A stretch of DNA of 64,000 nucleotides. Source: an uncultured bacterium. Its GTDB lineage: Bacteria; Margulisbacteria; WOR-1; JAKLHX01. The notes beneath the pieces were generated by a model, which did not search any database, was not told where the DNA came from, and worked only from the letters and a program-made list of their open reading frames with translations. Location: the NCBI GenBank assembly GCA_964532225.1, contig CAZHHM010000003.1, forward strand, positions 30,005 to 94,004, written 5' to 3'. Of this stretch, positions 1 to 64,000 are shown one piece after another. Position 1 is the first letter of the stretch. Every line of letters starts with the position of its first letter. A program made the position numbers and the translations under genes.

Positions 1-474
1 AAACAGCATTGCAAGCAGCATTATCTGCCCCATTATCGCGGCACGGGATATGGACGCGCCCAGCCCTGCCATCACGGCAAAGGACCATATGGAAACGCTC
101 GCCAGCACAAAGACCGCCGAATTAGGAAGGAGCAGGGCCGAACCTATCGTCATGACGACGCCGATCAGTATCGAGACCTGCTGGCCAGACGCGACCAGAA
201 GATGGACTACACCGCTTTTCCTGTATCTCTCCTTGGTATCTTCGTCAAGATCGGCTGCTTTGCTTCCAAGAAGAATGCTGCAGAAGATCTGAGAACTCTC
301 AGGGGACATATACTTCATGTGAAGTCCGGTGGCATGGTCGCGTATTAGGGGAAGTATGCCGTCCTGCCCGCTGTCCTTTGTGAATTGTCTTGGCTGCGGA
401 GGAAAGATACAGAACAGGATAAGTATGCAGAACACATAAGCGATCGTTACCGGGATGACAGGCCGCTTGAACAT
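1..474 (-). CDS. comEC: ComEC/Rec2 competence channel, 5' part (runs off the left edge; not in the ORF track)
   Basis: My translation from ATG 474: MFKRPVIPVTIAYVFCILILFCIF...LLGSKAADLDEDTKERYRKSGVVHLLVASGQQV...GLGASISRAAIMG. It has the Competence-domain motifs G..HLL.aSG and S..RA.IM and directly abuts the comEA stop. Confidence 0.9.
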   Translation of the reverse strand, partial: MFKRPVIPVTIAYVFCILILFCIFPPQPRQFTKDSGQDGILPLIRDHATGLHMKYMSPESSQIFCSILLGSKAADLDEDTKERYRKSGVVHLLVASGQQVSILIGVVMTIGSALLLPNSAVFVLASVSIWSFAVMAGLGASISRAAIMGQIMLLAMLF

Positions 475-1044
475 CTAGATATCAAGATATGGAGAGAGTT
501 TCTCCACTTTCTTCTTGCTGAAACCGGGGACATTGGCAAGTTCGGCAACGGACCTGAAGGGGCCCTTCCTGTTCCTGAACTCGACTATCTTCTTTGCTGT
601 GGCGAGCCCTATGCCAGGCACCTTATCAAGCTCGGCTGCCGAAGCCCCGTTAAGGCTGAACTTCTCTTCGACTGCCGGGCCGCTGTCCGTCACCGGGCCG
701 TATTGTTTGAACGGCACGTTTATCTTCTGCCCGTCCTTTACCTTTTCCGCGAGACTGAGCAGGGAAACATCTGCGTCTTTCCTGAAACCTCCGGCCAGCT
801 TCACTACATCGATGATCCTGTCCCATTCATTGACCTGATAGATGCCTGGGCATCTTACGGCGCCGGTCAGAAAAACGTAGTATTCCGCCTGGGACATCTT
901 TTTTTCTGAGAATAAAGGGACAGTCTCTGTTTTATGGTCTGTCCTGGGCGTACCGTTATGGAGCGAAAAGGCCCCTATAGCCAGGACCGAGCCTATGAAA
1001 GCGAACATGAAAAGCTTTTGTGGGTCCAATGGGATCATTTCCAT
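475..1044 (-). CDS. comEA: ComEA DNA-uptake protein (TM anchor, SLBB domain, helix-hairpin-helix)
   Basis: VFLTGAVRCPGIY..RIIDVVKLAGG (SLBB); SLNGASAAELDKVPGIGLATAKKIVEFR..GPF (HhH). Confidence 0.92.
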   Translation of the reverse strand: MEMIPLDPQKLFMFAFIGSVLAIGAFSLHNGTPRTDHKTETVPLFSEKKMSQAEYYVFLTGAVRCPGIYQVNEWDRIIDVVKLAGGFRKDADVSLLSLAEKVKDGQKINVPFKQYGPVTDSGPAVEEKFSLNGASAAELDKVPGIGLATAKKIVEFRNRKGPFRSVAELANVPGFSKKKVEKLSPYLDI

Positions 1045-1075
1045 TGCCGGAATACCAGCAATTTTCCCGCCGTTG

Positions 1076-1696
1076 TCAGTTCATCGAGTTCGCACGGGTG
1101 AGGATATCGGCAACATACCTGGCGGTCGCATCGGAATAGCTGCCTCCGTTGCGCAGGACCTGGTTTGGACCTTCCGCATACGAGGCAAGCGCCAGCTTCA
1201 CCTGATCGGGACTGCCTACCCATTTATCGAGCATCATCCTGTAATACAGGATCGCCCCTTTAGTGCCTTCTTCGATATCGAACGGGTCCCTGATGCCAAT
1301 GTGAGCGGATGTTGACGGCAGGAGCTGTCCAAGGCCCTGGGCATTTGAAGATGAGACAGAACTGGGGTCGAAACCTGATTCCCTGTCTATGAGACCTGCC
1401 GCAATCCTCGGGTTCACATTGTACTGCTCCGAATACTTCATGATCGAAGAGACGAGGGTGTCGATCTCCTCTCTGCTTATCTTCCTTGCTTTAGAAATGA
1501 CGAATCTCTGTATCTTTTCCGCAGCGTCCTGCCCCATGGATGAAACAAAGTCGGACGGCGGGGCCTCTACGTTGACAGAAGTTGCCGTGACCTGTGAAGG
1601 AGTGTATGATGCCCGGGAAGAAACATCCCTGTCCCCTATCGTCGAGAACAGCGTTGAAACGAATATCAGGACCACCAGTGCCGACGTTAAGTCCAA
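1076..1696 (-). CDS. SLT-family lytic transglycosylase with an N-terminal signal/anchor
   Basis: LIDRESGF (catalytic Glu), AQGLGQL and ALASY motifs; TTG start 1 nt after the purL stop. Confidence 0.85.
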   Translation of the reverse strand: MDLTSALVVLIFVSTLFSTIGDRDVSSRASYTPSQVTATSVNVEAPPSDFVSSMGQDAAEKIQRFVISKARKISREEIDTLVSSIMKYSEQYNVNPRIAAGLIDRESGFDPSSVSSSNAQGLGQLLPSTSAHIGIRDPFDIEEGTKGAILYYRMMLDKWVGSPDQVKLALASYAEGPNQVLRNGGSYSDATARYVADILTRANSMN

Positions 1697-1697
1697 A

Positions 1698-3899
1698 TCA
1701 AGCCCCCATTAAAGAAGGTATGGAACCCTTGTATGCTTCCTCCAATTTGCCGAGAGGAACATTGATGATCTGTTTTCCGCCGGAAGAGATCTTAAGCGCT
1801 TTTGAGCCGACCTTACCTATTATTGCCATGGGAGTGTTGTTGAGAGTGGCCAGATCATTGATCACAAATATCTGATCCGGTGATATGGACATTATTATCC
1901 TTGATTGGGACTCTGCAAAAAGCAGCTGGTCTGACTTGAGCTTGTCATCAAGCGTAATGACCGCCCCTATGCCACCTTCGATGCAGGATTCCGCAAGAGC
2001 TACCGAAAGACCGCCTTCACTGGTGTCGTGCGCGCTCTTCACCGCGCCTAAACGGATCGCCTCATAGGCCGTTCTCTGTACCGATCTTTCAAGCTCCTGA
2101 TCAAAAGAAGGACAAACATGCTGTTCAGCCTTGTTCCTGCCAAGAAGAACGATTATATCGCCTTCGTCCTTGAAGCCCATTGTGCAGTAAGAATTCGACT
2201 TGTTCTCGATAAGCCCCAGCATGCCGACAACAGGGGTCGGATATATAGCACCTTTTTCCGTTTCGTTATAAAAGCTCACGTTTCCGCTAACTACCGGTGT
2301 ATTGAAAGCCAGACATCCGTCCGTCATGCCTCTCAGGCACTCAACAAATTGATTCATTATTGCCGGTTTTTCCGGATTCCCGAAATTGAGACAGTCTGTC
2401 ACTGCCAGTGGTTTTGCGCCTGTGCAGACCAGGTTCCTTGCGGCCTCGGCGACCGTTATAAGACCGCCGGTATACGGATCATCCTGGCAGTAGGCTCCAT
2501 TGCAGTCGGTCGTAAGCGATATCATCTTGTCAGTTCCCTTGATCCTAAGAACTGCCGCATCGGCTTTTCCAGGTGCGACCGAAGTGTTCGTCTGCACCAT
2601 ATGATCGTATTGTTCATAGACCCATGCTTTGCTGGCAATGTTAGGGTCAGAAAGGTATTTTACAAGTTTATCATTAAAACTTTTCCCTGCTTTTGACTTC
2701 CACTTTTGCCTTTTGCCTTTTGACTTTTGACTTGGCCGATCGTAGATCGGCGCATCATCCGCAAGCGATCTTGCCGGCACCTCTGCGACCACTTCGTCCC
2801 CTACCTTGACCCTGAGCATGCCGTCGCCTGTCACTTTACCGAAAGTGACCGCATTAAGTCCCCACTTCTTGAATATCCTGAAGGCATCCTCTTCGGTACC
2901 TTTTTTCATGCAGACAAGCATCCGCTCCTGCGACTCGGAAAGCATTATCTCGTAAGGGGTCATGTTCTCTTCGCGCTGCGGTACTTTTGAAATGTCTATC
3001 TCTATGCCCGTACCGGCCCTTGACGCCATTTCCGAAGATGAGGAAGTGAGCCCTGCAGCCCCCATATCCTGCATCCCGACTATATTTCCTGTCTTTATGA
3101 GCTCAAGGCAGGCCTCGATCAAAAGCTTTTCCGTGAAAGGATCGCCGACCTGAACGTTCGATTTCTTTTCAACTGAATCCTCTCCCAGCTCCACGGAAGC
3201 GAAAGTCGCCCCGTGAATGCCGTCCCTGCCGGTAGATGACCCGACATAGAGTATAGGGTTCCCTATCCCCTCTGCCTTCGCCTTTACCATGATCTCCGGT
3301 ATCTCAGATTCCGCCTCATCACTTTTGACCTTTGACCTTTGACCTTTGACTTTGATCAAACCTACACACATCGCGTTCACTAAACAATTCCCGCTGTAGC
3401 ACGGATCAAAATACACTTCCCCTGCAACTGTCGGCAGTCCCAGACAATTCCCGTATGAGGAGATGCCCGAAACGACCCCGTCAAAGAGATATCTGTTCCT
3501 GGGATCGGTAAGAGGTCCGAACCTCAAAGAGTTCAAGGAAGCTATCGGCCTCGCGCCCATAGTAAAAACATCCCTTACGATACCTCCCACTCCCGTTGCC
3601 GCGCCCTGGAAAGGCTCTACAGCGCTGGGGTGGTTGTGCGACTCTATCTTCATGGTAACGGCATATCCGTCCCCGATATCGATCACGCCTGCGTTCTCGC
3701 CGGGGCCCTGAAGGATGTGAGGCCCTTTAGTGGGGAATTTCTTCAGATGTATCCTTGAGCTTTTGTATGAGCAGTGTTCCGACCAGAGCACGGAATAGAG
3801 ACCAAGCTCTACCAGATTCGGCTCTCTGCCGAGAATTCTCTCGATATTCTTGAACTCTTCTGAGCTTAGCCCGTGCTGTTCGATGATCTTGGGGTCCAT
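1698..3899 (-). CDS. purL: Phosphoribosylformylglycinamidine synthase subunit PurL (small-type, needs PurQ/PurS)
   Basis: [35 protein letters not shown] and VSGNVSFYN motifs. Start placed at 3899 (MDPKII) because a TGnTAAAAT box lies inside the longer ORF start. Confidence 0.97.
2690..2733. repeat. Degenerate heptamer tandem repeat (CTTTTGA/CTTTTGC) inside purL
   Basis: CTTTTGA CTTCCA CTTTTGC CTTTTGC CTTTTGA CTTTTGA CTT; encodes [13 protein letters not shown]. Confidence 0.85.
3322..3355. repeat. Heptamer tandem repeat (CCTTTGA) inside purL
   Basis: CTTTTGA CCTTTGA CCTTTGA CCTTTGA CTTTGA; encodes [11 protein letters not shown]. Confidence 0.85.
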
Positions 3900-3907
3900 A
3901 TACAAAG

Positions 3908-3916
3908 ATTTTATCA
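3908..3916 (-). promoter_or_regulatory. Extended -10 box (TGa TAAAAT), 8 nt upstream of the purL ATG
   Basis: Minus strand reads TGA TAAAAT ctttgtat ATG. Confidence 0.55.
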
Positions 3917-3963
3917 TTTATCAGAGATAAAAAAAACAAGCCGGAGAAAAAAGCAGCTAAAGG

Positions 3964-6060
3964 TCAGATCCTCATCGTGAGGTTGGTGCGGCCCTGGTCA
4001 TCTATCTCGGAAACCTTTACATCTACTTCATCCCCTAATTTGACGACATCTTCAACTTTATTCACCCTGTGGTTCGCAAGCTTTGAGATGTGGACCAGCC
4101 CGTCCTTGCCGGGAGCGATCTCTACGAATGCGCCGAAGTTCATGATCTTTACCACTTTACCTCGATAGATCTTGCCGACTTCGACATCCATTGCGATATC
4201 CTTGATCCTCTTTTCGGCTTCGGCAGCGGCTGCGCTGTCGGCCGATGTGATGAACACGTTCCCGCTGTCCTCTATATCTATCTGGGCCTTCGTGTCCTCG
4301 ATGATCTTCTTGATGTTCTTGCCGCCCGGGCCTATCACCAGACCTATCTTCTCGGTGTTAATCTTGAAGCTGATCACCCTGGGAGCGAATGTCGAAAGAT
4401 CCGTCCTCGGAGCAGGTATTGCCTCGAGCATCTTGCCGAGTATGAACATCCTGTCTTTCTTTGCCTGAGTGAACGTCTTTTCGACTACTTCCATCGGAAG
4501 CCCTTTGATCTTGATATCAAGCTGTATTGCGGTTATGCCGGCTTCAGTTCCGGTGATCTTGAAATCCATGTCCCCGAGGAAATCCTCAAGGCCCTGCAGG
4601 TCGGAAAGCACCTCGAACTTGCTGCCTTCTTTTACCAGGCCCATCGCCACGCCGGATACAGGTCTCTTTATCGGAACACCTGCGTCCATGAGGGCAAGGG
4701 TGCTTCCGCATGTGGAGGCCATGGAAGAAGAACCGTTCGATTCAAGGATCTCGGATACGAGCCTTATTGTATAAGGGAATTCGAGCTCATTCGGGATCAC
4801 CGGCAGCAATGCCTTTTCGGCAAGAGCTCCGTGGCCGATCTCTCTTCTGCCCGGACCTCTCAGAGGCCTTACCTCGCCTACGCTGTATGCAGGCATGTTG
4901 TAATGGTGCATATAACGCTTTTCGCTCTCTTCGGCGTCAAGGCCGTCGATTATCTGCGCATCGCCGACAGAACCCAGCGTAAGCACTGTCATTGCCTGTG
5001 TCCAGCCTCTTGTAAAGACCGCGCTTCCGTGAGCTCTCGGTATCATGCCGACCTCGCAGGTTATCTTGCGTACTTCATCCATTTTCCTACCGTCAGGCCG
5101 CCTGCCTTCGTTGATTATCATGTTGCGGACGAACTTCTTTTCGATCGATTTTACTATCGCCGCCGCATCTGACTTGTTCTCTTCGATAGCCTTTTTCAGC
5201 GCTTCGTCCGAAGAACCCTTGATCTTTTCGACAACTTCTCTCTCGATAAGGATCAGCTGGTCCTGCTGTTTTTCCTTGTCGACGATATTAAGGGCCTCTT
5301 TGATCTTTCCCGAATAGTTCTCAGAGATGAACTTTTCAAGGACAGCGTTCGGTTTGTACACATCGAAGGCCATTTTCGGCGTCCCGGCCTTTTTTACGAG
5401 CTCTTCCTGTACCTTGATCACCTCGGCGATCATCTTTTGACCGAACTTTATAGCTTCAAGGACCTTGGCTTCAGGCACTTCATTGCCTTTGGCCTCAATC
5501 ATCATGATCTCTTCTTTCGTCCCTGCTATAACAAGGTCAAGCTCGCTCTTGTCGATCTGCTCGTTGGTCGGGTTGGATATGAAAGCGCCGTCTATCAGGC
5601 CTACCCTGACGCAGCCGATCGGCCCTTCGAACGGGATATTTGATATTGAGAGCGCTGTCGAAGCGCCTATTACCGCTAGCACATCGGGAGGAGTCTCCCC
5701 GTCAACAGACAGCGGGGTCACTACTATCTGAACGTCATTGCGGAAGCCCTCGGGGAACAACGGCCTGATCGGTCTGTCGATCAGTCTTGAAGTAATTATT
5801 GCTTTTTCGGTAGGTTTGCCCTCTCTTCTGAAAAATCCGCCGGGTATCTTGCCTACAGCGTACATCTTTTCTTCGTAGTCAACGGTAAGAGGGAAGAAAT
5901 CGATCCCCTGCCTCGGTACTTCGGACCCCATAACGGTGGCAAGCACGACGGTATCGCCGCATCGCACCATTACCGAACCGGAAGCTTGTTTTGCGAGTTT
6001 CCCTGTTTCAAATGAGAAGGTCTTGCCGTCGATCGTAGCTGATAATTGGGTTATGTTCAT
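3964..6060 (-). CDS. pnp: Polyribonucleotide nucleotidyltransferase (PNPase)
   Basis: Two RNase PH domains ([26 protein letters not shown]) plus KH and S1 domains; ATGA overlap with rpsO. Confidence 0.98.
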
Positions 6061-6317
6061 TTAATGCCGATGGTCTTTGCCAGCTTTGCGTACCTTTTAG
6101 GGTCTGTCCTCTTAAGGTAGGTCTGGAGCCTTTTCCTTTGCCCCACCATCAGTAAAAGACCTCTTCTTGAATGATTGTCCTTTTGATGGGTCTTCAGGTG
6201 TTCCGAAAGGTGCTCGATCTTCTTGGTAAGAAGGGTGATCTGCACATCTGAACTGCCTGTGTCGGTGGCATGCATGCGGACTTTATCGATGGTCTCTTTT
6301 ACGTTCTTTGCTTTCAT
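6057..6317 (-). CDS. rpsO: 30S ribosomal protein S15
   Basis: DTGSSDVQI..HLKTHQKDNHSRRGLLLMVGQRKRL. Confidence 0.98.
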   Translation of the reverse strand: MKAKNVKETIDKVRMHATDTGSSDVQITLLTKKIEHLSEHLKTHQKDNHSRRGLLLMVGQRKRLQTYLKRTDPKRYAKLAKTIGIK

Positions 6318-6329
6318 ACAATAACGATT

Positions 6330-7214
6330 TTAACACACGACGATTTTCTTTGCAATTGACACATCCCTGTTTATCGCTTTTATAAGATCGGACAACTTTG
6401 AGAACTTTTTCTCGGCCCTGATCCTCTTGATCACTTCGATACAGACCTTTTTACCGAGGAGCTCACCCTTGAACCCGATAAGGAATACCTCCACCGTTCT
6501 TTCCTTGCGGCCGAAGGTCGGGTTCATCCCTATGTTCATGGCGCCTTTGAATTTTCTTCTTCCGATCCTGACCGCGCAGGCATACACCCCGTCATTCGGG
6601 AGGAGCTTTTCTTTTGCCGTCCTTATGTTCGCTGTGGGATAACCGAGAAGCCTGCCCACTCTTCTGCCCTTTTCCACCCTGCCGCAAATAAGATACGGAT
6701 GTCCCATGAGGTCCAGCGCATGCGAGAACCTGCCTTTTGAGACCAGGGCTCGTATGAGAGTGCTTTTTACCGTCCGGCCTTTTTCTACCTTGTCTTTAAC
6801 AGCGGTAACACCGAAGCCCAGCGCTGCCCCAAGCTTCTTAAGCTTTGCAATGTTGCCTTCTTTTCCGCGGCCGAAAGTATAGTCCTGCCCTGCGAAGACA
6901 TGCGCGACGTTCAGTTCATTGAGAAGGACCTTCTTCACAAAGCCGGCATAATCCATCGATCCGAGCTTCTTAGTGAACTTTGCCACTATGACCTTGTCAG
7001 GAGATGAGCTGCCAAAAAGGACCTTCCTCTCTTCGACAGTGGTAAGTAGCTTTACATCTGCCCTGCCGACTACGGAGGCAGGATGAGGATCGAATGTCAC
7101 GACTGCGCTTTCCAGTCGGTTCCTGCGGGCAAAAGCGACCGCGGCATCGATGACTTTCTTGTGCCCCAGATGGAAGCCGTCAAAGGTCCCGAGGGCGAGG
7201 ACTTTCTTTCTCAT
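6330..7214 (-). CDS. ribF: Bifunctional riboflavin kinase/FAD synthetase
   Basis: LGTFDGFHLGH, GYPTANI, GMNPTF and VEVFL motifs. Confidence 0.96.
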   Translation of the reverse strand: MRKKVLALGTFDGFHLGHKKVIDAAVAFARRNRLESAVVTFDPHPASVVGRADVKLLTTVEERKVLFGSSSPDKVIVAKFTKKLGSMDYAGFVKKVLLNELNVAHVFAGQDYTFGRGKEGNIAKLKKLGAALGFGVTAVKDKVEKGRTVKSTLIRALVSKGRFSHALDLMGHPYLICGRVEKGRRVGRLLGYPTANIRTAKEKLLPNDGVYACAVRIGRRKFKGAMNIGMNPTFGRKERTVEVFLIGFKGELLGKKVCIEVIKRIRAEKKFSKLSDLIKAINRDVSIAKKIVVC

Positions 7215-8029
7215 CTTACGAAGATGGACCGGACAAAATAGGTCGCGTCCTTGATGTATTCCGATGCAGGCCAGAAAAGCAGCTGGGACAGGAGGAGCGT
7301 TCCGACTATCCTTCCGAGGACCACATAGAACACCATCGCCCTTACGTCCGATTCAGGTCGTTTGCCCCTTACGGCCTGGTCGGTGATAAAAGCAGCCGTC
7401 GGATCCACCATAAGAGCAAGAAGAATGGTCGCTATACCGTTCACTATTCCGGAGAGCTGGCTGGCCGTCGTCCTGAACTCCGGGACCTGCGCTCCCGCAT
7501 ACAATGACGAAAGGACGCCGATAGCATAGATCGAGACCATAAAGAAGTTCAGCACCAGAAAGGTCGTTGGCAGACCGTGCATCCTCATACCTTTTATCGT
7601 CTTGAGAGAAGGCAGCTTGAACGCAAGCATTATCTTCTTCATATTTGATGGTTTAACGGCCTCGATGAATAGTCTTGGTATGCTGCCGACCCTTTCGAAA
7701 ACATATATCGCCTTTTCGAACAAATGGACAAAGTACGGTATCAGCAGCGCGCCCAGAAGGTTGCCGATAAAAGCCGCAAATATCACTATCCTGAAATTGG
7801 CCGCGAGCTGTTCCGGGGTGTGATGGAGTATTGCCACATCGACCATGCCGCCCAGCAGAGGGGCCTGCAGCATGTTCGACATCCTGGCGATCAGAAAAGA
7901 AGTATTGACGAATGCAAGAGAAGTGGCCACCTGCTTAGTCCTGACCCCGGCAAGACGCATCGAGGACGCGAGAGTCTCGAAGAAATGTATTATCCCCGTA
8001 AGTATGCAGACAAGAACAAGGGCGCTCAT
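7211..8029 (-). CDS. amj: Amj-family (DUF2837) lipid II flippase
   Basis: Polytopic membrane protein with R.AGVRT, RMSNMLQAPLLG, QLSGIVNGIATILL..VDP and GTLLSQLL. Confidence 0.85.
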   Translation of the reverse strand: MSALVLVCILTGIIHFFETLASSMRLAGVRTKQVATSLAFVNTSFLIARMSNMLQAPLLGGMVDVAILHHTPEQLAANFRIVIFAAFIGNLLGALLIPYFVHLFEKAIYVFERVGSIPRLFIEAVKPSNMKKIMLAFKLPSLKTIKGMRMHGLPTTFLVLNFFMVSIYAIGVLSSLYAGAQVPEFRTTASQLSGIVNGIATILLALMVDPTAAFITDQAVRGKRPESDVRAMVFYVVLGRIVGTLLLSQLLFWPASEYIKDATYFVRSIFVR

Positions 8030-8576
8030 TGGACCGGTCTCACTTTCACCGCGGAATGCTTTGCGCTCTCCATCTCATCGCAGAAACGCGACTTAACGTC
8101 TTTTGCGAACACAGGTGCCTTTATTCCCAGATCCTTCAGTGAAAGCACCGGACGCGGAGCCCCTTTGACAGTCAGGTTCACGGCAGCGTGAATGAGCCCT
8201 GACACAGGAGAGACCGTGGCCACGGACACCGTGAGCTTTTTGTTCCCCAGATATATCCCGTTGCCTTTCCTGAAAAGGCCGCGGACACGGGACTTTTTTA
8301 CTATCTCCTCGAACATTATCGCTATAAGGAGCCTCTTTGCCAGTATCGTCCTGCCGAGCCCGGCCCCGAAGATCTCAACAATGAAATGCAGCATCCCGTC
8401 GCTCGATATGAACTCTCCGGCAGCGACATCATCCTTGTCCACCATATGTTCTTTAACCGAACAGGGGCCCTCAAATGATAATATCGCGTCGCCTGATATT
8501 CCCGTGCTGTCCATTATGAAATGGGACCTCAGCTGGGAGCCGTCATATTTGAGCTTTGTTTTGAGAGAGAGGGACT

Positions 8577-8580
<4 letters not shown>
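8026..8580 (-). CDS. DUF366-family protein (lipoate/biotin-ligase-like fold)
   Basis: YDGSQLRSH, F.GPC.V..HMVD..D, MLHFIVE, R.GNGIY...KLTVSVAT..VS..IH..VN pattern as I recall it for DUF366. Confidence 0.75.
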
Positions 8581-10585
<2,005 letters not shown>

Positions 10586-10617
10586 CTATTGATTGCGGAC
10601 GTACTCAGCCAATTTTC

Positions 10618-10661
10618 ATTCTATCACAAAATATTTTGTGTCAAATGAGTAATGTTATAAT
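10618..10661. promoter_or_regulatory. Divergent promoters: TGaTAGAAT on minus (purA) and TGtTATAAT on plus (ABC transporter), with a perfect 16-bp palindrome between them
   Basis: attcta at 10618-10623; cacaaaatattttgtg at 10625-10640; tgttataat at 10653-10661. Confidence 0.6.
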
Positions 10662-10668
10662 AGGACGC

Positions 10669-12390
10669 ATGAAAGTCTTTCTAAGGCTTTTGTCGTTTAT
10701 AAGGCCCTATAAGTTCGAGGTGTTCCTGGCCTTCATCTGCATGGCGGTATTTTCCGTATGCAACCTCTCGGTCATGCCGCTGGTCAGCAATATCTCCGGG
10801 GCCGTCGGCTCAAAGGATTTTGCCACGCTCAATCTTTTTATAGGAGCAGCGATCGCTCTGTTCCTTGTAAAAGGTATATTCCAGTACGGACAGTCCTATC
10901 TTTCTTCTTTTGTCGGGCAAAGGGTCGTAACGGACATGCGCGTCAAGCTTTTCAAACATCTGCAGGACCTTTCAGTGGAATTTTATTCGCAGTGGAAGAC
11001 CGGCGAGGTCATGTCCAGGGCCATCAACGACATAGCGGTCATTCAGGCGGCCATTGTGGTCACAGCGACCGAGATCATACCTCAGATGCTTACTCTGGCA
11101 GGCGTGCTTGGCTATCTGATCTACCTGAACTGGAGGCTGACCCTGCTTGCTTTGGTCACTGCACCGGTCTTCGTTCTTGCCATCAACAAGTTCGGGCAGG
11201 AAATGAGGGTGATAGGCCGGAACGCTCAGAAAAAGATAGCCGACATCTCCTCGATCCTGCAGGAGACAGTTTCGGGCGCAAGGATAGTCAAGTCCTTCAC
11301 CATGGAGAAACACGAGACCGAAAGGTTCAGGAACGAGAGCGAGACGAGCTTCGGATGGTCTATGAAAGAAGCCCAGATCGACGCGACCCAGAGGCCGCTT
11401 ATGGGCTTTCTGCAAGTGCTTGCCGTAGTGATAGTGATATGGTTCGGGTGTCTTGAGGTGATCCAGGGCCGGCTCCGTCCGCAGGACCTCATCGCTTTCT
11501 TCGCCGGAGCTTTCCTTCTGATAGACCCCGTCATCGTGATCTCAAAGATCAATTCCACGGTACAAAGGTCCCTTGCGTCAGCCGAGAGGGTGTTCGAGAT
11601 CCTTGATATCATACCGACCGTAAAGGACGAGGACGGCGCAAAAGAGCTTCCTTCGGTCAATGGCAATGTATCGTTCAAGGACGTCAGCTTTTCGTACAAA
11701 AAAGGCACGGAGGTCCTTTCAGGCATCAATTTTGACATACAGTCCGGAAAGGTCGCTGCCATAGTTGGTCCGAGCGGCTCCGGCAAAAGCACCCTGATAA
11801 ACCTGATACTCAGGTTCTATGATCCGTCGTCCGGAAAGATAATGATAGACGGCAATGACATTCGAAAAGTGACCCTTCACAGCCTCAGGAAACAGATCGG
11901 CATAGTGCCACAGGACACGATGCTTTTCAGCGGTACAATAAGCGACAACATTAAGTACGGAATGCCCGATGCAAGCACCTCCCAGATAGAATCTGCGGCA
12001 AAAAATGCCAACGCGCACGATTTTATAATGGCGCTGCCCATGGGCTATGAGACCCAGGCCGGAGAAAGAGGGGCAATGCTTTCCGGAGGTCAGCGGCAGA
12101 GGATCGCCATAGCAAGGGCCATACTGAGGGACCCAAAGATACTGATACTTGACGAGGCGACATCCTCCCTTGATACCGAATCAGAAAGGCTGATACAGGA
12201 TGCTCTGCAGAGACTGATATCCGGACGCACGACTTTCGTTATCGCCCACCGCCTCTCCACAGTCCAGAACGCGGACACCATCCTGGTACTGAAGGACGGG
12301 GCTATCGAAGAGCACGGCACTCACAAGGACCTTATCGACAGGAACGGTTTCTACAAAAGACTGTTCGACATGCAGTTCAGGGGGACATGA
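10669..12390 (+). CDS. MsbA/Sav1866-type ABC exporter (TMD fused to NBD)
   Basis: Six-TM domain, Walker A GPSGSGKST, LSGGQRQR signature, ILDEATS. Start moved from 10582 to 10669 (MKVFLRLL), 7 nt after TATAAT. Confidence 0.93.
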   Translation: MKVFLRLLSFIRPYKFEVFLAFICMAVFSVCNLSVMPLVSNISGAVGSKDFATLNLFIGAAIALFLVKGIFQYGQSYLSSFVGQRVVTDMRVKLFKHLQDLSVEFYSQWKTGEVMSRAINDIAVIQAAIVVTATEIIPQMLTLAGVLGYLIYLNWRLTLLALVTAPVFVLAINKFGQEMRVIGRNAQKKIADISSILQETVSGARIVKSFTMEKHETERFRNESETSFGWSMKEAQIDATQRPLMGFLQVLAVVIVIWFGCLEVIQGRLRPQDLIAFFAGAFLLIDPVIVISKINSTVQRSLASAERVFEILDIIPTVKDEDGAKELPSVNGNVSFKDVSFSYKKGTEVLSGINFDIQSGKVAAIVGPSGSGKSTLINLILRFYDPSSGKIMIDGNDIRKVTLHSLRKQIGIVPQDTMLFSGTISDNIKYGMPDASTSQIESAAKNANAHDFIMALPMGYETQAGERGAMLSGGQRQRIAIARAILRDPKILILDEATSSLDTESERLIQDALQRLISGRTTFVIAHRLSTVQNADTILVLKDGAIEEHGTHKDLIDRNGFYKRLFDMQFRGT

Positions 12391-12395
12391 ATTAA

Positions 12396-13478
12396 ATGAA
12401 GGTCCTATTCCTTACGAACGGACACGGTGAAGACCTCATCGCTGCCAGGATAATAAAGGAGCTCGGGCCATCCGCACAGGTCACGGCCATGCCTCTTGTA
12501 GGACTGGGAGAAGCATTCAACGGCCTCAACATCACCGTGATAGGCCCCAGAAAGAAGATGCCTAGCGGAGGTTTTCTTTACCAGAGCCTGGCAAGCACCA
12601 TAAAGGACCTTATGTCAGGGCTCGTCTCCGTGACAGCTCAGCAGATCCGTCTCCTATGGGAACAGAAAGGCGAATTCGACCTTGTAGTAAGCGTCGGGGA
12701 TATAGTTCCTATAGTCGGCGCTCTGTTGACCCGCACAAGGTTCTTCTTCGTTGGCTGTGCCAAGTCCGATCATTATGATTACAGCTACACTCCCTGGGAG
12801 ATATTCCTGCTCAGGAAATACTGCAATAAAGCATTTCCCCGGGACATCAGGACGCATGAAGGAATGCTGAAAGCCGGTATAAGGTCATATTATCTCGGGA
12901 ACCCGATGATGGACGGCATCGATGTCACCGGAAAAAAGATCAGACAGTCGGCGGATTCGGTCCTGGTAGGGATACTTCCGGGAACAAGGGATGACGCACA
13001 GCAGAACATCGAAGATATCATGAAAGTGGCCGAGAAGCTTGTCTCAGCTAAAGAAAAGATCAAGTTCGAGTTCGCAGTTGCCGCCTCCCCTTCACAGGAT
13101 ATCTCCAAGTTCGGGTCATTTCCCGGCATGAGAGTATTCACTGACGCTTTCGGAGATATCATCAGTTCCGCTGACGTCATCATTGGATTATCGGGGACAG
13201 GCAATGAACAGGCGGCAGGGCTAGGCAAACCTGTCATCTCTTTTCCGGGACGCGGGGTACAATACACGAGGCCGTTCGCGAAAAGGCAAAAACAGCTGCT
13301 GGACGGGGCGCTGTTGCTAACTGAACGGGACCCTGACAAGTGCGCTGCAGCGATACTCGAACTTCTCCGCTCAAAGACAAGGATATCCGAAATGGCTGCC
13401 GCAGGCAGGGAAAGGATGGGAGAGCAAGGCGCTAGCACGGCCATTGCTGAAGCCATAACCAATGCGGATAGGCCATAA
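12396..13478 (+). CDS. Lipid-A-disaccharide synthase (LpxB)-related GT-B protein, cyanobacterial type
   Basis: TNGHGED, VGDIVP, AKSD, GNPMMD, LPG.R, GTGNEQAAGLGKPV..PG.G.Q motifs. Confidence 0.8.
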   Translation: MKVLFLTNGHGEDLIAARIIKELGPSAQVTAMPLVGLGEAFNGLNITVIGPRKKMPSGGFLYQSLASTIKDLMSGLVSVTAQQIRLLWEQKGEFDLVVSVGDIVPIVGALLTRTRFFFVGCAKSDHYDYSYTPWEIFLLRKYCNKAFPRDIRTHEGMLKAGIRSYYLGNPMMDGIDVTGKKIRQSADSVLVGILPGTRDDAQQNIEDIMKVAEKLVSAKEKIKFEFAVAASPSQDISKFGSFPGMRVFTDAFGDIISSADVIIGLSGTGNEQAAGLGKPVISFPGRGVQYTRPFAKRQKQLLDGALLLTERDPDKCAAAILELLRSKTRISEMAAAGRERMGEQGASTAIAEAITNADRP

Positions 13479-14568
13479 CTTCATTGAAAGCCTAGATCCC
13501 GTCTATCATGAAGTACTGAAGCATCTTTCCCGGAACGACCACGGTAATATCCACGTATCCTTGTGTTCTGTCGCTAAAAGAAAGAACAGGATAAACGCAG
13601 TGCCCGGATCTACTTTTGACATTTCCGCCGCCGCCCCCAGATCATGGTTGTTCAGCGAGCTTAATCTGCCGTTCGCCGTGACCAATAATGAGATCGATAT
13701 TCTATTCTGCCACGCGCCGGACCTCACCGTGAGGCAGCCGTCCAGGTCCGTGGTCGTACTGCCTGACGTGAACGCGCTTCAGTTCGACGACGAAAAGGTC
13801 CGCGGTCTTGAGAACTCCATCAGGTACAGGACCAGGATGTCATCGGTAAAAAAGGCGAACAGGGTCCTGACATATTCCTCGTCAGAACAAAGCTCCATTT
13901 CCAGGGTCTTAGGCATCAGGCCCGACAGGATAACGGTGGTAGATCCGCCTGCCGGCAAAGCGTTCGCTCCCGTATTCAACGAAAAAAAGATCTCGGCCGT
14001 CACGGAAAGGTACGGAATAAGGTCGGAATACTATATTTACAGCGGCACATATTTTAGACGCAACAATATCCGAGAGCTTTTGGACATCTTCATGGGCTTT
14101 TCGGCCTTGAACAGCAGCTCCTCCCTTGTTCTTGCAGGAAAGGTCCCTGTAAACGTCGCGGAACAGATAAAAACGGCAGACAACCGCGGGAAGATAATTA
14201 TGGCCGGTGAAGTCCCGGATCAGGACCTCGCGATGCTCTATAACGGAGCCCTCGCATTTCTTTCTACATCATCCTACGAAAGCTATTGTTTTGATGCCCA
14301 GAGGGCCATGGCCTGCGGCACTCCTACTATTGCGTATGCCACGTCCTGCTTTCCCGAGGTCATGAAGAACTGCTCCGTACTCATCAGGGACAAGGACAAA
14401 AAAGCCTTTATCAAGGCCATGAAGGACTCAAAAGAGAACCAGAACATGAGGATATCGTGCAGGGCCCTTGGCGTCAGCCTGGCAAAAAAACACTCTGTCG
14501 AAGCCCTTGGCGAACAGATATCCTCTGTGTTCAGGGAGATCTCCGAGGAGAGCGTTCCCGATGCTTGA
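13462..14568 (+). CDS. GT4-family glycosyltransferase-like protein with a degenerate catalytic motif
   Basis: GT-B C-terminal domain: YIYSGT..RNNI, LAMLYNGA..F, YESYCFDAQRAMACGTP. Confidence 0.75.
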   Translation: MRIGHNFIESLDPVYHEVLKHLSRNDHGNIHVSLCSVAKRKNRINAVPGSTFDISAAAPRSWLFSELNLPFAVTNNEIDILFCHAPDLTVRQPSRSVVVLPDVNALQFDDEKVRGLENSIRYRTRMSSVKKANRVLTYSSSEQSSISRVLGIRPDRITVVDPPAGKAFAPVFNEKKISAVTERYGIRSEYYIYSGTYFRRNNIRELLDIFMGFSALNSSSSLVLAGKVPVNVAEQIKTADNRGKIIMAGEVPDQDLAMLYNGALAFLSTSSYESYCFDAQRAMACGTPTIAYATSCFPEVMKNCSVLIRDKDKKAFIKAMKDSKENQNMRISCRALGVSLAKKHSVEALGEQISSVFREISEESVPDA

Positions 14569-15607
14569 CAAGACACTGCGTGTGGCTATTGAGGCATCAT
14601 GCCTGAAAGAGCCGGACTCCGGTTGCGCTTCATTTGCAAGGGAGCTCATCCGAGGACTGCTGGAGACCGATAAAAAGACACGCTTCTCGCTCCAGTATTC
14701 CGAAATGCCGCTGTTCTCTCCGGAAGCATTCAGGGGAAAACAGCACAATCTGAGGAGCCATCGCTACTTCGACCTTACCCGTACGACATACGACATCTAT
14801 CACTGGACGGGGAACTGCATCCCGAGGCCTATACAATATGAACGGCTTGTCGCTACACCGGGGGACCTTGCCTCCATTAGCGGTCCCTATCTCGAGATCA
14901 TGAAAAAGGCAGATAGGATAGTTCTTCCATGGGAAAGCATGCTGGGTCCGGCGCTGTCAACGTTCGGCGGAGAAGGCAGCAGGATTTCCGTGGTCAATCC
15001 GGGCATCGACCCATCATTCTCTAAAAGACCGAAAGCTGAAACGGACCTTATCAAGACCAGATACGCGATCAAAAGACCTTATATACTTGTTCCGGGTCCG
15101 GTATCCGACAGGTCCAACCTGCACAAGATCATTGAAGCATACTCAAAGCTCATCTATCTCTCCCCTCCCGATATGGTGGTCACGGGGAAGATAAGAGAAG
15201 GACATGAATACCTGAGATCACATATCAGGGAGCTTGAGCTGGAAAGCCATATTAAACTTTTGGGAAGGCTGCCGAAAAAGGTGATGCCTGCCCTGTATAG
15301 CGGAGCTGAGATTGTCGTCTCCGCCGGTACTTCTTTCGGGTTCTGCATGTCATTGCTCGAAGCCATGGCCTGCGGCTCCCCTCTCGTTGTATCCAGGTCA
15401 ATACACACAAAAGAGGTCTGCTCGGATGCAGCTGCATATGCGGAAAGCAACAGCGCTGACAGCATAGCGGACACAATAAAAGATGTCCTTACAAAGGACA
15501 GCCGCAGGACGGCACTGTCCGCAGCAGGATCGACAAGAGCAAGATCGTTCTCCTCCAGGGCCTCCGCAAAGGCTACAATGGAAGTATACAGAAAGGCCAT
15601 GAAATGA
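14561..15607 (+). CDS. GT4-family glycosyltransferase-like protein with a degenerate catalytic motif
   Basis: PGIDPSF, ALYSGA, SFGFCMSLLEAMACGSP. Start reassigned to ATG 14561 (MLDKTLRVAIEA), which overlaps the upstream stop. Confidence 0.78.
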   Translation: MLDKTLRVAIEASCLKEPDSGCASFARELIRGLLETDKKTRFSLQYSEMPLFSPEAFRGKQHNLRSHRYFDLTRTTYDIYHWTGNCIPRPIQYERLVATPGDLASISGPYLEIMKKADRIVLPWESMLGPALSTFGGEGSRISVVNPGIDPSFSKRPKAETDLIKTRYAIKRPYILVPGPVSDRSNLHKIIEAYSKLIYLSPPDMVVTGKIREGHEYLRSHIRELELESHIKLLGRLPKKVMPALYSGAEIVVSAGTSFGFCMSLLEAMACGSPLVVSRSIHTKEVCSDAAAYAESNSADSIADTIKDVLTKDSRRTALSAAGSTRARSFSSRASAKATMEVYRKAMK

Positions 15608-16755
15608 AAATACTGATCCTTGCAAGGATGTCCACGTTTTTTTCCGGAAGAACAGTAAGCGAAAGGCCTCTAGGCGGGAGCGAATCCGCCCTTTTCTATC
15701 TTACAAGGGAGCTGGCAAAGCTTGGTCATGAGGTCGTCATATACAACAACTGTCTCAAGGAGGCAGGGACCTACGAAGGTGTAGTATACAGGCAGTTCAC
15801 GACGCTCGCTGACCTAGTAAGGCACAGTAAAGAGGTCGACTATGATGTTTTCGTCTCTTTCAGGGACCTTCCTGCTTTCCTGTTCCCGATAAAGGCACGG
15901 AAAAGGGTCTGGTGGGGCCACGACGATTTTTCGAACGTCTGGAACCATAAGGGCGTCATGAAATTCATCGGGCATGAATTCCTGAGAGTAGCCGGATCCC
16001 TTGTGAACAGGACCTGTGACAGGCTTTTCGTCGTCAGCAAATGGCTGAGCGACATCTGTGTCGAAAAGCTTGGAATAGACAATAAAAGGATGTATGTGAC
16101 AAAGAACGGGATACACCTTCCATATTTCGACGGCGAGGAAAAGCGCGATCCGTACCGCATGGTATATATCAGCGTACCGGCAAGAGGGCTTGATGTCCTT
16201 CTGGACATATTCCCGCAGATAAGACAAAGTGTGCCGCAAGCGACCCTGCATGTTTATTGCGGTTTCGACCTGGGCGTACTTAAAGAAAAGGACAGGATAA
16301 AAGCACAAAACATATTCGACAAGACAAAACAGGATGGTGTCGTGCTTGAGGGAACGAGGAAACACTCCGAACTTGCAAGAGAGCTGATGAGGTCCGGCCT
16401 GTTCCTCTATCCCAGCCATGAAGTACCGGAAGCCGCGTTCTTCGCGGAAACGTCCTGCATCGCAGCGCTCGAAGCGCAAGCCGCAGGATGCCCGGTCATC
16501 GCGTCAAAAAGAGGAGCGCTGCCCGAAAGCATAAAGGACGGAGAGACCGGGATACTGGTCGCCGGGGACCCCGTGTCGGAACAGTTCAAGCAAAAGTTCA
16601 TCGAAGAGACGGTCACACTGCTTAAGGACAGGCAGAGGCATGAAACCATGAGCGCTGCCGCCAAAAGGTATGCCTCAACTGTGTATCCGTGGGAGCTCAT
16701 CGCCCTGGAGTGGACCAACGAATTCACGTCCATGCTGGAGCAGGGTCCTAAATGA
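15604..16755 (+). CDS. GT4-family glycosyltransferase
   Basis: LGGSESA, intact EX7E (ETSCIAALEAQAAG), GALPE, YPWELIA. Confidence 0.88.
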   Translation: MKILILARMSTFFSGRTVSERPLGGSESALFYLTRELAKLGHEVVIYNNCLKEAGTYEGVVYRQFTTLADLVRHSKEVDYDVFVSFRDLPAFLFPIKARKRVWWGHDDFSNVWNHKGVMKFIGHEFLRVAGSLVNRTCDRLFVVSKWLSDICVEKLGIDNKRMYVTKNGIHLPYFDGEEKRDPYRMVYISVPARGLDVLLDIFPQIRQSVPQATLHVYCGFDLGVLKEKDRIKAQNIFDKTKQDGVVLEGTRKHSELARELMRSGLFLYPSHEVPEAAFFAETSCIAALEAQAAGCPVIASKRGALPESIKDGETGILVAGDPVSEQFKQKFIEETVTLLKDRQRHETMSAAAKRYASTVYPWELIALEWTNEFTSMLEQGPK

Positions 16756-17678
16756 AAGAGAACATCCTTATAGCGGGCCTGGGAGGCTGCGTCGGGCATT
16801 ATCTTTACGACATACTTGCTGACGACCCTTCATATGAGATATTTGCTTTCGTCAGGAACCCCCAGAAGCTGTTGTTCGACCCTAATAAAGCAAAGAACAT
16901 CCATTTTATCCGCGATGACATCCTGAACATCGCAAAATACCCGGACATCGCTCGAAGCACTGACCATTTGATAAACCTGACGGCGGACTGGGGCTCTGAA
17001 AAAGGCAATCTCGCATATAACGTGAACCTGTTCGAAGCAATGGACCTGAACAGGTGCAAAAAGGTCTTTTATTTCTCTACGGCAAGCATCCTGGGCGAAG
17101 CCAATTTGCCGTCCCATGAAGTGGAATCCGTAGGGACCCCGTATATACGCGGGAAATACCTGATGCACAAAAAGTTGAAGGAGATGAAGATAGCCGACAG
17201 GACTACTGTACTATTCCCCACCTGGGTCCTGGGAGGTGACGAAAAGCATCCGTACTCGCATGCTTATTCGGCGATGAAAGGCGCAAGCAAATGGATGTGG
17301 CTGCTCAGGTTCTTTAAGCTGGACCTTAAGTTCCATTTCATCCATGCAATGGATATTGCCGCTATCACGGTCCATCTTTTAAAGAGCGGCCCTTCCCGGG
17401 GAGAGCTGGTCCTGGGCAATCCCGCTATCACCGCGGATGAACTGTTGGAGGCTGTCTGCAGGAAATTGGGCGTAAAAAGAAGACCGGTCCTGAGCATCGG
17501 AGAGACCGCACTTTCAACGCTGTCCAACGTACTTAACAAAAGGCTTTCCCCGTGGGACAAATATTCTATCCAAAAGAGGAACCAGACGTTCGATACTGTG
17601 AATGCAGGCACCTACGGGCTCCCCTCAAAGTTCGACACTATAGGCAAGATAATGGATGACCTGTTCGGAGGTCAGTGA
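16752..17678 (+). CDS. NAD-dependent epimerase/dehydratase (extended SDR)
   Basis: GLGGCVG Rossmann motif, FSTASIL, YxxxK (YIRGK), FHFIHA.DIA. Confidence 0.8.
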   Translation: MKENILIAGLGGCVGHYLYDILADDPSYEIFAFVRNPQKLLFDPNKAKNIHFIRDDILNIAKYPDIARSTDHLINLTADWGSEKGNLAYNVNLFEAMDLNRCKKVFYFSTASILGEANLPSHEVESVGTPYIRGKYLMHKKLKEMKIADRTTVLFPTWVLGGDEKHPYSHAYSAMKGASKWMWLLRFFKLDLKFHFIHAMDIAAITVHLLKSGPSRGELVLGNPAITADELLEAVCRKLGVKRRPVLSIGETALSTLSNVLNKRLSPWDKYSIQKRNQTFDTVNAGTYGLPSKFDTIGKIMDDLFGGQ

Positions 17679-18502
17679 TCCCCCTGAGGCACCAGATTTA
17701 TCTTCGGTGAAGTGATGAGGTCCGTTCTCTTACCTTTTATGGCGACTATCGTGGCCCTGTCCTTAGGTTTGTTCGGTTCAGCAGGGATATTGCACTCATA
17801 GACCGAGGTGAACCCGATGTCCTTGAGAAGGTTTATCAGCGACCTCTTTGTGAACCAGAAGCTGCGGTCATTATCTACCGAAGCCCAGAGGTTCTTGAGC
17901 TTTGCCTCAACGCTGGTCCCGGCGCGATGCTCCCGGTAGTATTTCCCGAAATACTGCTTTCCCGCGTGCCTTATCCTTTTCCAGGGGAAAAGCGAGATAT
18001 TGGTGTCCACTACCAGAACGTCGGTGCAGAGAGCGGCTATGTTCTCGAGGAACTTGAAGATATCGGGCACATCAATATGGTAAAGGATACCGAGACAAAG
18101 GACTGCATCGAAAGATCCGTATTTTTTGGCCGTGACGTTGCGAACATCGTCCTGGACGAACTCGAGCTTTTCAAGGCCCAGGACCTCTTTCGCGAACCTG
18201 GCCTTTTCCACGCTCTGCTGCCTGAACTCGACCCCTGTCGCGGCAGCTCCCTGAAGCGCGAATTCCGTGGCATACAGTCCCTCAAGGCAAGCAAGATCAA
18301 GGACCTTCATTTCGGCCAAGGGCTTTCTTGCGGTGTCAGACACTATCTGGAACACCCTTCTGAGCTTTTCCGCGTCCCCCATGCCGTCGTCGGCGTTCTC
18401 AATGGTGTATATACCCCCGCCGAGATGTATGTTGTGCGCCGACCATTTGCCGTATCGCTCGATCACACCTTTTTTCTTTTCGAGGATCTCATCAGGTCTC
18501 AT
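17672..18502 (-). CDS. Class I SAM-dependent methyltransferase
   Basis: VLDLACLEG motif I, FDAVLCLGILYH. Start reassigned to 18502 (MRPDEI), an ATGA-type overlap with the upstream gene. Confidence 0.88.
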   Translation of the reverse strand: MRPDEILEKKKGVIERYGKWSAHNIHLGGGIYTIENADDGMGDAEKLRRVFQIVSDTARKPLAEMKVLDLACLEGLYATEFALQGAAATGVEFRQQSVEKARFAKEVLGLEKLEFVQDDVRNVTAKKYGSFDAVLCLGILYHIDVPDIFKFLENIAALCTDVLVVDTNISLFPWKRIRHAGKQYFGKYYREHRAGTSVEAKLKNLWASVDNDRSFWFTKRSLINLLKDIGFTSVYECNIPAEPNKPKDRATIVAIKGKRTDLITSPKINLVPQGDH

Positions 18503-20142
18503 TGCATTTTCTCCTGTACCAGAAATTTTGAACGTTCCGAACATGAGACGCATGAACTCTTTCCGCAGAGGAAGATGCCCTGATGGCTCTTTAGGATGTT
18601 CGCGGCAATATCATGCACCTTTTTAGCTATGGCCAGCTTACATTCCGCATCCCCTATCCTGACCGAAGAAGCAATATCGCTCCTTTCCAGTACAGGACCG
18701 AGCCTTTCGAACTTTATGCTGTGGCCTGTAGTGTGCAAACGCGCCTTGACCGGACCCGATCCGTCATTGTAGCAGTATTCTTTAGTGTGCTGCGCATACG
18801 GGACGCCTGCCGAATACTCGGAAGCGTGAAGCAGGGAGACCGTAGAAAGCCCGGTCCCGAGCATCAGGATATAACCGTTACCCGTAAGGACCTCTGCCAA
18901 GGGACCATCCGCCGAGAGGCTGTCTGACATCCTGTACCGCTTTGCAAGGGCGTCCGAATCTTTTCCCCAGAACGTGAAGCTGAGCTGAGGGTGGAAATTC
19001 CTGTGAACGTTCCCGCTTTTTCTGAACTCCTCTGCGATCCTGCCGATATCCTTTGAGACAGGAGTATCCGGCCTGAAACATCTTTTATCAGACAGAGCCC
19101 CTGACGCCTCTGTCCCGTATGTGAACGCCGGCATCATTATAAGGCCCTGCTCCGTTACGGCCTCTTTCAGCGCTTCGACCACGGTCCTGGCGCCTCCATC
19201 CACTCTGCCGAAAGCGTTGAGGGATGAATGGACCACGATCCTCATCCCTTTCTTTACGCCGAGAGCGTAAAGACCCTTGATGATGTCCTGCTTGCAGACC
19301 TTTGCCGACCTGCCGAACAGCCTCTTAAGCTTCTTAACTATCTTGCTCTCTCTTGGCCTTTTTTCGTATATATCAAGGTATGAAGCATTGTATTCAAGGC
19401 ATATCCCGGCCTTGAACGAATTTGAGGGGTCCGCGAGGTCGTTCGACCTGATGAACTCCAGGCATTTTTCCCTTATCCTGATCCTGAACTTCTTTTCGTC
19501 CTCAGGTTTTGCATTGGTATGTGTCCAGTTCTTTTTATGTATCCGGTAAACGTAGACCTCTTTGTCGATGAAGACACAGGGAGCTTCCATTGCAAGCCTT
19601 AGTCTCAGCTCATAATCCTCGGCCCAGTCAAGAGAGGTGTCATACCCTCCTATCCTGTCAAAGATATCCTTGCGGATAAGACAGCTCCCGTCCGGGATGA
19701 AGTTGCCCTTGAACAGCTTATAGGCATCGAACTGCCCTCCGTAATACCTGACTGAGTTGTTATAGGTCCAGACGACCTTTACTTTACCGTAGACAACACC
19801 TGCATCAGGCCTGCGCGAGGCAACAGCCTCCAGCGTCTTTAGCCTGTCCGGCAAAGCAATATCGTCGCTGTCCGAGAAGCACAGATAGGCCCCTTTTGCC
19901 TGGGACGCCAGATACTGATAGACGATGCTTGGGTTCCCGGAATTCTTCTCTCTCGCGAAGACCTTGACCCTCGGGTCCATCTTTTCATATTCTCTCAGTA
20001 TCGCAAGGCTGCCGTCCTTTGACCTGTCGTCGCAGCAAAGGAGCTCAAGGTCCCTGTATTCTTCCTGCAGCACGGCATCAACGGCTTCTCTGAGGAACTT
20101 TTCGCTGTTGTATACGGGCATTAGGACGGATATCTTTGGAAT
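18499..20142 (-). CDS. Fusion of an N-terminal GT2 glycosyltransferase and a C-terminal AAC(3)/Antibiotic_NAT-family N-acetyltransferase
   Basis: GT2: PVYN, DDRSKDGS, DSDD, EDYEL. AAC(3): LGVKKGMRIVVHSSL, G.IMMPAFT, HPQLSF, MLGTG..S.LHASE. Probable ATT start at 20142 behind GGAGG; first ATG is at 20121. Confidence 0.85.
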   Translation of the reverse strand: MPKISVLMPVYNSEKFLREAVDAVLQEEYRDLELLCCDDRSKDGSLAILREYEKMDPRVKVFAREKNSGNPSIVYQYLASQAKGAYLCFSDSDDIALPDRLKTLEAVASRRPDAGVVYGKVKVVWTYNNSVRYYGGQFDAYKLFKGNFIPDGSCLIRKDIFDRIGGYDTSLDWAEDYELRLRLAMEAPCVFIDKEVYVYRIHKKNWTHTNAKPEDEKKFRIRIREKCLEFIRSNDLADPSNSFKAGICLEYNASYLDIYEKRPRESKIVKKLKRLFGRSAKVCKQDIIKGLYALGVKKGMRIVVHSSLNAFGRVDGGARTVVEALKEAVTEQGLIMMPAFTYGTEASGALSDKRCFRPDTPVSKDIGRIAEEFRKSGNVHRNFHPQLSFTFWGKDSDALAKRYRMSDSLSADGPLAEVLTGNGYILMLGTGLSTVSLLHASEYSAGVPYAQHTKEYCYNDGSGPVKARLHTTGHSIKFERLGPVLERSDIASSVRIGDAECKLAIAKKVHDIAANILKSHQGIFLCGKSSCVSCSERSKFLVQEKMQ

Positions 20143-20198
20143 GACTTGTACCTCCGTATCAGATTATATCATCGACAGGACAAGGTTATAATGTAGCC

Positions 20199-21032
20199 AT
20201 GGATATAGGACCGGTCATAGGGATCATGCTGATCAGGAACGAGAACGACATCCTGCGGGAGGTGCTTTCGGAGCATGTAAAGTTCTGTGACCATATATAT
20301 GTCCTTGACGGCACTACCGAAGATCCCGGGACATCAAAGAGCATCTGCACTTCGTTCCCGAAAGTCAGCCACTTCACCGAAGACGAGCTGCCGTCCGTTT
20401 ACCCGATACCCATCAGGGACGGATGCAGACAATTCCTTATAGATAAAGCTAGAGAGAAGTTCGGGGAGAAAGGATGGTTCGTGCTTCTGCACGGTGACGA
20501 GATATTCGTGGACAGGCCGGATGACATCATAAGGAAATACCGCGGTCTGTTCGATATGCTTACTCTGGATAACGTACTTTTCTTCGTGCATAAGGAACAG
20601 GAGCCGTTCAAGCTTGACCCTTTAAAAAAGGTACAGGATCAGATCCGCTGGCATGCCGGCCCGGGCTCTCCCGAGCTGAGGATACTCAGGAACAAGCCCG
20701 GCACCAGATATGACATAAGGCAGCACCACGACCTGGCGCCAAAAGGTATGGGGATGAACTACAAAACGACTTACAAGATCAAGCATTATCCTTACAGGGA
20801 CCCCGAACAGCAGCAGAAAAGAGCAGCTGACAGGACCGAAGTAACGAATTGGTCCCCCTCGGGCTATTCACACATACCCGACAGGAAGTACTATCTGGAC
20901 GAGTCGTTCTTTGGTAGAAAATTCCTTTACTGGATATCCAAACGCCCGTTAACCCCCAGGATAAGCACACCGCTGGTCACAAGGTTCCTGCAGGACGTTG
21001 CCGAGAACTTCACAAGAGGTCGTATCAGATAG
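20199..21032 (+). CDS. GT2-superfamily glycosyltransferase
   Basis: IRNENDIL..L, HIYVLDG.T.D, WFVLLHGDE, IKHYPYR; TATAAT 6 nt upstream of the ATG. Confidence 0.75.
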   Translation: MDIGPVIGIMLIRNENDILREVLSEHVKFCDHIYVLDGTTEDPGTSKSICTSFPKVSHFTEDELPSVYPIPIRDGCRQFLIDKAREKFGEKGWFVLLHGDEIFVDRPDDIIRKYRGLFDMLTLDNVLFFVHKEQEPFKLDPLKKVQDQIRWHAGPGSPELRILRNKPGTRYDIRQHHDLAPKGMGMNYKTTYKIKHYPYRDPEQQQKRAADRTEVTNWSPSGYSHIPDRKYYLDESFFGRKFLYWISKRPLTPRISTPLVTRFLQDVAENFTRGRIR

Positions 21033-21336
21033 AAAGGTGATTGATGCGTATCTTCTTTCTGAGAAAGATCTTTCCAAGATAGCCGTCGACCTTGAGCATA
21101 TTGACCTCGCTGCCGAACGACTCATCGATAACCGCGTCCTTTGAGGAGGCCTGAGTGAAGATGACGTCATCCTTTGCTTCAGGGGTCGAGTTGGTATTCC
21201 AGTTCCCGGGGTCCGACCAATTGTAGCTCTGTCCGGCCCCTGTCCAGTACACTTGCGTACCGTTGGCAGGCGCCGCCATTGCGGTCATTGATACGGCCAG
21301 GAACAGCAGTAGTGCTCCGGCCACACGATTTCTCAT
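21025..21336 (-). CDS. Small secreted protein with a WTG..NWS..GNW..P..DDVIF motif
   Basis: Signal peptide (VAGALLLFLAVSMTAMA), 103 aa, near-consensus promoter upstream. Confidence 0.7.
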   Translation of the reverse strand: MRNRVAGALLLFLAVSMTAMAAPANGTQVYWTGAGQSYNWSDPGNWNTNSTPEAKDDVIFTQASSKDAVIDESFGSEVNMLKVDGYLGKIFLRKKIRINHLSI

Positions 21337-21347
21337 GACTCTATTGG

Positions 21348-21375
21348 ATTATATTACCTGAAATAACCTTGTCAA
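21348..21375 (-). promoter_or_regulatory. Consensus sigma70 promoter TTGACA-16nt-TATAAT for the 21336 gene
   Basis: tgtcaa at 21370-21375 and attata at 21348-21353 on the plus strand. Confidence 0.75.
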
Positions 21376-21400
21376 GCAAACCTGCTGTATAATTGTGGCT

Positions 21401-22327
21401 ATGGTACTGATGAGCGTCGTCATCCCTACATTGAACAGGGCCAAAGTGCTTTCAAGGGTGCTTGAAGCCCTGTGCCAGCAGACAATGCAGCACAACGAGT
21501 ACGAGATCGTCGTAGTGGATGACGGGTCTACGGACGGCACAAAAGCCGGAGTCGAGGAGGTCGCTAAGAGAGAGAGCGGCAGGCACACGATCAAGTATGT
21601 AAAGCAGGACCCCTCGAAAAAAGGGCCGGCTTCAGCCAACAATCTGGGCATCAGGAACGCTTCCGGCAGATACATTCTGTTCATGAACGATGATGTTATC
21701 GCCGACAAGGAATTGCTGAGAGAGCATGCCAGGTCTCACTCGCTCCACTCAAGAGTGATCGTTCAGGGAAGGGTGATCAACACCTCAAGCCTCGATGAGC
21801 TCGGCAAAAAGCACAACGGCTACGCAGGCGGTTACAGCGACATGTCGTTCGGATATTTCACAACATGGAATTGTTCCGTCGAAAAGGCCCTACTCGAGCA
21901 GGCAGGGATGTTCGACGAGGACTTCAGGGAACTTTGCTGGGAAGACGTCGAATTCGGCTACAGGCTTCGCAGGCTCGGAGTGAAGCAGATATACAACAAA
22001 GCCGCTTTCGGCTATCACTTCAGGCACGAGTTCAAGGTGGACAATATCGGGTGGGTAAAGCACAAGTCCGTCAACATGGGGCGTAACGCCGTGCTCTATT
22101 ACCGCAAACACCCCACTCTTGATGTAAAGATCTCGACGGAATCTTTCTGGCTACCTATGACGATGCACAGTTTCATGTCATTCGGGGTAAGGATGGTCGG
22201 AGGCCCGGCCTTGACCGGACTCTTCAAATGGCTGGAGAAGAGGGGCATGGCAAGGACGCTCTCCTTCCTGGTGGGTCTTGCTGGCAAATACTGGTACTAC
22301 TCAGGAGTAAAGGACGCCATGAAATGA
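21401..22327 (+). CDS. GT2 glycosyltransferase
   Basis: SVVIPTLNR, VVDDGSTDGT, FMNDD, WEDVEFGYRL; TATAAT 7 nt upstream of ATG 21401. Confidence 0.9.
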   Translation: MVLMSVVIPTLNRAKVLSRVLEALCQQTMQHNEYEIVVVDDGSTDGTKAGVEEVAKRESGRHTIKYVKQDPSKKGPASANNLGIRNASGRYILFMNDDVIADKELLREHARSHSLHSRVIVQGRVINTSSLDELGKKHNGYAGGYSDMSFGYFTTWNCSVEKALLEQAGMFDEDFRELCWEDVEFGYRLRRLGVKQIYNKAAFGYHFRHEFKVDNIGWVKHKSVNMGRNAVLYYRKHPTLDVKISTESFWLPMTMHSFMSFGVRMVGGPALTGLFKWLEKRGMARTLSFLVGLAGKYWYYSGVKDAMK

Positions 22328-23211
22328 AGATGTCTGCTGTAATAGTAAGCTGGAACGTAAAGGACCTTTTGAAGAAATGCATCCTTTCAGTACTGGACAA
22401 CACCGAACACGTCAAGGACATGGAGATCATTGTGGTGGACAACGCATCGGCTGACGGTTCTGCCGACATGGTCGCTTCCACCTTCCCTTCCGTCAAGCTA
22501 ATAAGGAACCTGGACAACGTCGGCTTTTCAAGAGCCAACAATCAGGGCATAGAGGCCTCTTCGGGAGAGTATGTGCTGCTTTTGAACCCTGATACCGAGG
22601 TCAGGCTGGGAGCCGTAGACAAGCTATGCTCTTATCTTGACCGCAATACCGATACTGCAGGTGTCGCGCCGAAGCTCCTTAATGCCGACGGTTCGCTTCA
22701 GAGGTCCATACTAGGGTTCCCAACTCTTGGAGCAATGGCTGCCAGGCAGCTTTTTGTCGAATATCTTTGGCCTGACAACCCCTGGAGCAAGGCATACAAT
22801 CTTCCGGACCATGATTACGGGGCTGTTTCGGATGTGGACCAGCCCATGGGCGCCTGCATACTGTTCAGGAGGTCCGCTCTTGAAGAGGCCCACGGTTTTG
22901 ACGCTGCAAGCTTCATGTTCTTTGATGAGGTGGACCTTTGCTTCAGGATAAAGAAAGCCGGATGGAAGATCAGGTATATCCCCGATGCCGAGGTGGTCCA
23001 TTACGGGGGCTCCTCTGTTAAAAAATGGGGAGCGTTCAATCTAAGCAGGCATTGGACCAGGAGCAGGAACCTGTTCTTCAGGAAGCATTACGGGGCTATG
23101 CAGCTTGCGGCCTTGTATCTGGCGGACGCATTAAGGGCGGTCATCATCATCGCTTTGTTGATCGTGCTTATCGCTTCGATACCGTTCTTTATCGAGATGC
23201 TTTCTTTCTGA
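22324..23211 (+). CDS. GT2 glycosyltransferase (WbbL/RfbF rhamnosyltransferase-like)
   Basis: VIVSWN, VDNASADGS, N.GFSRANN, LLNPD, FDEVDLCFR. Start moved to 22324 (ATGA overlap). Confidence 0.88.
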   Translation: MKMSAVIVSWNVKDLLKKCILSVLDNTEHVKDMEIIVVDNASADGSADMVASTFPSVKLIRNLDNVGFSRANNQGIEASSGEYVLLLNPDTEVRLGAVDKLCSYLDRNTDTAGVAPKLLNADGSLQRSILGFPTLGAMAARQLFVEYLWPDNPWSKAYNLPDHDYGAVSDVDQPMGACILFRRSALEEAHGFDAASFMFFDEVDLCFRIKKAGWKIRYIPDAEVVHYGGSSVKKWGAFNLSRHWTRSRNLFFRKHYGAMQLAALYLADALRAVIIIALLIVLIASIPFFIEMLSF

Positions 23212-23926
23212 CAATAAGGATAACGCCCGTGCAGACGGCCAGCAGGGCGATGCTTATCCACTGAGAGGGAGAAAGACCGGCCCAGTTGAGCAGATTGAAC
23301 CTGAAAGACTCCACTATGAACCTGTACACGGAATACATCACGACACCCCACAAGAGCACCTGCCCGTCATAGGCCTTCCTGCGGTAGACCGCCCATACAA
23401 CTGCAAATATGATAAGGCCGGAAACAATAGAATATATCTGTGTCGGATGGACGGGGACCATGCTTTCAGGGAATGTCATTGCCCAGGGAAGAGAGCACGG
23501 GACCCCGTAGCAGCAGCCGTTCAGCAGGCACCCTACCCTTCCTATCGCGTACCCGACAGCCGCAGCCGGAGTGGCGATATCGAACGCCCTGAGAACGGGA
23601 ATATTCCTTGAACGGCAGAACAGTATGATGGTGACCATCGAAAAGACCAGTCCTCCGTAGAAGACCATACCGCCTTCCCATAGAGCGAATACGGAGAGCG
23701 GATCGTTGAGGAACGGCCCCGGGAACCCGATAATGTAAAATACCCTGGCTCCTATAAGCCCGGAAAATATTACCCACATTGCCCCGTCAATGACATCATC
23801 ACGCTTAATACCTTCTCTTTTGCCGAACGAAGCCGCGATAAACACACCCGCGATGAAGGCAAGTGCGACCAACGCCCCCCAGGAATGCACATGGAACCCG
23901 AACACCTCAAACAGTTCAGGATGCAT
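23189..23926 (-). CDS. lgt: Prolipoprotein diacylglyceryl transferase
   Basis: GARVFY, WEGGMVFYGG, IGRVGCLLNGCCYG, HPTQIY, RFIVESFR. Confidence 0.95.
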   Translation of the reverse strand: MHPELFEVFGFHVHSWGALVALAFIAGVFIAASFGKREGIKRDDVIDGAMWVIFSGLIGARVFYIIGFPGPFLNDPLSVFALWEGGMVFYGGLVFSMVTIILFCRSRNIPVLRAFDIATPAAAVGYAIGRVGCLLNGCCYGVPCSLPWAMTFPESMVPVHPTQIYSIVSGLIIFAVVWAVYRRKAYDGQVLLWGVVMYSVYRFIVESFRFNLLNWAGLSPSQWISIALLAVCTGVILIVRKKASR

Positions 23927-24360
23927 CAGCGTTTCTCCTTAGCAAATATCAGAGATATGATAAGTAGGGCTGCACAGATATTTATCATGATATCAGCCAG
24001 GTTCATCACGGAAAAATGTCTGACACCTATGAAGTCGACCACATATCCTTTTATCAGTCTGTCGGCAAGGTTACCGGCGCTGGCACCTATGAGCACGCCG
24101 AGCACGGCGTCGAACGCACCGGACCTGTTCCTTGAGGTCAGATAGAACATACAGACCGCGGTCAGAGCGAATATGCTTACTATTGCGATAGAAGCGGTCT
24201 GCCCGGAGAAAATGCCGAATGCAGCACCTTTGTTCCTGACAACGGATAAGTAGAGGAGACCTCCTACGGCCTTTAGCTCCTGTCCGCCGAGAACGGACAA
24301 TGCGATGTACTTTGATGTCTGGTCTATCAGGAAAGCAGCCACTGCGGACAGGAAGAACAT
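23926..24360 (-). CDS. lspA: Lipoprotein signal peptidase II
   Basis: DQTSK, N.GAAFG, GNLADR..GYVVDFI, NLADI. Confidence 0.93.
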   Translation of the reverse strand: MFFLSAVAAFLIDQTSKYIALSVLGGQELKAVGGLLYLSVVRNKGAAFGIFSGQTASIAIVSIFALTAVCMFYLTSRNRSGAFDAVLGVLIGASAGNLADRLIKGYVVDFIGVRHFSVMNLADIMINICAALLIISLIFAKEKR

Positions 24361-24361
24361 T

Positions 24362-24661
24362 TTACTGCCTTAACCCGTTCTGGACGGAATTGTTCACAAA
24401 GTCAACTAGATTGGCGATATATGAACCGATTATGGGGATCTGGAGCAGCGGCGCCATCACCGTAACGAGGACATAAACGACGACCGCGAAAATGACCGTC
24501 ATTCCGATAGCTATCCCCAGCCCCCTGAAAACACCTGCCAGGAAATTGAACCAGAATAGTTTCCAGGGCCTGGTCATAAGCTGAACGTATTCCGCGAAGT
24601 TGGCCTTCTCGAAATGGTCGGCCAGCTTTGAAATATTGTCGTTAAGTATGTTCTTGTCCAT
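24362..24661 (-). CDS. DUF5665-like small membrane protein
   Basis: FAEYVQL..RPWKLFWFNFLAGVFRGLGIAIGMT pattern. Confidence 0.7.
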   Translation of the reverse strand: MDKNILNDNISKLADHFEKANFAEYVQLMTRPWKLFWFNFLAGVFRGLGIAIGMTVIFAVVVYVLVTVMAPLLQIPIIGSYIANLVDFVNNSVQNGLRQ

Positions 24662-26064
24662 CAGTACCTGTAATGCTCCGGTTTATAAGGCCCGTTAACG
24701 TCAACACCGATGTAATCCGCCTGTTCCTTGGTCAATTTTGTAAGCTTGACCCCTATCTTGTCAAGATGGAGCCTTGCCACTTCTTCGTCAAGCTTTTTGG
24801 GCAGACGGTAAACTCCGGCAGCGTACTTATCCTTGTTCTGCCATAGATCTATCTGCGCAAGGACCTGGTTGGTGAATGAATTGGACATGACAAAAGAAGA
24901 GTGCCCCGTAGCACAGCCAAGATTGACCAGCCTGCCTTCGGCAAGAAGATACAGCTCTCTTCCGCCGGGGAAGATGTATTTGTCTACCTGAGGCTTAATG
25001 TTCACCTTCTTTATGCCTTTGTAGGAATCGAGCTGTGAGACCTGGATCTCGTTGTCAAAGTGCCCGATATTGCATATTATGGCCTGGTCCTTCATCTTTT
25101 CCATATGCTCTATCCTTATGACGTCCCTGTTGCCCGTAGCCGTCACATAGATGTCGCCTGTTCCCAGTGTCTCTTCAAGAGTACAGACCTCATATCCTTC
25201 CATGGCGGCTTGAAGCGCGTTTATCGGATCGATCTCGGTGACCATGACCCTGGCTCCCAGTCCGCGCAGGGACTGGCAGGAACCTTTGCCCACATCACCG
25301 TAGCCGCAGACGACTGCCACTTTTCCGGCGAACATCACGTCCATGGCCCTTTTCAGCCCGTCACCAAGGCTCTCTCTGCAGCCATAGAGGTTGTCGAACT
25401 TTGATTTGGTAACGGAATCGTTCACGTTGATAGCGGGAACGAGCAGTTTCCCCTTTTCCATCATCTGGTAAAGCCTGTGGACGCCGGTTGTCGTCTCTTC
25501 GGAAACACCTTTCCATTCTTTGATCATAGAGGTCCACTTTTTGGGTTCCTCTTTGAGCGTTCTCTTCAGGAGCTTCAGCAGCTCGGTCTCATCCTCCCCG
25601 CATGTCTTCCTGTCGAGACACGAAGGCTCATTTTCCCCTTCATAGCCTGCGTGCAGCATGAGAGTGGCATCTCCCCCGTCGTCGACGATGAGTTGAGGCC
25701 CTTTGCCTTCCGGGAATGACAGAGCTTCTTTGGTGCACCACCAGAACTCCTCGAGCGTCTCGCCTTTCCACGCGAACACCGGTATGCCGGCTTTTGCGAT
25801 CGCTGCGGCAGCATGGTCCTGTGTTGAGAAGATATTGCAGCTGGCCCACCTGACATCAGCTCCAAGGTCCTTAAGTGTCTCGATAAGGACTGCGGTCTGA
25901 ATGGTCATATGCAGAGACCCCATTATCCTGACGCCCTTTAACGGCTTGGCCGTTCTGTATTTTTCACGAAGCGACATAAGGCCGGGCATTTCATGCTGGG
26001 CGATATCTATCTCTTTCCTCCCGAAATCAGCGAGTCCGATATCCTTGATCTTATAGTCGGGCAT
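24661..26064 (-). CDS. ahcY: Adenosylhomocysteinase (SAH hydrolase)
   Basis: [62 protein letters not shown]. Confidence 0.98.
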
Positions 26065-26088
26065 ATTTCACCTTTCCTTGACGGTCGA

Positions 26089-28821
26089 TTATAAAGCTCT
26101 TACTGCCTCAGCGCACCTTCCGCATATGGCCGGGTGTTCACTGACAGAACCGATATCCGGCATATATCTCCAGCATCTCTCGCATTTGCCGTTAGCGGTA
26201 CGAGAGACTGATATTAAGAGGTCCTTGCCTTCCATGACCTTAACCCCTGCGACAAGCATAACCGATGCAAGGATGCTGTCCATACCTTTTAAGAGCAGAT
26301 AGGTCTCGGGATCGGCAGTAATCGTCACTTCTGCCTCCAGTGTCTGACTGATGGTCTTTGCTGCTCTTAACTCTTCGATCTTCTTATAGGCTTCTCTTCT
26401 TATCTCTTCTATCTTCGCCCATTTAACGAGCAGCGGATCTTCCGCGCTGATATCCAGCCTTTGAGGCAGCACCTGTCCAAAGACACTGCCTTTCCCTACC
26501 CTCATGTAGATATCCTCCGCGGTAAAGCTTAGCACCGGGGCCATTAGCTTGACCAGGGTAAGGAGCATCCTGTGCATGACCGTCTGAGCGGACAGACGGC
26601 TGAGAGATGACCTGGCATCGCAATAAAGCCTGTCCTTGACTATGTCAAGGTAGAAGGCACTAAGGTCGTTAACGCAATAGCTGTAGATCGAATGGTAGAC
26701 TATGTGGAACTCGAACTCGTCATACGCCTGCCTTACCCTGTTCTGCATCTGTTCAAGCTTTAGCAGCGCGTACCTGTCTATTTCAAGCAGCTTTTCTTCG
26801 GGTATGGCCATGCTTTCCTCGAAACCGGAAAGATTGCTCAGAAGGAACCTGCAAGTGTTCCTGATCTTGGAGAAGCTCTCGTTCACCTGTTTCAGTATCT
26901 TCTTTGACACGGCCATGTCATTGCGGAAGTCCGTTGACGCTACCCAGAGCCGCAGCACGTCGGCCCCGTATTCTTTTACGACTTCCTGGGGATCAACCAC
27001 GTTCCCGAGGGATTTGCTCATCTTTTTGCCTTTTTCGTCTATGGTGAACCCGTGAGTCAGCACCGATCTGAACGGCGATCTTCCGAACGCGGCTACCGAG
27101 GTCAGCAGCGAGGTCTGGAACCATCCCCTGTGCTGGTCCGAACCCTCCAGATAAAGATCGGCAGGCCAGGATAGACCGTGGGCCCCATTCTTAAGGACGG
27201 CATAATGGCTTGACCCGGACTCCAGCCAGACATCCATGATGTCGGTCTCTTTCTCAAAAGTGCTGCCGCCGCATGATGGACAGACGCAACCTTTCGGAAG
27301 TATCTCGGAAGCTTCTTTTGTGAACCAGACATTTGTCCCTTCTTTTTTAACCGCGTCAACGACCGCTTTGTTGAACTCACCTTTGTACAAAGGTGTCTTG
27401 CATCCGGAACAGTAGAAAGCGGGGATAGGGATACCCCATGAACGCTGCCTTGATATGCACCAATCCGGACGGGTCCCCACCATACCCCTAATGCGGTTCT
27501 CTCCCCATGCGGGATACCATTTTGTCCTGCCTATTTCATCAAGCGCGTTCTTTCTGAGGTCATCATGGTCAACATTTATGAACCACTGTTCCGTAGCCCT
27601 GAATATTACCGGCTTTTTGCATCTCCAGCAATGCGGATATTGGTGTTTAAAGGTTGAAGAATCAAGAAGGGTCCCGTTGGATGCCATCAATTCCAGTATG
27701 AGAGGATTGGACTTCCAGACATGCACCCCCATGAACATGGGGACCTCGTCCGTAAAAAGCCCCTTCCCGTCAACAGGCATGATAACGGGCAGCTTGTAGC
27801 GCGACCCGACCATGAAATCTTCCATACCGTGTCCCGGGGCGATATGAACGGAGCCTGATCCGGTCTCCATGCTGACGAACTCGTCCATGACGACCATGCT
27901 CTGGCGGTCAAGGAAAGGATGTTTGCACAGCATGCCTTCAAGGTCCGAACCTTTGAAGGTCATTTTCTTTTCGGGGCTGCCCCACTTGAGCTTTTCAGCG
28001 ACCTGACCTGCAAGCTCTTCCGCGACTATGAAATCCTCACCGCCTGAGGACATTACGCAGTAGGCATGATCAGGATGCACTGCAATAGCGACGTTTGAAG
28101 GAAGTGTCCAGGGTGTAGTCGTCCAGATGATCATGCTTGTTCTTCCTGGCACAAGACCTTGACCGCCGTTCTTAGCCTTAGAGGCGTCATCCACCCTGAA
28201 TTTCACGAATATCGAGGGGGACGGATCGTCCTCATACTCTATCTCGGCCTCTGCCAGGGCAGTTTCACATGTCGGGCACCAGTGTATAGGCTTCAAGGAT
28301 TTGTAGACATATCCTTTTTCGGCAAGAATGCCAAACAGCTCGATTACCGAGGCTTCATAGGAGGGATCAAGGGTCAGGTAAGGCGAGTCCCATGCCCCCA
28401 TTATTCCCAAACGTTTGAATTCTGACCTTTGCAGGTCGACATACCTCAGCGCGTACTCCCTGCATCTTTGACGGAATTCAGCCGTTGACAGAGTGGACCT
28501 TCTTACGCTGAGTTCCTTGAGCAGCTGGGTCTCTATGGGAAGGCCGTGGCAGTCCCAACCTGGAATATATTTTGTCCTGTACCCCTCCATTGACCTGAAC
28601 TTGACCACGATGTCTTTCAGTATCTTATTGAGAGCATGCCCGAGGTGAATATCTCCGTTTGGATACGGAGGCCCGTCATGAAGAGTATAGGTCCTCTCGG
28701 CCCCGTTCGAAAGTGGCCCCATTTGAGACCATAGATCAAGCAATTTTGGCTCAATCTCGTTGAATTTAGCTTTTATTGGAAGATCGGTACTCGGCAGGTT
28801 AAGTGTATTCTTATATTCCAT
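26089..28821 (-). CDS. ileS: Isoleucyl-tRNA synthetase (IleRS1 type)
   Basis: HDGPPYPNGDIHLGH, KMSKS, C-terminal CERC/CGRC zinc site. Confidence 0.98.
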   Translation of the reverse strand: MEYKNTLNLPSTDLPIKAKFNEIEPKLLDLWSQMGPLSNGAERTYTLHDGPPYPNGDIHLGHALNKILKDIVVKFRSMEGYRTKYIPGWDCHGLPIETQLLKELSVRRSTLSTAEFRQRCREYALRYVDLQRSEFKRLGIMGAWDSPYLTLDPSYEASVIELFGILAEKGYVYKSLKPIHWCPTCETALAEAEIEYEDDPSPSIFVKFRVDDASKAKNGGQGLVPGRTSMIIWTTTPWTLPSNVAIAVHPDHAYCVMSSGGEDFIVAEELAGQVAEKLKWGSPEKKMTFKGSDLEGMLCKHPFLDRQSMVVMDEFVSMETGSGSVHIAPGHGMEDFMVGSRYKLPVIMPVDGKGLFTDEVPMFMGVHVWKSNPLILELMASNGTLLDSSTFKHQYPHCWRCKKPVIFRATEQWFINVDHDDLRKNALDEIGRTKWYPAWGENRIRGMVGTRPDWCISRQRSWGIPIPAFYCSGCKTPLYKGEFNKAVVDAVKKEGTNVWFTKEASEILPKGCVCPSCGGSTFEKETDIMDVWLESGSSHYAVLKNGAHGLSWPADLYLEGSDQHRGWFQTSLLTSVAAFGRSPFRSVLTHGFTIDEKGKKMSKSLGNVVDPQEVVKEYGADVLRLWVASTDFRNDMAVSKKILKQVNESFSKIRNTCRFLLSNLSGFEESMAIPEEKLLEIDRYALLKLEQMQNRVRQAYDEFEFHIVYHSIYSYCVNDLSAFYLDIVKDRLYCDARSSLSRLSAQTVMHRMLLTLVKLMAPVLSFTAEDIYMRVGKGSVFGQVLPQRLDISAEDPLLVKWAKIEEIRREAYKKIEELRAAKTISQTLEAEVTITADPETYLLLKGMDSILASVMLVAGVKVMEGKDLLISVSRTANGKCERCWRYMPDIGSVSEHPAICGRCAEAVRAL

Positions 28822-28829
28822 ATAATAGG

Positions 28830-28838
28830 ATTATAACA
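28830..28838 (-). promoter_or_regulatory. Extended -10 box (TGt TATAAT), 8 nt upstream of the ileS ATG
   Basis: Minus strand reads TGT TATAAT cctattat ATG. Confidence 0.65.
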
Positions 28839-28858
28839 CGATGGTTTTATCGGGTTTT

Positions 28859-30397
28859 TTATCGGCTTCTCAGAATGTCGAGGTTATCCTTTGCCCTTAA
28901 GAACCCTGGATTGACCGATAGTGTCCTTTCCCAGAACATCTCGGCATCCTTGATCCTCCCCTGCTTGTATGACACGTACCCGAGATTATAGATTGCGGCA
29001 TCGAACCTGTCGTTTATGTCGACGGCATCCCTGAAATATTCTTCCGCAGTCCTGTGATCGTTCATGTTCATGTAAACAACGCCCAGATTGTATTTTGTAA
29101 CGGCATCGTATGGGTTAAGGTCCTCGCTTATCCTGAAATGCTTTTCCGCGTTCGGGATATCCATGGTCCCATAGAACACTTTGCCCATCCCTCTGTGAGA
29201 AAGATAATATCCGGGAGAATCGTGGACCGCTTTTTCCCAGAACACGCGCGGGCTCGAATAGGAATAGCTGTTGCTCATGGAGAGAACGGAGAACAACGCT
29301 ACAACAGCCGACAGCAACAGCGGCCTTTTCCCGGCGAGACGGACAGCAGGAGATAAAGTGCTTAGCAAGATCAATACGCCTATCAGCGGAAGATAAAGCC
29401 TTTGTTCCGCATAATATTGCACCTGCCCCGATAACGGATTTGCCATTGACGGAATCAGGAAGATAAGCCACCACATCAAGCCGAACACGGCGGTTCGTCC
29501 ATCCTTTATCCATCCTGCAGCGAACGAAGCGGCAAGAACGCATATAAGAGCGATCCCTGACAGGAATACCAAAGGATCATGCAAAGGGAATACCGTAAGC
29601 TTTAACGGCAGGAGCGACTTTCCCGCGTAGGCGACAAGTCCGGGAAGGTCATTTATCATATTCGACATGACTACGGCAGGGTCATAAGGCATTGGATACC
29701 TGAGCGAAAAGCCTCTTAATGCTGCATAGACCGTTATCATCGCGGCAAGTGACACGAGGGCAGCGAATGTCCTTGAGGAGGTTTTATTATCGCGGCCGGA
29801 CGTCCAGGGATAAAAGAGCAGTACTGCGGGAAGAAGGACAGCGGTCTCTTTGGTCAGCAGGGCTACAAGGAAAGCCAGCGAGCCTGCGGCCAGGTATCTT
29901 TTTGCTCCGCCCGTGACATATTTGGGGATGAGAATAACAGCAGCGACTACTGCGGCCGCAAGGAGGATATCGTTCCTTCCGGGTATCCAGGCGACCGCCC
30001 GTGATAATGCCGGGTGTACAGAGAAAAGCAGCGAAAGCCAGAAGGAAAGCTCCTTATCCGCCGTGAACGAAATAAGAAAGAAAAAGACCAGAATTACCGT
30101 AGCTATATGGAGGATCAGGTTGGTCGCATGATAACCTGACGGGTTCCCGTTGAAGGCAAGATTGTCCAGGCCCATCGACACCGAAAAGACCGGCCTGTAG
30201 AACTCATTATGGTAGGCCAGTCCGAACACATCGCTCAAGAAGACCTCTTTGAAGCTCTCTATCCCGTGCATCCTTATTGGTCTTTCAACTGCAAAATACC
30301 GGTCATCCAGGTCCGTGAACCCGAAGAACAGCGTCGGGAAGAATACGAACAAAGGGACCAGGACAAGTACTGCAAGCTTTCCCTTGATATAACTCAT
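28859..30397 (-). CDS. TMTC-like GT-C membrane glycosyltransferase with C-terminal TPRs (paralogue 3)
   Basis: FTDLDD, YRPV, YHATNLILH, HP..AVAWIPGRND, KET, EQRLYLP, TPR repeats. Confidence 0.85.
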   Translation of the reverse strand: MSYIKGKLAVLVLVPLFVFFPTLFFGFTDLDDRYFAVERPIRMHGIESFKEVFLSDVFGLAYHNEFYRPVFSVSMGLDNLAFNGNPSGYHATNLILHIATVILVFFFLISFTADKELSFWLSLLFSVHPALSRAVAWIPGRNDILLAAAVVAAVILIPKYVTGGAKRYLAAGSLAFLVALLTKETAVLLPAVLLFYPWTSGRDNKTSSRTFAALVSLAAMITVYAALRGFSLRYPMPYDPAVVMSNMINDLPGLVAYAGKSLLPLKLTVFPLHDPLVFLSGIALICVLAASFAAGWIKDGRTAVFGLMWWLIFLIPSMANPLSGQVQYYAEQRLYLPLIGVLILLSTLSPAVRLAGKRPLLLSAVVALFSVLSMSNSYSYSSPRVFWEKAVHDSPGYYLSHRGMGKVFYGTMDIPNAEKHFRISEDLNPYDAVTKYNLGVVYMNMNDHRTAEEYFRDAVDINDRFDAAIYNLGYVSYKQGRIKDAEMFWERTLSVNPGFLRAKDNLDILRSR

Positions 30398-32211
30398 TGC
30401 ACCACCTCCACTCCCATCTCTCTCAATTTGGAAAGATAAGCCTCAGCTTTATCGGCGCTTTCATTTTTGTAACTGCTGTAGAGCTTTGAGATCGCCTGTA
30501 TGTTCTCGGGATCAGACTTGAGGACAAGCGTCCAATTCTCCCTCGCAGATCTGACATCCCCTCTTCTTTCATAGATAGACCCCAGGTTCAATCGGGCACT
30601 GATGTTGCCCTGATCACTGCCTAGAATGCGAGAATACATCTTCTCGGCCGACAGATCGTCCCCCGACCTTGCATACGCGGATGCAAGCAGGTTCATGGTC
30701 ATCAGCTCGCCCGGGGACAACGACAGCTCCTCTTTGAAAAGGAGGATCGATTCGGGATATCTGCCCATGTTCATCAGAACAACGGCCAGGTTCCTCCGGA
30801 CCTCAGTTAAATGAGGGTGCAGGCGGATCTCCTCCCTTAAAGCATACTCGGCGCTTTTCAGGTCGCCCCGGGACACATAAAGTACGGCAAGGTTATTTCT
30901 GACGTTTGTTTCTGACGGGGAAAGCTCCAGGCTTTTCAGGTAGTGTCTTTCGGCTGAGACACGGTCTCCGTTCGCCGCAAGCTCCTCAGCGTACAGAGCA
31001 TGGGCCCTGGAATAGCTCGATGAATTCACGACAGCGTTGCCCGAGAACATCTCCGGCGAGGAAAAGTTCAAGGAATAGGCTGCCGTGCCTACAGCAAGCA
31101 CCAGGATCAGTACGGGCAGCAGCTTCCTGCCTGCATGAAAGGATATATTATACCTTAGCTGTGATAATGTCAGGAATAACCCGACCATCGGAAGATAGAG
31201 TCGATGGTCCAACAAATCCGCAACGTAACCAGGATACGGCCTGACGAATGAAGGCAGAAGAAAGGCCACGAACCAGACCAGCCCGAACATGGCGCCTGAA
31301 GTGTTCTTGTTCTTTGCCAGCCATATTAACGACACGAGCAGGGACAATGATACAGCCCCGAATATAACGGACGTATCTGCCATTACCGGCATAACTGACA
31401 GGTTTAGCGGAAACAAGGCCTTGCCGAGATATACCAGAAAAGCAGACCATGAACCTGCTAGGCTTGACGCTACCCCCTGCATCGAATATTCAACGGGATT
31501 ACTGAAGGCAAGCATTCTCATGACGCTCCAGATGAACGCAAGAAATGCCCAGAACATGGACAAAATGACATATTGATAACGCTGGAACCTTTTATCAAAA
31601 GACAGAGGATACAGTATGCTGACGATATAAAGCATGAAGGACGATTCTTTCGAGAACACTGCAAGCACGCTCATTATCGCATAACAAAAAAGATGCGCCG
31701 GCTTTCCGGTTTCGCAATATCTCATGAAGCACATGAAGGCAGCTATTACAAAGACTGCCATCAAAACATCGTTCCTTCCGGGTATCCAGGCGACCGCCTG
31801 CGTAAGTGACGGATGCACAAGGAATATCATCGCCATGACAAAAGACATCTCTTTCGACCCGAACCTCCTGAGCAATGCGAACAGGAGAAGCGAAGCTATT
31901 ATATGAAGCATTATGTTCGTGAAATGATACGGCCATGCAGAGACCCCGCCCCAAAAACTGTCAAGCATCAGAGAGACCAGCATGAGCGGTCTGTAATATG
32001 CCTGTTGAGTATCGTTGAACACATCAGACCGGAAAAAGCCGGTAATATTCGTTATGTCGTTGATATACCTGAAGTTCTGCACGATCAGTATATTGTCATC
32101 GCTGTTGGTAAAAGAAAATGAGAGCGTCGCCCCGTACAAGGCCGCTCCCGTGACTATTATCACCAAAGGCAGGAGCAACTGTTTTTTTTCGGATAGCCAT
32201 TTATAGATCAT
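30394..32211 (-). CDS. TMTC-like GT-C membrane glycosyltransferase with C-terminal TPRs (paralogue 2)
   Basis: FTNSDD, YRPL, YHFTNIMLH, HP..AVAWIPGRND, KES, DHRLYLP, longer TPR tail. Confidence 0.85.
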   Translation of the reverse strand: MIYKWLSEKKQLLLPLVIIVTGAALYGATLSFSFTNSDDNILIVQNFRYINDITNITGFFRSDVFNDTQQAYYRPLMLVSLMLDSFWGGVSAWPYHFTNIMLHIIASLLLFALLRRFGSKEMSFVMAMIFLVHPSLTQAVAWIPGRNDVLMAVFVIAAFMCFMRYCETGKPAHLFCYAIMSVLAVFSKESSFMLYIVSILYPLSFDKRFQRYQYVILSMFWAFLAFIWSVMRMLAFSNPVEYSMQGVASSLAGSWSAFLVYLGKALFPLNLSVMPVMADTSVIFGAVSLSLLVSLIWLAKNKNTSGAMFGLVWFVAFLLPSFVRPYPGYVADLLDHRLYLPMVGLFLTLSQLRYNISFHAGRKLLPVLILVLAVGTAAYSLNFSSPEMFSGNAVVNSSSYSRAHALYAEELAANGDRVSAERHYLKSLELSPSETNVRNNLAVLYVSRGDLKSAEYALREEIRLHPHLTEVRRNLAVVLMNMGRYPESILLFKEELSLSPGELMTMNLLASAYARSGDDLSAEKMYSRILGSDQGNISARLNLGSIYERRGDVRSARENWTLVLKSDPENIQAISKLYSSYKNESADKAEAYLSKLREMGVEVVQ

Positions 32212-33779
32212 TTGCTGGACCCCAATGACCTTAAAGCTTCTGCAGCCTGTTCGCTACCAGACACCTCAAGCTCTTTTCTGAAGTACCTGACCGCTTTTTC
32301 CCTGTCCTTTTTCATCAGGAACACCAGCCCCATGTTATAGTTCACGTTCCTCTCTCCGGGGTAATTATTCCACTCCTTGACGAATTCCTCAAGAGCTTCA
32401 TCCGGACGTCCCGTCATGAGATGTATGACCCCGATGTTATTGTGGACGAGAGGCTCCTTATCGCACATTTTGACCGCAAGCTCATATTGCTCCAGCGCCT
32501 TGGTGTTATCACCTCGCTCAAAATATACTTCCGCGAGACAGGCATGCGTCCGGGGAAGGCTCGGAGAGCTCTTGACTGCTTCATTAAGGAAGGATAGCTC
32601 ATCAGTGAAATATCTCGCGTGGACCACAGTGATCGCAGCAAACACTGTCACGGTCACAAGCAGTACGGTCCTGATCTTACTCAGGCTCAGCACGGCAGGC
32701 CCCGCTAATTCCGCTATCACGATCAGGAGGCCCGCCATCGGCAGATAGAGCCTATGCTCGCTGAAGTTGGCAGGAGCCCCGTAATAAGGCTGGATGAAAG
32801 TAGGAAGGAGAAATACAAGCGCCCATAATCCTCCGAACAGGGACATTTTCAGGCTCCCCCGAAAAGCCTTTAAGTACAGAACGGCCATCCAAGCAGCTGC
32901 TATTATGCCGAACAGCAGAGTGCTGTCCGAAAGCACCGGGACGACCGTGAGATTGAACGGAAAGACCGCTTTTCCCAGATACAGCAGCAGAGCGGGCATA
33001 TTGCCGACCACCGAAAATATGGATTCAAGGGGCCCGACGCTGAACGTAGATGTCATGAGTAAAGCTCTCAGTATCAGGAACAGGCACATTACAGCCGACC
33101 ATGAAACAATTAGCGGAACGCTCTTCTTTAAAAGCCCCGCCCCGCCCGAGACCCAGATATAGACAAGCGCCACGAACGGAAGAAGAAGCGCTGTCTCCTT
33201 GGTCAACACGGCCATGATGAACACCAAAGTATGAAGCCCAAGCACTAAAAGGCCTCCCGACCTGATATATTTAGCCAAGAGAATGAACGCAAGCAGAATG
33301 AAGAGGGTTACTAGAGAGTCGTTCCTTCCGGGTATCCAGTATACTGCCTGGGAAATTACGGGATGTACTGAAAAGACGGATGCGGCCAAGGCCCCGGTAA
33401 ATAGAGGATAACCAAGAGCAAGAAAAAGATACAGGACCAGTACGGAGCAAGCCGAGTGAAGCAGGATATTAGTAAGGTGATACGCGGCCGGTGCGCCATT
33501 TCCCGTAACCGTATCTGCCATCAGGGAAAGTGTCATCATGGGCCGGTAATAGCCGATCCTTAACTGCATTGTTCCCGGAGATTCCTGCCTGTTGAGGAAC
33601 ACGTCCCCTGAAAACACCTTTATTGCGTTAGACGGATCGCTTATAAAAGGAAGATTTTCCCGGATAAGGACATCATCGTCAAAATTTGTAAAACCGTGCC
33701 ACAGAGATGGTAAATACACCAGAAATGCCGTCAAAGCGATGGCCAAAGAGAGAGCGATCGGCGAACGCATCCTGATCAT
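32208..33779 (-). CDS. TMTC-like GT-C membrane glycosyltransferase with C-terminal TPRs (paralogue 1)
   Basis: FTNFDDD, YRPM, YHLTNILLH, HP..AVYWIPGRND, KET, EHRLYLP. Start moved to 33779, just after the lon stop. Confidence 0.85.
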   Translation of the reverse strand: MIRMRSPIALSLAIALTAFLVYLPSLWHGFTNFDDDVLIRENLPFISDPSNAIKVFSGDVFLNRQESPGTMQLRIGYYRPMMTLSLMADTVTGNGAPAAYHLTNILLHSACSVLVLYLFLALGYPLFTGALAASVFSVHPVISQAVYWIPGRNDSLVTLFILLAFILLAKYIRSGGLLVLGLHTLVFIMAVLTKETALLLPFVALVYIWVSGGAGLLKKSVPLIVSWSAVMCLFLILRALLMTSTFSVGPLESIFSVVGNMPALLLYLGKAVFPFNLTVVPVLSDSTLLFGIIAAAWMAVLYLKAFRGSLKMSLFGGLWALVFLLPTFIQPYYGAPANFSEHRLYLPMAGLLIVIAELAGPAVLSLSKIRTVLLVTVTVFAAITVVHARYFTDELSFLNEAVKSSPSLPRTHACLAEVYFERGDNTKALEQYELAVKMCDKEPLVHNNIGVIHLMTGRPDEALEEFVKEWNNYPGERNVNYNMGLVFLMKKDREKAVRYFRKELEVSGSEQAAEALRSLGSSK

Positions 33780-33784
33780 GCCGG

Positions 33785-36271
33785 TCAGGCGGATAGCTGG
33801 TGACCCGCCGAGTGGTCGGTGATATGAGATCCCTTTTTGTGGTTGTGTGTCATTTCTTCTATGGACATCTCGACCCCGGTATCGCAACCGTGATTCGCGC
33901 ATTTCACTATCTCTTCAGGCGGGTCAACCAGTGCTTCGGCCAGAACCTGGTCCATTTCTTTTGCGAAGAAGAACTCCATACCGAGGTCCTCTTTGAACTG
34001 GACCTTGATCTCCTCATAATCTTTCTTATTGTCAAACGGCGCTATCACCTTTTTGATCCCGGCCCTTCTGGCCGCGAGTATCTTCTCTTTCAAGCCTCCT
34101 ATCGGAAGTACCCTGCCCCTCAGTGTTATCTCCCCTGTCATGGCAATGTCCTTCTTAACCGGTATCCCTGACAGCGCCGAAGCTAAAGCTGTCGCGATGG
34201 TTATACCGGCTGAAGGCCCGTCCTTGGGGACTGCACCTTCAGGGACATGAAGATGTATGTCTATCTTCCGGTAGAAAGCCTCATCTATGCCGAGAGCTTC
34301 AGCCCGGGCCCTTACAAAGCTCATTGCCGCCTTCGCGCTCTCCTGCATGACATCCCCAAGCATGCCTGTAAGAGTAAGGGACCCTCTCCCTTTCATGGTC
34401 GTGACCTCGATCGGTATCGTATCACCTCCGACCTCGGTCCAGACAAGTCCGGTAGAAACGCCTACCTGGTCGCTTTCTTCGGCAAGGCCGAAACGGTACT
34501 TTTCGGGGCCGAGATAGGATGCCAGGTCTGCTCTCTTCACGACGACCTTATCGTCTTTCTTGTTCTTCACGGCCGCAGTAGCTATCTTTCTGCAAATGGT
34601 CTCTATGCTTCTTTCAAGGTTCCTGACCCCGGCCTCCCTGGTGTATTGTCTCACAAGTGAAAGGACCGCATCATCCTCGAACTCAATAAGGTCCTTTGAA
34701 AGACCGTGTTTTTCTATCTCTTTGATTATAAGATAACCTTTTGCGATCCCGACCTTCTCTTCTTCGGTATAGCCGCTCATCTCTATGATCTCCATCCTGT
34801 CCCTTAGCGGCCTTGGGATAGGCTCCATGGTATTTGCCGTTGTTATAAAGAACACGTCCGAGAGGTCGAACGGCAGTTCAAGATAATGGTCTGAGAACTC
34901 TTTGTTCTGCTCAGGGTCAAGGACCTCAAGCAGGGCTGCGGCAGGGTCCCCCCTGAAATCGTTGCCAAGCTTATCTATCTCGTCCAGAAGAAAAACAGGG
35001 TTGTTCACTTTTGTCTTTGATATAGACTGTATTATCCTTCCCGGAAGGGACCCGACATACGTCCGCCTGTGACCGCGTATCTCAGCCTCATCTCTTACGC
35101 CGCCTAGCGACACACGCACGAATTTCCTGGCCATGGCCCTGGATATTGACTTGCCTATAGAGGTCTTGCCTACTCCCGGAGGGCCTACCAGACAAAGTAT
35201 GGTCCCGCCTATCTTGCCCGTACGCTGCAGCACGGCAAAATACTCGATTATCCTCTCTTTGACCTTTTCAAGACCGAAATGGTCCTCGTTCAGTATCTTT
35301 TCTACTTCGGATATATCGATCTTGCTCTTTGTCTTTTTCTTCCAGGGCAGTTCGATTATCCAGTCGAGATATGTCCTGATGACCGTCGCCTCTGAGACCA
35401 TTGAAGGCATCTTAGAAAGCCTGTCCAGTTCCTTTACGGCCTTTTCCTTTACCTCTTCGGGAAGTTTTGCGGCCTCGATCTTTTTCCTGTATTCGGATAT
35501 TTCCGGAGCGCTGTCGTCATCTTCCACTCCCAGCTCTTCCTGAATAGCCTTGAGCTTTTCCTTAAGATAATACTCTTTCTGGACCTTCTCGATCTGTTTT
35601 CTCACCCGTCCCTGGAGTTTTTTTTCGACTTCCAGGACCTCTATCTCTTTATCAAGCACCTCTGAAAGTTTCTTGAGCCTTTTTGTAAGCACTGTAGCCT
35701 CAAGGATGGCCTGCTTTTCCTCGACCTTCAGCGTGAGGTAGGACGCGATAAGGTCCGCCAGCCTGCCCGGGTTCTCGACATTGATTATGGACATGAGAGT
35801 TTCCGAAGGGATACGCTTGTTCAGCTTGACATAGTTCTCGAATTTCTTTATAACTACACGGAGCAAAGCTTCCACCTCAACGGACACCTCTGAAGGATCG
35901 GGGATCTTTGATATCTTCACCTTATAATACGGAGTATCCTGTGTGAAAGATTCTATCTTCACCCTTGCGACACCTTCGACCAGTATCTTTGTTGTCCCGT
36001 CAGGGAGCGCTAGCATCTGGACTATCTCGGCAAGAGTGCCGATCTGGCAGATATCTTTTTGCGCTGGCTCCTCAACGTCTTCGGATTTTTGAGAAGCGAA
36101 GACCACAAGGCGCTCTTTTTCAAGAGTGTCCTCAAGGGCTTTTACGGATTTGCTGCGTCCGACGAAGAGAGGGACTATCATCTGGGGGAACACGACCATG
36201 TTCCGCAACGGTATCAGCGGAAGCTCGTCCTTCCACTCGGCCTGGGGCACGCCTGATTCTGGCTTTTCCAT
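33785..36271 (-). CDS. lon: ATP-dependent Lon protease
   Basis: LON N-domain, [22 protein letters not shown] (Ser) and GGLKEK (Lys) dyad. Confidence 0.98.
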
Positions 36272-36891
36272 TATTTCTTGTTCTTAAGACCTGCTTCGAG
36301 CTTTTTGAGCTTGCCAGCAATAAGTGTCTCGTCAATAAGGCCGTATTTGACGGCTTCATCGGGAGACATGAAGAAATCCCTGTCAGTATCCTTGATGATC
36401 TTGTCCAGAGGCTGTCCTGTATGCTTGGCAAGGATGTCATTGATTAGCTTTTTCATCCGCAGTATCTCCTGGGCCTGTATCTCAATGTCAGTGGCTTGCC
36501 CCTGAGCTCCGCCGAGAGGCTGATGTATCATGATGCGGGCGTTGGGAAGTGCGAACCTTTTGCCCTTGTCCCCTGCCGCCAGCAACAGAGCAGCCATGCT
36601 CGAAGCCTGACCGATACATATGGTAGATATCGGCATCTTTACGAACTGCATAGTATCGTAGATCGCAAGCCCGGCGGTCACGATGCCGCCAGGAGAATTA
36701 ATGTAGATATTGGCCTCTTTATCCTTGTCCTCGGCATGCAGGAACAGTATCTGCGCGATTATCATATTGGCGATGTCATCGTCGATCGGTCCGCCTATGA
36801 AAATGATCCGCTCCTTGAGAAGACGGGAGTAGATGTCAAATGCTCTTTCGCCTTTAGGGGTCTGTTCGACTACCATAGGTATCACGGTCAT
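36271..36891 (-). CDS. clpP: ATP-dependent Clp protease proteolytic subunit
   Basis: DIYSRLL, YINSPGG, ASSMA, MIHQP, TDRD; GGAGG SD. Confidence 0.98.
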
Positions 36892-36905
36892 ATAATAGCC
36901 CTCCG

Positions 36906-38189
36906 TTATGCCTTTATCTTTGCATGTTCGACCGCAAAGTCAAGAGCCTTCCGCCTTAAAAGATAATCTTTGATATAGTCGATCATGCCTTCATTCGAGC
37001 GGTACTCAGAGGCGTTCCTTCCGCTGTCCTTGGCGATATCCTCAATCTCTTTGTCGATCTCCGCCTGGCTCACTTCAAGCCCTTCGGTCTTGGCTATCTC
37101 CCTGAGCACGAGCTTTGCCTTGACCCTGGTCTCGGCTGAGGGAGAGAGCTCGCGCCTGAGAGCGTCCAGCCCCATCTTCCTGCTGGCAAGGTATCTGTCG
37201 ATCGTAAGGCCGCGTCTTGACAGGGTATCCTTGAGCTCATCCACCATTATCTCGGTCTCCCTTGCCGACATCGCCTGCGGGACCTCGATCTCGGTCGCAC
37301 CCGTTATTGACTCGATTATTTTATCCTTTACCTGTGCGTCAGCTTCGTTCTCTGCAGCCTGCTCGAATTTTTTCCTGAGGTCGCTCCTGTACTCTTCGGC
37401 AGAGGCGAATGAACTTATCTTTTTTGCGAACTCGTCGTCAAAAACCGGGACATCTCTCTGTGCAAGCCTTTTAAGAGTAACGGAGAAATCGGCCTTTTTA
37501 CCGGCGAACTCTTTTATAAAGTAATCAGCCGGCAGTTCTATCGTGAATTCTTTGGATGCCCCTAACGCAAGCCCCTCAACGTTCACGTCGAATCCGGGAG
37601 CTATCCTGTTGTCACCAAGAAGTATCGGCAATGAGTTTTGCGACAATGATTCCTTTAGCTGCCCTTCGACCGAGCCTTTTATATCGAGCTCGGCTATATC
37701 CCCTGTCTTAGCCTCCCTGTCAGCGACCTCGCTGATCTTGGCGCTATCCTCGGTAAGGGCCTTTATGTAGGCTTCGATATCCTTTTCATCGATCTTCCTG
37801 ACATTTTTTTCGACCGCGACACCTTTGTATTTGCCAAGCTTTATCTCCGGCATGACCTCTACAGCAAGGGTAAAAATCGCGCCGCCTTCACCATCTTCCT
37901 TATCGAACCGCCATCCCGGATAATCGACAGGATCGATCGAAGCTTCCTGGACCAGTTTAGTGTAATTGTCCTCGACGAGAAAATCGATCGCTCTCTCCTT
38001 CGCGGCGTCAGTGTTTATGTTCTGCTCAAGAATGTGTTTGGGTACTTTCCCTGTACGGAAACCGGAGACCTTGACGGTCTTTGATGCTTCGGCTATCACT
38101 TTACCGTAGGCTGAGGAGAACTCCTCCTTGCCAGCCTGTATGGTCAGCATCACAGTACCTTTTTTCTTCTCGGTATTAAGTATCTTCAT
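36906..38189 (-). CDS. tig: Trigger factor
   Basis: GFRTGKVP ribosome-binding signature, FKBP domain, C-domain; sits upstream of clpP. Confidence 0.95.
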
Positions 38190-38229
38190 TAAAGCCTCTT
38201 TCTATTGGATGATTGTTAGACGATAAAAA

Positions 38230-38301
<72 letters not shown>

Positions 38302-38349
38302 GCTATCGATATCAATATTATATCAAAAGACTTGTATTATTTCTGCGAA

Positions 38350-38988
38350 CTATCTGATGGAAGAGAAATCTATTATGAAAGGTACAGGGACCCCTTTGTC
38401 AAGATAAAACACCACGGTTTCCTTGGACGTGAAACCTGTGATATCGAAATCATACCTGTTGAACACCCTGTAAGCAGGAGGATTGGGCCAGAACTGAGAG
38501 AAATCCGCCGATGACTGGCGCTCTGAGCTCACAGGCTCTATCGTGACGCCGTTCCTCATCAGGTAGCCGTCAACATACGTCCCGCTGTCGACCTTATTGA
38601 GAAAGACCACGGCATTTATCGTCATTATCTGAGGTTTCCTGAATATCCTCTTGATCTGCGACTCGTTAAGCATCGCATATTCTTTTCTTTTGAAGTAGGA
38701 ATAGACTATGGATTTATAGAACGGGGTCTGAACATTGATATAATCCTTGAACATCGGGTCCTTCTGTTCGACCTTCCAATCGCTCAGGAATGAATAAAGA
38801 TCGTTATCCCCGCTCCTGTACAGCTCTCCCGAGATATCAAAGACCCTTTCAATTACCGCCTGCGTCGGATTAAGGATCAGCCCTTTTGGTCCCGCAAGCT
38901 CCTGTGAGACCGCAGGCAGCGCGAAAGTACAGATAGTTACAAGCGACACTGCTGCGAACAACAACGGATGGACCGCATTTTGAAGCAT
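38350..38988 (-). CDS. Hypothetical exported protein
   Basis: 212-aa ORF with a signal peptide (LLFAAVSLVTICTFALPAVS-Q) filling the intergenic gap; no family recognised. Confidence 0.7.
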   Translation of the reverse strand: MLQNAVHPLLFAAVSLVTICTFALPAVSQELAGPKGLILNPTQAVIERVFDISGELYRSGDNDLYSFLSDWKVEQKDPMFKDYINVQTPFYKSIVYSYFKRKEYAMLNESQIKRIFRKPQIMTINAVVFLNKVDSGTYVDGYLMRNGVTIEPVSSERQSSADFSQFWPNPPAYRVFNRYDFDITGFTSKETVVFYLDKGVPVPFIIDFSSIR

Positions 38989-39021
38989 GATATGGCAATA
39001 TAATATATCAAATATTGTAGA

Positions 39022-39050
39022 TTGACAAACCTTTTTCTATACATTAGCAT
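39022..39050 (+). promoter_or_regulatory. Sigma70-type promoter TTGACA-17nt-TAGCAT for the glutaredoxin operon
   Basis: ttgaca at 39022-39027 and tagcat at 39045-39050. Confidence 0.55.
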
Positions 39051-39090
39051 TTCTTTATGTTCCAAATATCCCTTTCGAAAGGACATTAAT

Positions 39091-39372
39091 ATGGGGAGAA
39101 GCGTTCATGTCGACGGCAAGGATAAAGGTCAGATACTGATATACGCGCTTAGCACCTGCGTCTGGTGCAAAAAGACCAAAAATCTGCTCAACAAGCTCGG
39201 GATAGCATATGATTACATCGACGTTGACCTGCTCGATGATGGAGAGCGCTCCACTGTAAGGTCGGAAGTGGACAAATGGAACCCGGAGGGAGGGTTCCCG
39301 ACCTTAGTGTTCAACAACTCAAAATGCGTTATCGGGTATAACGAGGACGAGATCAGGGACCTTGTAGCGTGA
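39091..39372 (+). CDS. Glutaredoxin/NrdH-like protein
   Basis: YALSTCVWCKK (CxxC), cis-Pro motif FPT, IGYNEDEI. Start moved to 39091 behind an AAGGA SD. Confidence 0.88.
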   Translation: MGRSVHVDGKDKGQILIYALSTCVWCKKTKNLLNKLGIAYDYIDVDLLDDGERSTVRSEVDKWNPEGGFPTLVFNNSKCVIGYNEDEIRDLVA

Positions 39373-39872
39373 CCAAAACGAGCGATGAGGATAATGAAGC
39401 CTTTTACCAAAAGCTTGTAAAGGACTGCGTTCCGGGCGGGTACCACCTTAACCCCGACAAGGATTTCGTAATGGACCTTGTTGAGGGCCTTTTGGTCAAC
39501 AAATCGCGATACGGTTATCCTTCATGCCCTTGCAGGCTTTCCACAGGGAAGAAAGAAGACGACCTTGATATCGTCTGCCCCTGTGATTACAGGGATATTG
39601 ACCTTGACGAATTCGGCGCGTGCTACTGCGGTCTTTATGTGAGCCGGGATGTGTCGGACGGTAAGAAGAAGCTCAAAAGCATCCCTGAGAGAAGGGGCAA
39701 AAAAGAAAGGACCGGAACAATGGACAATAAGGAACTTCCAAAAGAGCCGGGAAAACTAAAATATCCTGTCTACAGGTGTAAAGTGTGCGGATATCTGTGC
39801 GCCAGAGAACACCCCCCCGAGACATGCCCTGTATGCAAAGCAACTAAGGACCGTTTTGAACGGTTCATCTAG
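39369..39872 (+). CDS. Ferredoxin:thioredoxin reductase catalytic-type subunit fused to a rubredoxin-like domain (FDR-like)
   Basis: YGYPSCPCRL, CPCDY, CYCGLY (FTR catalytic cysteines) plus YRCKVCGY..CPVCKA. Confidence 0.9.
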   Translation: MTKTSDEDNEAFYQKLVKDCVPGGYHLNPDKDFVMDLVEGLLVNKSRYGYPSCPCRLSTGKKEDDLDIVCPCDYRDIDLDEFGACYCGLYVSRDVSDGKKKLKSIPERRGKKERTGTMDNKELPKEPGKLKYPVYRCKVCGYLCAREHPPETCPVCKATKDRFERFI

Positions 39873-40806
39873 AGAGCAGAACCTCATCATAAGGGCCTAT
39901 TATCTTGCTGAACTCCATCATTTTTCCTGATACAGGATGTTCGAAAGAAATATAATATGAATGAAGGAACATGACATCCGATCTGTCCTTTTTATGACCG
40001 TATATCTTGTCCCCCACTATCGGATGCCCGATATGCTGCATATGGACCCTGATCTGATGTGTCCTGCCTGTCTCGGGAGACGCTTCCACCAATGTCCGGT
40101 CCCCGTATCTCTTCAGGACCTTATAACGCGTCACGGACTCTCTTGATTTCGATCGTCTGGGCCTGTTCCTGTTCGTCTCGATATCCTTCTCGGAAAGAAG
40201 GCGGACCACGGTCATTTTCTTTCTGTCAGATGTGCTGCGCCCTATCGGCGCATCGACCACCCCGCCATCACACTTTACATCGCCCTGGACAATGGCAAGG
40301 TATTTCTTTTTGACTTTCCTGTCCTTGAACTGCTGAGAGAGCTTCCTGTGGACAAGATCGTTCTTTGCTATCACAATAATGCCTGATGTCTCCTTGTCCA
40401 GACGATGGACTATCCCCGGTCTTTCCACTCCTCCTATACCTGAAAGGTCCCTGCAATGTTCAAGAAGTGCGTTAACAAGCGTCCCAGAGCTGTGACCGAA
40501 AGCAGGATGGACGACCATTCCCGCCGGCTTATTGATCACGATAAGGTCTTTATCTTCATAAATGATGTCTAGTTCTATCTTTTCAGGCAGCACTTCCATT
40601 TTCCTGGGTTGAGGCATATCCACAGAGACCACATCTTCATGCGCCATGGCCCTTGAGGCTTTATTAGCCGGCGCATCATTGATCCTGACCTTTCCTGCCT
40701 TAATGATCTTCTGGATGAACGCCCGGCTCAAAGACGGGAGTTTTTTTGCGATGAAAAGGTCAAGCCGGATAGTTTCAAACTCCTTGGGGACCGTGAATTC
40801 TCTCAT
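39865..40806 (-). CDS. rluD: RluA-family pseudouridine synthase with an S4 domain (RluD-like)
   Basis: S4 domain, INKPAGMVVHP, HRLDKETSG (catalytic Asp), TGRTHQIRVH, GDKIYG. Confidence 0.9.
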   Translation of the reverse strand: MREFTVPKEFETIRLDLFIAKKLPSLSRAFIQKIIKAGKVRINDAPANKASRAMAHEDVVSVDMPQPRKMEVLPEKIELDIIYEDKDLIVINKPAGMVVHPAFGHSSGTLVNALLEHCRDLSGIGGVERPGIVHRLDKETSGIIVIAKNDLVHRKLSQQFKDRKVKKKYLAIVQGDVKCDGGVVDAPIGRSTSDRKKMTVVRLLSEKDIETNRNRPRRSKSRESVTRYKVLKRYGDRTLVEASPETGRTHQIRVHMQHIGHPIVGDKIYGHKKDRSDVMFLHSYYISFEHPVSGKMMEFSKIIGPYDEVLLSR

Positions 40807-40853
40807 TGCATTTATTTTACATTAACTGCGGCAAAGTGTATAATTGAATTGTA

Positions 40854-40940
40854 ATGAGACAAAGAGAACAAGAGCTTCGCAGAAGAAGGAAAAGAAGGAA
40901 AGAAGCTCTCAAATCAAGAAGAAAAAAGAATCGCGCCTAG
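40854..40940 (+). CDS. Small Arg/Lys-rich protein, 28 aa (not in the ORF track)
   Basis: MRQREQELRRRRKRRKEALKSRRKKNRA*; TATAAT at 40839-40844, 9 nt upstream; fills the only gap between rluD and the FAD oxidase. Confidence 0.65.
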   Translation: MRQREQELRRRRKRRKEALKSRRKKNRA

Positions 40941-42421
40941 CTTTTCCCCCAAAGAACCTCTTTTGGGAACATATTATCCAGACCTAGAACGTTAGACGTA
41001 TCAAGGCGGGTCTTTAGGCCGGCCATTTCTTTTATGCCTTTATCCCCGTACATCTCTCTAAGAAACGCATGTTTTGTCTTTCCGATGCCGTGCTCCGCAG
41101 AGACGGTCCCTCCTAATGACAGCGCTTTGCGCACAAATTCGAGGTATATCCTCTTGACCTTCTCCTGCTCCTCCTGCGTACTTGGCAGCATATTCACATG
41201 GAAATGATTGTCACCGGCATGTCCGAATATCAGATGTGTCATTCCGGACTCTTCCAGCCTGTCACGGAAAAAATAGAACATCTCTTCGGCGCCTGTCTCG
41301 GGGACCGCAATATCCGTACCGGCTTTCGGATAGCCGTTCTTCTTCACGATTTCATTTACCAGTGCCGGAATGTCATACCTGATCTTTTTGAACCTGTTTA
41401 TCTTGTCATTCGTGTCAGCGAACCAGGTCTCGTCAAGCGAAGCTTTGTTCTTTTCAAGGATACGGCCCAGTTCTTCCAGATATCCGTCGCCTGTACCGGG
41501 CGATATCTCCTCTTCCAGGAATACGACCGATTCTGCCCATGCCGGGAGAGAAGGATGCCTTAACGAAAGAAGTTTGACGGCATTTTTGTCAAAATATTCC
41601 ATTGCAGCGGCGTTTAGACCTGTCCCGCGGCCCCGGTTCTTCAGCGATGCCTGCCTTATATCCTTCATGAACGATAAAGATGAAGGGATATCCCTGAAGA
41701 ACGCGAACACTGCCAGCAGATCATGCTCTTTTTTCAGAAGTCTGATATCCGCCTCAACAATACATGCCAATGTGCCCTCGCTGCCGATGAAGAGATCTAT
41801 GAGGTCCATTCCGTCCCTTGCGAAATACCCTGCAGAGTTCTTGATATCGGGCATCCTGTATCCGGGGACCCTGAAACTATTCAGCACAGGGACATCACAA
41901 AAGTCGCGCCCTTTTGAAATATACTTTCCTCTTGGAACATCAAGCATCTGACCGTCAACTGCTACCTTGAGCCTTTCGATATAATTCCTGGTAACTCCGT
42001 ATTTGAAGCTTCGCGCGCCGGAAGCGTTCGTTGAGATATTCCCGCCGATAAAGGAGGCGTCCTCCGTGGGGTCAGGGGGGTAGAAATATCCGTGGGCCTC
42101 GGCCGTTTCGTGAATATCCTTAAGAGATGTCCCGGAGCCTACCGTCATGACCGCGCCGTCTGTCGTTTTGCGAATGTCAGATATACTTTTGAACTGCTCC
42201 ATTGAAAGCACGCAACCGCCGAAAGGCACCCTTCCTCCCGTGGTGCCGGTCCCTCCGCCCGACAGGGTCAACGGGATTTTCTTTGCGGCATGAAAGGTGA
42301 TCAGGTCAGCGATCTCTTTTTCGTTTTGGGGGATATAGACCTTCGAGACATCCCTGCCTGCAAGCCCGGAACTGTCTTCAAGATACGGAGCGATATCCTG
42401 GGCAGATGTCTTTTCGATCAT
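40937..42421 (-). CDS. FAD-linked oxidase/dehydrogenase (GlcD / D-2-hydroxyacid dehydrogenase-like)
   Basis: GGGTG..GG, PPDP..S.IGGNISTNASG, FIGSEGTL, FGHAGDNHFH, SAEHGIG. Confidence 0.88.
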   Translation of the reverse strand: MIEKTSAQDIAPYLEDSSGLAGRDVSKVYIPQNEKEIADLITFHAAKKIPLTLSGGGTGTTGGRVPFGGCVLSMEQFKSISDIRKTTDGAVMTVGSGTSLKDIHETAEAHGYFYPPDPTEDASFIGGNISTNASGARSFKYGVTRNYIERLKVAVDGQMLDVPRGKYISKGRDFCDVPVLNSFRVPGYRMPDIKNSAGYFARDGMDLIDLFIGSEGTLACIVEADIRLLKKEHDLLAVFAFFRDIPSSLSFMKDIRQASLKNRGRGTGLNAAAMEYFDKNAVKLLSLRHPSLPAWAESVVFLEEEISPGTGDGYLEELGRILEKNKASLDETWFADTNDKINRFKKIRYDIPALVNEIVKKNGYPKAGTDIAVPETGAEEMFYFFRDRLEESGMTHLIFGHAGDNHFHVNMLPSTQEEQEKVKRIYLEFVRKALSLGGTVSAEHGIGKTKHAFLREMYGDKGIKEMAGLKTRLDTSNVLGLDNMFPKEVLWGKS

Positions 42422-42699
42422 TGTTCTATCTGGATCCAGCCCTCATGTTCAAAATGCCCCAGAAAATCATAGGATATCTTTGCTTTGTACCATTTTCCGT
42501 CCGCTGTGCGCCCTGTCACCTTGACCCCTATCGGGATATCGAACACTGAAGAGGCAGTAAGCGTCGGCGAAGAAAGGAGCCTTTTTACCGGGATATCGAG
42601 AGGAACGAATGCTTCGCCGCTGTCGGCGTAAGAAAGACCTGACAGGAGCACTGCCGTTGCCAGAACGGACATCAATCTGACCAAATAGCGTCTTGTCAT
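42418..42699 (-). CDS. Small exported protein, SH3b-like
   Basis: Signal peptide; G..V.VTGRTADGKWYK...EGWI resembles bacterial SH3; translationally coupled on both sides. Confidence 0.6.
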   Translation of the reverse strand: MTRRYLVRLMSVLATAVLLSGLSYADSGEAFVPLDIPVKRLLSSPTLTASSVFDIPIGVKVTGRTADGKWYKAKISYDFLGHFEHEGWIQIEQ

Positions 42700-44525
42700 T
42701 TGCCGTCTTCTTTAACGGACGCGTTTATATCGATCATCTCTACCCCAGGCATATATTCCCTGATAATCGGCTCGGAGATATGAGCCAGGTTCCTGAGTAT
42801 CTCTCTTATTCTTTTTGACTCGTCTGAGATCGTTGCGAGCTTTTCTTTTATCAGTGTCATGTCCGCCTCACTCCCAGACTCAAGCTTCATAAGCAGCCCC
42901 TGTGACTGCGCAAGAACGGTCGTCAGCGGGTTGTTTATCTCATGCTGCAGACTTACCGTGAGCTTTGTCAGAGTGGAAAGCCTTTCTGCTTTGACCAGCT
43001 CCTCCCTTGTCTCGATAAGCTCTTTGTTCATTTTTTCGAGCATGACCGTGTATTTTTCCCTGGCCTGGCCCTCAGCGATCTTTTTTGCCGTATCCTTTTC
43101 CCTCTCAAGCAGTATCGCGTTCTGTATGAATATCGCGTTCTGGTTGGCAAGCGTTGTCAGGAAGCTTAGGTCCTCGTCGGTGAACGGGGCCTTTGATGCT
43201 TTGTCGCTCAGGGCAAGGAAAGCGACAAGTTTTTCATTGTAGAGGCTGGGAACGACAAGCGACGCGTTCAGCCTCTGGAAATCCGCTACGATGGCTAACA
43301 GCCTGTCCTTATCCGAGCCCCGGCTGTCCTGAGCCTGCTTCTCGATATCATGCATCAGGATGAATTTTTTCTTGTCCTCCATGGCTTCGATTATCGCGAA
43401 GTTGGAGGAGATGGTGAAACATGTAAGGTCTTTGCACGTACCTTCGTTGCCTTTCACCTCGTATCGGTCCTTTTTTTCGTTGTAAAGAAATAGCGCCGCT
43501 CCGTCCAGCTTCATCCTGGACTTCAGTATCCTTGCGGTCAGCTTAAGAAGCCTGTCGATATCCGGCAGATAGCTCATAGCAGATGAAGTTTCCCTCAGGG
43601 TCTTCTCGTAATCGAATTTTGTCCTGAAAAGGATCTTGTCAACGGTCTCCTGGATCCAGTCCCTTAGGGTCTCGAATATGAACGCGAAAAAGAAGAAAAA
43701 GAATATCCCTATGAAGAAGGAATAACTGGTCAGCGTGTTCTGGAAATACCTGGCAAGAGCGAATATCAGTCCGAAATACGACCCCGTAACAAGTCCTGCC
43801 AGTATGAAGTATGCGATACTTTTTCCGAGTATCGCGTTAAAGCCCATGAACCTGAAACGAAGTATGGCGTATGTTGTGCTGAAGGTAAAAGCTATTGTTG
43901 AAAGCGGTCCCAGCGCATGGAAGATATGCCACCGGTACTCTATCCCCAATAACGGGATGACAAGATTGAACGTCCCTCCCACCACAAGAGGTACGAGCAA
44001 GCCTCCCAGGACATAGGTTATCTGGACCCTTTCGGTCCCGGTGTATTTGAAGAACTTGGATATGAGGATCCAGAAAGCTGCGGCAAAAAAGAACGTCAGG
44101 TAGATCAGAAGGAATATGTGAAAAGCAGTTATCCCTTCTGAGATCACATCCCCCGGGAGGAAAGAAACGCTCGAAAACGGAAGTTGTGTGGCAAGCAGGT
44201 ACGCAGATATCGGCGCAGGGAGAAATATCACCAGAGTTTCCATCAGACCGACAGGCTTGTCCTCTGGGAATACGAGAGAGAAGTAAAGCATCAGGGAAGG
44301 AACAAAAGTCACGGCCCCATAGCACATCTTAACCCCGTAAAAGAACATATCCTGATGTGATGAAACATGGAAATTCGCGATATATGCGAAAAATATCCAG
44401 ACCGCTGTCGAAAGAACGATAAGACCGAAAGACCGGTTTATCTTGCTGCCAAGGCCTTTGTAAAGCACGAATATCGCCAGGAGAAGGTTGGCCGCGATCG
44501 CCAGCAGATATATTAGGTGTATCAT
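42696..44525 (-). CDS. Membrane sensor: multi-TM N-terminus, GAF domain and HisKA/DHp, with no HATPase domain
   Basis: About 9 TM helices; GAF (SLVVPSLYNEKLVAFLALSDK..FTDEDLSFL.TLANQ); H-box HEINNPL; the protein ends roughly 70 aa later. Confidence 0.8.
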   Translation of the reverse strand: MIHLIYLLAIAANLLLAIFVLYKGLGSKINRSFGLIVLSTAVWIFFAYIANFHVSSHQDMFFYGVKMCYGAVTFVPSLMLYFSLVFPEDKPVGLMETLVIFLPAPISAYLLATQLPFSSVSFLPGDVISEGITAFHIFLLIYLTFFFAAAFWILISKFFKYTGTERVQITYVLGGLLVPLVVGGTFNLVIPLLGIEYRWHIFHALGPLSTIAFTFSTTYAILRFRFMGFNAILGKSIAYFILAGLVTGSYFGLIFALARYFQNTLTSYSFFIGIFFFFFFAFIFETLRDWIQETVDKILFRTKFDYEKTLRETSSAMSYLPDIDRLLKLTARILKSRMKLDGAALFLYNEKKDRYEVKGNEGTCKDLTCFTISSNFAIIEAMEDKKKFILMHDIEKQAQDSRGSDKDRLLAIVADFQRLNASLVVPSLYNEKLVAFLALSDKASKAPFTDEDLSFLTTLANQNAIFIQNAILLEREKDTAKKIAEGQAREKYTVMLEKMNKELIETREELVKAERLSTLTKLTVSLQHEINNPLTTVLAQSQGLLMKLESGSEADMTLIKEKLATISDESKRIREILRNLAHISEPIIREYMPGVEMIDINASVKEDGK

Positions 44526-44532
44526 TTACTCA

Positions 44533-44558
44533 ATTATACAGAAAAGTGATCATTTTTC
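44533..44558 (-). promoter_or_regulatory. TATAAT -10 box (7 nt before the sensor ATG) preceded by an 18-bp near-perfect palindrome
   Basis: attata at 44533-44538; gaaaagtgatcatttttc at 44541-44558. Confidence 0.55.
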
Positions 44559-45734
44559 CTAACTCTGCGAAATATCACAGGGGAGATCGTCCGCTCCGAT
44601 CATATCCCCTCTTGCCAGAACTACCGTCCTTTCGACTATATTGATCAGCTCCCTGATATTGCCGGGCCAGCGGTACCTGCAAAGGAGGTCAATAGCTTTC
44701 TGGTCAAAGCCTTTGACCTGTCTGCCGACCTTCTTATTGATCCTGTCAAGGAAGTATGAGATCAGTACAATAATATCCTCGCCCCTCTCACGGAGAGGAG
44801 GAACGTTCACCGGAATGACGTTAAGCCTGTAATAAAGATCATCCCTGAAAGAGCCTTTTAAGACCAGTTCCTTGAGATCGGCGTTAGTCGCACAAATGAC
44901 CCTTACGTCGACAGGGATGGTCTCAACGCCCCCTATCCTTGTGATCTCGCCTTCCTGAAGGACCCTTAATAGTTTTGCCTGCATACTTTGAGGAAGGCAT
45001 CCTATCTCGTCCAGGAATATCGTCCCGCCGTCCGCCAGCTCGAACTTGCCGGGCTTACGTTCGAACGCCCCTGTGAAAGCCCCTCTTTCATAACCAAAGA
45101 GCTCCGACTCGAACAAGGTCTCGGGGATAGCTGCGCAATTTATCGCGATGAACGGCCTTTCGGCCCTTTTGCTCCTTTTGTGCACTGATCTTGCGACCAT
45201 TTCCTTCCCGCTGCCGGTCTCCCCGGTTATCATCACGGAACTGTCTGAACGGGCTATTGCGTCGATATCTTTGAGGAGGGCCGTCATTTTTGGCGAGCCG
45301 CCGATCATATCATCAAATGTCTTCCCTACTATCGTGCGGAGAATGTTGTTGTCCCTGGCCAGTTCCTTTTTTTCTATGGCCTTTTCGATGACTATCCGCA
45401 GTTCCTCATCATCAAAGGGCTTTACCACGTAATCATAAGCGCCTGCCCTCATGGCAAGAGTTGCGGTCTTCGCATCGGACATCGCGGTCACCATGATCAC
45501 CACGGCATCGGAGCCTGTTAAGATTATTTTGTTGAGGATGTCGATGCCGTTAGTCTCGCCCATACGGACATCAAGGAGCACAACATCGGCCGATCTGGTC
45601 CGAATATGTGACAGCGCTTCTTCGGGGTCGCTGAAGGTCAGGACGTTGTACTCGTTCTTGAACAGGGCCTTAATGGCCCTCAGTATGCCCTGTTCGTCAT
45701 CGATAGCGACAACGGTATATTTCCGTTTTGCCAT
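44559..45734 (-). CDS. NtrC-family sigma54-dependent response regulator (REC plus AAA+) without a C-terminal HTH
   Basis: DDE, LLDVRM, KPF (REC); GETGSGKE, ESELFGYERGAFTGA, FLDEIG, WPGNIREL; stop follows DDLPCDISQS. Confidence 0.9.
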   Translation of the reverse strand: MAKRKYTVVAIDDEQGILRAIKALFKNEYNVLTFSDPEEALSHIRTRSADVVLLDVRMGETNGIDILNKIILTGSDAVVIMVTAMSDAKTATLAMRAGAYDYVVKPFDDEELRIVIEKAIEKKELARDNNILRTIVGKTFDDMIGGSPKMTALLKDIDAIARSDSSVMITGETGSGKEMVARSVHKRSKRAERPFIAINCAAIPETLFESELFGYERGAFTGAFERKPGKFELADGGTIFLDEIGCLPQSMQAKLLRVLQEGEITRIGGVETIPVDVRVICATNADLKELVLKGSFRDDLYYRLNVIPVNVPPLRERGEDIIVLISYFLDRINKKVGRQVKGFDQKAIDLLCRYRWPGNIRELINIVERTVVLARGDMIGADDLPCDISQS

Positions 45735-45750
45735 CAACCCTTTCCCGGGG

Positions 45751-47331
45751 TCAGATCTTTACCAGTTTTGCGCTAGTGACCCCTTCGATCTTGTGGATCT
45801 GTGCAAGAACACCTTCGGAGATCACATTGTCTATGTTAAGTACCATGACCGCTTTGCCTCCGATCGTCTCCCTGCCTACGTCCATTGAAGCAATATTGAT
45901 GCCGTTGTTGCCCAGAAGCGTCCCTACCTTGCCGATAATGCCGGGCCTGTCGGTATGGTTGGTTATCAGCATATACCCTGACGGGACGACGTCCGTATTG
46001 AACGAATCTATCCTTACCAGCCTCTCTCCGAAAGTACCAAGAACAGTGGCGGCCACGGTCCTTTTCTCTTTTTCTGTCGTTACCGCAACTGATATCAGGT
46101 TGGAGAAGTTCTCTGAATCTCCGCTCTTGATCTCTTTTATCGATATCCCGCGTTCTTTTGCGATGAGCGGCGCATTCACATGATTGATGCTGTCCCCCAA
46201 TGCACTCTCAAGTATCCCTTTAATAATGGCTATAGTTAGAGGAGAGTTGTCATTCTCGCAAAGCTCGCCTAGATATGATATCTCGACCGATAAGATCGGC
46301 CCGTTCACGATCTGCGACGCGAAACGTCCCAGTTTCTCTGACACGGGGAGATATTGCTTTACCGGCCCAAGCAGATGAGGCTTCATTGCCGGTATGTTCA
46401 CGGCCGCCCTTGCAGGCTCGCCTTTAAGGACATCGATTATCTGCTCAGCTACATCAACGGCGACATTTACCTGCGCTTCAACCGTTGAAGCACCGAGATG
46501 CGGGGTCGCTATCACGTTCTGGAGCTCGATAAGAGGATTTTCCGGCGCCGGCTCGACCTCGAACACATCGAGCGCCGCAGCGGCTACTTTCCCTGACACA
46601 AGCGCATCCTTGAGATCGGATTCGTCAACGATCCCTCCCCTTGCCACGTTGATGATCTTTACTCCGTCCTTCATTATGGCGAATTTGTCCTTATTGATCA
46701 TACGGGCGGTCTCTTTGGTCTTAGGAATATGGAAAGTGATGTAATCAGACATCTTAAGCAGGTCGTCAACGGGTTTCAGCTCAACTCCGAGCTTCTTTGT
46801 GTACTCCTCGTTAACAAAAGGGTCCGAAACTACGACCTTCATGCCTAGAGCCAGAGCGTAAGACGCTACACGGCTGCCGATCTTGCCAATGCCGACTATG
46901 CCCAGCGTTTTATTGTAAAGCTCCGAACCCATGAACTTGCCGCGGTCCCATTTCTTGGACTTGAGACTGGAACAAGCCTGAGGGATATTCCTTGAAAGGG
47001 CCATTATCATGGCAAACGTATGCTCGGCTGCTGCAATAGTATTGCCTTCAGGGGAGTTGACGACCACTATACCCTTTTTTGTGGCAGCGGGGACGTCGAT
47101 ATTGTCCACGCCCACTCCAGCCCTGCCTATGATCTTGAGCTTGTCCGCCTTTTCAATTATCTTTGCCGTTACCTTTGTCTCGCTGCGGACCATCATGGCA
47201 TCATACTGCCCGATACATTCGACAAGCTGGTCCTCCGTCATACCGGTCTTCACCTCGACATCAAAGCCGGCCTTCATTATCAGTTCTATGCCTTCCTTTG
47301 CGGCTTTATCCGCTATAAGGACCTTCATCAA
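45751..47331 (-). CDS. serA: D-3-phosphoglycerate dehydrogenase, long form with ASB and ACT domains
   Basis: GRAGVGVDN, GIGKIG, NVARGG, ALDVF, TPHLGAST.EAQ, HTDRPGIIG (ACT). Confidence 0.96.
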   Translation of the reverse strand: MMKVLIADKAAKEGIELIMKAGFDVEVKTGMTEDQLVECIGQYDAMMVRSETKVTAKIIEKADKLKIIGRAGVGVDNIDVPAATKKGIVVVNSPEGNTIAAAEHTFAMIMALSRNIPQACSSLKSKKWDRGKFMGSELYNKTLGIVGIGKIGSRVASYALALGMKVVVSDPFVNEEYTKKLGVELKPVDDLLKMSDYITFHIPKTKETARMINKDKFAIMKDGVKIINVARGGIVDESDLKDALVSGKVAAAALDVFEVEPAPENPLIELQNVIATPHLGASTVEAQVNVAVDVAEQIIDVLKGEPARAAVNIPAMKPHLLGPVKQYLPVSEKLGRFASQIVNGPILSVEISYLGELCENDNSPLTIAIIKGILESALGDSINHVNAPLIAKERGISIKEIKSGDSENFSNLISVAVTTEKEKRTVAATVLGTFGERLVRIDSFNTDVVPSGYMLITNHTDRPGIIGKVGTLLGNNGINIASMDVGRETIGGKAVMVLNIDNVISEGVLAQIHKIEGVTSAKLVKI

Positions 47332-48470
47332 AGCATCTCAAGCGCGGCAGCAACACCGGCGCCTTTTTTTACGTTGAAACCGATCTCAGCAAGTGACTTT
47401 TCGATGGCACCGAGCGCAGCTACCAGCTCCAGCTGGTCGACGTACCCCAGATGACCGATCCTGAACACCTTGCCTTTTAGCTCTTCCTGTCCGCCGGCAA
47501 GTACCACACCGAACTTTTCCCTGACTATCTTTCTCATCGCATCAGCATCTACTCCATCCGGAGGGAACACTGCGGTAACTGCTTTTGATGCCACACTGTC
47601 ATCAGCAAGAAGCTTAAGACCAAGGGCTTTCATGCCGGCCCTTGCAGCTTTCTGCATCTTTTCGTGTCTTGCGAAAATGTTCTCCAGTCCTTCCGCCCTT
47701 ATCATCTTTATCGATTCCTGCATCCCGTAAATTACCGAGAGGGCCGGCGTCCACGGGGTCTCCCCTTTCTCGGCGAATTTCATGGCTTTTTGGAGATCAA
47801 AGTAGAAACGCGGGCATTTCGCCGTCTTATTCGCTTCCCATGCTTTCTTGCTGACAGATATAAAAGCAAGTCCTGGAGGCACCATGAAAGCTTTCTGTGA
47901 TCCGGATACGACCACATCAAGTCCCCATTCATCCGTCTTTAGCGGGGCCGTAAGCAGCCCGGAGACCGCATCAACAACGATGAGAGCACCGTGCTTCCTT
48001 ACGATCTCAGAGATCTTCTTTACGTCGTTAAGTACTCCGGTAGATGTCTCGTTGTGCTGGAACATCACGCCTTTTATGGCCTTAGCTTTGTCAGCGTTCA
48101 GGGTCTCTTCGAGCTTTGCAGTATCCGCCGCCTTGCCGCGCTCTGACTTGATCTCGATCACGTCAAGACCGTAAGCTTTTGAAATATTGATGAACCGCTG
48201 GCCGAAAGCCCCGATATTCAGCACGACGACCTTGTCGCCGGGCGAAAAGAAATTGACCACTGCCGTTTCCAGACCTCCAGTACCTGAGCTCGTCAGGACC
48301 ACCAGGTCGTTCTGCGTCTGGTATGACCATTTGACACCGTCGACTATCTCGCCGAACATCTTTGAGAACGAAGGGCCTCTGTGGTTAATCATCTGTTTCG
48401 CTGAAGCTGAAAGTATGTTGACCGGGACAGGGGTTGGGCCTGGGATCATCAGATATTCTTTAAAAGCCAT
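47328..48470 (-). CDS. Class V PLP aminotransferase (serine-pyruvate/alanine-glyoxylate type; probably fills the SerC role)
   Basis: MIPGPTPVP, HNETSTGV, DAVSG, SGSQKAF (PLP Lys), FRIGHLG; coupled to serA. Confidence 0.88.
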   Translation of the reverse strand: MAFKEYLMIPGPTPVPVNILSASAKQMINHRGPSFSKMFGEIVDGVKWSYQTQNDLVVLTSSGTGGLETAVVNFFSPGDKVVVLNIGAFGQRFINISKAYGLDVIEIKSERGKAADTAKLEETLNADKAKAIKGVMFQHNETSTGVLNDVKKISEIVRKHGALIVVDAVSGLLTAPLKTDEWGLDVVVSGSQKAFMVPPGLAFISVSKKAWEANKTAKCPRFYFDLQKAMKFAEKGETPWTPALSVIYGMQESIKMIRAEGLENIFARHEKMQKAARAGMKALGLKLLADDSVASKAVTAVFPPDGVDADAMRKIVREKFGVVLAGGQEELKGKVFRIGHLGYVDQLELVAALGAIEKSLAEIGFNVKKGAGVAAALEML

Positions 48471-48505
48471 GGGAGTTTCCTTTCTAAGAGTGGGTCTTTG
48501 AGTTA

Positions 48506-48534
48506 ATTATATATAATGAGCTCTCCCCGGTCAA
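48506..48534 (-). promoter_or_regulatory. Sigma70 promoter TTGACC-17nt-TATAAT for the aminotransferase-serA operon
   Basis: ggtcaa at 48529-48534 and attata at 48506-48511; AAGGA SD further downstream. Confidence 0.7.
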
Positions 48535-48594
48535 CAAGGGCAAAATCATGCAACTTTTCCTCACAGGACCCGATATATATATAAGGGGAAAACA

Positions 48595-49362
48595 ATGAAC
48601 AATATGAACATCAATATGGTCACCAGAGCCCAGCCCGTCTCAAGATCTATGCGTATGGACGATAAGATACCCGACCCTGCCCTTTATTGGAGAGGGTTCC
48701 CCTCCGGGGTCAGCTATTTTTCCGCGAAAGAGTTCAGGAACCTGGCTCCCGGTTACACACAATACCTTACATTCGACCTTAAGGACGGCAGGTTCCAGTT
48801 GCATACCACTGACATTAACGGGACCATGCGTACTGATATCTTTTTCGATGTCCAGACGGGAATAATTAGGCTTCAGGTCACAGGGAGAGGGAACCCGATA
48901 ACCGACATCCTGCTCAGGCCTCCCCTGAACCAGAAAGAAGCTGAAGAATATATCAAGCTCCTTACCGAACTAAAAAAAGTCGCTCAGGATATGATCAATT
49001 CCGGAAAATCAGAACTGCAGAACACTGCAGATTATCTGGAATTCGTAATAAGGTCGGTCAGGGAAAAATTCCCGACCTCCGTAAATTCAGGCCAGATCGC
49101 GCTGAACATCAAGCTTGGGACGAATTACCCGAACCCTGTCTCGACCAGCGCAAATATACCTTTCGAAACGCTTGAGAAAGCTTTCGTAAGGATAAAGATA
49201 ACCGACATCATGGGAAGGACGGTTGCCGTGGTCTTTGAAGGCGACAAACCTGCAGGCCAGCATTCAGTGTCTTTCAACAGAGGGGACATATCTGCCGGCA
49301 CATATTATGTGGTAATGGAAACAGAAGGCATAAGGATCAGCAAACCCATCCAGATAAGATAG
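48595..49362 (+). CDS. Hypothetical protein with a C-terminal T9SS-CTD/FlgD-like Ig domain
   Basis: C-terminus LGTNYPNPVS..F..V.I.I.DIMGR.V...G.H...F...SAGTYY; no signal peptide visible. Confidence 0.75.
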   Translation: MNNMNINMVTRAQPVSRSMRMDDKIPDPALYWRGFPSGVSYFSAKEFRNLAPGYTQYLTFDLKDGRFQLHTTDINGTMRTDIFFDVQTGIIRLQVTGRGNPITDILLRPPLNQKEAEEYIKLLTELKKVAQDMINSGKSELQNTADYLEFVIRSVREKFPTSVNSGQIALNIKLGTNYPNPVSTSANIPFETLEKAFVRIKITDIMGRTVAVVFEGDKPAGQHSVSFNRGDISAGTYYVVMETEGIRISKPIQIR

Positions 49363-49382
49363 GGAAAGGGCCGTGAATACCT

Positions 49383-49413
49383 GAACTCCCCGTTTCCGGG
49401 GAGTTCTTTTTTT
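49383..49413 (+). terminator. Rho-independent terminator
   Basis: 10-bp stem gaactccccg/cggggagttc, loop tttc, then T7. Confidence 0.85.
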
Positions 49414-49419
49414 CTTTGA

Positions 49420-49890
49420 TCAGCGCTTGCTGTACTGGAATCGTTTTCTTGCCTTTTTCTGGCCGTACTTCTTTCTCTCTTTCATTCTCGGGTCCCTGAC
49501 CAGGCAACCTGCTTTGCTGAGCACCGGCTTGCTTTCAGGGTTCACCAGCAGAAGCGCCCTCGCGATAGCGAGCTTTGCAGCCTCCGCCTGCGCGGGGATC
49601 CCTCCGCCTGATGCCTTGCATATCGCGTTGAACTTTGATGCCACGTTCAGGAGCTTGAACGGCTTTTCGATCTCGCCGATCAGCTTATCCCTGTTAGAAA
49701 CGTACTCAGCATGATGCTTGCCGTTTATCGTGATGTCTCCCTTTCCGCTCACAAGGAGAACTCTCACGATAGCCGTTTTCCTTCTGCCGACCGCCTGATA
49801 GCCTTCCTTGGTCTTCTTTCTCGGCTTTTTCGGCTTATGATCTGATGATTGCGCCTCTCCGCTGACTACCGTCTCTAGGTTCTCTGACAT
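49420..49890 (-). CDS. rpsI: 30S ribosomal protein S9
   Basis: GRRKTA, GGGIPAQ, RDPRMKERKKYG..ARKRFQYSKR. Confidence 0.98.
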   Translation of the reverse strand: MSENLETVVSGEAQSSDHKPKKPRKKTKEGYQAVGRRKTAIVRVLLVSGKGDITINGKHHAEYVSNRDKLIGEIEKPFKLLNVASKFNAICKASGGGIPAQAEAAKLAIARALLLVNPESKPVLSKAGCLVRDPRMKERKKYGQKKARKRFQYSKR

Positions 49891-49900
49891 CTTCCCCTCC

Positions 49901-50338
49901 CTATACTGTTAAAGTTTCCGGCTTTTGTGCCTGTTGTTTGAACGTATCGCCTGCATAGACCTTCAGCTTCGTTATCAGCTTATCGCCGAGCCTTCCCTTG
50001 GGAAGCATCCCTCTGACAGCCTTGATTATCACCTTTTCGGGCGACTTTTCCATCTTCACCTCAAGGCTTACGCTCTTTGCGCCGTGAGGATAGCCGGAGT
50101 GGGTAAAATACATCTTCTGCTTGAGCTTATCACCTGTAACTTTGATCTTTGACGCGTTTATCACGATCACGAAGTCCCCTGTATCAAAGCTGGGTGTGAA
50201 GACAACTTCGTCCTTGCCTCTGATGACCTGAGCCACTTTGCTGGCCAGTCTTCCAAGGACCTTGTCCGTAGCATCGACAAGATACCATTTCCTGGATACT
50301 TTGTCCGCCTTTGCGCTGTATGTAGAATTCCTTTTCAT
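49901..50338 (-). CDS. rplM: 50S ribosomal protein L13
   Basis: WYLVDA..LGRLAS, DTGDFVIVINA, AVRGMLPK. Confidence 0.98.
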   Translation of the reverse strand: MKRNSTYSAKADKVSRKWYLVDATDKVLGRLASKVAQVIRGKDEVVFTPSFDTGDFVIVINASKIKVTGDKLKQKMYFTHSGYPHGAKSVSLEVKMEKSPEKVIIKAVRGMLPKGRLGDKLITKLKVYAGDTFKQQAQKPETLTV

Positions 50339-50351
50339 TTTCTTGACCTCT

Positions 50352-50699
50352 CTATATCAGCTCAAGCACAACTTTTTCGGCCGCATCGCCCCGACGCAGT
50401 CCGACGTGCGTGATCCTGGTGCATCCGCCTGCCTTATCCGCGAACCTGGTAGGCGCGGACTTAAAGAACTCAAGCGTTGATCTGTCGGGAAGTATGGACT
50501 TTGCCTTTCTCAGATTGGCAAGGCCTCCTCTTTTTGAGAGAGCCACCACTTTCTCGATGACCTTCCTTGCTTCCTTTGCCCTCTGTTTCGACGTCACTAT
50601 CTTGCCGTTCTTGATCACTGCCGTAGCCAAAGATATCAGCAGGGCTTTTCGCTGGTCGGTAGCCTTTGATAGTTTTCTGTAACCTTTTCTGTGCCTCAT
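50352..50699 (-). CDS. rplQ: 50S ribosomal protein L17
   Basis: MRHRKGYRKL, GGCTRI, RRGDAA. Confidence 0.97.
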   Translation of the reverse strand: MRHRKGYRKLSKATDQRKALLISLATAVIKNGKIVTSKQRAKEARKVIEKVVALSKRGGLANLRKAKSILPDRSTLEFFKSAPTRFADKAGGCTRITHVGLRRGDAAEKVVLELI

Positions 50700-51670
50700 T
50701 TCTTCTCTTCCTCGCTCACTTCCTCGTCCCCGGAGGTCTTTAACGAAAGGTTGTACTTCGAGAGCACGTCCTTTATCTCGTCATAGGACTTCTGGCCGAG
50801 GCTTTTTATTTTGATAACATCATTGTCCGTCATCTGTATCAGATCGGCGATAGTGTTTATCCCTGCTTTCTTGAGACAGTTCAGTGACCTTGATCCGATA
50901 CCCGTATCCTCGATGTTCATCTCAAGGATCGAGGCATCAGCCTCGGTCTGGCCCGGGATCTCGATCGCCAGCGAATCAGCTCTTTCACCGATGTGAATGA
51001 ACATGTTCACATGCTTTGCAAGTATCTCAGCTGCCTGTTTTACGGCCTCATCAGGCGTAAGCGATCCGTTCGTCCAAACATCAAGGACAAGCCTGTCATA
51101 ATTGATCTCCTGGCCTACTCTGACCTCTTCAGTGGTCAGGTTGACCTTTTTCACCGGTGAGAAGATCGAGTCGACAGGTATAGTGCCGATAGGCTGGTTC
51201 GGTTTTTTGTTCCTTTCTCCGGGAACGAAACCCGTACCCTTTTCCACGACCATCTCAATATTGAGCTTGCCGCCGCTTTCAAGCGTTGCGATGTGGTGGT
51301 CCGGATTGACTATCTCTACATCAGCGTCATGCTTGATATCGCCTGCTACTATAACGCCTTTTTTCTTTGCTTCGAGCTTGATTATCTTCGGAGAGTCGCT
51401 GAAGGATTTCACGACCATCTTCTTGATGTTCGCTATCAGCTGCAGCACATCCTCGACAACGTTCGGGATGGTCGAGAACTCATGTGAAACGTCCTCTATC
51501 CTTATTGAAGTGACGGCAGCTCCCTGCAGAGAGGAAAGGAGTACCCTCCTCAATGAGTTGCCTAGAGTTGCACCGTAACCCCTCTCAAGAGGTTCAACGA
51601 TGAACTTTCCGTACCCGTCTTCCTGCGGTTCATACTTGACCCATGGTTTTTCGCCGATCATTGACATCAT
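50696..51670 (-). CDS. rpoA: RNA polymerase alpha subunit
   Basis: EPLERGYGATLGNSLRRVLLSS, DSIFSPV, alpha-CTD RSLNCLK. Confidence 0.98.
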   Translation of the reverse strand: MMSMIGEKPWVKYEPQEDGYGKFIVEPLERGYGATLGNSLRRVLLSSLQGAAVTSIRIEDVSHEFSTIPNVVEDVLQLIANIKKMVVKSFSDSPKIIKLEAKKKGVIVAGDIKHDADVEIVNPDHHIATLESGGKLNIEMVVEKGTGFVPGERNKKPNQPIGTIPVDSIFSPVKKVNLTTEEVRVGQEINYDRLVLDVWTNGSLTPDEAVKQAAEILAKHVNMFIHIGERADSLAIEIPGQTEADASILEMNIEDTGIGSRSLNCLKKAGINTIADLIQMTDNDVIKIKSLGQKSYDEIKDVLSKYNLSLKTSGDEEVSEEEKK

Positions 51671-51680
51671 TCCTTGCCTC

Positions 51681-52301
51681 CTATCTTGAGTAAAACTCGA
51701 CTATCAGTCTCTCGTCGATAATATCGCCGATCTCTTCCCTGTTAGGCAGGGCCTGCACGGCCCCTTCAACCTTTGACATATCGGCCGTCAACCAGGACGG
51801 TACCTGTTTGTCTTTAAGCGATTCAACTGTCTTGAGGACCAACGGCCTGATCTTTTCTTTAACGCCTATCAGGTCCCCGACCTTCACTGTAAAGGAAGGC
51901 ACATTGACCTTTTTTGACTTTACCGTGATGTTACCGTTCCTTACCATCTGCCTGGCATGGTTCCTTGACGCGGCGAATCCCAGCCTGTACACCACGTTGT
52001 CGAGCCTTCTTTCAAGGAGTTCAAGCAGCTTTTCTCCTGTGGAGCTCTTTGATTTTGAGGCAAGTTCAAAATAGTTGCGGAACTGTCTCTCTCCGAGACC
52101 GTATATCCTTCTTGCCTTTTGTTTTTCCCTCAAACGGAGCCCGAATTCCGACTCCCTTATCTTGCCCTGTCCGTGCTGGCCGGGAGCGTATGATCTCTTC
52201 GCAAAAGGACACTTTGCCGAATAGCATTTTTCGCCTTTAAGGAAAAGCTTTGCCCCTTCCCTTCTGCACAGTTTACAAACCGACCCAGTGTGTCGTCCCA
52301 T
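51681..52301 (-). CDS. rpsD: 30S ribosomal protein S4
   Basis: [39 protein letters not shown]. Confidence 0.98.
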
Positions 52302-52700
52302 TTACACTCTCCTTCTTTTTCTCGGCCTGCAGCCGTTGTGAGGTATAGGCGTTACGTCCTTGATAGAGCTTATCTCCATACCAGCGGCTTGAAGAGCCCT
52401 TATCGCTGTTTCCCTGCCTGAACCCGGGCCTTTAACAAGCACCGAGATCTCTTTCATCCCCATGTCTATGGCCTTTTTTGCGGCGTTCTCTGCAGCCAGC
52501 TGAGCCGCGAACGGAGTGCCTTTTTTAGTGCCTTTGAACCCGGCATTGCCTGAGGAAGCCCATGCGACAATGTTGCCTCTGTTGTCTGCAATAGAGACTA
52601 TCGTGTTGTTGAATGTAGCTTTTATGTGAGCTATGCCCTGGGCAGGAGCTCTCTTCTCTTTCTTCTTCTTTTTAACTGTTTCTTTTTCTGGTGTGGCCAT
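52302..52700 (-). CDS. rpsK: 30S ribosomal protein S11
   Basis: [24 protein letters not shown]. Confidence 0.98.
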
Positions 52701-52714
52701 TGATCATTTCTCCT

Positions 52715-53098
52715 TTATGTTTTTCCTTCTTCTTTTTTCCTGCCCGATCCGACCGTTTTTCTCTTTCCTCTTTTTGTCCTGGCATTGGTCTTGGTCCTTT
52801 GTCCGTGAACAGGGAGGCTTTTCCTGTGCCTGGAGCCTCGGTATGTACCGATATCGATGAGCCTCTTTACATTAAGAGATATCTCTTTTCTGAGATCCCC
52901 TTCAACGGAATATTCCTTAATGATCTCCCTTATCCTGACGATCTCGTCCTCAGTAAGGTCCTTAATGTGCGTGTTCTGATCGACCGACGCCTTTTTCAGG
53001 ATTTCTTTTGATTTCGTTGTCCCAACACCGTAAATATAGGTAAGACCTACAACGGCCCTTTTATTGTTCGGCAGATCAACACCAGCGATACGTGCCAT
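52715..53098 (-). CDS. rpsM: 30S ribosomal protein S13
   Basis: [31 protein letters not shown]. Start moved from 53188 to 53098. Confidence 0.98.
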
Positions 53099-53112
53099 AT
53101 TCTCCCCCTTTT

Positions 53113-53226
53113 TTATCCTTGTCTTTGCTTGTGCTTTGGATTTTTGCAGATCACCCTTATGCTCCCGTGGCGGCGGACGATCTTGCAATTATCACACATT
53201 TTCTTTACCGATGATCTTACTTTCAT
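53113..53226 (-). CDS. rpmJ: 50S ribosomal protein L36, zinc-binding type (not in the ORF track)
   Basis: My translation: [37 protein letters not shown]. Confidence 0.97.
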
Positions 53227-53239
53227 TTCACACCTCTTT

Positions 53240-53461
53240 TTACTTTCCTCTGTAAGTTATCCTGCCTCTGGTCAGGTCATACGGCGACAACTCTACCTTG
53301 ACCTTATCACCGGGCAGTATCCTTATAAAGTTCTTCCTGATCTTACCAGAAACATGGGCCAGGATCATTTGCCCCGTCTCAAGCTTCACTCTGAAGAGCG
53401 CGCTCGGCAGAGCTTCGGTCACTTCGCCTTCGAACTCAATAACATCTTTGTCTTTTGTCAC
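53240..53461 (-). CDS. infA: Translation initiation factor IF-1
   Basis: [32 protein letters not shown]; GTG start. Confidence 0.98.
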
Positions 53462-54210
53462 CTTTGTATCCTTGTCAGGACCCTTGGGTCCCCTTCTGTG
53501 ATCAGTACCGTATGCTCAAAATGAGCGGACAGGCCCCTGTCCGCGGTCACTACGGTCCACCCGTCGTCAAGTGTTTCGATCTCATGCCCGCCGGTATTGA
53601 GCATCGGCTCTATCGCGAACACCATTCCCGGCTCGAGCTTGGGCCCGGTCCCCGGACTTCCGAAGTTCGGCACCAGCGGGTCTTCATGAAGGTTCTTCCC
53701 CACTCCGTGCCCGAACATGTCGCGAACTACGCTGTAACCGTTCTTTACCGCGTAAGTCTCTATCGCACTTGATACGTCCCCGATCCTTTTGCCTTTGCGG
53801 CACTGTTTTATGCCCCGCTCCAGGCATTCCCTTGTAACGGAAAGGAGAGTTTTAGCTTTCTTGCTTATCTCCCCTACAGGGAAGGTCTCGGCTACGTCGC
53901 CGTAATACCCGTCTATTATCGTCCCTACATCTATCCCGATGATATCGCCTTTCGAAAGCACCTTCTTTGAAGGTATCCCGTGAACTACCTCATCGTTGAT
54001 CGATAGGCAGGAAGCATGCCTGTACCCTCTGTAACCCTTGAACGCCGGCTTTGCCCCTGCTTTCCTGATCTCATCTTCAATGAACCTGTCGACCTCTTCA
54101 GTTGTTATGCCCGGTCCAACCAGCTTTCCGGCCATTTTCAGTACCTCAGCCGCTATCTGGCAGGCGCTCTCGATCGACCGGACCTCTTTATCGTTCTTTC
54201 TTATGATCAT
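53458..54210 (-). CDS. map: Methionine aminopeptidase type I
   Basis: [31 protein letters not shown]. Confidence 0.97.
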
Positions 54211-54824
54211 ATCGCTGATCTGATACTGTCGAGTATCGATCTCAGCTCGCCGACACCGTTTATCTTGACAAGGATATCCGAATAATGCTTTATCAGAGGA
54301 GATGTTTCCGACTCATAAACGTCGAACCTTTTGTTTATCGTCACTTCGTTATCATCAGGTCTAATATAAAGGCTCCCGCCGCATGAATCGCAGACATCCT
54401 CGACCTTAGGCCGCTTTGTAACTATGTGATAGACTGATCCGCAGCTCTTGCAGCTTCTTCTGCCGGAGAGCCTTTTGACTATTTCCTGCCTAGGCACATC
54501 GATATAGACGACCTTGTCGAGCTTTACGAAATCAGATATGAACTTTGCCTGTGAGACTGTTCTCGGATATCCGTCAAGGATGAACCCCTTTTTTGCATTA
54601 GCTGTTATAGCCTCTTTCGCTATCTCATTGACCACGTCATCGGGTACCAGCATTCCTTTATTGATAAAGTCCGCCGCCTTCTTCCCGACTTCTGTTTGGT
54701 TCTTTATGGCCTCACGGAGTATATCACCCATCGATATATGAGCTATCTTAAGCTCGGTTGCGAGCATCTTTGCCTGTGTACCTTTGCCTCCTCCCGGAGG
54801 GCCTAAGAATAAAAGCTTCTTCAT
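54207..54824 (-). CDS. adk: Adenylate kinase with a zinc-binding LID
   Basis: GPPGGGKGTQ, LDGYPRT, CKSC...CDSC. Confidence 0.97.
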   Translation of the reverse strand: MKKLLFLGPPGGGKGTQAKMLATELKIAHISMGDILREAIKNQTEVGKKAADFINKGMLVPDDVVNEIAKEAITANAKKGFILDGYPRTVSQAKFISDFVKLDKVVYIDVPRQEIVKRLSGRRSCKSCGSVYHIVTKRPKVEDVCDSCGGSLYIRPDDNEVTINKRFDVYESETSPLIKHYSDILVKINGVGELRSILDSIRSAI

Positions 54825-56083
54825 ACGAGCAGCCTTTCGTATTGTCTTGTTATCAGATGCGCTTCTATCTGCCTGACCAGGTCAAGAGCCACACCCACAA
54901 CGATAAGCAATGCTGTCGCCCCCAGTCCCTGGAACGTGGTTATATGGGTCAGCCCTTCGACGATGGTAGGGATGACCGCGACCGTCGAAAGGAAGAGAGC
55001 GCCTACAAGGGTCAGCCTTGTAACGATATATTCAAGATATTCCGCAGTCGGCTTTCCCGGCCTTATCCCTGTAACGAACCCGCCGTATTTCTTGATGTTA
55101 TCGGCAAGCTCCGTAGGGTTAAAGGTTATAGCTGTATAGAAATATGTAAAAAAGAATATCAATGCGAAATAGAGCACCATATACAGAGAGCCTGACGGCG
55201 ACAGCGCGTTGACCAGCCCTCTAAATATATCATTGGGTATGAACTGTGCTATCGTAGCAGGGAACAACAGGAATGACGATGCAAAGATGATAGGGATGAC
55301 GCCTCCCTGGTTCAGCTTAATAGGTATATAAGTGCTTTGGCCTCCGTACACCTTCCTGCCGACTACCCTTTTTGCATACTGTACCTGTACCCTTCTCTGT
55401 GCTTCCTGGACAAGAACTATTGCGACGATCATTATCAGGAAAACCGTCAAAAGGACTATCAATCCTGTGGCGCTTGCTCCGCCTTTGAGAATGGTAGCGG
55501 TCTGTCCGATATATGAAGGGATCCTGGCAACTATGCCTATAAAAATGATCAGCGATGCTCCGTTACCGATGCCTCTTTCGGTCACTAGCTCTGATATCCA
55601 CATAAGGAAAGCTGTGCCAGCTGTCAGCGATACTACGGTGGACACAAGGAAAAGAGTAAAACTGACCTCGTCCTGCGTAACACCTTTCAGCCAGAACGCC
55701 ATCCCGATCGACTGGATCGTAGCAAAAACTATGGTAAGGTATTTTGTATATTGAGCGATCTGCTTCCTTCCCGAATCCCCTTCTTTCTTCAGCTCTTCAA
55801 GCTGAGGGATCACTGCTGAAAGCAGCTGCATTACGATAGATGCGTTGATATAGGGAACGATGCCCATCGCGAATATCGAGAACTTGACCAATGCTCCTCC
55901 TGTAAAGAGATCAAGGAAACTGAGCAGGTTGGCCTGTCCGAATATTCCCGCGAGCTTTGAAGCGTCTATACCGGGAACGGAAATATGCGCACCAAAACGA
56001 AAAACGGCGATCATCAATACAGTGAAGATCACCCTTTTCCTAAGGTCCTCGATATTGAATATTCCGGTAATGTTATTGAGCAT
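54821..56083 (-). CDS. secY: Preprotein translocase SecY
   Basis: SIFAMGIVPYINASI, GIGNGASL, IPIKLNQGGVIPIIFA, GIRPG. Confidence 0.98.
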   Translation of the reverse strand: MLNNITGIFNIEDLRKRVIFTVLMIAVFRFGAHISVPGIDASKLAGIFGQANLLSFLDLFTGGALVKFSIFAMGIVPYINASIVMQLLSAVIPQLEELKKEGDSGRKQIAQYTKYLTIVFATIQSIGMAFWLKGVTQDEVSFTLFLVSTVVSLTAGTAFLMWISELVTERGIGNGASLIIFIGIVARIPSYIGQTATILKGGASATGLIVLLTVFLIMIVAIVLVQEAQRRVQVQYAKRVVGRKVYGGQSTYIPIKLNQGGVIPIIFASSFLLFPATIAQFIPNDIFRGLVNALSPSGSLYMVLYFALIFFFTYFYTAITFNPTELADNIKKYGGFVTGIRPGKPTAEYLEYIVTRLTLVGALFLSTVAVIPTIVEGLTHITTFQGLGATALLIVVGVALDLVRQIEAHLITRQYERLLV

Positions 56084-56540
56084 TTGGGATTATCGCTTTA
56101 CCTCCGGCCTTTTCTATCTTTGCGATAGCATCCGCGCTGAACTTATCAGCTTCGATCGTCATCGCCTTCTTTATTTCGCCTTTTCCGAGCACTTTTACCT
56201 GTAAAAGGATCTTCTTCTCTGATGAAGAGAAGAACCTTTCTTTAAGCATCTGGACGGTCACTTTTTCTCCCGCGTCGAATACGTTAAGGTCCTGGACGTT
56301 AATGATATTGTAAGCGCGCTTGAACGGATAGTTCTTGAACGTTCCCATCTTGGGAAGCCTTCTGTAGAGAGGTGTTTGTCCTCCTTCGAACCTTAGACCT
56401 TTTGTCCCCCCCGACCTGCTTTTCTGTCCTTTATGTCCGCGGCATGCTGTCTTGCCGTGGCCCGAACCGGTACCTCTCCCGACCTTTTTTTTCTTTTTAT
56501 AAGAGCCTTTTGCTCTCTTAAGCTGCGATAACATTATCAT
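56073..56540 (-). CDS. rplO: 50S ribosomal protein L15
   Basis: VGRGTGSGHGKT..RGHKGQKSRSG..FEGGQTPL.RRLPK. Confidence 0.97.
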   Translation of the reverse strand: MIMLSQLKRAKGSYKKKKKVGRGTGSGHGKTACRGHKGQKSRSGGTKGLRFEGGQTPLYRRLPKMGTFKNYPFKRAYNIINVQDLNVFDAGEKVTVQMLKERFFSSSEKKILLQVKVLGKGEIKKAMTIEADKFSADAIAKIEKAGGKAIIPNAQ

Positions 56541-57060
56541 TTTTTTCTACTCCAACCGCCTTTGATTTTAAAACCACGCCTCTGAGCTCCGATTCTTCCT
56601 CGCTCTTCTTGAGGTTAGTCAAAGCATTCAGCGTTGACCTTGCAACGTTTATCGAATTTGCCGACCCGATCGATTTTGCGACTATGTTCCTTACTCCGGC
56701 CAGCTCAAGCACGGTACGAACCGGCCCGCCTGCAATAACACCTTTTCCTGAGGGTGCCGTTCTCAGGACTGTCATGGAAGAGGAGAACTTCCCTTCGCAA
56801 TCGTGAGGTATAGTTCCCGATATCAGAGGCACGTGGACGAGGTTCTTCTTACCGTCCTCGACTGCTTTTCTGATGGCAGATGCAACTTCATTGGCTTTGC
56901 CTATGCCCATGCCCACCCTTCCGGCCTCATCACCTATAACGACTACTGCGCGGAAGCTCATCTTCTTTCCGCCTTTCACCACTTTGGTCACCCTGGAAAT
57001 CTGGACGACCTTTTCTTTGAACTCCTTTTCGCTGTCGTTATGTCTGTATTCTTGAGCCAT
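56518..57060 (-). CDS. rpsE: 30S ribosomal protein S5
   Basis: RVTKVVKGG, GKANEV, GVIAGGP.R.VLELAG. Confidence 0.97.
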   Translation of the reverse strand: MAQEYRHNDSEKEFKEKVVQISRVTKVVKGGKKMSFRAVVVIGDEAGRVGMGIGKANEVASAIRKAVEDGKKNLVHVPLISGTIPHDCEGKFSSSMTVLRTAPSGKGVIAGGPVRTVLELAGVRNIVAKSIGSANSINVARSTLNALTNLKKSEEESELRGVVLKSKAVGVEKNDNVIAA

Positions 57061-57079
57061 CTTTTCTCCTTTTTCGTAC

Positions 57080-57400
57080 CTAGAATTTCAACCCGGCCTG
57101 CCTCGCGGCATCTGCCAGGGCTTTTACTTTGCCGTGGTATCTTTTCGGGCCTCTGTCGAAAACGACCGTCTCTACCCCGACCTTCTTCGCCCTTTCAGCC
57201 AGCATTGTCCCTATCTTCTTAGCTGACTCGACGTTTGAGGAAAGTTTTTTCTTTCCGAACTCTTTGTCTAGCGTTGACGCGGCTGCAAGTGTCTTTCCCT
57301 CGATATCATCGATCACCTGCGCGTAGATATGGCTTAATGTGACTGTTGTCCTGAGCCTGGGCCTAGTTTTTGATCCTTTGATCACTTGTTTCTTTGCCAT
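57080..57400 (-). CDS. rplR: 50S ribosomal protein L18
   Basis: [34 protein letters not shown]. Confidence 0.97.
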
Positions 57401-57403
57401 TTT

Positions 57404-57952
57404 TTAAGCTCCTGCCTTGGCGGCCGCTTTTCCGGCCTTTCTTCTTACATACTGACCCTGATATCTGATGCCCTTGCCTTTATACGGCTCAACAGGCCTT
57501 ACGTATTTTATGTTCGAGGCTACCTGTCCTACCACCTGTTTGTCCAGCCCGACCACTTTTACTTTTGTCTGTCCTTCGACAACGAATTCTATCCCGTCCG
57601 GAGGAATGACCTCAACCGGATGAGAATATCCCATCGAAAGTACAAGCTTTTTTCCTTCTTTAGCAGCCCTGTAACCAACGCCCTGTATCTCGAGCTCTTT
57701 CGTGAATCCTGTCGAAACACCTGTGACCATATTGCTGAGCAGGGCCCTGAAAAGCCCGTGCATCGATCTAATGCCCTTTTCCTCTGAAGATCTTGATAAT
57801 GTAGCCTTGCCGTTCTCCACCTTTACTGAGATACCGGCATCTATGTTCTGCTTTAAGGTCCCTTTTGGTCCCTTGACCGTCATTACCCCTTTCTCGATAG
57901 TTATGTTCACTCCGGAAGGGATATTTATTACAGCTTTACCGATTCTTGACAT
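57404..57952 (-). CDS. rplF: 50S ribosomal protein L6
   Basis: MSRIGK, GVGYRA, EPYKGKGIRY. Confidence 0.98.
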   Translation of the reverse strand: MSRIGKAVINIPSGVNITIEKGVMTVKGPKGTLKQNIDAGISVKVENGKATLSRSSEEKGIRSMHGLFRALLSNMVTGVSTGFTKELEIQGVGYRAAKEGKKLVLSMGYSHPVEVIPPDGIEFVVEGQTKVKVVGLDKQVVGQVASNIKYVRPVEPYKGKGIRYQGQYVRRKAGKAAAKAGA

Positions 57953-57958
57953 TTTTCC

Positions 57959-58357
57959 TTACCATACCTTACAGAGGATCTCTCCTCCGACACCCTTCTT
58001 CCTTGCTTCTTTGTCGGTCATGATTCCGCTCGACGTCGATACGATAGATGTTCCGAAACCGCTCTGTACTGTCGGGATCTTAGTCGCGGAATAATAAAGA
58101 TGCCTGCCCGGCGTGCTTATCCTCTTGATGCCGTTCATCACGTTCTCTTTGTTCCTGCGGTACTTAAGCCCCATTACAAGAGTTGATTTGTGCCCTTTTG
58201 TCTGTACCTCAAAATCAGAGATATAACCCTCGGATTTAAGCACCTTAGCTATCTCTGCTTTTAATTTTGATGACGGGAGTTCAAGGCTGGTCCTTTTTGT
58301 CCTGATTGCGTTCCGGATCCTTGAAATCATATCTCCGATCGGGTCATTTATGGTCAT
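57959..58357 (-). CDS. rpsH: 30S ribosomal protein S8
   Basis: DPIGDMISRIRNA, ISTPGR, STSSGIMT..EAR..GVGGE. Confidence 0.98.
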   Translation of the reverse strand: MTINDPIGDMISRIRNAIRTKRTSLELPSSKLKAEIAKVLKSEGYISDFEVQTKGHKSTLVMGLKYRRNKENVMNGIKRISTPGRHLYYSATKIPTVQSGFGTSIVSTSSGIMTDKEARKKGVGGEILCKVW

Positions 58358-58379
58358 CACTTGCTCCTTTATTAATGTC

Positions 58380-58565
58380 TTACCAGCTCGATTTGGTAAC
58401 GCCGGGAAGAGCCCCTTCGTGCGCCAATTTCCTGAAACATATCCTGCAGAGACCGAACTTTTTTAAATAGGCCCTCGGTCTTCCGCACTGTTTGCATCTG
58501 GACTTTCTCCTTGTGGAGAACTTTACTTTTTTCTTCTGTTTTGCAAGCCATGAGGTCTTTCCCAT
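58380..58565 (-). CDS. rpsN: 30S ribosomal protein S14, zinc type
   Basis: [25 protein letters not shown]. Confidence 0.98.
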
Positions 58566-58575
58566 TTTTTACTCC

Positions 58576-59115
58576 TTAGGTCCTGAAAGGCATCCCCATA
58601 TATTTTATGAGGGCTCTTGCGCTGTCATCGTCCTTGGCGCTGGTGCATATAGTGATATCCATTCCTCTCACCTTATCGACCTTGTCATAGTTGATCTCAG
58701 GGAATATCAGCTGTTCGGTTATACCAAGAGTATAGTTACCTCTGCCGTCAAAAGCCTTCGGGGAGACGCCCTTGAAATCCCTTATCCTCGGAAGGCAGAT
58801 GTTGATCAGCTTATCAAGGAACTGGTACATCCTTTTGCCTCTCAGAGTGACCTTGCATCCTATCGTCTGCTTTGCCCTCAGCTTGAAGTTCGAGATTGAT
58901 TTTTTTGCTTTTGTCGCCAACGGTTTCTGCCCTGTTATCACGGCGATCTCCTCGATTGCCGCATCCAGTCCCTTCGGATTTGAAACAGCCTCACCTATCC
59001 CTCTGTTGACCACCACTTTGGTCACTTTAGGTACTTCATGAGGGTTCTTGAACTGGAACTCTTTCATCAGCAGCTGTTTTATCTCTTTTTCGTATTTTGT
59101 CTTAAGGTCTTTCAT
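58576..59115 (-). CDS. rplE: 50S ribosomal protein L5
   Basis: [31 protein letters not shown]. Confidence 0.98.
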
Positions 59116-59116
59116 T

Positions 59117-59425
59117 TCATTTCACCTTGTCTATCACTTCATTGCATTTTTTGCATGCCCTGAAGCCGTCCTTTTTTGCGAGCCTAGTCGGCTTTGAGCA
59201 ATGCGGGCAGACGACCATGAGCTTTGACAGGGAGATCGGGATCAGCTTATCAACTATTCCTCCCGGAAAGTTCCTTGTCGGCTTCGAGTGCCTTTTGGCC
59301 ACATTGACCTTTTCTACTATAGCCGTGCCTTCTTTTGGGTGCACTTTCTGGACTTTTGATTTCTTGCCTTTGTCCTTACCTGAAAGGACCAGTACAGTAT
59401 CGCCTTTTTTTACTCTTGGTTGCAT
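59117..59425 (-). CDS. rplX: 50S ribosomal protein L24
   Basis: [16 protein letters not shown] (KOW). Confidence 0.97.
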
Positions 59426-59426
59426 A

Positions 59427-59795
59427 TTAGATCACCTCTATAGCAAGGGATATTATTTTCATGTAGTCCTTGTCCCTGAGCTCCCTTGCGACAGGACCGA
59501 ACACCCTTGTCCCGACCGGATTGCCCTGATCGTTTATTATCACGGCAGCGTTGTCATCGAACCTAACGTACGAGCCGTCATCCCTTCTGATCGGCTTGGT
59601 CACCCTTACGATCACAGCCTTTACGATCTGGCTCTTTTTTACGGTCATGTTGGGAGTGGCGTCCTTAACGACACCGATAATGACATCACCAACTTCGGCA
59701 TATCGCCTGTACGAATTGCCGAGTATCCTCACACAGAGGATCTGTTTCGCGCCTGAATTGTCAGCTACATTAAGCCTGGTCTGTACTTGGATCAT
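59427..59795 (-). CDS. rplN: 50S ribosomal protein L14
   Basis: [37 protein letters not shown]. Confidence 0.98.
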
Positions 59796-60066
59796 TTTCC
59801 TTCACTATTCCTTTATGTCCTACTACTTTTTCGACCCTCCATCTTTTCTTTTTTGACAGGGGTCTGATCTCGACTATTACAACCTGATCGCCGATCTTGC
59901 ACTCGTTCTTTTCGTCATGCGCAGCGAACTTGACGTTCTTCTTGATCACTTTATGGTAAAGCGGATGCTTGAACACCATCTCAACAGAGACGACCGCGGT
60001 CTTGTCGTTCTTGTTGCTTACCACAACGCCTTGTTTACTTTTTCTTTTTTCCGGCCTTTTTTGCAT
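59770..60066 (-). CDS. rpsQ: 30S ribosomal protein S17
   Basis: GVVVSNK.DKT, HPLY.K, AHDE, GD.V.I.E.RPLSK.KRW. Start moved to 60066 behind an AAGGAG SD. Confidence 0.96.
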
Positions 60067-60250
60067 TTTCCTTCTCCTTGATGATCGTAAGGGTCCTGGC
60101 AATATCCTTTTTCAGAGAACCCTTTTTAAGGAGGTTCTTTAGCTGATTCGTCGACGCCATGAACCTGGTCTTAAGAAGCTCAAGCCTCAGCTCTTTAAGC
60201 TTTGACTGGAGTTCGTTCACCGACATTTCCCTGACCTTTGATGCTTTCAT
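60035..60250 (-). CDS. rpmC: 50S ribosomal protein L29
   Basis: EL..LR, QL.N, KKDIAR.LT; position between rplP and rpsQ. Confidence 0.93.
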
Positions 60251-60253
60251 TGT

Positions 60254-60664
60254 TTACACCTTCGAAACGAATCTGGTCTTTACCGGCATCTTGTGCGCGG
60301 CAAGCCTCATCGCTTCCATTGCTTCTTCTTTTTTTACGCCTGAAAGCTCGAACAATATCGTTCCGGGTTTTACCGGGGCCACGAAGAACTCAGGCGCGCC
60401 TTTTCCGCCGCCCATCCTTGTCTCCGCGGGCCTTGAGCTGTACGGCTTATCGGCCAGTATCCTTATCCAGACCTTCCCGCCCCTTTTGATGAAGTGGGTA
60501 AGTGCTTTTCTCGCAGATTCGATCTGCTTGACCCTCAGCCATGCCTGATCAAGGCATTGAAGTCCGAAATCGCCGAACGCAAGTGTGTTGCCCCTTGTGG
60601 CGGCGCCTTTCATCGTCCCTCTTTGCTGTTTCCTGAACTTTGTTCTTCCCGGTTGCAGTACCAT
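60254..60664 (-). CDS. rplP: 50S ribosomal protein L16
   Basis: [29 protein letters not shown]. Confidence 0.98.
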
Positions 60665-60672
60665 TATTTACC

Positions 60673-61362
60673 TCACATCGTCTGAGATGATACGACCCTT
60701 GCTTCGGGTGTCATCTCGACTTTCTTTTCCTTTTCGGCCAGGACGTCGCCGCGGTAGACCCACACCTTGATGCCGATCTTTCCGTAAAGCGTCATCGCCT
60801 CGGTAAAACCATACTCTATCTTCGCCCTTAGGGTGTGCAGAGGCACCTGCCCTCTTCTGTACCATTCGGACCTTGCTATTTCGGCCCCGCCAAGCCTGCC
60901 TCCGACCATTATCTTTATACCTTTTGCCCCTGTCCTTAGCGCTTTCATGACCGCCTGTCTCATCGCCCTTCTGAAAGCGATCCTTTTTTCAAGCTGCATA
61001 GCTATGTTCTCGGCTACGAGCTGCGGATTTGACTCAGGGTTCTTCACCTCATGTATGTTGAGCTGGATCTGTTTCTTGGTCATAAGGACTATTTCGTCCC
61101 TGATCACACCAACATCTTTGCCGCCTTTTCCTATTATGACGCCCGGCCTGGCCGTGTATATGTCTATCTCTATCTGGTTAGCGCGTCTTGATATCTTGAT
61201 CCTTGCGATACCGGCTTTGTACAGCCTCTTCTTGAGATGGTCCCTAACCTTGAGGTCCTCCTGAAGGTTATCAGAGTAAGCGTTGCCTTCTGCGTACCAG
61301 GAGCTGTCCCACTCTTCGTTGACCCCGAGCCTCAGCCCCCTTGGATGTATCTTTTGACCCAT
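60673..61362 (-). CDS. rpsC: 30S ribosomal protein S3
   Basis: [37 protein letters not shown]. Confidence 0.98.
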
Positions 61363-61694
61363 TATTTAGCCTCCACGATAAATGTTATATGGCAAGACCT
61401 CTTGAGTATGGAAAATGCCCTGCCACGGGACATTGGCCTGTATCTTTTCATCGGTGTCGAAGGACCGCAATAGCACTCGGAAATTACCAGGCTGTCTTTT
61501 GCCAGCTTGTAATTGTTCGTAGCATTTGCTATTGCGCTCTTCAGTGTTTCATATGCTGCTTTCGCGGCGGAATGCGGGAGGAACTTAAGGATCGTAAGCC
61601 CTTCCAATGCGCTCTTGTCCCTTACCATGTCCAGCACCCTGTTCATCTTTCTGAACGAGACGCGCTGATATTTTGATACTGCTTTTACCTTCAT
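61362..61694 (-). CDS. rplV: 50S ribosomal protein L22
   Basis: S.RK, SA.ANA..N, GP..KR.RP..RGRA..I.KR..HIT. Confidence 0.97.
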
Positions 61695-61707
61695 CTGGGT
61701 TTCCTTA

Positions 61708-61992
61708 CTATGTTAATGCCGATGATTTGTCCGTCGGAGAGCTGTGGCCTTTGAACGTCCTTGTTGGGGAAAATTCGCCAAGCTTATGACCGACCATGTT
61801 CTCGGTAATGTACACAGGGATATGCTTTACTCCGTTGTGCACTGCCAGCGTGAACCCTATCATTTCAGGCACGATCGTCGACCTTCTCGACCATGTCTTT
61901 ATGATCTTCTTGTCACCGGTCTTCACGGCTTTCTCGATCTTCTCCATCAGATGATAGTCAACGAACGGACCTTTTCTTAAAGACCTCGACAT
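61708..61992 (-). CDS. rpsS: 30S ribosomal protein S19
   Basis: [31 protein letters not shown]. Confidence 0.98.
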
Positions 61993-61995
61993 TAA

Positions 61996-62823
61996 TTATT
62001 TCCTCCTGGTAAGTATGAGCCTGTCGGAAGCTTTTCTCGGCTTCCTGGTCTTGAACCCTAATGTAGGCTTGCCCCAAGGCGTAACAGGTCCCGGTCTTCC
62101 GACAGGCGCCCTGCCCTCGCCTCCGCCGTGCGGATGGTCGCATGGGTTCATGGCAATGCCTCTTACTGACGGCCTTATCCCAAGATGTCTCTTTCTTCCG
62201 GCCTTGCCGTAAGAAATATTCTTCGCATCAAGGTTGCCTACTTGCCCTATGGTCGCCCTGCATGTGATCGGTATCAGCCTTTCTTCGCCCGAAGGGAGCT
62301 TTATGGTAGCCATAGAACCCTCTTTTGCGATAAGCACTATGCTGCTGCCCGCCGACCTGGCAAGCTGTCCGCCTTTTCCCGGCGTCATCTCGACATTGTG
62401 CACAGTTGTACCGACCGGTATGTTCTTGAGCATGAGAGAGTTACCCGGCTTGATATCCGCATCTTCTGAAGATATAACGGTATCTCCGGCCTTGAGACCG
62501 AGAGGGGTAAGGATATATCTCTTGTCGCCGTCAGAGTATTTAACCAGAGAGATCCTTGCATTCCTGCACGGATCATACTCAATGCTTGCCACCGTTCCCG
62601 GCATGTCGAGCTTGTCTCTTTTGAAATCGATGATCCTGTACTTGATCTTGTTGCCGCCGCCTTTATGACGAACGGAAACTCTTCCGGAAGAATCCCTGCC
62701 TCCGTGCTTTTTCAGCGTTACCAGAAGCGACTTCTCCGGTTTATTTGTTGTCTTATCCTCGAAAAGGACGTCGATCCTTGTCCTTGTTCCGGGCGTGAAC
62801 GGTCTAAAAGTCTTTAAAGCCAT
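61996..62823 (-). CDS. rplB: 50S ribosomal protein L2
   Basis: [32 protein letters not shown]. Confidence 0.98.
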
Positions 62824-62826
62824 CTA

Positions 62827-63117
62827 TCACAACATCCCTTCAATAAGATCTATCTTCTGCCCCGTCTTGATCTTGACATAAGCTTTTTTCCAGTCTGATT
62901 TCGTACCGATCTTTGCGCCTATACGCCTTGACTTACCCTTAACGTTCACCGTATTGACCTCCACCGGCTCAACCTTGAACAGCTGTTTGACGGCCCTTTT
63001 AACATCGATCTTTGTCGCAGCCGGATGTACAGAGAACACATACATGTTCTCTGCCTTCATCAGCGAGGTCTTCTCGGTGATGATCGGCTTTATTATTATC
63101 TGTTCATTAGCCAGCAT
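62827..63117 (-). CDS. rplW: 50S ribosomal protein L23
   Basis: P.ITEK, ATK..VK.AV..LF.V, VNT, WKKAYV. Confidence 0.97.
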   Translation of the reverse strand: MLANEQIIIKPIITEKTSLMKAENMYVFSVHPAATKIDVKRAVKQLFKVEPVEVNTVNVKGKSRRIGAKIGTKSDWKKAYVKIKTGQKIDLIEGML

Positions 63118-63741
63118 TTATCCCTTGAACCTTTCTTCTAAATTGGAAAGAGCGGCCTGGTCAAGGAGAAGCCATTCATACTTCAGTATATCAAAAACCA
63201 AAGCATTTTTGCTGTCCGAAACCTTGACTTTTTCAATATTTGCGGAAGCCCTTTTTATGTTGGTATCAGGCGCCCCGAGAACTACATATGCGTTCTCCTT
63301 TTTTATCTTTCCCATTATCTTTGCCATCTCTGATGTCTTCCCGCTCTTAAGCTCAAGAGAATCTATGACAACCACTTTACCGGAACCGGCCTTTCCGGAC
63401 AGCGCCATCTTAAAAGAAAGCTCTCTGACCTTTTTAGGGAGCTGGAATGAATAGTCCCTCGGTTTTGGACCGAAGACCACTCCGCCTTTTCTCCAGAGAG
63501 GGGACCTTATGGACCCGGCCCTTGCCCTTCCGGTGCCTTTTTGTTTCCACGGTTTTTTACCGCCTCCGCGAACTTCAGCCCTTGTCTTTGTTGAAGCTGT
63601 GCCCTGCCTTTTGCCTGAGAGGTACCAGCGAACCGCGTCGTTAAGCACCGAAGGCTTCACGGCCACAGCGAACAGACTGTCAGAGGCTTTTATCTCGCCG
63701 AGCGATTTCCCGTTCTTATCTATCAGAGGAAGATTTACCAT
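63118..63741 (-). CDS. rplD: 50S ribosomal protein L4
   Basis: RQGTASTKTRAEVRGGGKKPWKQKGTGRARAGS.RSP.W. Confidence 0.98.
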   Translation of the reverse strand: MVNLPLIDKNGKSLGEIKASDSLFAVAVKPSVLNDAVRWYLSGKRQGTASTKTRAEVRGGGKKPWKQKGTGRARAGSIRSPLWRKGGVVFGPKPRDYSFQLPKKVRELSFKMALSGKAGSGKVVVIDSLELKSGKTSEMAKIMGKIKKENAYVVLGAPDTNIKRASANIEKVKVSDSKNALVFDILKYEWLLLDQAALSNLEERFKG

Positions 63742-63742
63742 C

Positions 63743-64000
63743 TCACTTCGCCTTTCTCAATATCAGTAACCCGCCCTCGACGCCGGGGACAGCCCCGCCG
63801 ATAAGGATAAGGTTCTTGTCCGGTATCACCTGTACGACTTTCAGGTTCTTCACCGTGATACGTTCACCGCCCATTCTTCCCGCCATTCTTTTGCCCTTGT
63901 AGACCCTTCCAGGAGTGGTCCCAGCACCTATTGAGCCGGGGATCCTGTGCGATTTTGAACCATGGGACATCGGGCTCCTGCGGAAATGGTGCCTTTTTAC
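63743..64000 (-). CDS. rplC: 50S ribosomal protein L3, 3' part (start beyond the right edge)
   Basis: [37 protein letters not shown]. Confidence 0.97.

Follow-up and report, generated by a model that had tools for sequence, protein, structure and literature searches.

Among enzymes of the AAC(3) fold, FrbF of Streptomyces rubellomurinus acetylates a nucleotide-borne amine, CMP-5'-3-aminopropylphosphonate. The His/Glu dyad mechanism of AAC(3)-fold enzymes has been described (PMC8956665), and those members that bind aminoglycosides do so with a negatively charged cleft, whereas BA2930 of Bacillus anthracis, YokD of B. subtilis and FrbF have no aminoglycoside activity (PMC8956665). A stand-alone gene annotated as an 'aminoglycoside 3-N-acetyltransferase' lies in the K-antigen locus of P. 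gingivalis (PMC8003790). In Neisseria, PglB is a bifunctional acetyltransferase/phosphoglycosyltransferase of diNAcBac synthesis (PMC11130364).

Here we describe a protein in which a GT2 glycosyltransferase and an AAC(3)-fold N-acetyltransferase occupy one chain. It is a genuine, rare two-domain protein, encoded in an LPS-type gene cluster of an uncultured wastewater bacterium within the window, the 64,000-nt stretch of DNA that was analysed. It does not amount to a new kind of system: both domains, and the reactions they catalyse, are already familiar, and glycan clusters often contain fused domains. The features of the fusion gene are listed below.

18499..20142, minus strand: fusion gene, GT2 plus helical linker plus AAC(3)-fold N-acetyltransferase, 547 codons and TGA (translation, Pfam, homologues, AF2)
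20151..20155, minus strand: GGAGG Shine-Dalgarno sequence, 8 nt upstream of the ATT (direct reading)
20140..20142, minus strand: probable ATT start codon of the fusion (homologue alignment, no upstream ATG/GTG/TTG, Shine-Dalgarno sequence)
19528..20130, minus strand: GT2 (GT-A) catalytic domain, about aa 5-205 (Pfam, motif conservation)
19294..19527, minus strand: basic helical linker, about aa 206-283 (AF2 helices)
18502..19293, minus strand: AAC(3)-fold (Antibiotic_NAT) N-acetyltransferase domain, aa 284-547 (PF02522, PDB matches, Foldseek)
18817..18828, minus strand: catalytic His439 to Glu442, S-L-L-H-A-S-E (family TxΦHΦAE motif)
18541..18567, minus strand: C-terminal C526-x4-C531-x2-C534 knuckle, a probable zinc site with His474 at 18721-18723 (conservation)

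The 547-aa chain is read in a single minus-strand frame from 20142 to the TGA at 18499-18501 and, as the initial annotation had stated, this frame is open throughout; upstream it stays open as far as a TAA at 20164-20166. A mechanical ORF list begins the protein at ATG 20121 (540 aa), which corresponds to Met8, a conserved internal methionine of the fusion family; an exact-match search with this 540-aa product returned no recorded gene. In a 17-sequence alignment (A1) the homologue N-terminus MPvVSVLMPVYN matches the window's IPKISVLMPVYN, and ATG, GTG and TTG are absent between the upstream stop and ATG 20121. Strand beta-1 of the GT-A fold (residues 4-10 of the AF2 model) is kept whole only with the ATT start, such that initiation at Met8 would remove it, and inspection of the sequence ahead of ATG 20121 found no GGAGG-type motif. 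Translation therefore probably starts at the rare ATT codon at 20142, in a region carrying the same letters in contigs from three runs. No minus-strand consensus promoter or terminator was found near the fusion, where the number of sites was no higher than in shuffled sequence, and a candidate extended -10-like element, TGATATAAT, stands some 20 nt ahead of the ATT. Metatranscriptome contigs covered only 17624-17957.

Both domains scored well above their Pfam gathering cutoffs on the one chain. PF00535 matched aa 5-164 (2.2e-28, 99.7 bits against a cutoff of 23.3), and PF10111 and PF13641, also above their cutoffs, extend the GT2 half to about aa 205. All of the GT2 motifs noted initially (PVYN, DDRSKDGS, DSDD and EDYEL) are present in columns that are invariant or nearly so across A1, with the motif residues D38-D39, D91/D93/D94 (DSDD) and E175-D176 (EDY) invariant in all 17 sequences. 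The closest solved sequence is the GT-A domain of E. coli K4 chondroitin synthase (1.5e-19); every NCBIfam equivalog match fell far under its cutoff, so sugar specificity cannot be transferred from these families. The linker (pI 9.7) folds in the AF2 model into helices at 213-233, 239-259 and 267-276, and in three homologues (P0014-P0016) this region carries a hydrophobic insertion of about 80 aa. No transmembrane segment was predicted in the fusion protein, whose model reached pLDDT 84 and pTM 0.81.

The C-terminal half matched PF02522 over aa 304-517 (2.3e-45, 155.4 bits against a cutoff of 25), an alignment that runs from position 2 to position 231 of the 232-position profile. Its PDB sequence matches comprised BA2930 (1e-29), YokD, FrbF and AAC(3)-III/IV/VI, and Foldseek searches with the AF2 model recovered the fold of solved PF02522 members, with E values of 6e-20 to 1e-15 and target-normalised TM scores of 0.74-0.90 against BA2930, FrbF, YokD and AAC(3)-IVa. 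The Antibiotic_NAT motifs reported initially (VHSSL, MMPAFT, HPQLSF, LHASE and the terminal CGKSSCVSC) all fall in invariant or nearly invariant columns. His439, the alignment partner of the catalytic His183 of BA2930, and Glu442 are invariant across the 17 sequences of A1, and where the TxΦHΦAE motif has Thr, the window protein and those homologues read at this motif in A1 have Ser. By these comparisons, the AAC(3) fold of the C-terminal half is real and its predicted His/Glu catalytic dyad intact. Its pI of 9.15 is compatible with an anionic substrate.

Beyond residue 232 of the 267-residue query, where no PDB match extends, C526, C531 and C534 are invariant or nearly so in both the fused family and its stand-alone relatives. 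Position 474, at a fixed spacing of 49-55 aa, is Cys in 30 and His in 11 of the 150 nearest representatives. These residues probably form a Cys3-His zinc knuckle that stabilises the C-terminus of the fusion; C501, also considered as a ligand, was rejected because it is not conserved beyond the fusion family. The domain belongs to a large PF02522 subclade (85/150 nearest 50%-identity representatives) marked by a [Cys/His]-Cys3 knuckle with probable zinc binding, which includes stand-alone proteins encoded after DegT aminotransferases. AAC(3)-fold enzymes are best known as stand-alone proteins, but PF02522 does not occur mainly alone: in the same 150 representatives it is also joined to M28 peptidase, xylose-isomerase-like TIM barrel or FAD oxidoreductase domains. 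Of the stand-alone relatives with flanking sequence, the best (L089) lies in the order dehydratase, epimerase, DegT, NAT, Wzx-like flippase, GT2, pyruvyl transferase, where the stop of DegT and the start of NAT overlap, and a homologous locus (L095; DegT proteins 54% identical) reads DegT, NAT, GFO/IDH/MocA oxidoreductase, methyltransferase. In other pathways this DegT-adjacent slot is occupied by NDP-amino-sugar N-acetyltransferases. Most of the 50 stand-alone loci of at least 4 kb lie in unrelated contexts (GH123/PfkB, enoyl-CoA hydratase/ADH, protein kinase).

The GT2-NAT architecture, which the initial annotation had put forward as possibly novel, is indeed a small, uncharacterised family for which our literature search found no describing paper, but it already figures in public databases, where it makes up 17 clusters at 90% identity (window included), or about 6 at 50%. 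Database names are automatic only, for example 'aminoglycoside N3'-acetyltransferase/glycosyltransferase involved in cell wall biosynthesis', and all named members are Nitrospirota. The window protein is 38-46% identical to the 16 other clusters, and the catalytic residues of both halves are invariant in all 17 sequences, which at this level of divergence argues that selection acts on both activities.

The fusion is embedded in a cluster of envelope-glycan genes, as follows.

10582..12390, plus strand: MsbA-type lipid A/LPS exporter, first gene of the cluster (TIGR02203 MsbA_lipidA, 558 bits, below the cutoff of 602)
12396..13478, plus strand: lipid-A-disaccharide synthase-related (lpxB-related) protein (TIGR03492, 330.9 bits, above the cutoff of 219.2)
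13462-14568, 14468-15607 and 15604-16755, plus strand: three GT4 glycosyltransferases (Pfam)
16752-17678, plus strand: NAD-dependent epimerase/dehydratase (Pfam)
17672..18502, minus strand: class I SAM-dependent methyltransferase, 276 aa (Pfam Methyltransf_25/23/31/11/12, independent gene calls)
20199-21032, plus strand: weak GT2-like ORF, divergent from the fusion (Pfam)
21395-22327 and 22228-23211, plus strand: two GT2 genes, divergent from the fusion (Pfam)

Glycosyltransferases thus flank the fusion, in line with its initial placement in a glycosyltransferase cluster; the divergent genes at 20199..23211 gave EpsD-like and MftF-like NCBIfam matches under their cutoffs. An msbA-type and an lpxB-related gene precede the fusion, which points to an LPS core or outer glycan as its setting. 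Fused relatives lie in the order GT2, Wzy_C, GT2, (UDP-GlcNAc 2-epimerase), GT2, fusion, Glyco_transf_9, PMT_2, UDP-sugar dehydrogenase, with Glyco_transf_9 directly downstream of the fusion. An MsbA-like ABC gene, 38% identical to that of the window, is found upstream of the fusion cluster in one of these loci (L007), and LptE lies close by in another (L004). Homologues of DegT aminotransferases, GFO/IDH/MocA oxidoreductases, sugar 4,6-dehydratases and deacetylases were found neither in the 64-kb window nor in the flanks of the fused loci (10 distinct loci, or 11 counting L087, a duplicate of L009's contig). The window also encodes a Por_Secre_tail (T9SS-type) protein, and its housekeeping proteins cluster with no others at 90% identity.

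The stop of the fusion overlaps the ATG of the methyltransferase (ATGA), confirming the overlap reported initially, and independent gene callers place the 276-aa protein at the same ATG, such that the two genes are probably translationally coupled; at its other end, the methyltransferase and the epimerase converge with a 7-nt overlap of their stops. The methyltransferase has 888 homologues at about 50-56% identity, among solved structures it is closest to the sugar O-methyltransferases EvdMO1 and WbdD, and its family occurs in surface-glycan clusters in 3/3 neighbourhoods examined. However, no tblastn match to it was obtained in the 10 fused loci (L001-L010), nor was a homologue found among their called genes. 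The link to methylation is therefore specific to the window, and the 'transfer-acetylate-methylate module' proposed at the outset is not a conserved unit.

On balance, we favour the view that the fusion works in the cytoplasm, as a soluble or peripheral bifunctional protein that N-acetylates and transfers an amino sugar during assembly of an envelope glycan, most probably the LPS core or outer region. Against this view stand the lack of amino-sugar pathway genes in the window and the fused loci examined, and the unrelated contexts of most stand-alone relatives, with the DegT-NAT arrangement seen in two mutually homologous loci. From family knowledge, the GT-A domain would use an NDP-sugar to extend a lipid-linked or lipid A-core acceptor by one residue, with a metal held at DSDD and E175/D176 serving as base. 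By analogy with the AAC(3)/FrbF mechanism, the NAT domain would take acetyl-CoA as donor, and Glu442-activated His439 would deprotonate the substrate amine, most likely that of an amino sugar, for attack on the thioester. The NDP-amino-sugar donor could be acetylated just before transfer, or the transferred residue just after; we favour the former, given the DegT-NAT operons and the action of FrbF on a nucleotide-linked amine. In the window genome only, the coupled methyltransferase would probably O-methylate the same glycan. Decoration of a surface glycan, as initially suggested, is the best reading, with the three-step scheme including methylation set aside. The other initial suggestion, glycosylation and acetylation of a small molecule, finds no support, since the genes surrounding the fusion here (msbA, lpxB-related, GT4/GT2) and in relatives (GT9, Wzy_C, MsbA) are those of envelope glycans.

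The integrity of the gene and of its two halves bears on how far this reading can be carried. That two neighbouring genes were joined by sequencing error, making the fusion an assembly or annotation artefact, is hardly credible: only the low coverage of the source runs (about 7x word depth) speaks for it, while a Logan contig from a second, independent run (X2) spans 17827-20123, domain junction included, with one SNP, and contigs from three runs show zero differences across 20100-20300. The same continuous architecture with a conserved linker recurs in 16 further clusters from unrelated assemblies (JGI, ENA, NCBI, Logan), and we therefore rejected an assembly chimera. It is also quite improbable that one half is inactive here, with the GT2 cut short by loss of the ATG (a Met8 start) or the NAT serving only as a structural or acetyl-CoA-sensing domain. 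An ATT does stand at the homologous start-codon position, and in one relative (P0018) the GT2 half is retained while the NAT half has degenerated (LLYGDL for VHSSL) and gives no PF02522 match, indicating that loss of one activity does occur in the family. In the window, by contrast, GGAGG precedes the ATT and not Met8, every catalytic residue of both halves is intact, and between-run variants in the fusion amount to 1 silent and 2 missense changes, with no frameshift or stop.

The identity of the substrate leaves more room for alternatives. The NAT half might modify a non-sugar amine on the glycan or envelope (an amino-acid, ethanolamine or polyamine substituent) or de-N-acetylated or lipid A glucosamine, with the GT2 acting independently and the fusion providing co-localisation only. 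The family takes diverse amines, such as aminoglycosides (PMC8956665) and FrbF's aminophosphonate, its members occur in many contexts and the several domain fusions noted above, and amino-sugar pathway genes are absent near every fused locus examined. We nevertheless consider this unlikely, as the closest stand-alone relatives with informative flanks come after DegT sugar aminotransferases, and a covalent glycosyltransferase fusion kept at 38-46% identity suggests that the two halves act one after the other on a single sugar. Far less probable still is a role in the tailoring of, or resistance to, an antibiotic or other small molecule, in which the fusion would glycosylate and acetylate an aminoglycoside-like or other secondary metabolite. 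The PF02522 name points this way, the weak matches to AAC(3) models reflect real homology, and glycosyltransferase-plus-acetyltransferase tailoring exists in natural-product pathways. Yet the NAT half scored far below every NCBIfam AAC(3) resistance cutoff (AAC_3, 95.9 against 270 bits; AAC_3_IV, 95.3 against 420; AAC_3_II, 69.7 against 480; AAC_3_VIII, 70.6 against 560; AAC_3_VIa, 49.4 against 675), on which basis we rejected a role in aminoglycoside resistance. Moreover, no biosynthetic-cluster genes lie close by in this msbA and lpxB-related context or its GT9/Wzy_C counterpart in relatives, the domain is basic in contrast to the acidic cleft of aminoglycoside-binding AAC(3)s, and its nearest solved relatives are without aminoglycoside activity (PMC8956665).

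Should the amino-sugar reading hold, the AAC(3) fold, so far associated almost exclusively with antibiotic resistance, would trace back to a housekeeping role in making envelope glycans, a new fold would join the set of sugar N-acetyltransferases, and the fusion would offer a handle on the LPS core chemistry of Nitrospirota-type bacteria. Automatic 'aminoglycoside N3-acetyltransferase' labels would then inflate resistome counts in environmental and wastewater metagenomes, and a score below the NCBIfam cutoff together with a Cys/His-Cys3 knuckle and a glycan context could flag the non-resistance members. [quoted passage not shown] The GT2 fusion would then serve as a one-chain 'activate-and-install' enzyme that places an N-acetylated amino sugar in the LPS core, the acetylated NDP-sugar being handed straight to the GT site. 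Many metagenomic 'aminoglycoside 3-N-acetyltransferase' calls would in that case represent glycan biosynthesis and not resistance.

Compared with described enzymes, the NAT half is closest to BA2930, YokD and FrbF, its top PDB matches (1e-29 to 1e-23), which share its fold (target-normalised TM 0.77-0.81, at only about 27-28% identity), the acetyl-CoA-binding VHSS region and the catalytic His/Glu. Unlike the fusion, these are stand-alone proteins of about 265-286 aa with no linked glycosyltransferase, and they lack the C-terminal CxnCxxC knuckle and a Cys/His at position 474. FrbF, whose amine is nucleotide-carried, is the nearest chemical analogue of NDP-amino-sugar acetylation. AAC(3)-II, -III, -IV, -VI and -VIII have the Pfam family, fold and TxΦHΦAE motif in common with the NAT half, but combine an acidic cleft with a resistance context, whereas the fusion is basic, joined to a GT2 and located in an LPS-type cluster. 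Zinc-knuckle proteins of the L089/L095 type (30-37% identity) share the FLCxnCxxC terminus, the Cys/His at position 474 and, like the fusion, a place in surface-glycan gene clusters, for which the annotated acetyltransferase gene of the P. gingivalis K-antigen locus (PMC8003790) offers a comparison; they are without the glycosyltransferase fusion, and most of the wider subclade lies in unrelated contexts.

On the glycosyltransferase side, the generic soluble GT2 enzymes EpsE, TuaG, PglI, WcaA, K4 chondroitin synthase (GT-A domain) and SpsA give the top NCBIfam/PDB similarities and share PF00535 and the DD/DxD/ED motifs, but none carries an AAC(3)-fold domain. The best functional analogy to the proposed mechanism of the fusion is Neisseria PglB, which places an amino-sugar N-acetyltransferase and a lipid-carrier sugar transferase on one chain. 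In PglB the first is a PglD-like left-handed beta-helix and the second a phosphoglycosyltransferase, while the fusion, with its AAC(3) fold and GT2, has no Pfam match to Hexapep or Bac_transf; PglB also adjoins its dehydratase and aminotransferase genes, unlike the fusion loci. The domains of the two proteins are not homologous, and the likeness is one of analogy only: an acetyltransferase and a sugar transferase brought together on a single chain.

The fusion frame is uninterrupted on the minus strand, from 20142 down to a TGA at 18499-18501, and both domains score far above their Pfam gathering cutoffs on the one 547-aa chain:

aa 5-164 of the fusion, minus strand: GT2 domain PF00535 (Pfam, 2.2e-28)
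aa 304-517 of the fusion, minus strand: Antibiotic_NAT/AAC(3) domain PF02522 (Pfam, 2.3e-45)

The initial annotation had read this stretch as a single ORF joining a GT2 glycosyltransferase to an AAC(3)-family acetyltransferase, which is borne out, and each of the motifs that it quoted is present, including the terminal CxxxxCxxC. The stretch occurs in four DNA runs, all from one wastewater-metagenome study. A single contig of run X2 spans 17827-20123, and with it the entire fusion including the domain junction, with one SNP, and the start region (20100-20300) is covered by three runs with zero differences. Variants between runs comprise one silent change (18961, K394) and two missense changes, both in the linker (19370, I258T; 19466, K226R), with no frameshifts or stops in the fusion. 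Moreover, an unbroken GT2-linker-NAT chain recurs, at 38-46% identity, in 16 other protein clusters, which come from assemblies of JGI, ENA, NCBI and Logan. The assembly chimera that the initial annotation had allowed for is thus not borne out, and an artefact of any kind is scarcely credible, given a junction crossed by one independent-run contig and repeated across unrelated assemblies. The only metatranscriptome contigs mapping to the window (run X5) cover 17624-17957, where the methyltransferase and epimerase genes end convergently, and none was seen over the fusion gene.

Translation of the fusion most likely starts at a rare ATT codon (20142), as several features combine to suggest. No ATG, GTG or TTG occurs between the in-frame upstream stop (20164-20166) and the ATG at 20121, and this ATG encodes Met8, a nearly invariant internal residue within the SVLMPVYN motif. 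The homologue N-terminus, MPvVSVLMPVYN, aligns exactly at the window's ATT-CCA-AAG (IPKISVLMPVYN), a GGAGG lies 8 nt 5' of the ATT (20140-20155, minus strand), and strand beta-1 of the modelled GT-A fold (residues 4-10) would be lost if translation began at Met8. A predicted extended -10-like element, TGATATAAT, lies at 20160-20170 (minus strand), ~20 nt upstream of the ATT and within the 56-bp gap common to the fusion and the divergent gene at 20199; it is not among the output of a consensus promoter scan that requires a -35 element.

Both halves carry the residues of their families. In a 17-sequence alignment of the fusion family that includes the window protein (A1), the GT2 signature is invariant (D38-D39, the DSDD residues D91/D93/D94 and E175-D176), as are, in the NAT half, H305 (VHSS), the M, P and F of MPAFT, HPxxSFxFWG, H439 and E442. 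His439 aligns with the catalytic His183 of BA2930 (mutated in PDB 3KZL and 3N0S), and the fusion's S-L-L-H-A-S-E corresponds to the TxΦHΦAE motif of PF02522, in which the Glu makes the His more basic and the His takes a proton from the substrate amine (PMC8956665). An AlphaFold model of the fusion is confident (pLDDT 84, pTM 0.81), and its C-terminal half matches BA2930, FrbF, YokD and AAC(3)-IVa with target-normalised TM-scores of 0.74-0.90. For the N-terminal half, the closest sequences are from GT-A enzymes that are soluble (the K4 chondroitin synthase domain, GalT1 and SpsA). No transmembrane segment was found in the fusion protein; its linker (pI 9.7) and NAT half (pI 9.15) are basic. In three homologues (P0014-P0016) the linker contains an ~80-aa insertion (A1 columns about 300-380) that is hydrophobic in places (Kyte-Doolittle maximum over 19 residues up to 1.75) and may serve as a membrane anchor; the window protein has no such insertion. 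A 517-aa metagenomic homologue (P0018, 36% identity) retains the GT2 half and linker with a decayed NAT half, in which LLYGDL replaces VHSSL and PF02522 has no match. That one half of the fusion is likewise inactive in the window's organism we consider improbable.

At 90% identity the fusion accounts for 17 of 5.8 billion clusters; at 50% identity it accounts for ~6 clusters, out of 1.84 billion representatives (P0001, P0009, P0013, P0017, P0121 and P0123). A scan of 185,579 GTDB species representatives with two peptide patterns, whose count is therefore a lower bound, found at least three full-length copies and one cut by a contig end, in MAGs of Thermodesulfovibrionia (one), Nitrospiraceae (two) and Nitrospira (one). 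Full-text searches returned no literature description of a GT2-NAT fusion, in agreement with the initial annotation, which knew of none; the architecture is nevertheless already in databases as these 17 clusters, automatically named 'aminoglycoside N3'-acetyltransferase/glycosyltransferase involved in cell wall biosynthesis' or 'glycosyltransferase [Nitrospira sp.]'. The view of AAC(3)-fold enzymes as best known in stand-alone form also needs qualifying, as near relatives within PF02522 are fused to M28 peptidase, xylose-isomerase-like TIM barrel and FAD oxidoreductase domains. The fusion is a rare, uncharacterised architecture that combines two catalytic modules, both well understood, within a gene cluster of ordinary kind, laid out in the window as follows:

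10582-12390, plus strand: MsbA-type exporter (TIGR02203, 558 bits; cutoff 602)
12396-13478, plus strand: lipid-A-disaccharide-synthase-related protein (TIGR03492, 331 bits; cutoff 219)
3' of the preceding gene, plus strand: three GT4 genes
after the three GT4 genes, plus strand: NAD-dependent epimerase/dehydratase
17672-18502, minus strand: class I SAM methyltransferase, 276 aa, its ATG overlapping the fusion stop (ATGA)
beyond the methyltransferase-fusion pair, plus strand: three GT2-type genes, then lgt

Within this otherwise plus-strand cluster the methyltransferase and the fusion make up an inverted block of two genes, at which GC content does not shift, and the epimerase and methyltransferase stop codons overlap convergently by 7 nt (17672-17678). 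In the mechanical ORF listing, adjacent glycosyltransferase ORFs overlap by ~100 nt (14468 vs 14568 in 13462-15607; 22228 vs 22327 in 21395-23211), the real starts of the downstream genes probably lying further in. In the Nitrospirota loci the order is GT2, Wzy_C, GT2, (UDP-GlcNAc 2-epimerase), GT2, fusion, Glyco_transf_9, PMT_2, with a UDP-sugar dehydrogenase nearby. Among the ten fused loci, L007 has an MsbA-like gene upstream of the fusion cluster (38% identical to the window's) and L004 has LptE near the fusion; in L005 and L006 these LPS markers are absent, L005 carrying a radical-SAM gene along with more GT2 genes and L006 having zero glycan genes among its neighbours. Taken together, the window cluster and the Nitrospirota loci place the fusion among genes for LPS core or outer glycan rather than for an antibiotic or a secondary metabolite.

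Elsewhere in the window, three tandem paralogous genes (28859-33902, minus strand; 512, 605 and 564 aa) encode C-terminal TPR repeats, and the middle one matches PMT_2 (ArnT/PMT-type glycosyltransferase), a family that also flanks the fusion in Nitrospirota loci. A 255-aa protein (48595-49362, plus strand) carries Por_Secre_tail, a C-terminal T9SS sorting domain characteristic of the FCB group, in contrast to the named fusion carriers, which are all Nitrospirota. At 90% identity the window's ribosomal protein L2, SecY and AdoHcyase each cluster alone, and its RpoA cluster has two members.

The overlap between the fusion stop and the methyltransferase start was correctly read in the initial annotation. 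The methyltransferase family is very large (888 matches at ~50-56% identity, in many phyla). All three homologue neighbourhoods examined are surface-glycan clusters, with the homologue immediately 5' of an ordinary GT2 in two of them, and the nearest solved relatives, EvdMO1 and WbdD, are sugar O-methyltransferases, making a role as a glycan methyltransferase plausible. However, tblastn found no homologue in the ten fusion-carrying loci. The pairing thus appears, from these comparisons, to be a local arrangement, and the proposed transfer-acetylate-methylate module is not a conserved system; the interpretation holds in part, as the fusion does lie in a surface-glycan setting.

Against NCBI curated resistance models the NAT half scores 95.9 for AAC_3 (cutoff 270) and 95.3 for AAC_3_IV (cutoff 420), and lower still for the others; by these models, all of whose cutoffs it misses, it is not an AAC(3) resistance enzyme. 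Together with the LPS-core or outer-glycan context, the scores make it very unlikely that the fusion tailors, or confers resistance to, an antibiotic or small molecule. Three members of the family are reported to have no activity on aminoglycosides (PMC8956665), and exactly these three are the closest solved relatives of the NAT half. Flanks of stand-alone relatives were drawn from a metagenome scan (~50 loci of at least 4 kb). The best relative with informative flanks (L089, 2838-9243; 32% identity, knuckle present) is preceded, in order, by genes for a 4,6-dehydratase-type enzyme, an epimerase and, directly before it, a DegT aminotransferase whose stop overlaps the NAT start, and is followed by those for a Wzx-like flippase, a GT2 and a pyruvyl transferase. 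In L095 (3-4493) a stand-alone knuckle-type NAT comes directly after DegT, with a GFO/IDH/MocA oxidoreductase and then a methyltransferase behind it; these polysaccharide operons are homologous and so count as one observation. In other pathways the slot after DegT is filled by NDP-amino-sugar N-acetyltransferases of beta-helix or GNAT folds, and FrbF acetylates an amine borne on CMP. The K-antigen locus of P. gingivalis, too, includes a stand-alone gene annotated as 'aminoglycoside 3-N-acetyltransferase' (PMC8003790). Sugar-nucleotide genes occur in 2-4 of the ~50 loci (L089, L095, L116 with DegT 5 kb away, and L139 with an adjoining dehydratase), other knuckle-bearing relatives adjoin GH123/PfkB, enoyl-CoA hydratase/ADH or protein kinase genes, and no DegT, WbpB-like or dehydratase homologue was found in the window or any fused locus. 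We hold an amino sugar to be the substrate of the NAT half with moderate confidence, and consider a non-sugar envelope amine or de-N-acetylated glucosamine a rather unlikely target.

The fusion family ends in FLC-x4-5-C-x2-C (18541-18567, minus strand), an ending common to its nearest stand-alone relatives. This CxnCxxC knuckle is present in 85 of the 150 nearest 50%-identity PF02522 representatives, and in 41 of these 85 it is preceded, at a fixed distance of 49-55 residues, by G[C/H]SxxF (Cys in 30, His in 11). The corresponding position in the fusion is His474 (TGHS; 18721-18723), mostly Cys (GCS) in the nearest stand-alone relatives. Cys/His alternation at a constant distance from three invariant Cys is typical of a structural zinc site, and on this pattern the knuckle and position 474 probably bind zinc. 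Cys501, conserved within the fusion family only, was rejected as a further ligand. The solved AAC(3)-fold structures differ in that none covers this region, with no PDB match past residue 232 of the 267-aa NAT query. Within the 'aminoglycoside acetyltransferase' family, this large branch with the probable zinc knuckle is likely to serve glycan biosynthesis and not resistance, which bears on resistome annotation; these, and the probable ATT start, are the points of interest.

We have high confidence, as a general statement, in a real bifunctional envelope-glycan enzyme, and lean modestly towards one that N-acetylates and transfers an amino sugar. Such a protein would be cytoplasmic and membrane-peripheral: the AAC(3)-fold half would use acetyl-CoA and the Glu442-His439 dyad to N-acetylate the amino sugar, and the GT2 half, drawing on an NDP donor, would add the sugar to an acceptor that is lipid-linked or of the lipid A-core type. 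The data fit acetylation after transfer equally well; the order that we favour, with low confidence, would have the NDP-amino-sugar donor acetylated first and then transferred, and is likened to that of Neisseria PglB, in which a transferase and the acetyltransferase whose product it uses are fused (PMC11130364).

Follow-up and report, generated by a model that had tools for sequence, protein, structure and literature searches.

Can a membrane sensor that carries the phospho-acceptor histidine of a two-component kinase, and no domain to phosphorylate it, still be a functional protein, and if so, what might its task be? This question is raised by a gene (42696..44525) in a 64-kb stretch of DNA, the window, from a MAG in 44 contigs; all features described here lie on its minus strand. 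A sequence-only reading had described the product as a membrane sensor with an intact phospho-His box and no ATP-binding kinase domain. A few per cent of HisKA proteins have no ATPase domain, and these are mostly dismissed as annotation noise.

Domain architecture of the sensor

The open reading frame, Pfam, orthologues and an AF2 model together define a protein of 609 aa with the order 7TM-GAF-DHp-tail, belonging to subfamily A of the family described below. The multi-TM N-terminus and the GAF domain noticed earlier both score above their Pfam cutoffs. The membrane region (aa ~1-300; 43626..44525) consists of a HisKA_7TM domain (PF16927, aa 6-227; 34.8 bits, cutoff 28.6) and two more helices, with AF2 helices extending to residue 299. 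It is followed by a GAF domain (PF01590, aa 322-465; 43131..43562; 33.1 bits, cutoff 22.4) that matches solved GAF domains in Foldseek, for example 3ci6 with a TMt of 0.74. A signalling helix and DHp hairpin (aa 450-591; 42753..43178) include the HisKA domain proper (PF00512, aa 524-581; 28.0 bits, cutoff 26.9). The model, with a mean pLDDT of 77.5, shows transmembrane helices up to about residue 300, then the GAF fold, and a long helix (450-549) that pairs with a second one (556-591) to form the hairpin. Searches of the PDB by sequence and by fold returned nothing beyond the GAF and generic DHp matches.

The phospho-His box is indeed intact, and the sensor thereby has the DHp of a canonical class I (HisKA-type) kinase with its phospho-acceptor histidine. 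The H-box QHEINNPL is encoded at 42924-42947, with the CAT codon of H528 at 42942-42944. E529 and the Asn at +4 (N532) fit the HisKA phosphatase motif as defined in PMC3510030 and PMC3591291, so that the phosphatase-type motif H-E-x-x-N is complete.

After the DHp, the protein ends in a short tail that is disordered in the model and reads ...EYMPGVEMIDINASVKEDGK. The α/β fold of a CA domain is absent from the model, and so are the N, G1, F and G2 boxes that mark the catalytic HATPase_c domain of a canonical class I kinase. In a Pfam scan of the sensor HisKA was present, and HATPase_c (PF02518) was not found even at E<=1. A search for HATPase remnants in other frames, made by tblastn over all six frames of the whole window with three queries, each the DHp+CA half of a complete kinase encoded in an orthologous operon, detected no CA remnant; these queries matched the DHp only (42786-43031). 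Without an ATP-binding domain, the sensor cannot autophosphorylate, as the sequence-only reading had supposed; this holds for the protein on its own.

A conserved family of CA-less sensors

Each of the nine related genomes of this order (Margulisbacteria/Saganbacteria, according to the names of homologues) contains orthologues of the sensor. They share 38-57% identity with it, mostly measure 597-617 aa (two have 411), and every one is CA-less; among the full-length homologues, with 600-617 aa and 38-54% identity, none carries HATPase_c. Since the orthologues also lack HATPase_c, the sensor is not a frameshifted pseudogene, in agreement with the earlier opinion that a frameshift was unlikely. 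That opinion had been based on the overlap of the sensor's stop with the next start codon, and an ATGA shared by the TGA and the following ATG is present at 42696-42699. At least one CA-less copy of the family occurs in 10/10 genomes of the order, as against 0/31 elsewhere in the class.

The sensor displays the features by which the family is recognized: a HisKA_7TM N-terminus, the H-box HEINNPLT and a C-terminal motif, [EDK][YL][ML]PG.xM[IL][DE][IL], situated ~5-30 residues before the stop. Subfamilies A and C keep LQHEINNPLT without variation. Subfamily B is a paralogue clade in which the histidine has mostly decayed and the tail is lost; its genes are intact in several genomes. Some of the more distant CA-less members have a REC protein as their sole neighbour and others are fully orphan. 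The sensor is an intact member of this conserved family of membrane sensors, with 7TM-GAF-DHp architecture and a short signature tail, and the family lost its CA domain long ago while retaining the phospho-His box and the HisKA phosphatase motif.

In the sensor tree, the closest relative comes from genome G004 (support 100/99). The terminal branch of the window sensor is 0.34, compared with 0.56 for this sister, and it breaks 7.7% (11/143) of the otherwise invariant columns, compared with 17%. The 11 changes are mostly conservative and none lies within the H-box or tail. The window sensor has pairwise identities within normal limits, and it shows no relaxed constraint and no sign of decay.

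The signature tail

The family signature at the C-terminus, REYMPGVEMIDI, is found in 12/12 CA-less clusters and in 0/110 CA-bearing relatives. In the window it takes the form PIIREYMPGVEMIDINAS(VKEDGK) (42699..42770). The check suggested earlier, whether homologues share this C-terminus, has a positive outcome for subfamilies A and C, which keep it, and a negative one for subfamily B. The tail aligns to '..KPKFEDIDINTVIE..' of complete kinases and is, judging from this alignment, a vestige of the DHp-CA linker and the first CA strand. The window sensor has retained it perfectly though the CA domain of its presumed partner is absent, which fits either a recent loss of that partner or another function of the tail.

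It could be imagined, speculatively and with rather little probability, that the disordered tail is a docking motif by which the sensor borrows the CA domain of another polypeptide, so that one kinase engine would serve several plug-in sensors. If this were true, up to three CA-less 7TM sensors would share the single CA-bearing kinase of their operon, and in the present genome, as for the orphan members, an unlinked paralogue would supply the engine. The family would then represent split histidine kinases of natural origin, bound to the membrane and fed by multiple inputs.

The operon and its losses in this genome

In 9/9 relatives the operon reads serC-serA, a response regulator (REC-sigma54 AAA+-HTH), one to three CA-less sensors, a complete 7TM kinase and a small secreted protein. 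As to the earlier suggestion to check whether homologues share the neighbour, the sigma54-type response regulator is found upstream in the operons of all nine, and in each of them a CA-less sensor lies directly upstream of the complete histidine kinase. Because of this constant association, members of the family probably work, as a rule, with a real kinase. The window is the sole exception to the layout: the complete kinase is absent and the regulator has no HTH. The small gene comes straight after the sensor, and the complete kinase of the operon has been deleted in this genome. Furthermore, a gene for a single-domain receiver (REC only) that neighbours the system is also absent from this genome. 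Both the deletion of the kinase and that of the HTH are clean, as reading frames, a 33-nt spacer and the ATGA coupling are kept, and the three surviving open reading frames (regulator, sensor and small gene) are all intact.

The adjacent regulator (44559..45737) is made up, according to Pfam and motif positions, of a REC domain, a sigma54 AAA+ domain and a lid. It retains D13/D14, D56, K106, Walker A/B and GAFTGA. Alignment with six orthologues shows that it has lost the ~55-aa HTH_8 domain that these retain, and tblastn found no HTH remnant in other frames of the window. Sole sigma54 activators without an HTH exist in Helicobacter and Chlamydia. This explanation of the loss can be rejected here, as strong sigma54-activator genes occur at least three times in the genome. 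An apparent disruption of the regulator in the sister genome G004 was due to masked runs of N and not to decay.

The small gene (42418..42699) is translationally coupled to the sensor and encodes a secreted or membrane-anchored protein of 93 aa. Its place at the end of the operon is conserved: the counterparts in the relatives, to which it is 36-51% identical, come last as well, after the complete kinase. The AF2 model of the protein is poor (pLDDT 60.7). The 33-nt spacer upstream of the sensor ATG (44526..44558) contains TATAAT, and comparison of spacers shows that the -35 element TTGAC, present in 4/5 relatives compared, has been lost in the window. No sigma54 -24/-12 promoter was found within 2 mismatches near the operon, either in the window or in the nine related loci.

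Candidate partner kinases elsewhere in the genome

The rest of the assembly yielded no orthologue of the operon kinase. Two candidates on contig C6 (635 and 702 aa) were considered as a relocated copy and rejected, because in relatives that keep the kinase each is matched better by an orthologue from another locus; a tree of the kinases built on the CA domain was poorly resolved. The assembly also contains no stand-alone CA/HATPase protein of the type expected for a split kinase: every CA match in the genome falls within an open reading frame of 482-1355 aa, except one at a contig edge (C6:1-453), a kinase fragment representing the end part of a longer gene.

The genome encodes CA-bearing kinases of the same DHp-CA type, at least five in number, with an H-box HEI[KR]NPL where scanned, and four of them have 7TM or GAF input regions resembling those of the sensor. 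They are only 23-31% identical to it. None is a dedicated replacement for the lost kinase, since relatives that still possess the operon kinase have orthologues of these paralogues as well. The DHp specificity positions H+11/+12 are A-Q in the CA-less sensors versus G-L, A-L or G-M in the operon kinases; therefore the sensors may serve another receiver. The genome also contains AckA, so that acetyl phosphate is available.

Possible functions of the sensor

The reading that we favour, to which we give a probability of about one in two, is that the protein is an accessory sensor, whose signal-gated role in this genome would be that of a phosphatase or phosphoryl shuttle serving the adjacent response regulator. 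Ancestrally, such proteins would have been accessory input modules for the kinase of the operon, whether as heterodimer partner, as FasC-like trans-phosphorylated histidine carrier or as opposing phosphatase. In the present genome, deprived of the cognate kinase, the DHp dimer would most likely dock the adjacent REC-AAA+ protein. The 7TM and GAF inputs may then gate either the removal of phosphoryl groups from the regulator, through the H-E-x-x-N phosphatase motif, or their back-acceptance by the sensor. The regulator could receive its phosphate from acetyl phosphate or from one of the paralogous 7TM-GAF kinases. The sensor would, on balance, be a signal-gated brake or buffer for an activator that acts without binding DNA. 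On the other hand, the deviating DHp specificity positions of the CA-less sensors speak against this reading, and the joint loss of kinase, HTH and REC-only gene could mean that the whole system is being dismantled instead.

Less probably, the sensor could be one half, the one with the histidine, of a kinase that is functionally split or heterodimeric. A CA-bearing paralogue encoded elsewhere, such as one of the 7TM-GAF kinases on contig C6, C1 or C2, would heterodimerize with the sensor or phosphorylate H528 in trans, and the sensor would donate the phosphoryl group to the regulator, giving a positive signal and not a brake. The strictly conserved His box, the likeness of the tail to a docking remnant of the CA linker and the supply of CA-bearing kinases of the same type, four with similar inputs, speak for such an arrangement. 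Moreover, the heterodimers FasB/FasC and ChrS/HrrS provide experimental precedents, other split kinases are known, and the orphan members of the family must likewise have unlinked partners. However, the low identity of the paralogues to the sensor, their own orthologues in relatives that retain the operon kinase, and the lack of a CA-only protein in the assembly argue against it.

It is unlikely that the remaining genes are a non-functional relic in which disabling mutations have yet to accumulate. Three independent losses within the same system, in this genome only, and the disappearance of the -35 element of the internal promoter would agree with such a fate. Against it stand the intactness of the three genes, the clean deletions that preserved frames, spacer and coupling, and the short branch of the sensor with its unaltered H-box and tail.

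Still less probable is a regulator independent of phosphorylation, in which the DHp and tail would sequester or release the REC-AAA+ protein, or another partner, upon membrane or GAF signals. The persistence of the His-degenerate subfamily B as intact genes indicates that DHp proteins without the histidine are still useful, and pseudokinases such as DivL (PMC4211667) offer a precedent. In subfamily A, however, H, E and N are invariant across about 35-50% overall identity, which is hard to explain without histidine chemistry. Finally, an artefact, either an assembly deletion or the recent truncation of a normal kinase into a pseudogene, is hardly credible: the sequence does come from a MAG, but the C-terminus of the sensor is the native, family-wide end and not a truncation point, the locus (72703-74529 of the 97395-nt contig C3) is remote from the contig ends, and no CA remnant was found in the six frames of the window.

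Comparison with known systems

A census based on SMART counted 3.66% of HisKA proteins without HATPase, with 1.7% retaining HE/DxxN/T (PMC3591291), and incomplete histidine kinases (iHK) are a category in a P2CS-based preprint (10.64898/2026.02.27.708494). With HisKA and HE/DxxN/T and without HATPase, the sensor has the same domain definition, under which fall proteins that are possibly split bifunctional kinases. That bin is heterogeneous and has no family, context or mechanism defined for it, whereas the sensor belongs to a defined clade of uncultured Margulisbacteria with a strict His box, a C-terminal signature motif and a conserved operon that includes a complete kinase. For contrast, there is a sister clade in which the tail is lost and the histidine mostly decayed, and one genome in which kinase partner and DNA-binding domain of the regulator have been deleted and the sensor is still constrained. 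The combination provides a ready-made comparative system for distinguishing phosphatases, trans-phosphorylated kinase halves and scaffolds, and for studying how a single sigma54 activator integrates several membrane inputs.

The closest architectural matches among NCBIfam models are PrsK and PrsR (TIGR02916/TIGR02915) of PEP-CTERM systems, a multi-TM, GAF and HisKA sensor with a REC-sigma54 activator; scores are far below the cut-offs (32 versus 300 bits for the sensor with TIGR02916, 413 versus 503 for the regulator), and PrsK has a CA domain. Spo0B and ChpT are soluble proteins in which a DHp is followed by a degenerate CA-like α/β domain and which act between two phosphorelay receivers. The sensor sits in the membrane, its DHp is followed by no CA-like domain, and its operon contains no hybrid kinase. 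The isolated DHp dimer of EnvZ ('domain A') can be trans-phosphorylated by a separate CA domain and dephosphorylates its regulator. It differs in being an engineered fragment of a normal kinase; this in vitro split is mentioned in PMC3591291.

In the split kinase CheA3/CheA4 of Rhodobacter sphaeroides, the histidine and a phosphatase reside on one protein and the catalytic domain on the other, and the free histidine carrier serves as phosphatase (PMC3591291). This pair is of the CheA type, with an HPt P1 domain instead of a DHp and a partner devoid of its own histidine, while in the relatives the CA-less sensor is partnered by a kinase that is complete and self-sufficient. In the FasBCA system of group A Streptococcus, FasC is a membrane protein resembling a sensor kinase, and its gene stands in tandem with that of another kinase-like protein. 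The TM and DHp regions of FasC alone (FasC 1-286) are functional with FasB and depend on H246 of the DHp, FasB supplying DHp and HATPase, and the evidence favours a heterodimer (PMC12675982). FasC retains a dispensable HATPase-like domain, whereas the CA-less family has deleted its own, and the class of kinase and regulator (the ComE-like FasA) is another one. An adjacent CA-bearing paralogue, as in the FasB/FasC pair, is present in 9/9 relatives and not in the window. In Corynebacterium glutamicum, the CA-truncated pseudokinase ChrS_CA-fs still shapes the response through its paralogue HrrS, which phosphorylates the cognate regulator of ChrS and forms a heterodimer with ChrS_CA-fs (PMC9491836). 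Although this protein is a product of laboratory evolution and not a conserved natural family, and has neither 7TM/GAF inputs nor a conserved tail, it matches the situation proposed for this genome.

Domain organization of the sensor

The gene at 42696-44525 (minus strand) encodes a protein of 609 amino acids, in which Pfam recognizes a HisKA_7TM domain (residues 6-227), a GAF domain (322-465) and a HisKA domain (524-581; 28.0 bits, barely over the gathering score of 26.9), with no match to HATPase_c, the catalytic ATP-binding (CA) domain, even at E<=1. The AlphaFold2 model, made with 19 homologues as input (mean pLDDT 77.5), has transmembrane helices until about residue 300, then a GAF fold, a continuous helix (450-549) and a second helix (556-591), these two helices being modelled as the signalling helix leading into the His-bearing DHp hairpin. 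Residues 593-609 form a disordered tail. In Foldseek searches against the PDB, GAF is the only domain confirmed. The H-box reads LQ-H528-EINNPL, the chain ends in EYMPGVEMIDINASVKEDGK, and the TGA stop shares an ATGA overlap with the ATG of the downstream gene. A tblastn search whose queries were the DHp+CA portions of three complete kinases of orthologous operons found a single match in the window, the DHp itself (42786-43031), and no CA remnant in any frame of the 64 kb. Therefore, the sequence-only reading, which had described a multi-TM N-terminus, a GAF domain, a DHp helix with HEINNPL, no ATP-binding domain and an overlapping stop, was right on every point. The protein does not qualify as a canonical kinase, since the defining feature, the CA domain, is absent.

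A conserved family without CA domains

Full-length homologues measure 600-617 amino acids with 38-54% identity, and none has HATPase_c in a word-indexed search. Several bear the source names Candidatus Margulisiibacteriota or Saganbacteria, and it is from such names, on homologues in genomes of the same family, that the placement of the relatives in these groups is taken. Whole-genome searches found at least one copy in all ten genomes of the order and none in 31 genomes elsewhere in the class; an exhaustive representative search added CA-less members on metagenome contigs without names.

Alignment and tree resolve three clades. The window protein belongs to clade A, with the copy of genome G004 as its sister (support 100/99). 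LQHEINNPLT is invariant in clades A and C, both of which end in the tail REYMPGV(E/D)MID(I/L). As a regular expression, this tail matched 12 clusters, all CA-less; of the 110 proteins with a CA domain in the top 150, it matched none. It had been proposed to check whether homologues share the C-terminus; those of clades A and C do, and, judged by its sequence, the window sensor is a member of a conserved family and not a truncated pseudogene. In complete kinases of the same superfamily, DHp helix 2 is followed by '...F(A/G)(R/K)xxxPxxxx(V/I)D(I/L)Nxxi...' (as in '..KPKFEDIDINTVIE..' from one kinase of the same genome). The alignment of MIDIN in the tail with the first CA strand of these kinases indicates that the CA-less family ends a few residues beyond that strand. 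The vestige may now serve as a docking motif.

Clade B proteins are without the tail and have the Asn at +4 altered, and most have N, Q, R or K in place of the His. These paralogues are candidate true pseudo-sensors on sequence grounds. Their genes (L008 7842-9653, L037 11743-13572 and L041 8053-9846, all loci of relatives) are still intact and flanked by two His-bearing paralogues. In two genomes of a sister family, G008 and G009, the sensor counts just 411 amino acids (L039 8870-10105; L040 8441-9676), having lost most of the 7TM region and kept the GAF, H-box and tail.

Operon organization in relatives and in the window

Nine related genomes have the same gene order (loci L008/L036, L011, L016, L018 and L037-L041): serC, serA, a response regulator (446-453 amino acids; REC, sigma54 AAA+, lid and HTH_8), one to three CA-less sensors, a complete kinase (465-686 amino acids; HisKA_7TM, HisKA with 'HEIKNPL' and HATPase_c), a small protein (88-103 amino acids; hydrophobic helix at the N-terminus) and, frequently, a single-domain receiver in convergent orientation. 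In the window, serC (47328-48470), serA (45751-47331), the regulator (44559-45737, minus strand), a single CA-less sensor and the small gene (42418-42699, minus strand; 36-51% identity to orthologues) are retained; there is no complete kinase, and the sensor is coupled straight to the small gene. It had also been proposed to check whether homologues share the neighbour; in the relatives the regulator is shared, and a complete kinase that the window lacks is encoded as well. The receiver-only gene has no clear orthologue in the genome, the best match having 42% identity versus 46-76% between orthologues.

Furthermore, the regulator ends just past the AAA+ lid, without the HTH_8 of about 55 residues found in aligned orthologues and with no HTH_8 remnant in any frame of the window, and retains its receiver residues, Walker A/B motifs and GAFTGA. 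It is ruled out as the sole sigma54 activator, since at least two further strong ones are encoded in the genome; no sigma54 promoter is evident near the operon. A TTGAC-N17-TATAAT promoter, its -35 overlapping the regulator stop codon, occupies the 33-nt spacer upstream of the sensor in four of five relatives compared (loci compared with the window: L016 6952-7006, L018 4654-4708, L011 5951-6006 and L041 8004-8058). The window keeps this spacer at 33 nt (44526-44558) with TATAAT, the -35 having been lost along with the HTH-coding region. The deletions of the kinase and of the HTH-coding region are both clean.

The small protein, always last in the operon, has a C-terminal three-strand motif (..WYK.K.SY.F.G..E.EGW..), no Pfam family and a poor AF2 model (pLDDT 60.7), and possibly serves the 7TM sensors as an extracytoplasmic accessory. 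Some public records have apparently broken regulators, which are masked N runs (L010 ~5600-5690, L011 ~5400, L041 ~7960-8010) and not frameshifts. In genome G007, a reverse transcriptase gene (L008 1-1293), with a bAvd-like gene ahead of it, is found immediately upstream of serC and looks like a diversity-generating retroelement.

Proposed function of the sensor without its kinase

In HisKA domains, kinase and phosphatase function have been separated genetically at the acidic residue next to the His (+1) and the Thr/Asn at +4, and 'HE/DxxN/T' is the signature of phosphatase competence (PMC3510030; PMC3591291). The window sensor has H-E-I-N-N. In the ancestral operon, CA-less sensors would have served the adjoining kinase and regulator as accessory input modules. 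Without the kinase, the most economical remaining function, with a probability of about 0.5, seems to be signal-gated dephosphorylation of the adjacent REC-AAA+ protein, or reverse phosphotransfer from it. The regulator could be phosphorylated by paralogous kinases or by acetyl phosphate, a possible donor because the genome encodes acetate kinase.

The main rival, possible but doubtful, is that an unlinked paralogous kinase provides the CA domain in trans, making the sensor a positive phosphodonor. The assembly (1.6 Mb, 44 contigs, 99% complete) has 13 strong HATPase_c matches. The one CA domain outside a long ORF is in a 150-residue fragment with which contig C6 begins, the remaining end of a gene interrupted there; this fragment apart, the assembly encodes no CA-only protein that could be the partner in a classical split kinase. 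Of the matches to the operon kinase, the best two both lie on C6. One (450-2357, 635 amino acids) has just 29% identity to it; the other (6000-8108, 702 amino acids) has orthologues of 40-46% identity elsewhere in every relative, whose operon kinases are only 25-28% identical to it. Therefore, neither is a relocated copy. Four histidine-kinase genes in tandem make up the beginning of C6 (1-8108; L002, L004, L006 and L012): the edge fragment, then genes for 635, 482 and 702 amino acids. One distant family member, at locus L042, has a single-domain receiver as its sole signalling neighbour and another has no signalling neighbour whatsoever. Both fit dephosphorylation and a CA domain in trans alike, and both indicate that members are able to function with unlinked partners.

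The remaining explanations rank lower. That the system is a non-functional relic is improbable: the tree, leave-one-out columns and pairwise identities give no sign of decay in the sensor. Its terminal branch is 0.34 versus 0.56 for the sister, which still has the kinase; of 143 columns invariant in the rest of clade A it alters 11, mostly by conservative exchanges and all outside the H-box and tail (the sister alters 27 of 159), and the identities of sensor, regulator and small protein to orthologues lie inside the range of other genomes. The short branch, few altered columns and normal identities argue for continued purifying selection. A scaffold without phosphoryl chemistry is more improbable still. 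An artefact of assembly or a recent truncation is very improbable. The two deletion junctions, as read from the assembly, are ~23-25 kb away from the closest contig end.

Comparison with known systems

'HisKA without HATPase' is a recognized, heterogeneous category, comprising 3.66% of SMART HisKA proteins, 1.7% of that set having the phosphatase motif (PMC3591291); such proteins have been termed 'incomplete HKs' (preprint 10.64898/2026.02.27.708494). The window sensor is not a phosphotransferase of the Spo0B/ChpT type, and PrsK is ruled out (32 versus 300 bits). In the searched literature, a 7TM-GAF-DHp family with a signature tail, tandem arrays of CA-less sensors with one complete kinase, a tailless paralogue clade with a mostly decayed His and the natural 'partner-deleted' state of this genome all appear to be undescribed. 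FasC cut to TM+DHp gives full complementation of a fasC mutant, needs its own His and works with FasB, the source of DHp+HATPase, the heterodimer being favoured (PMC12675982). Orthologues of the window sensor have such an adjacent CA-bearing partner, whereas the window sensor has none. CA-frameshifted ChrS has a phenotype unlike that of a chrS deletion, and phosphorylation of its regulator comes from HrrS, a paralogue that heterodimerizes with ChrS (PMC9491836). As these two experimental precedents show, a sensor without CA can matter.
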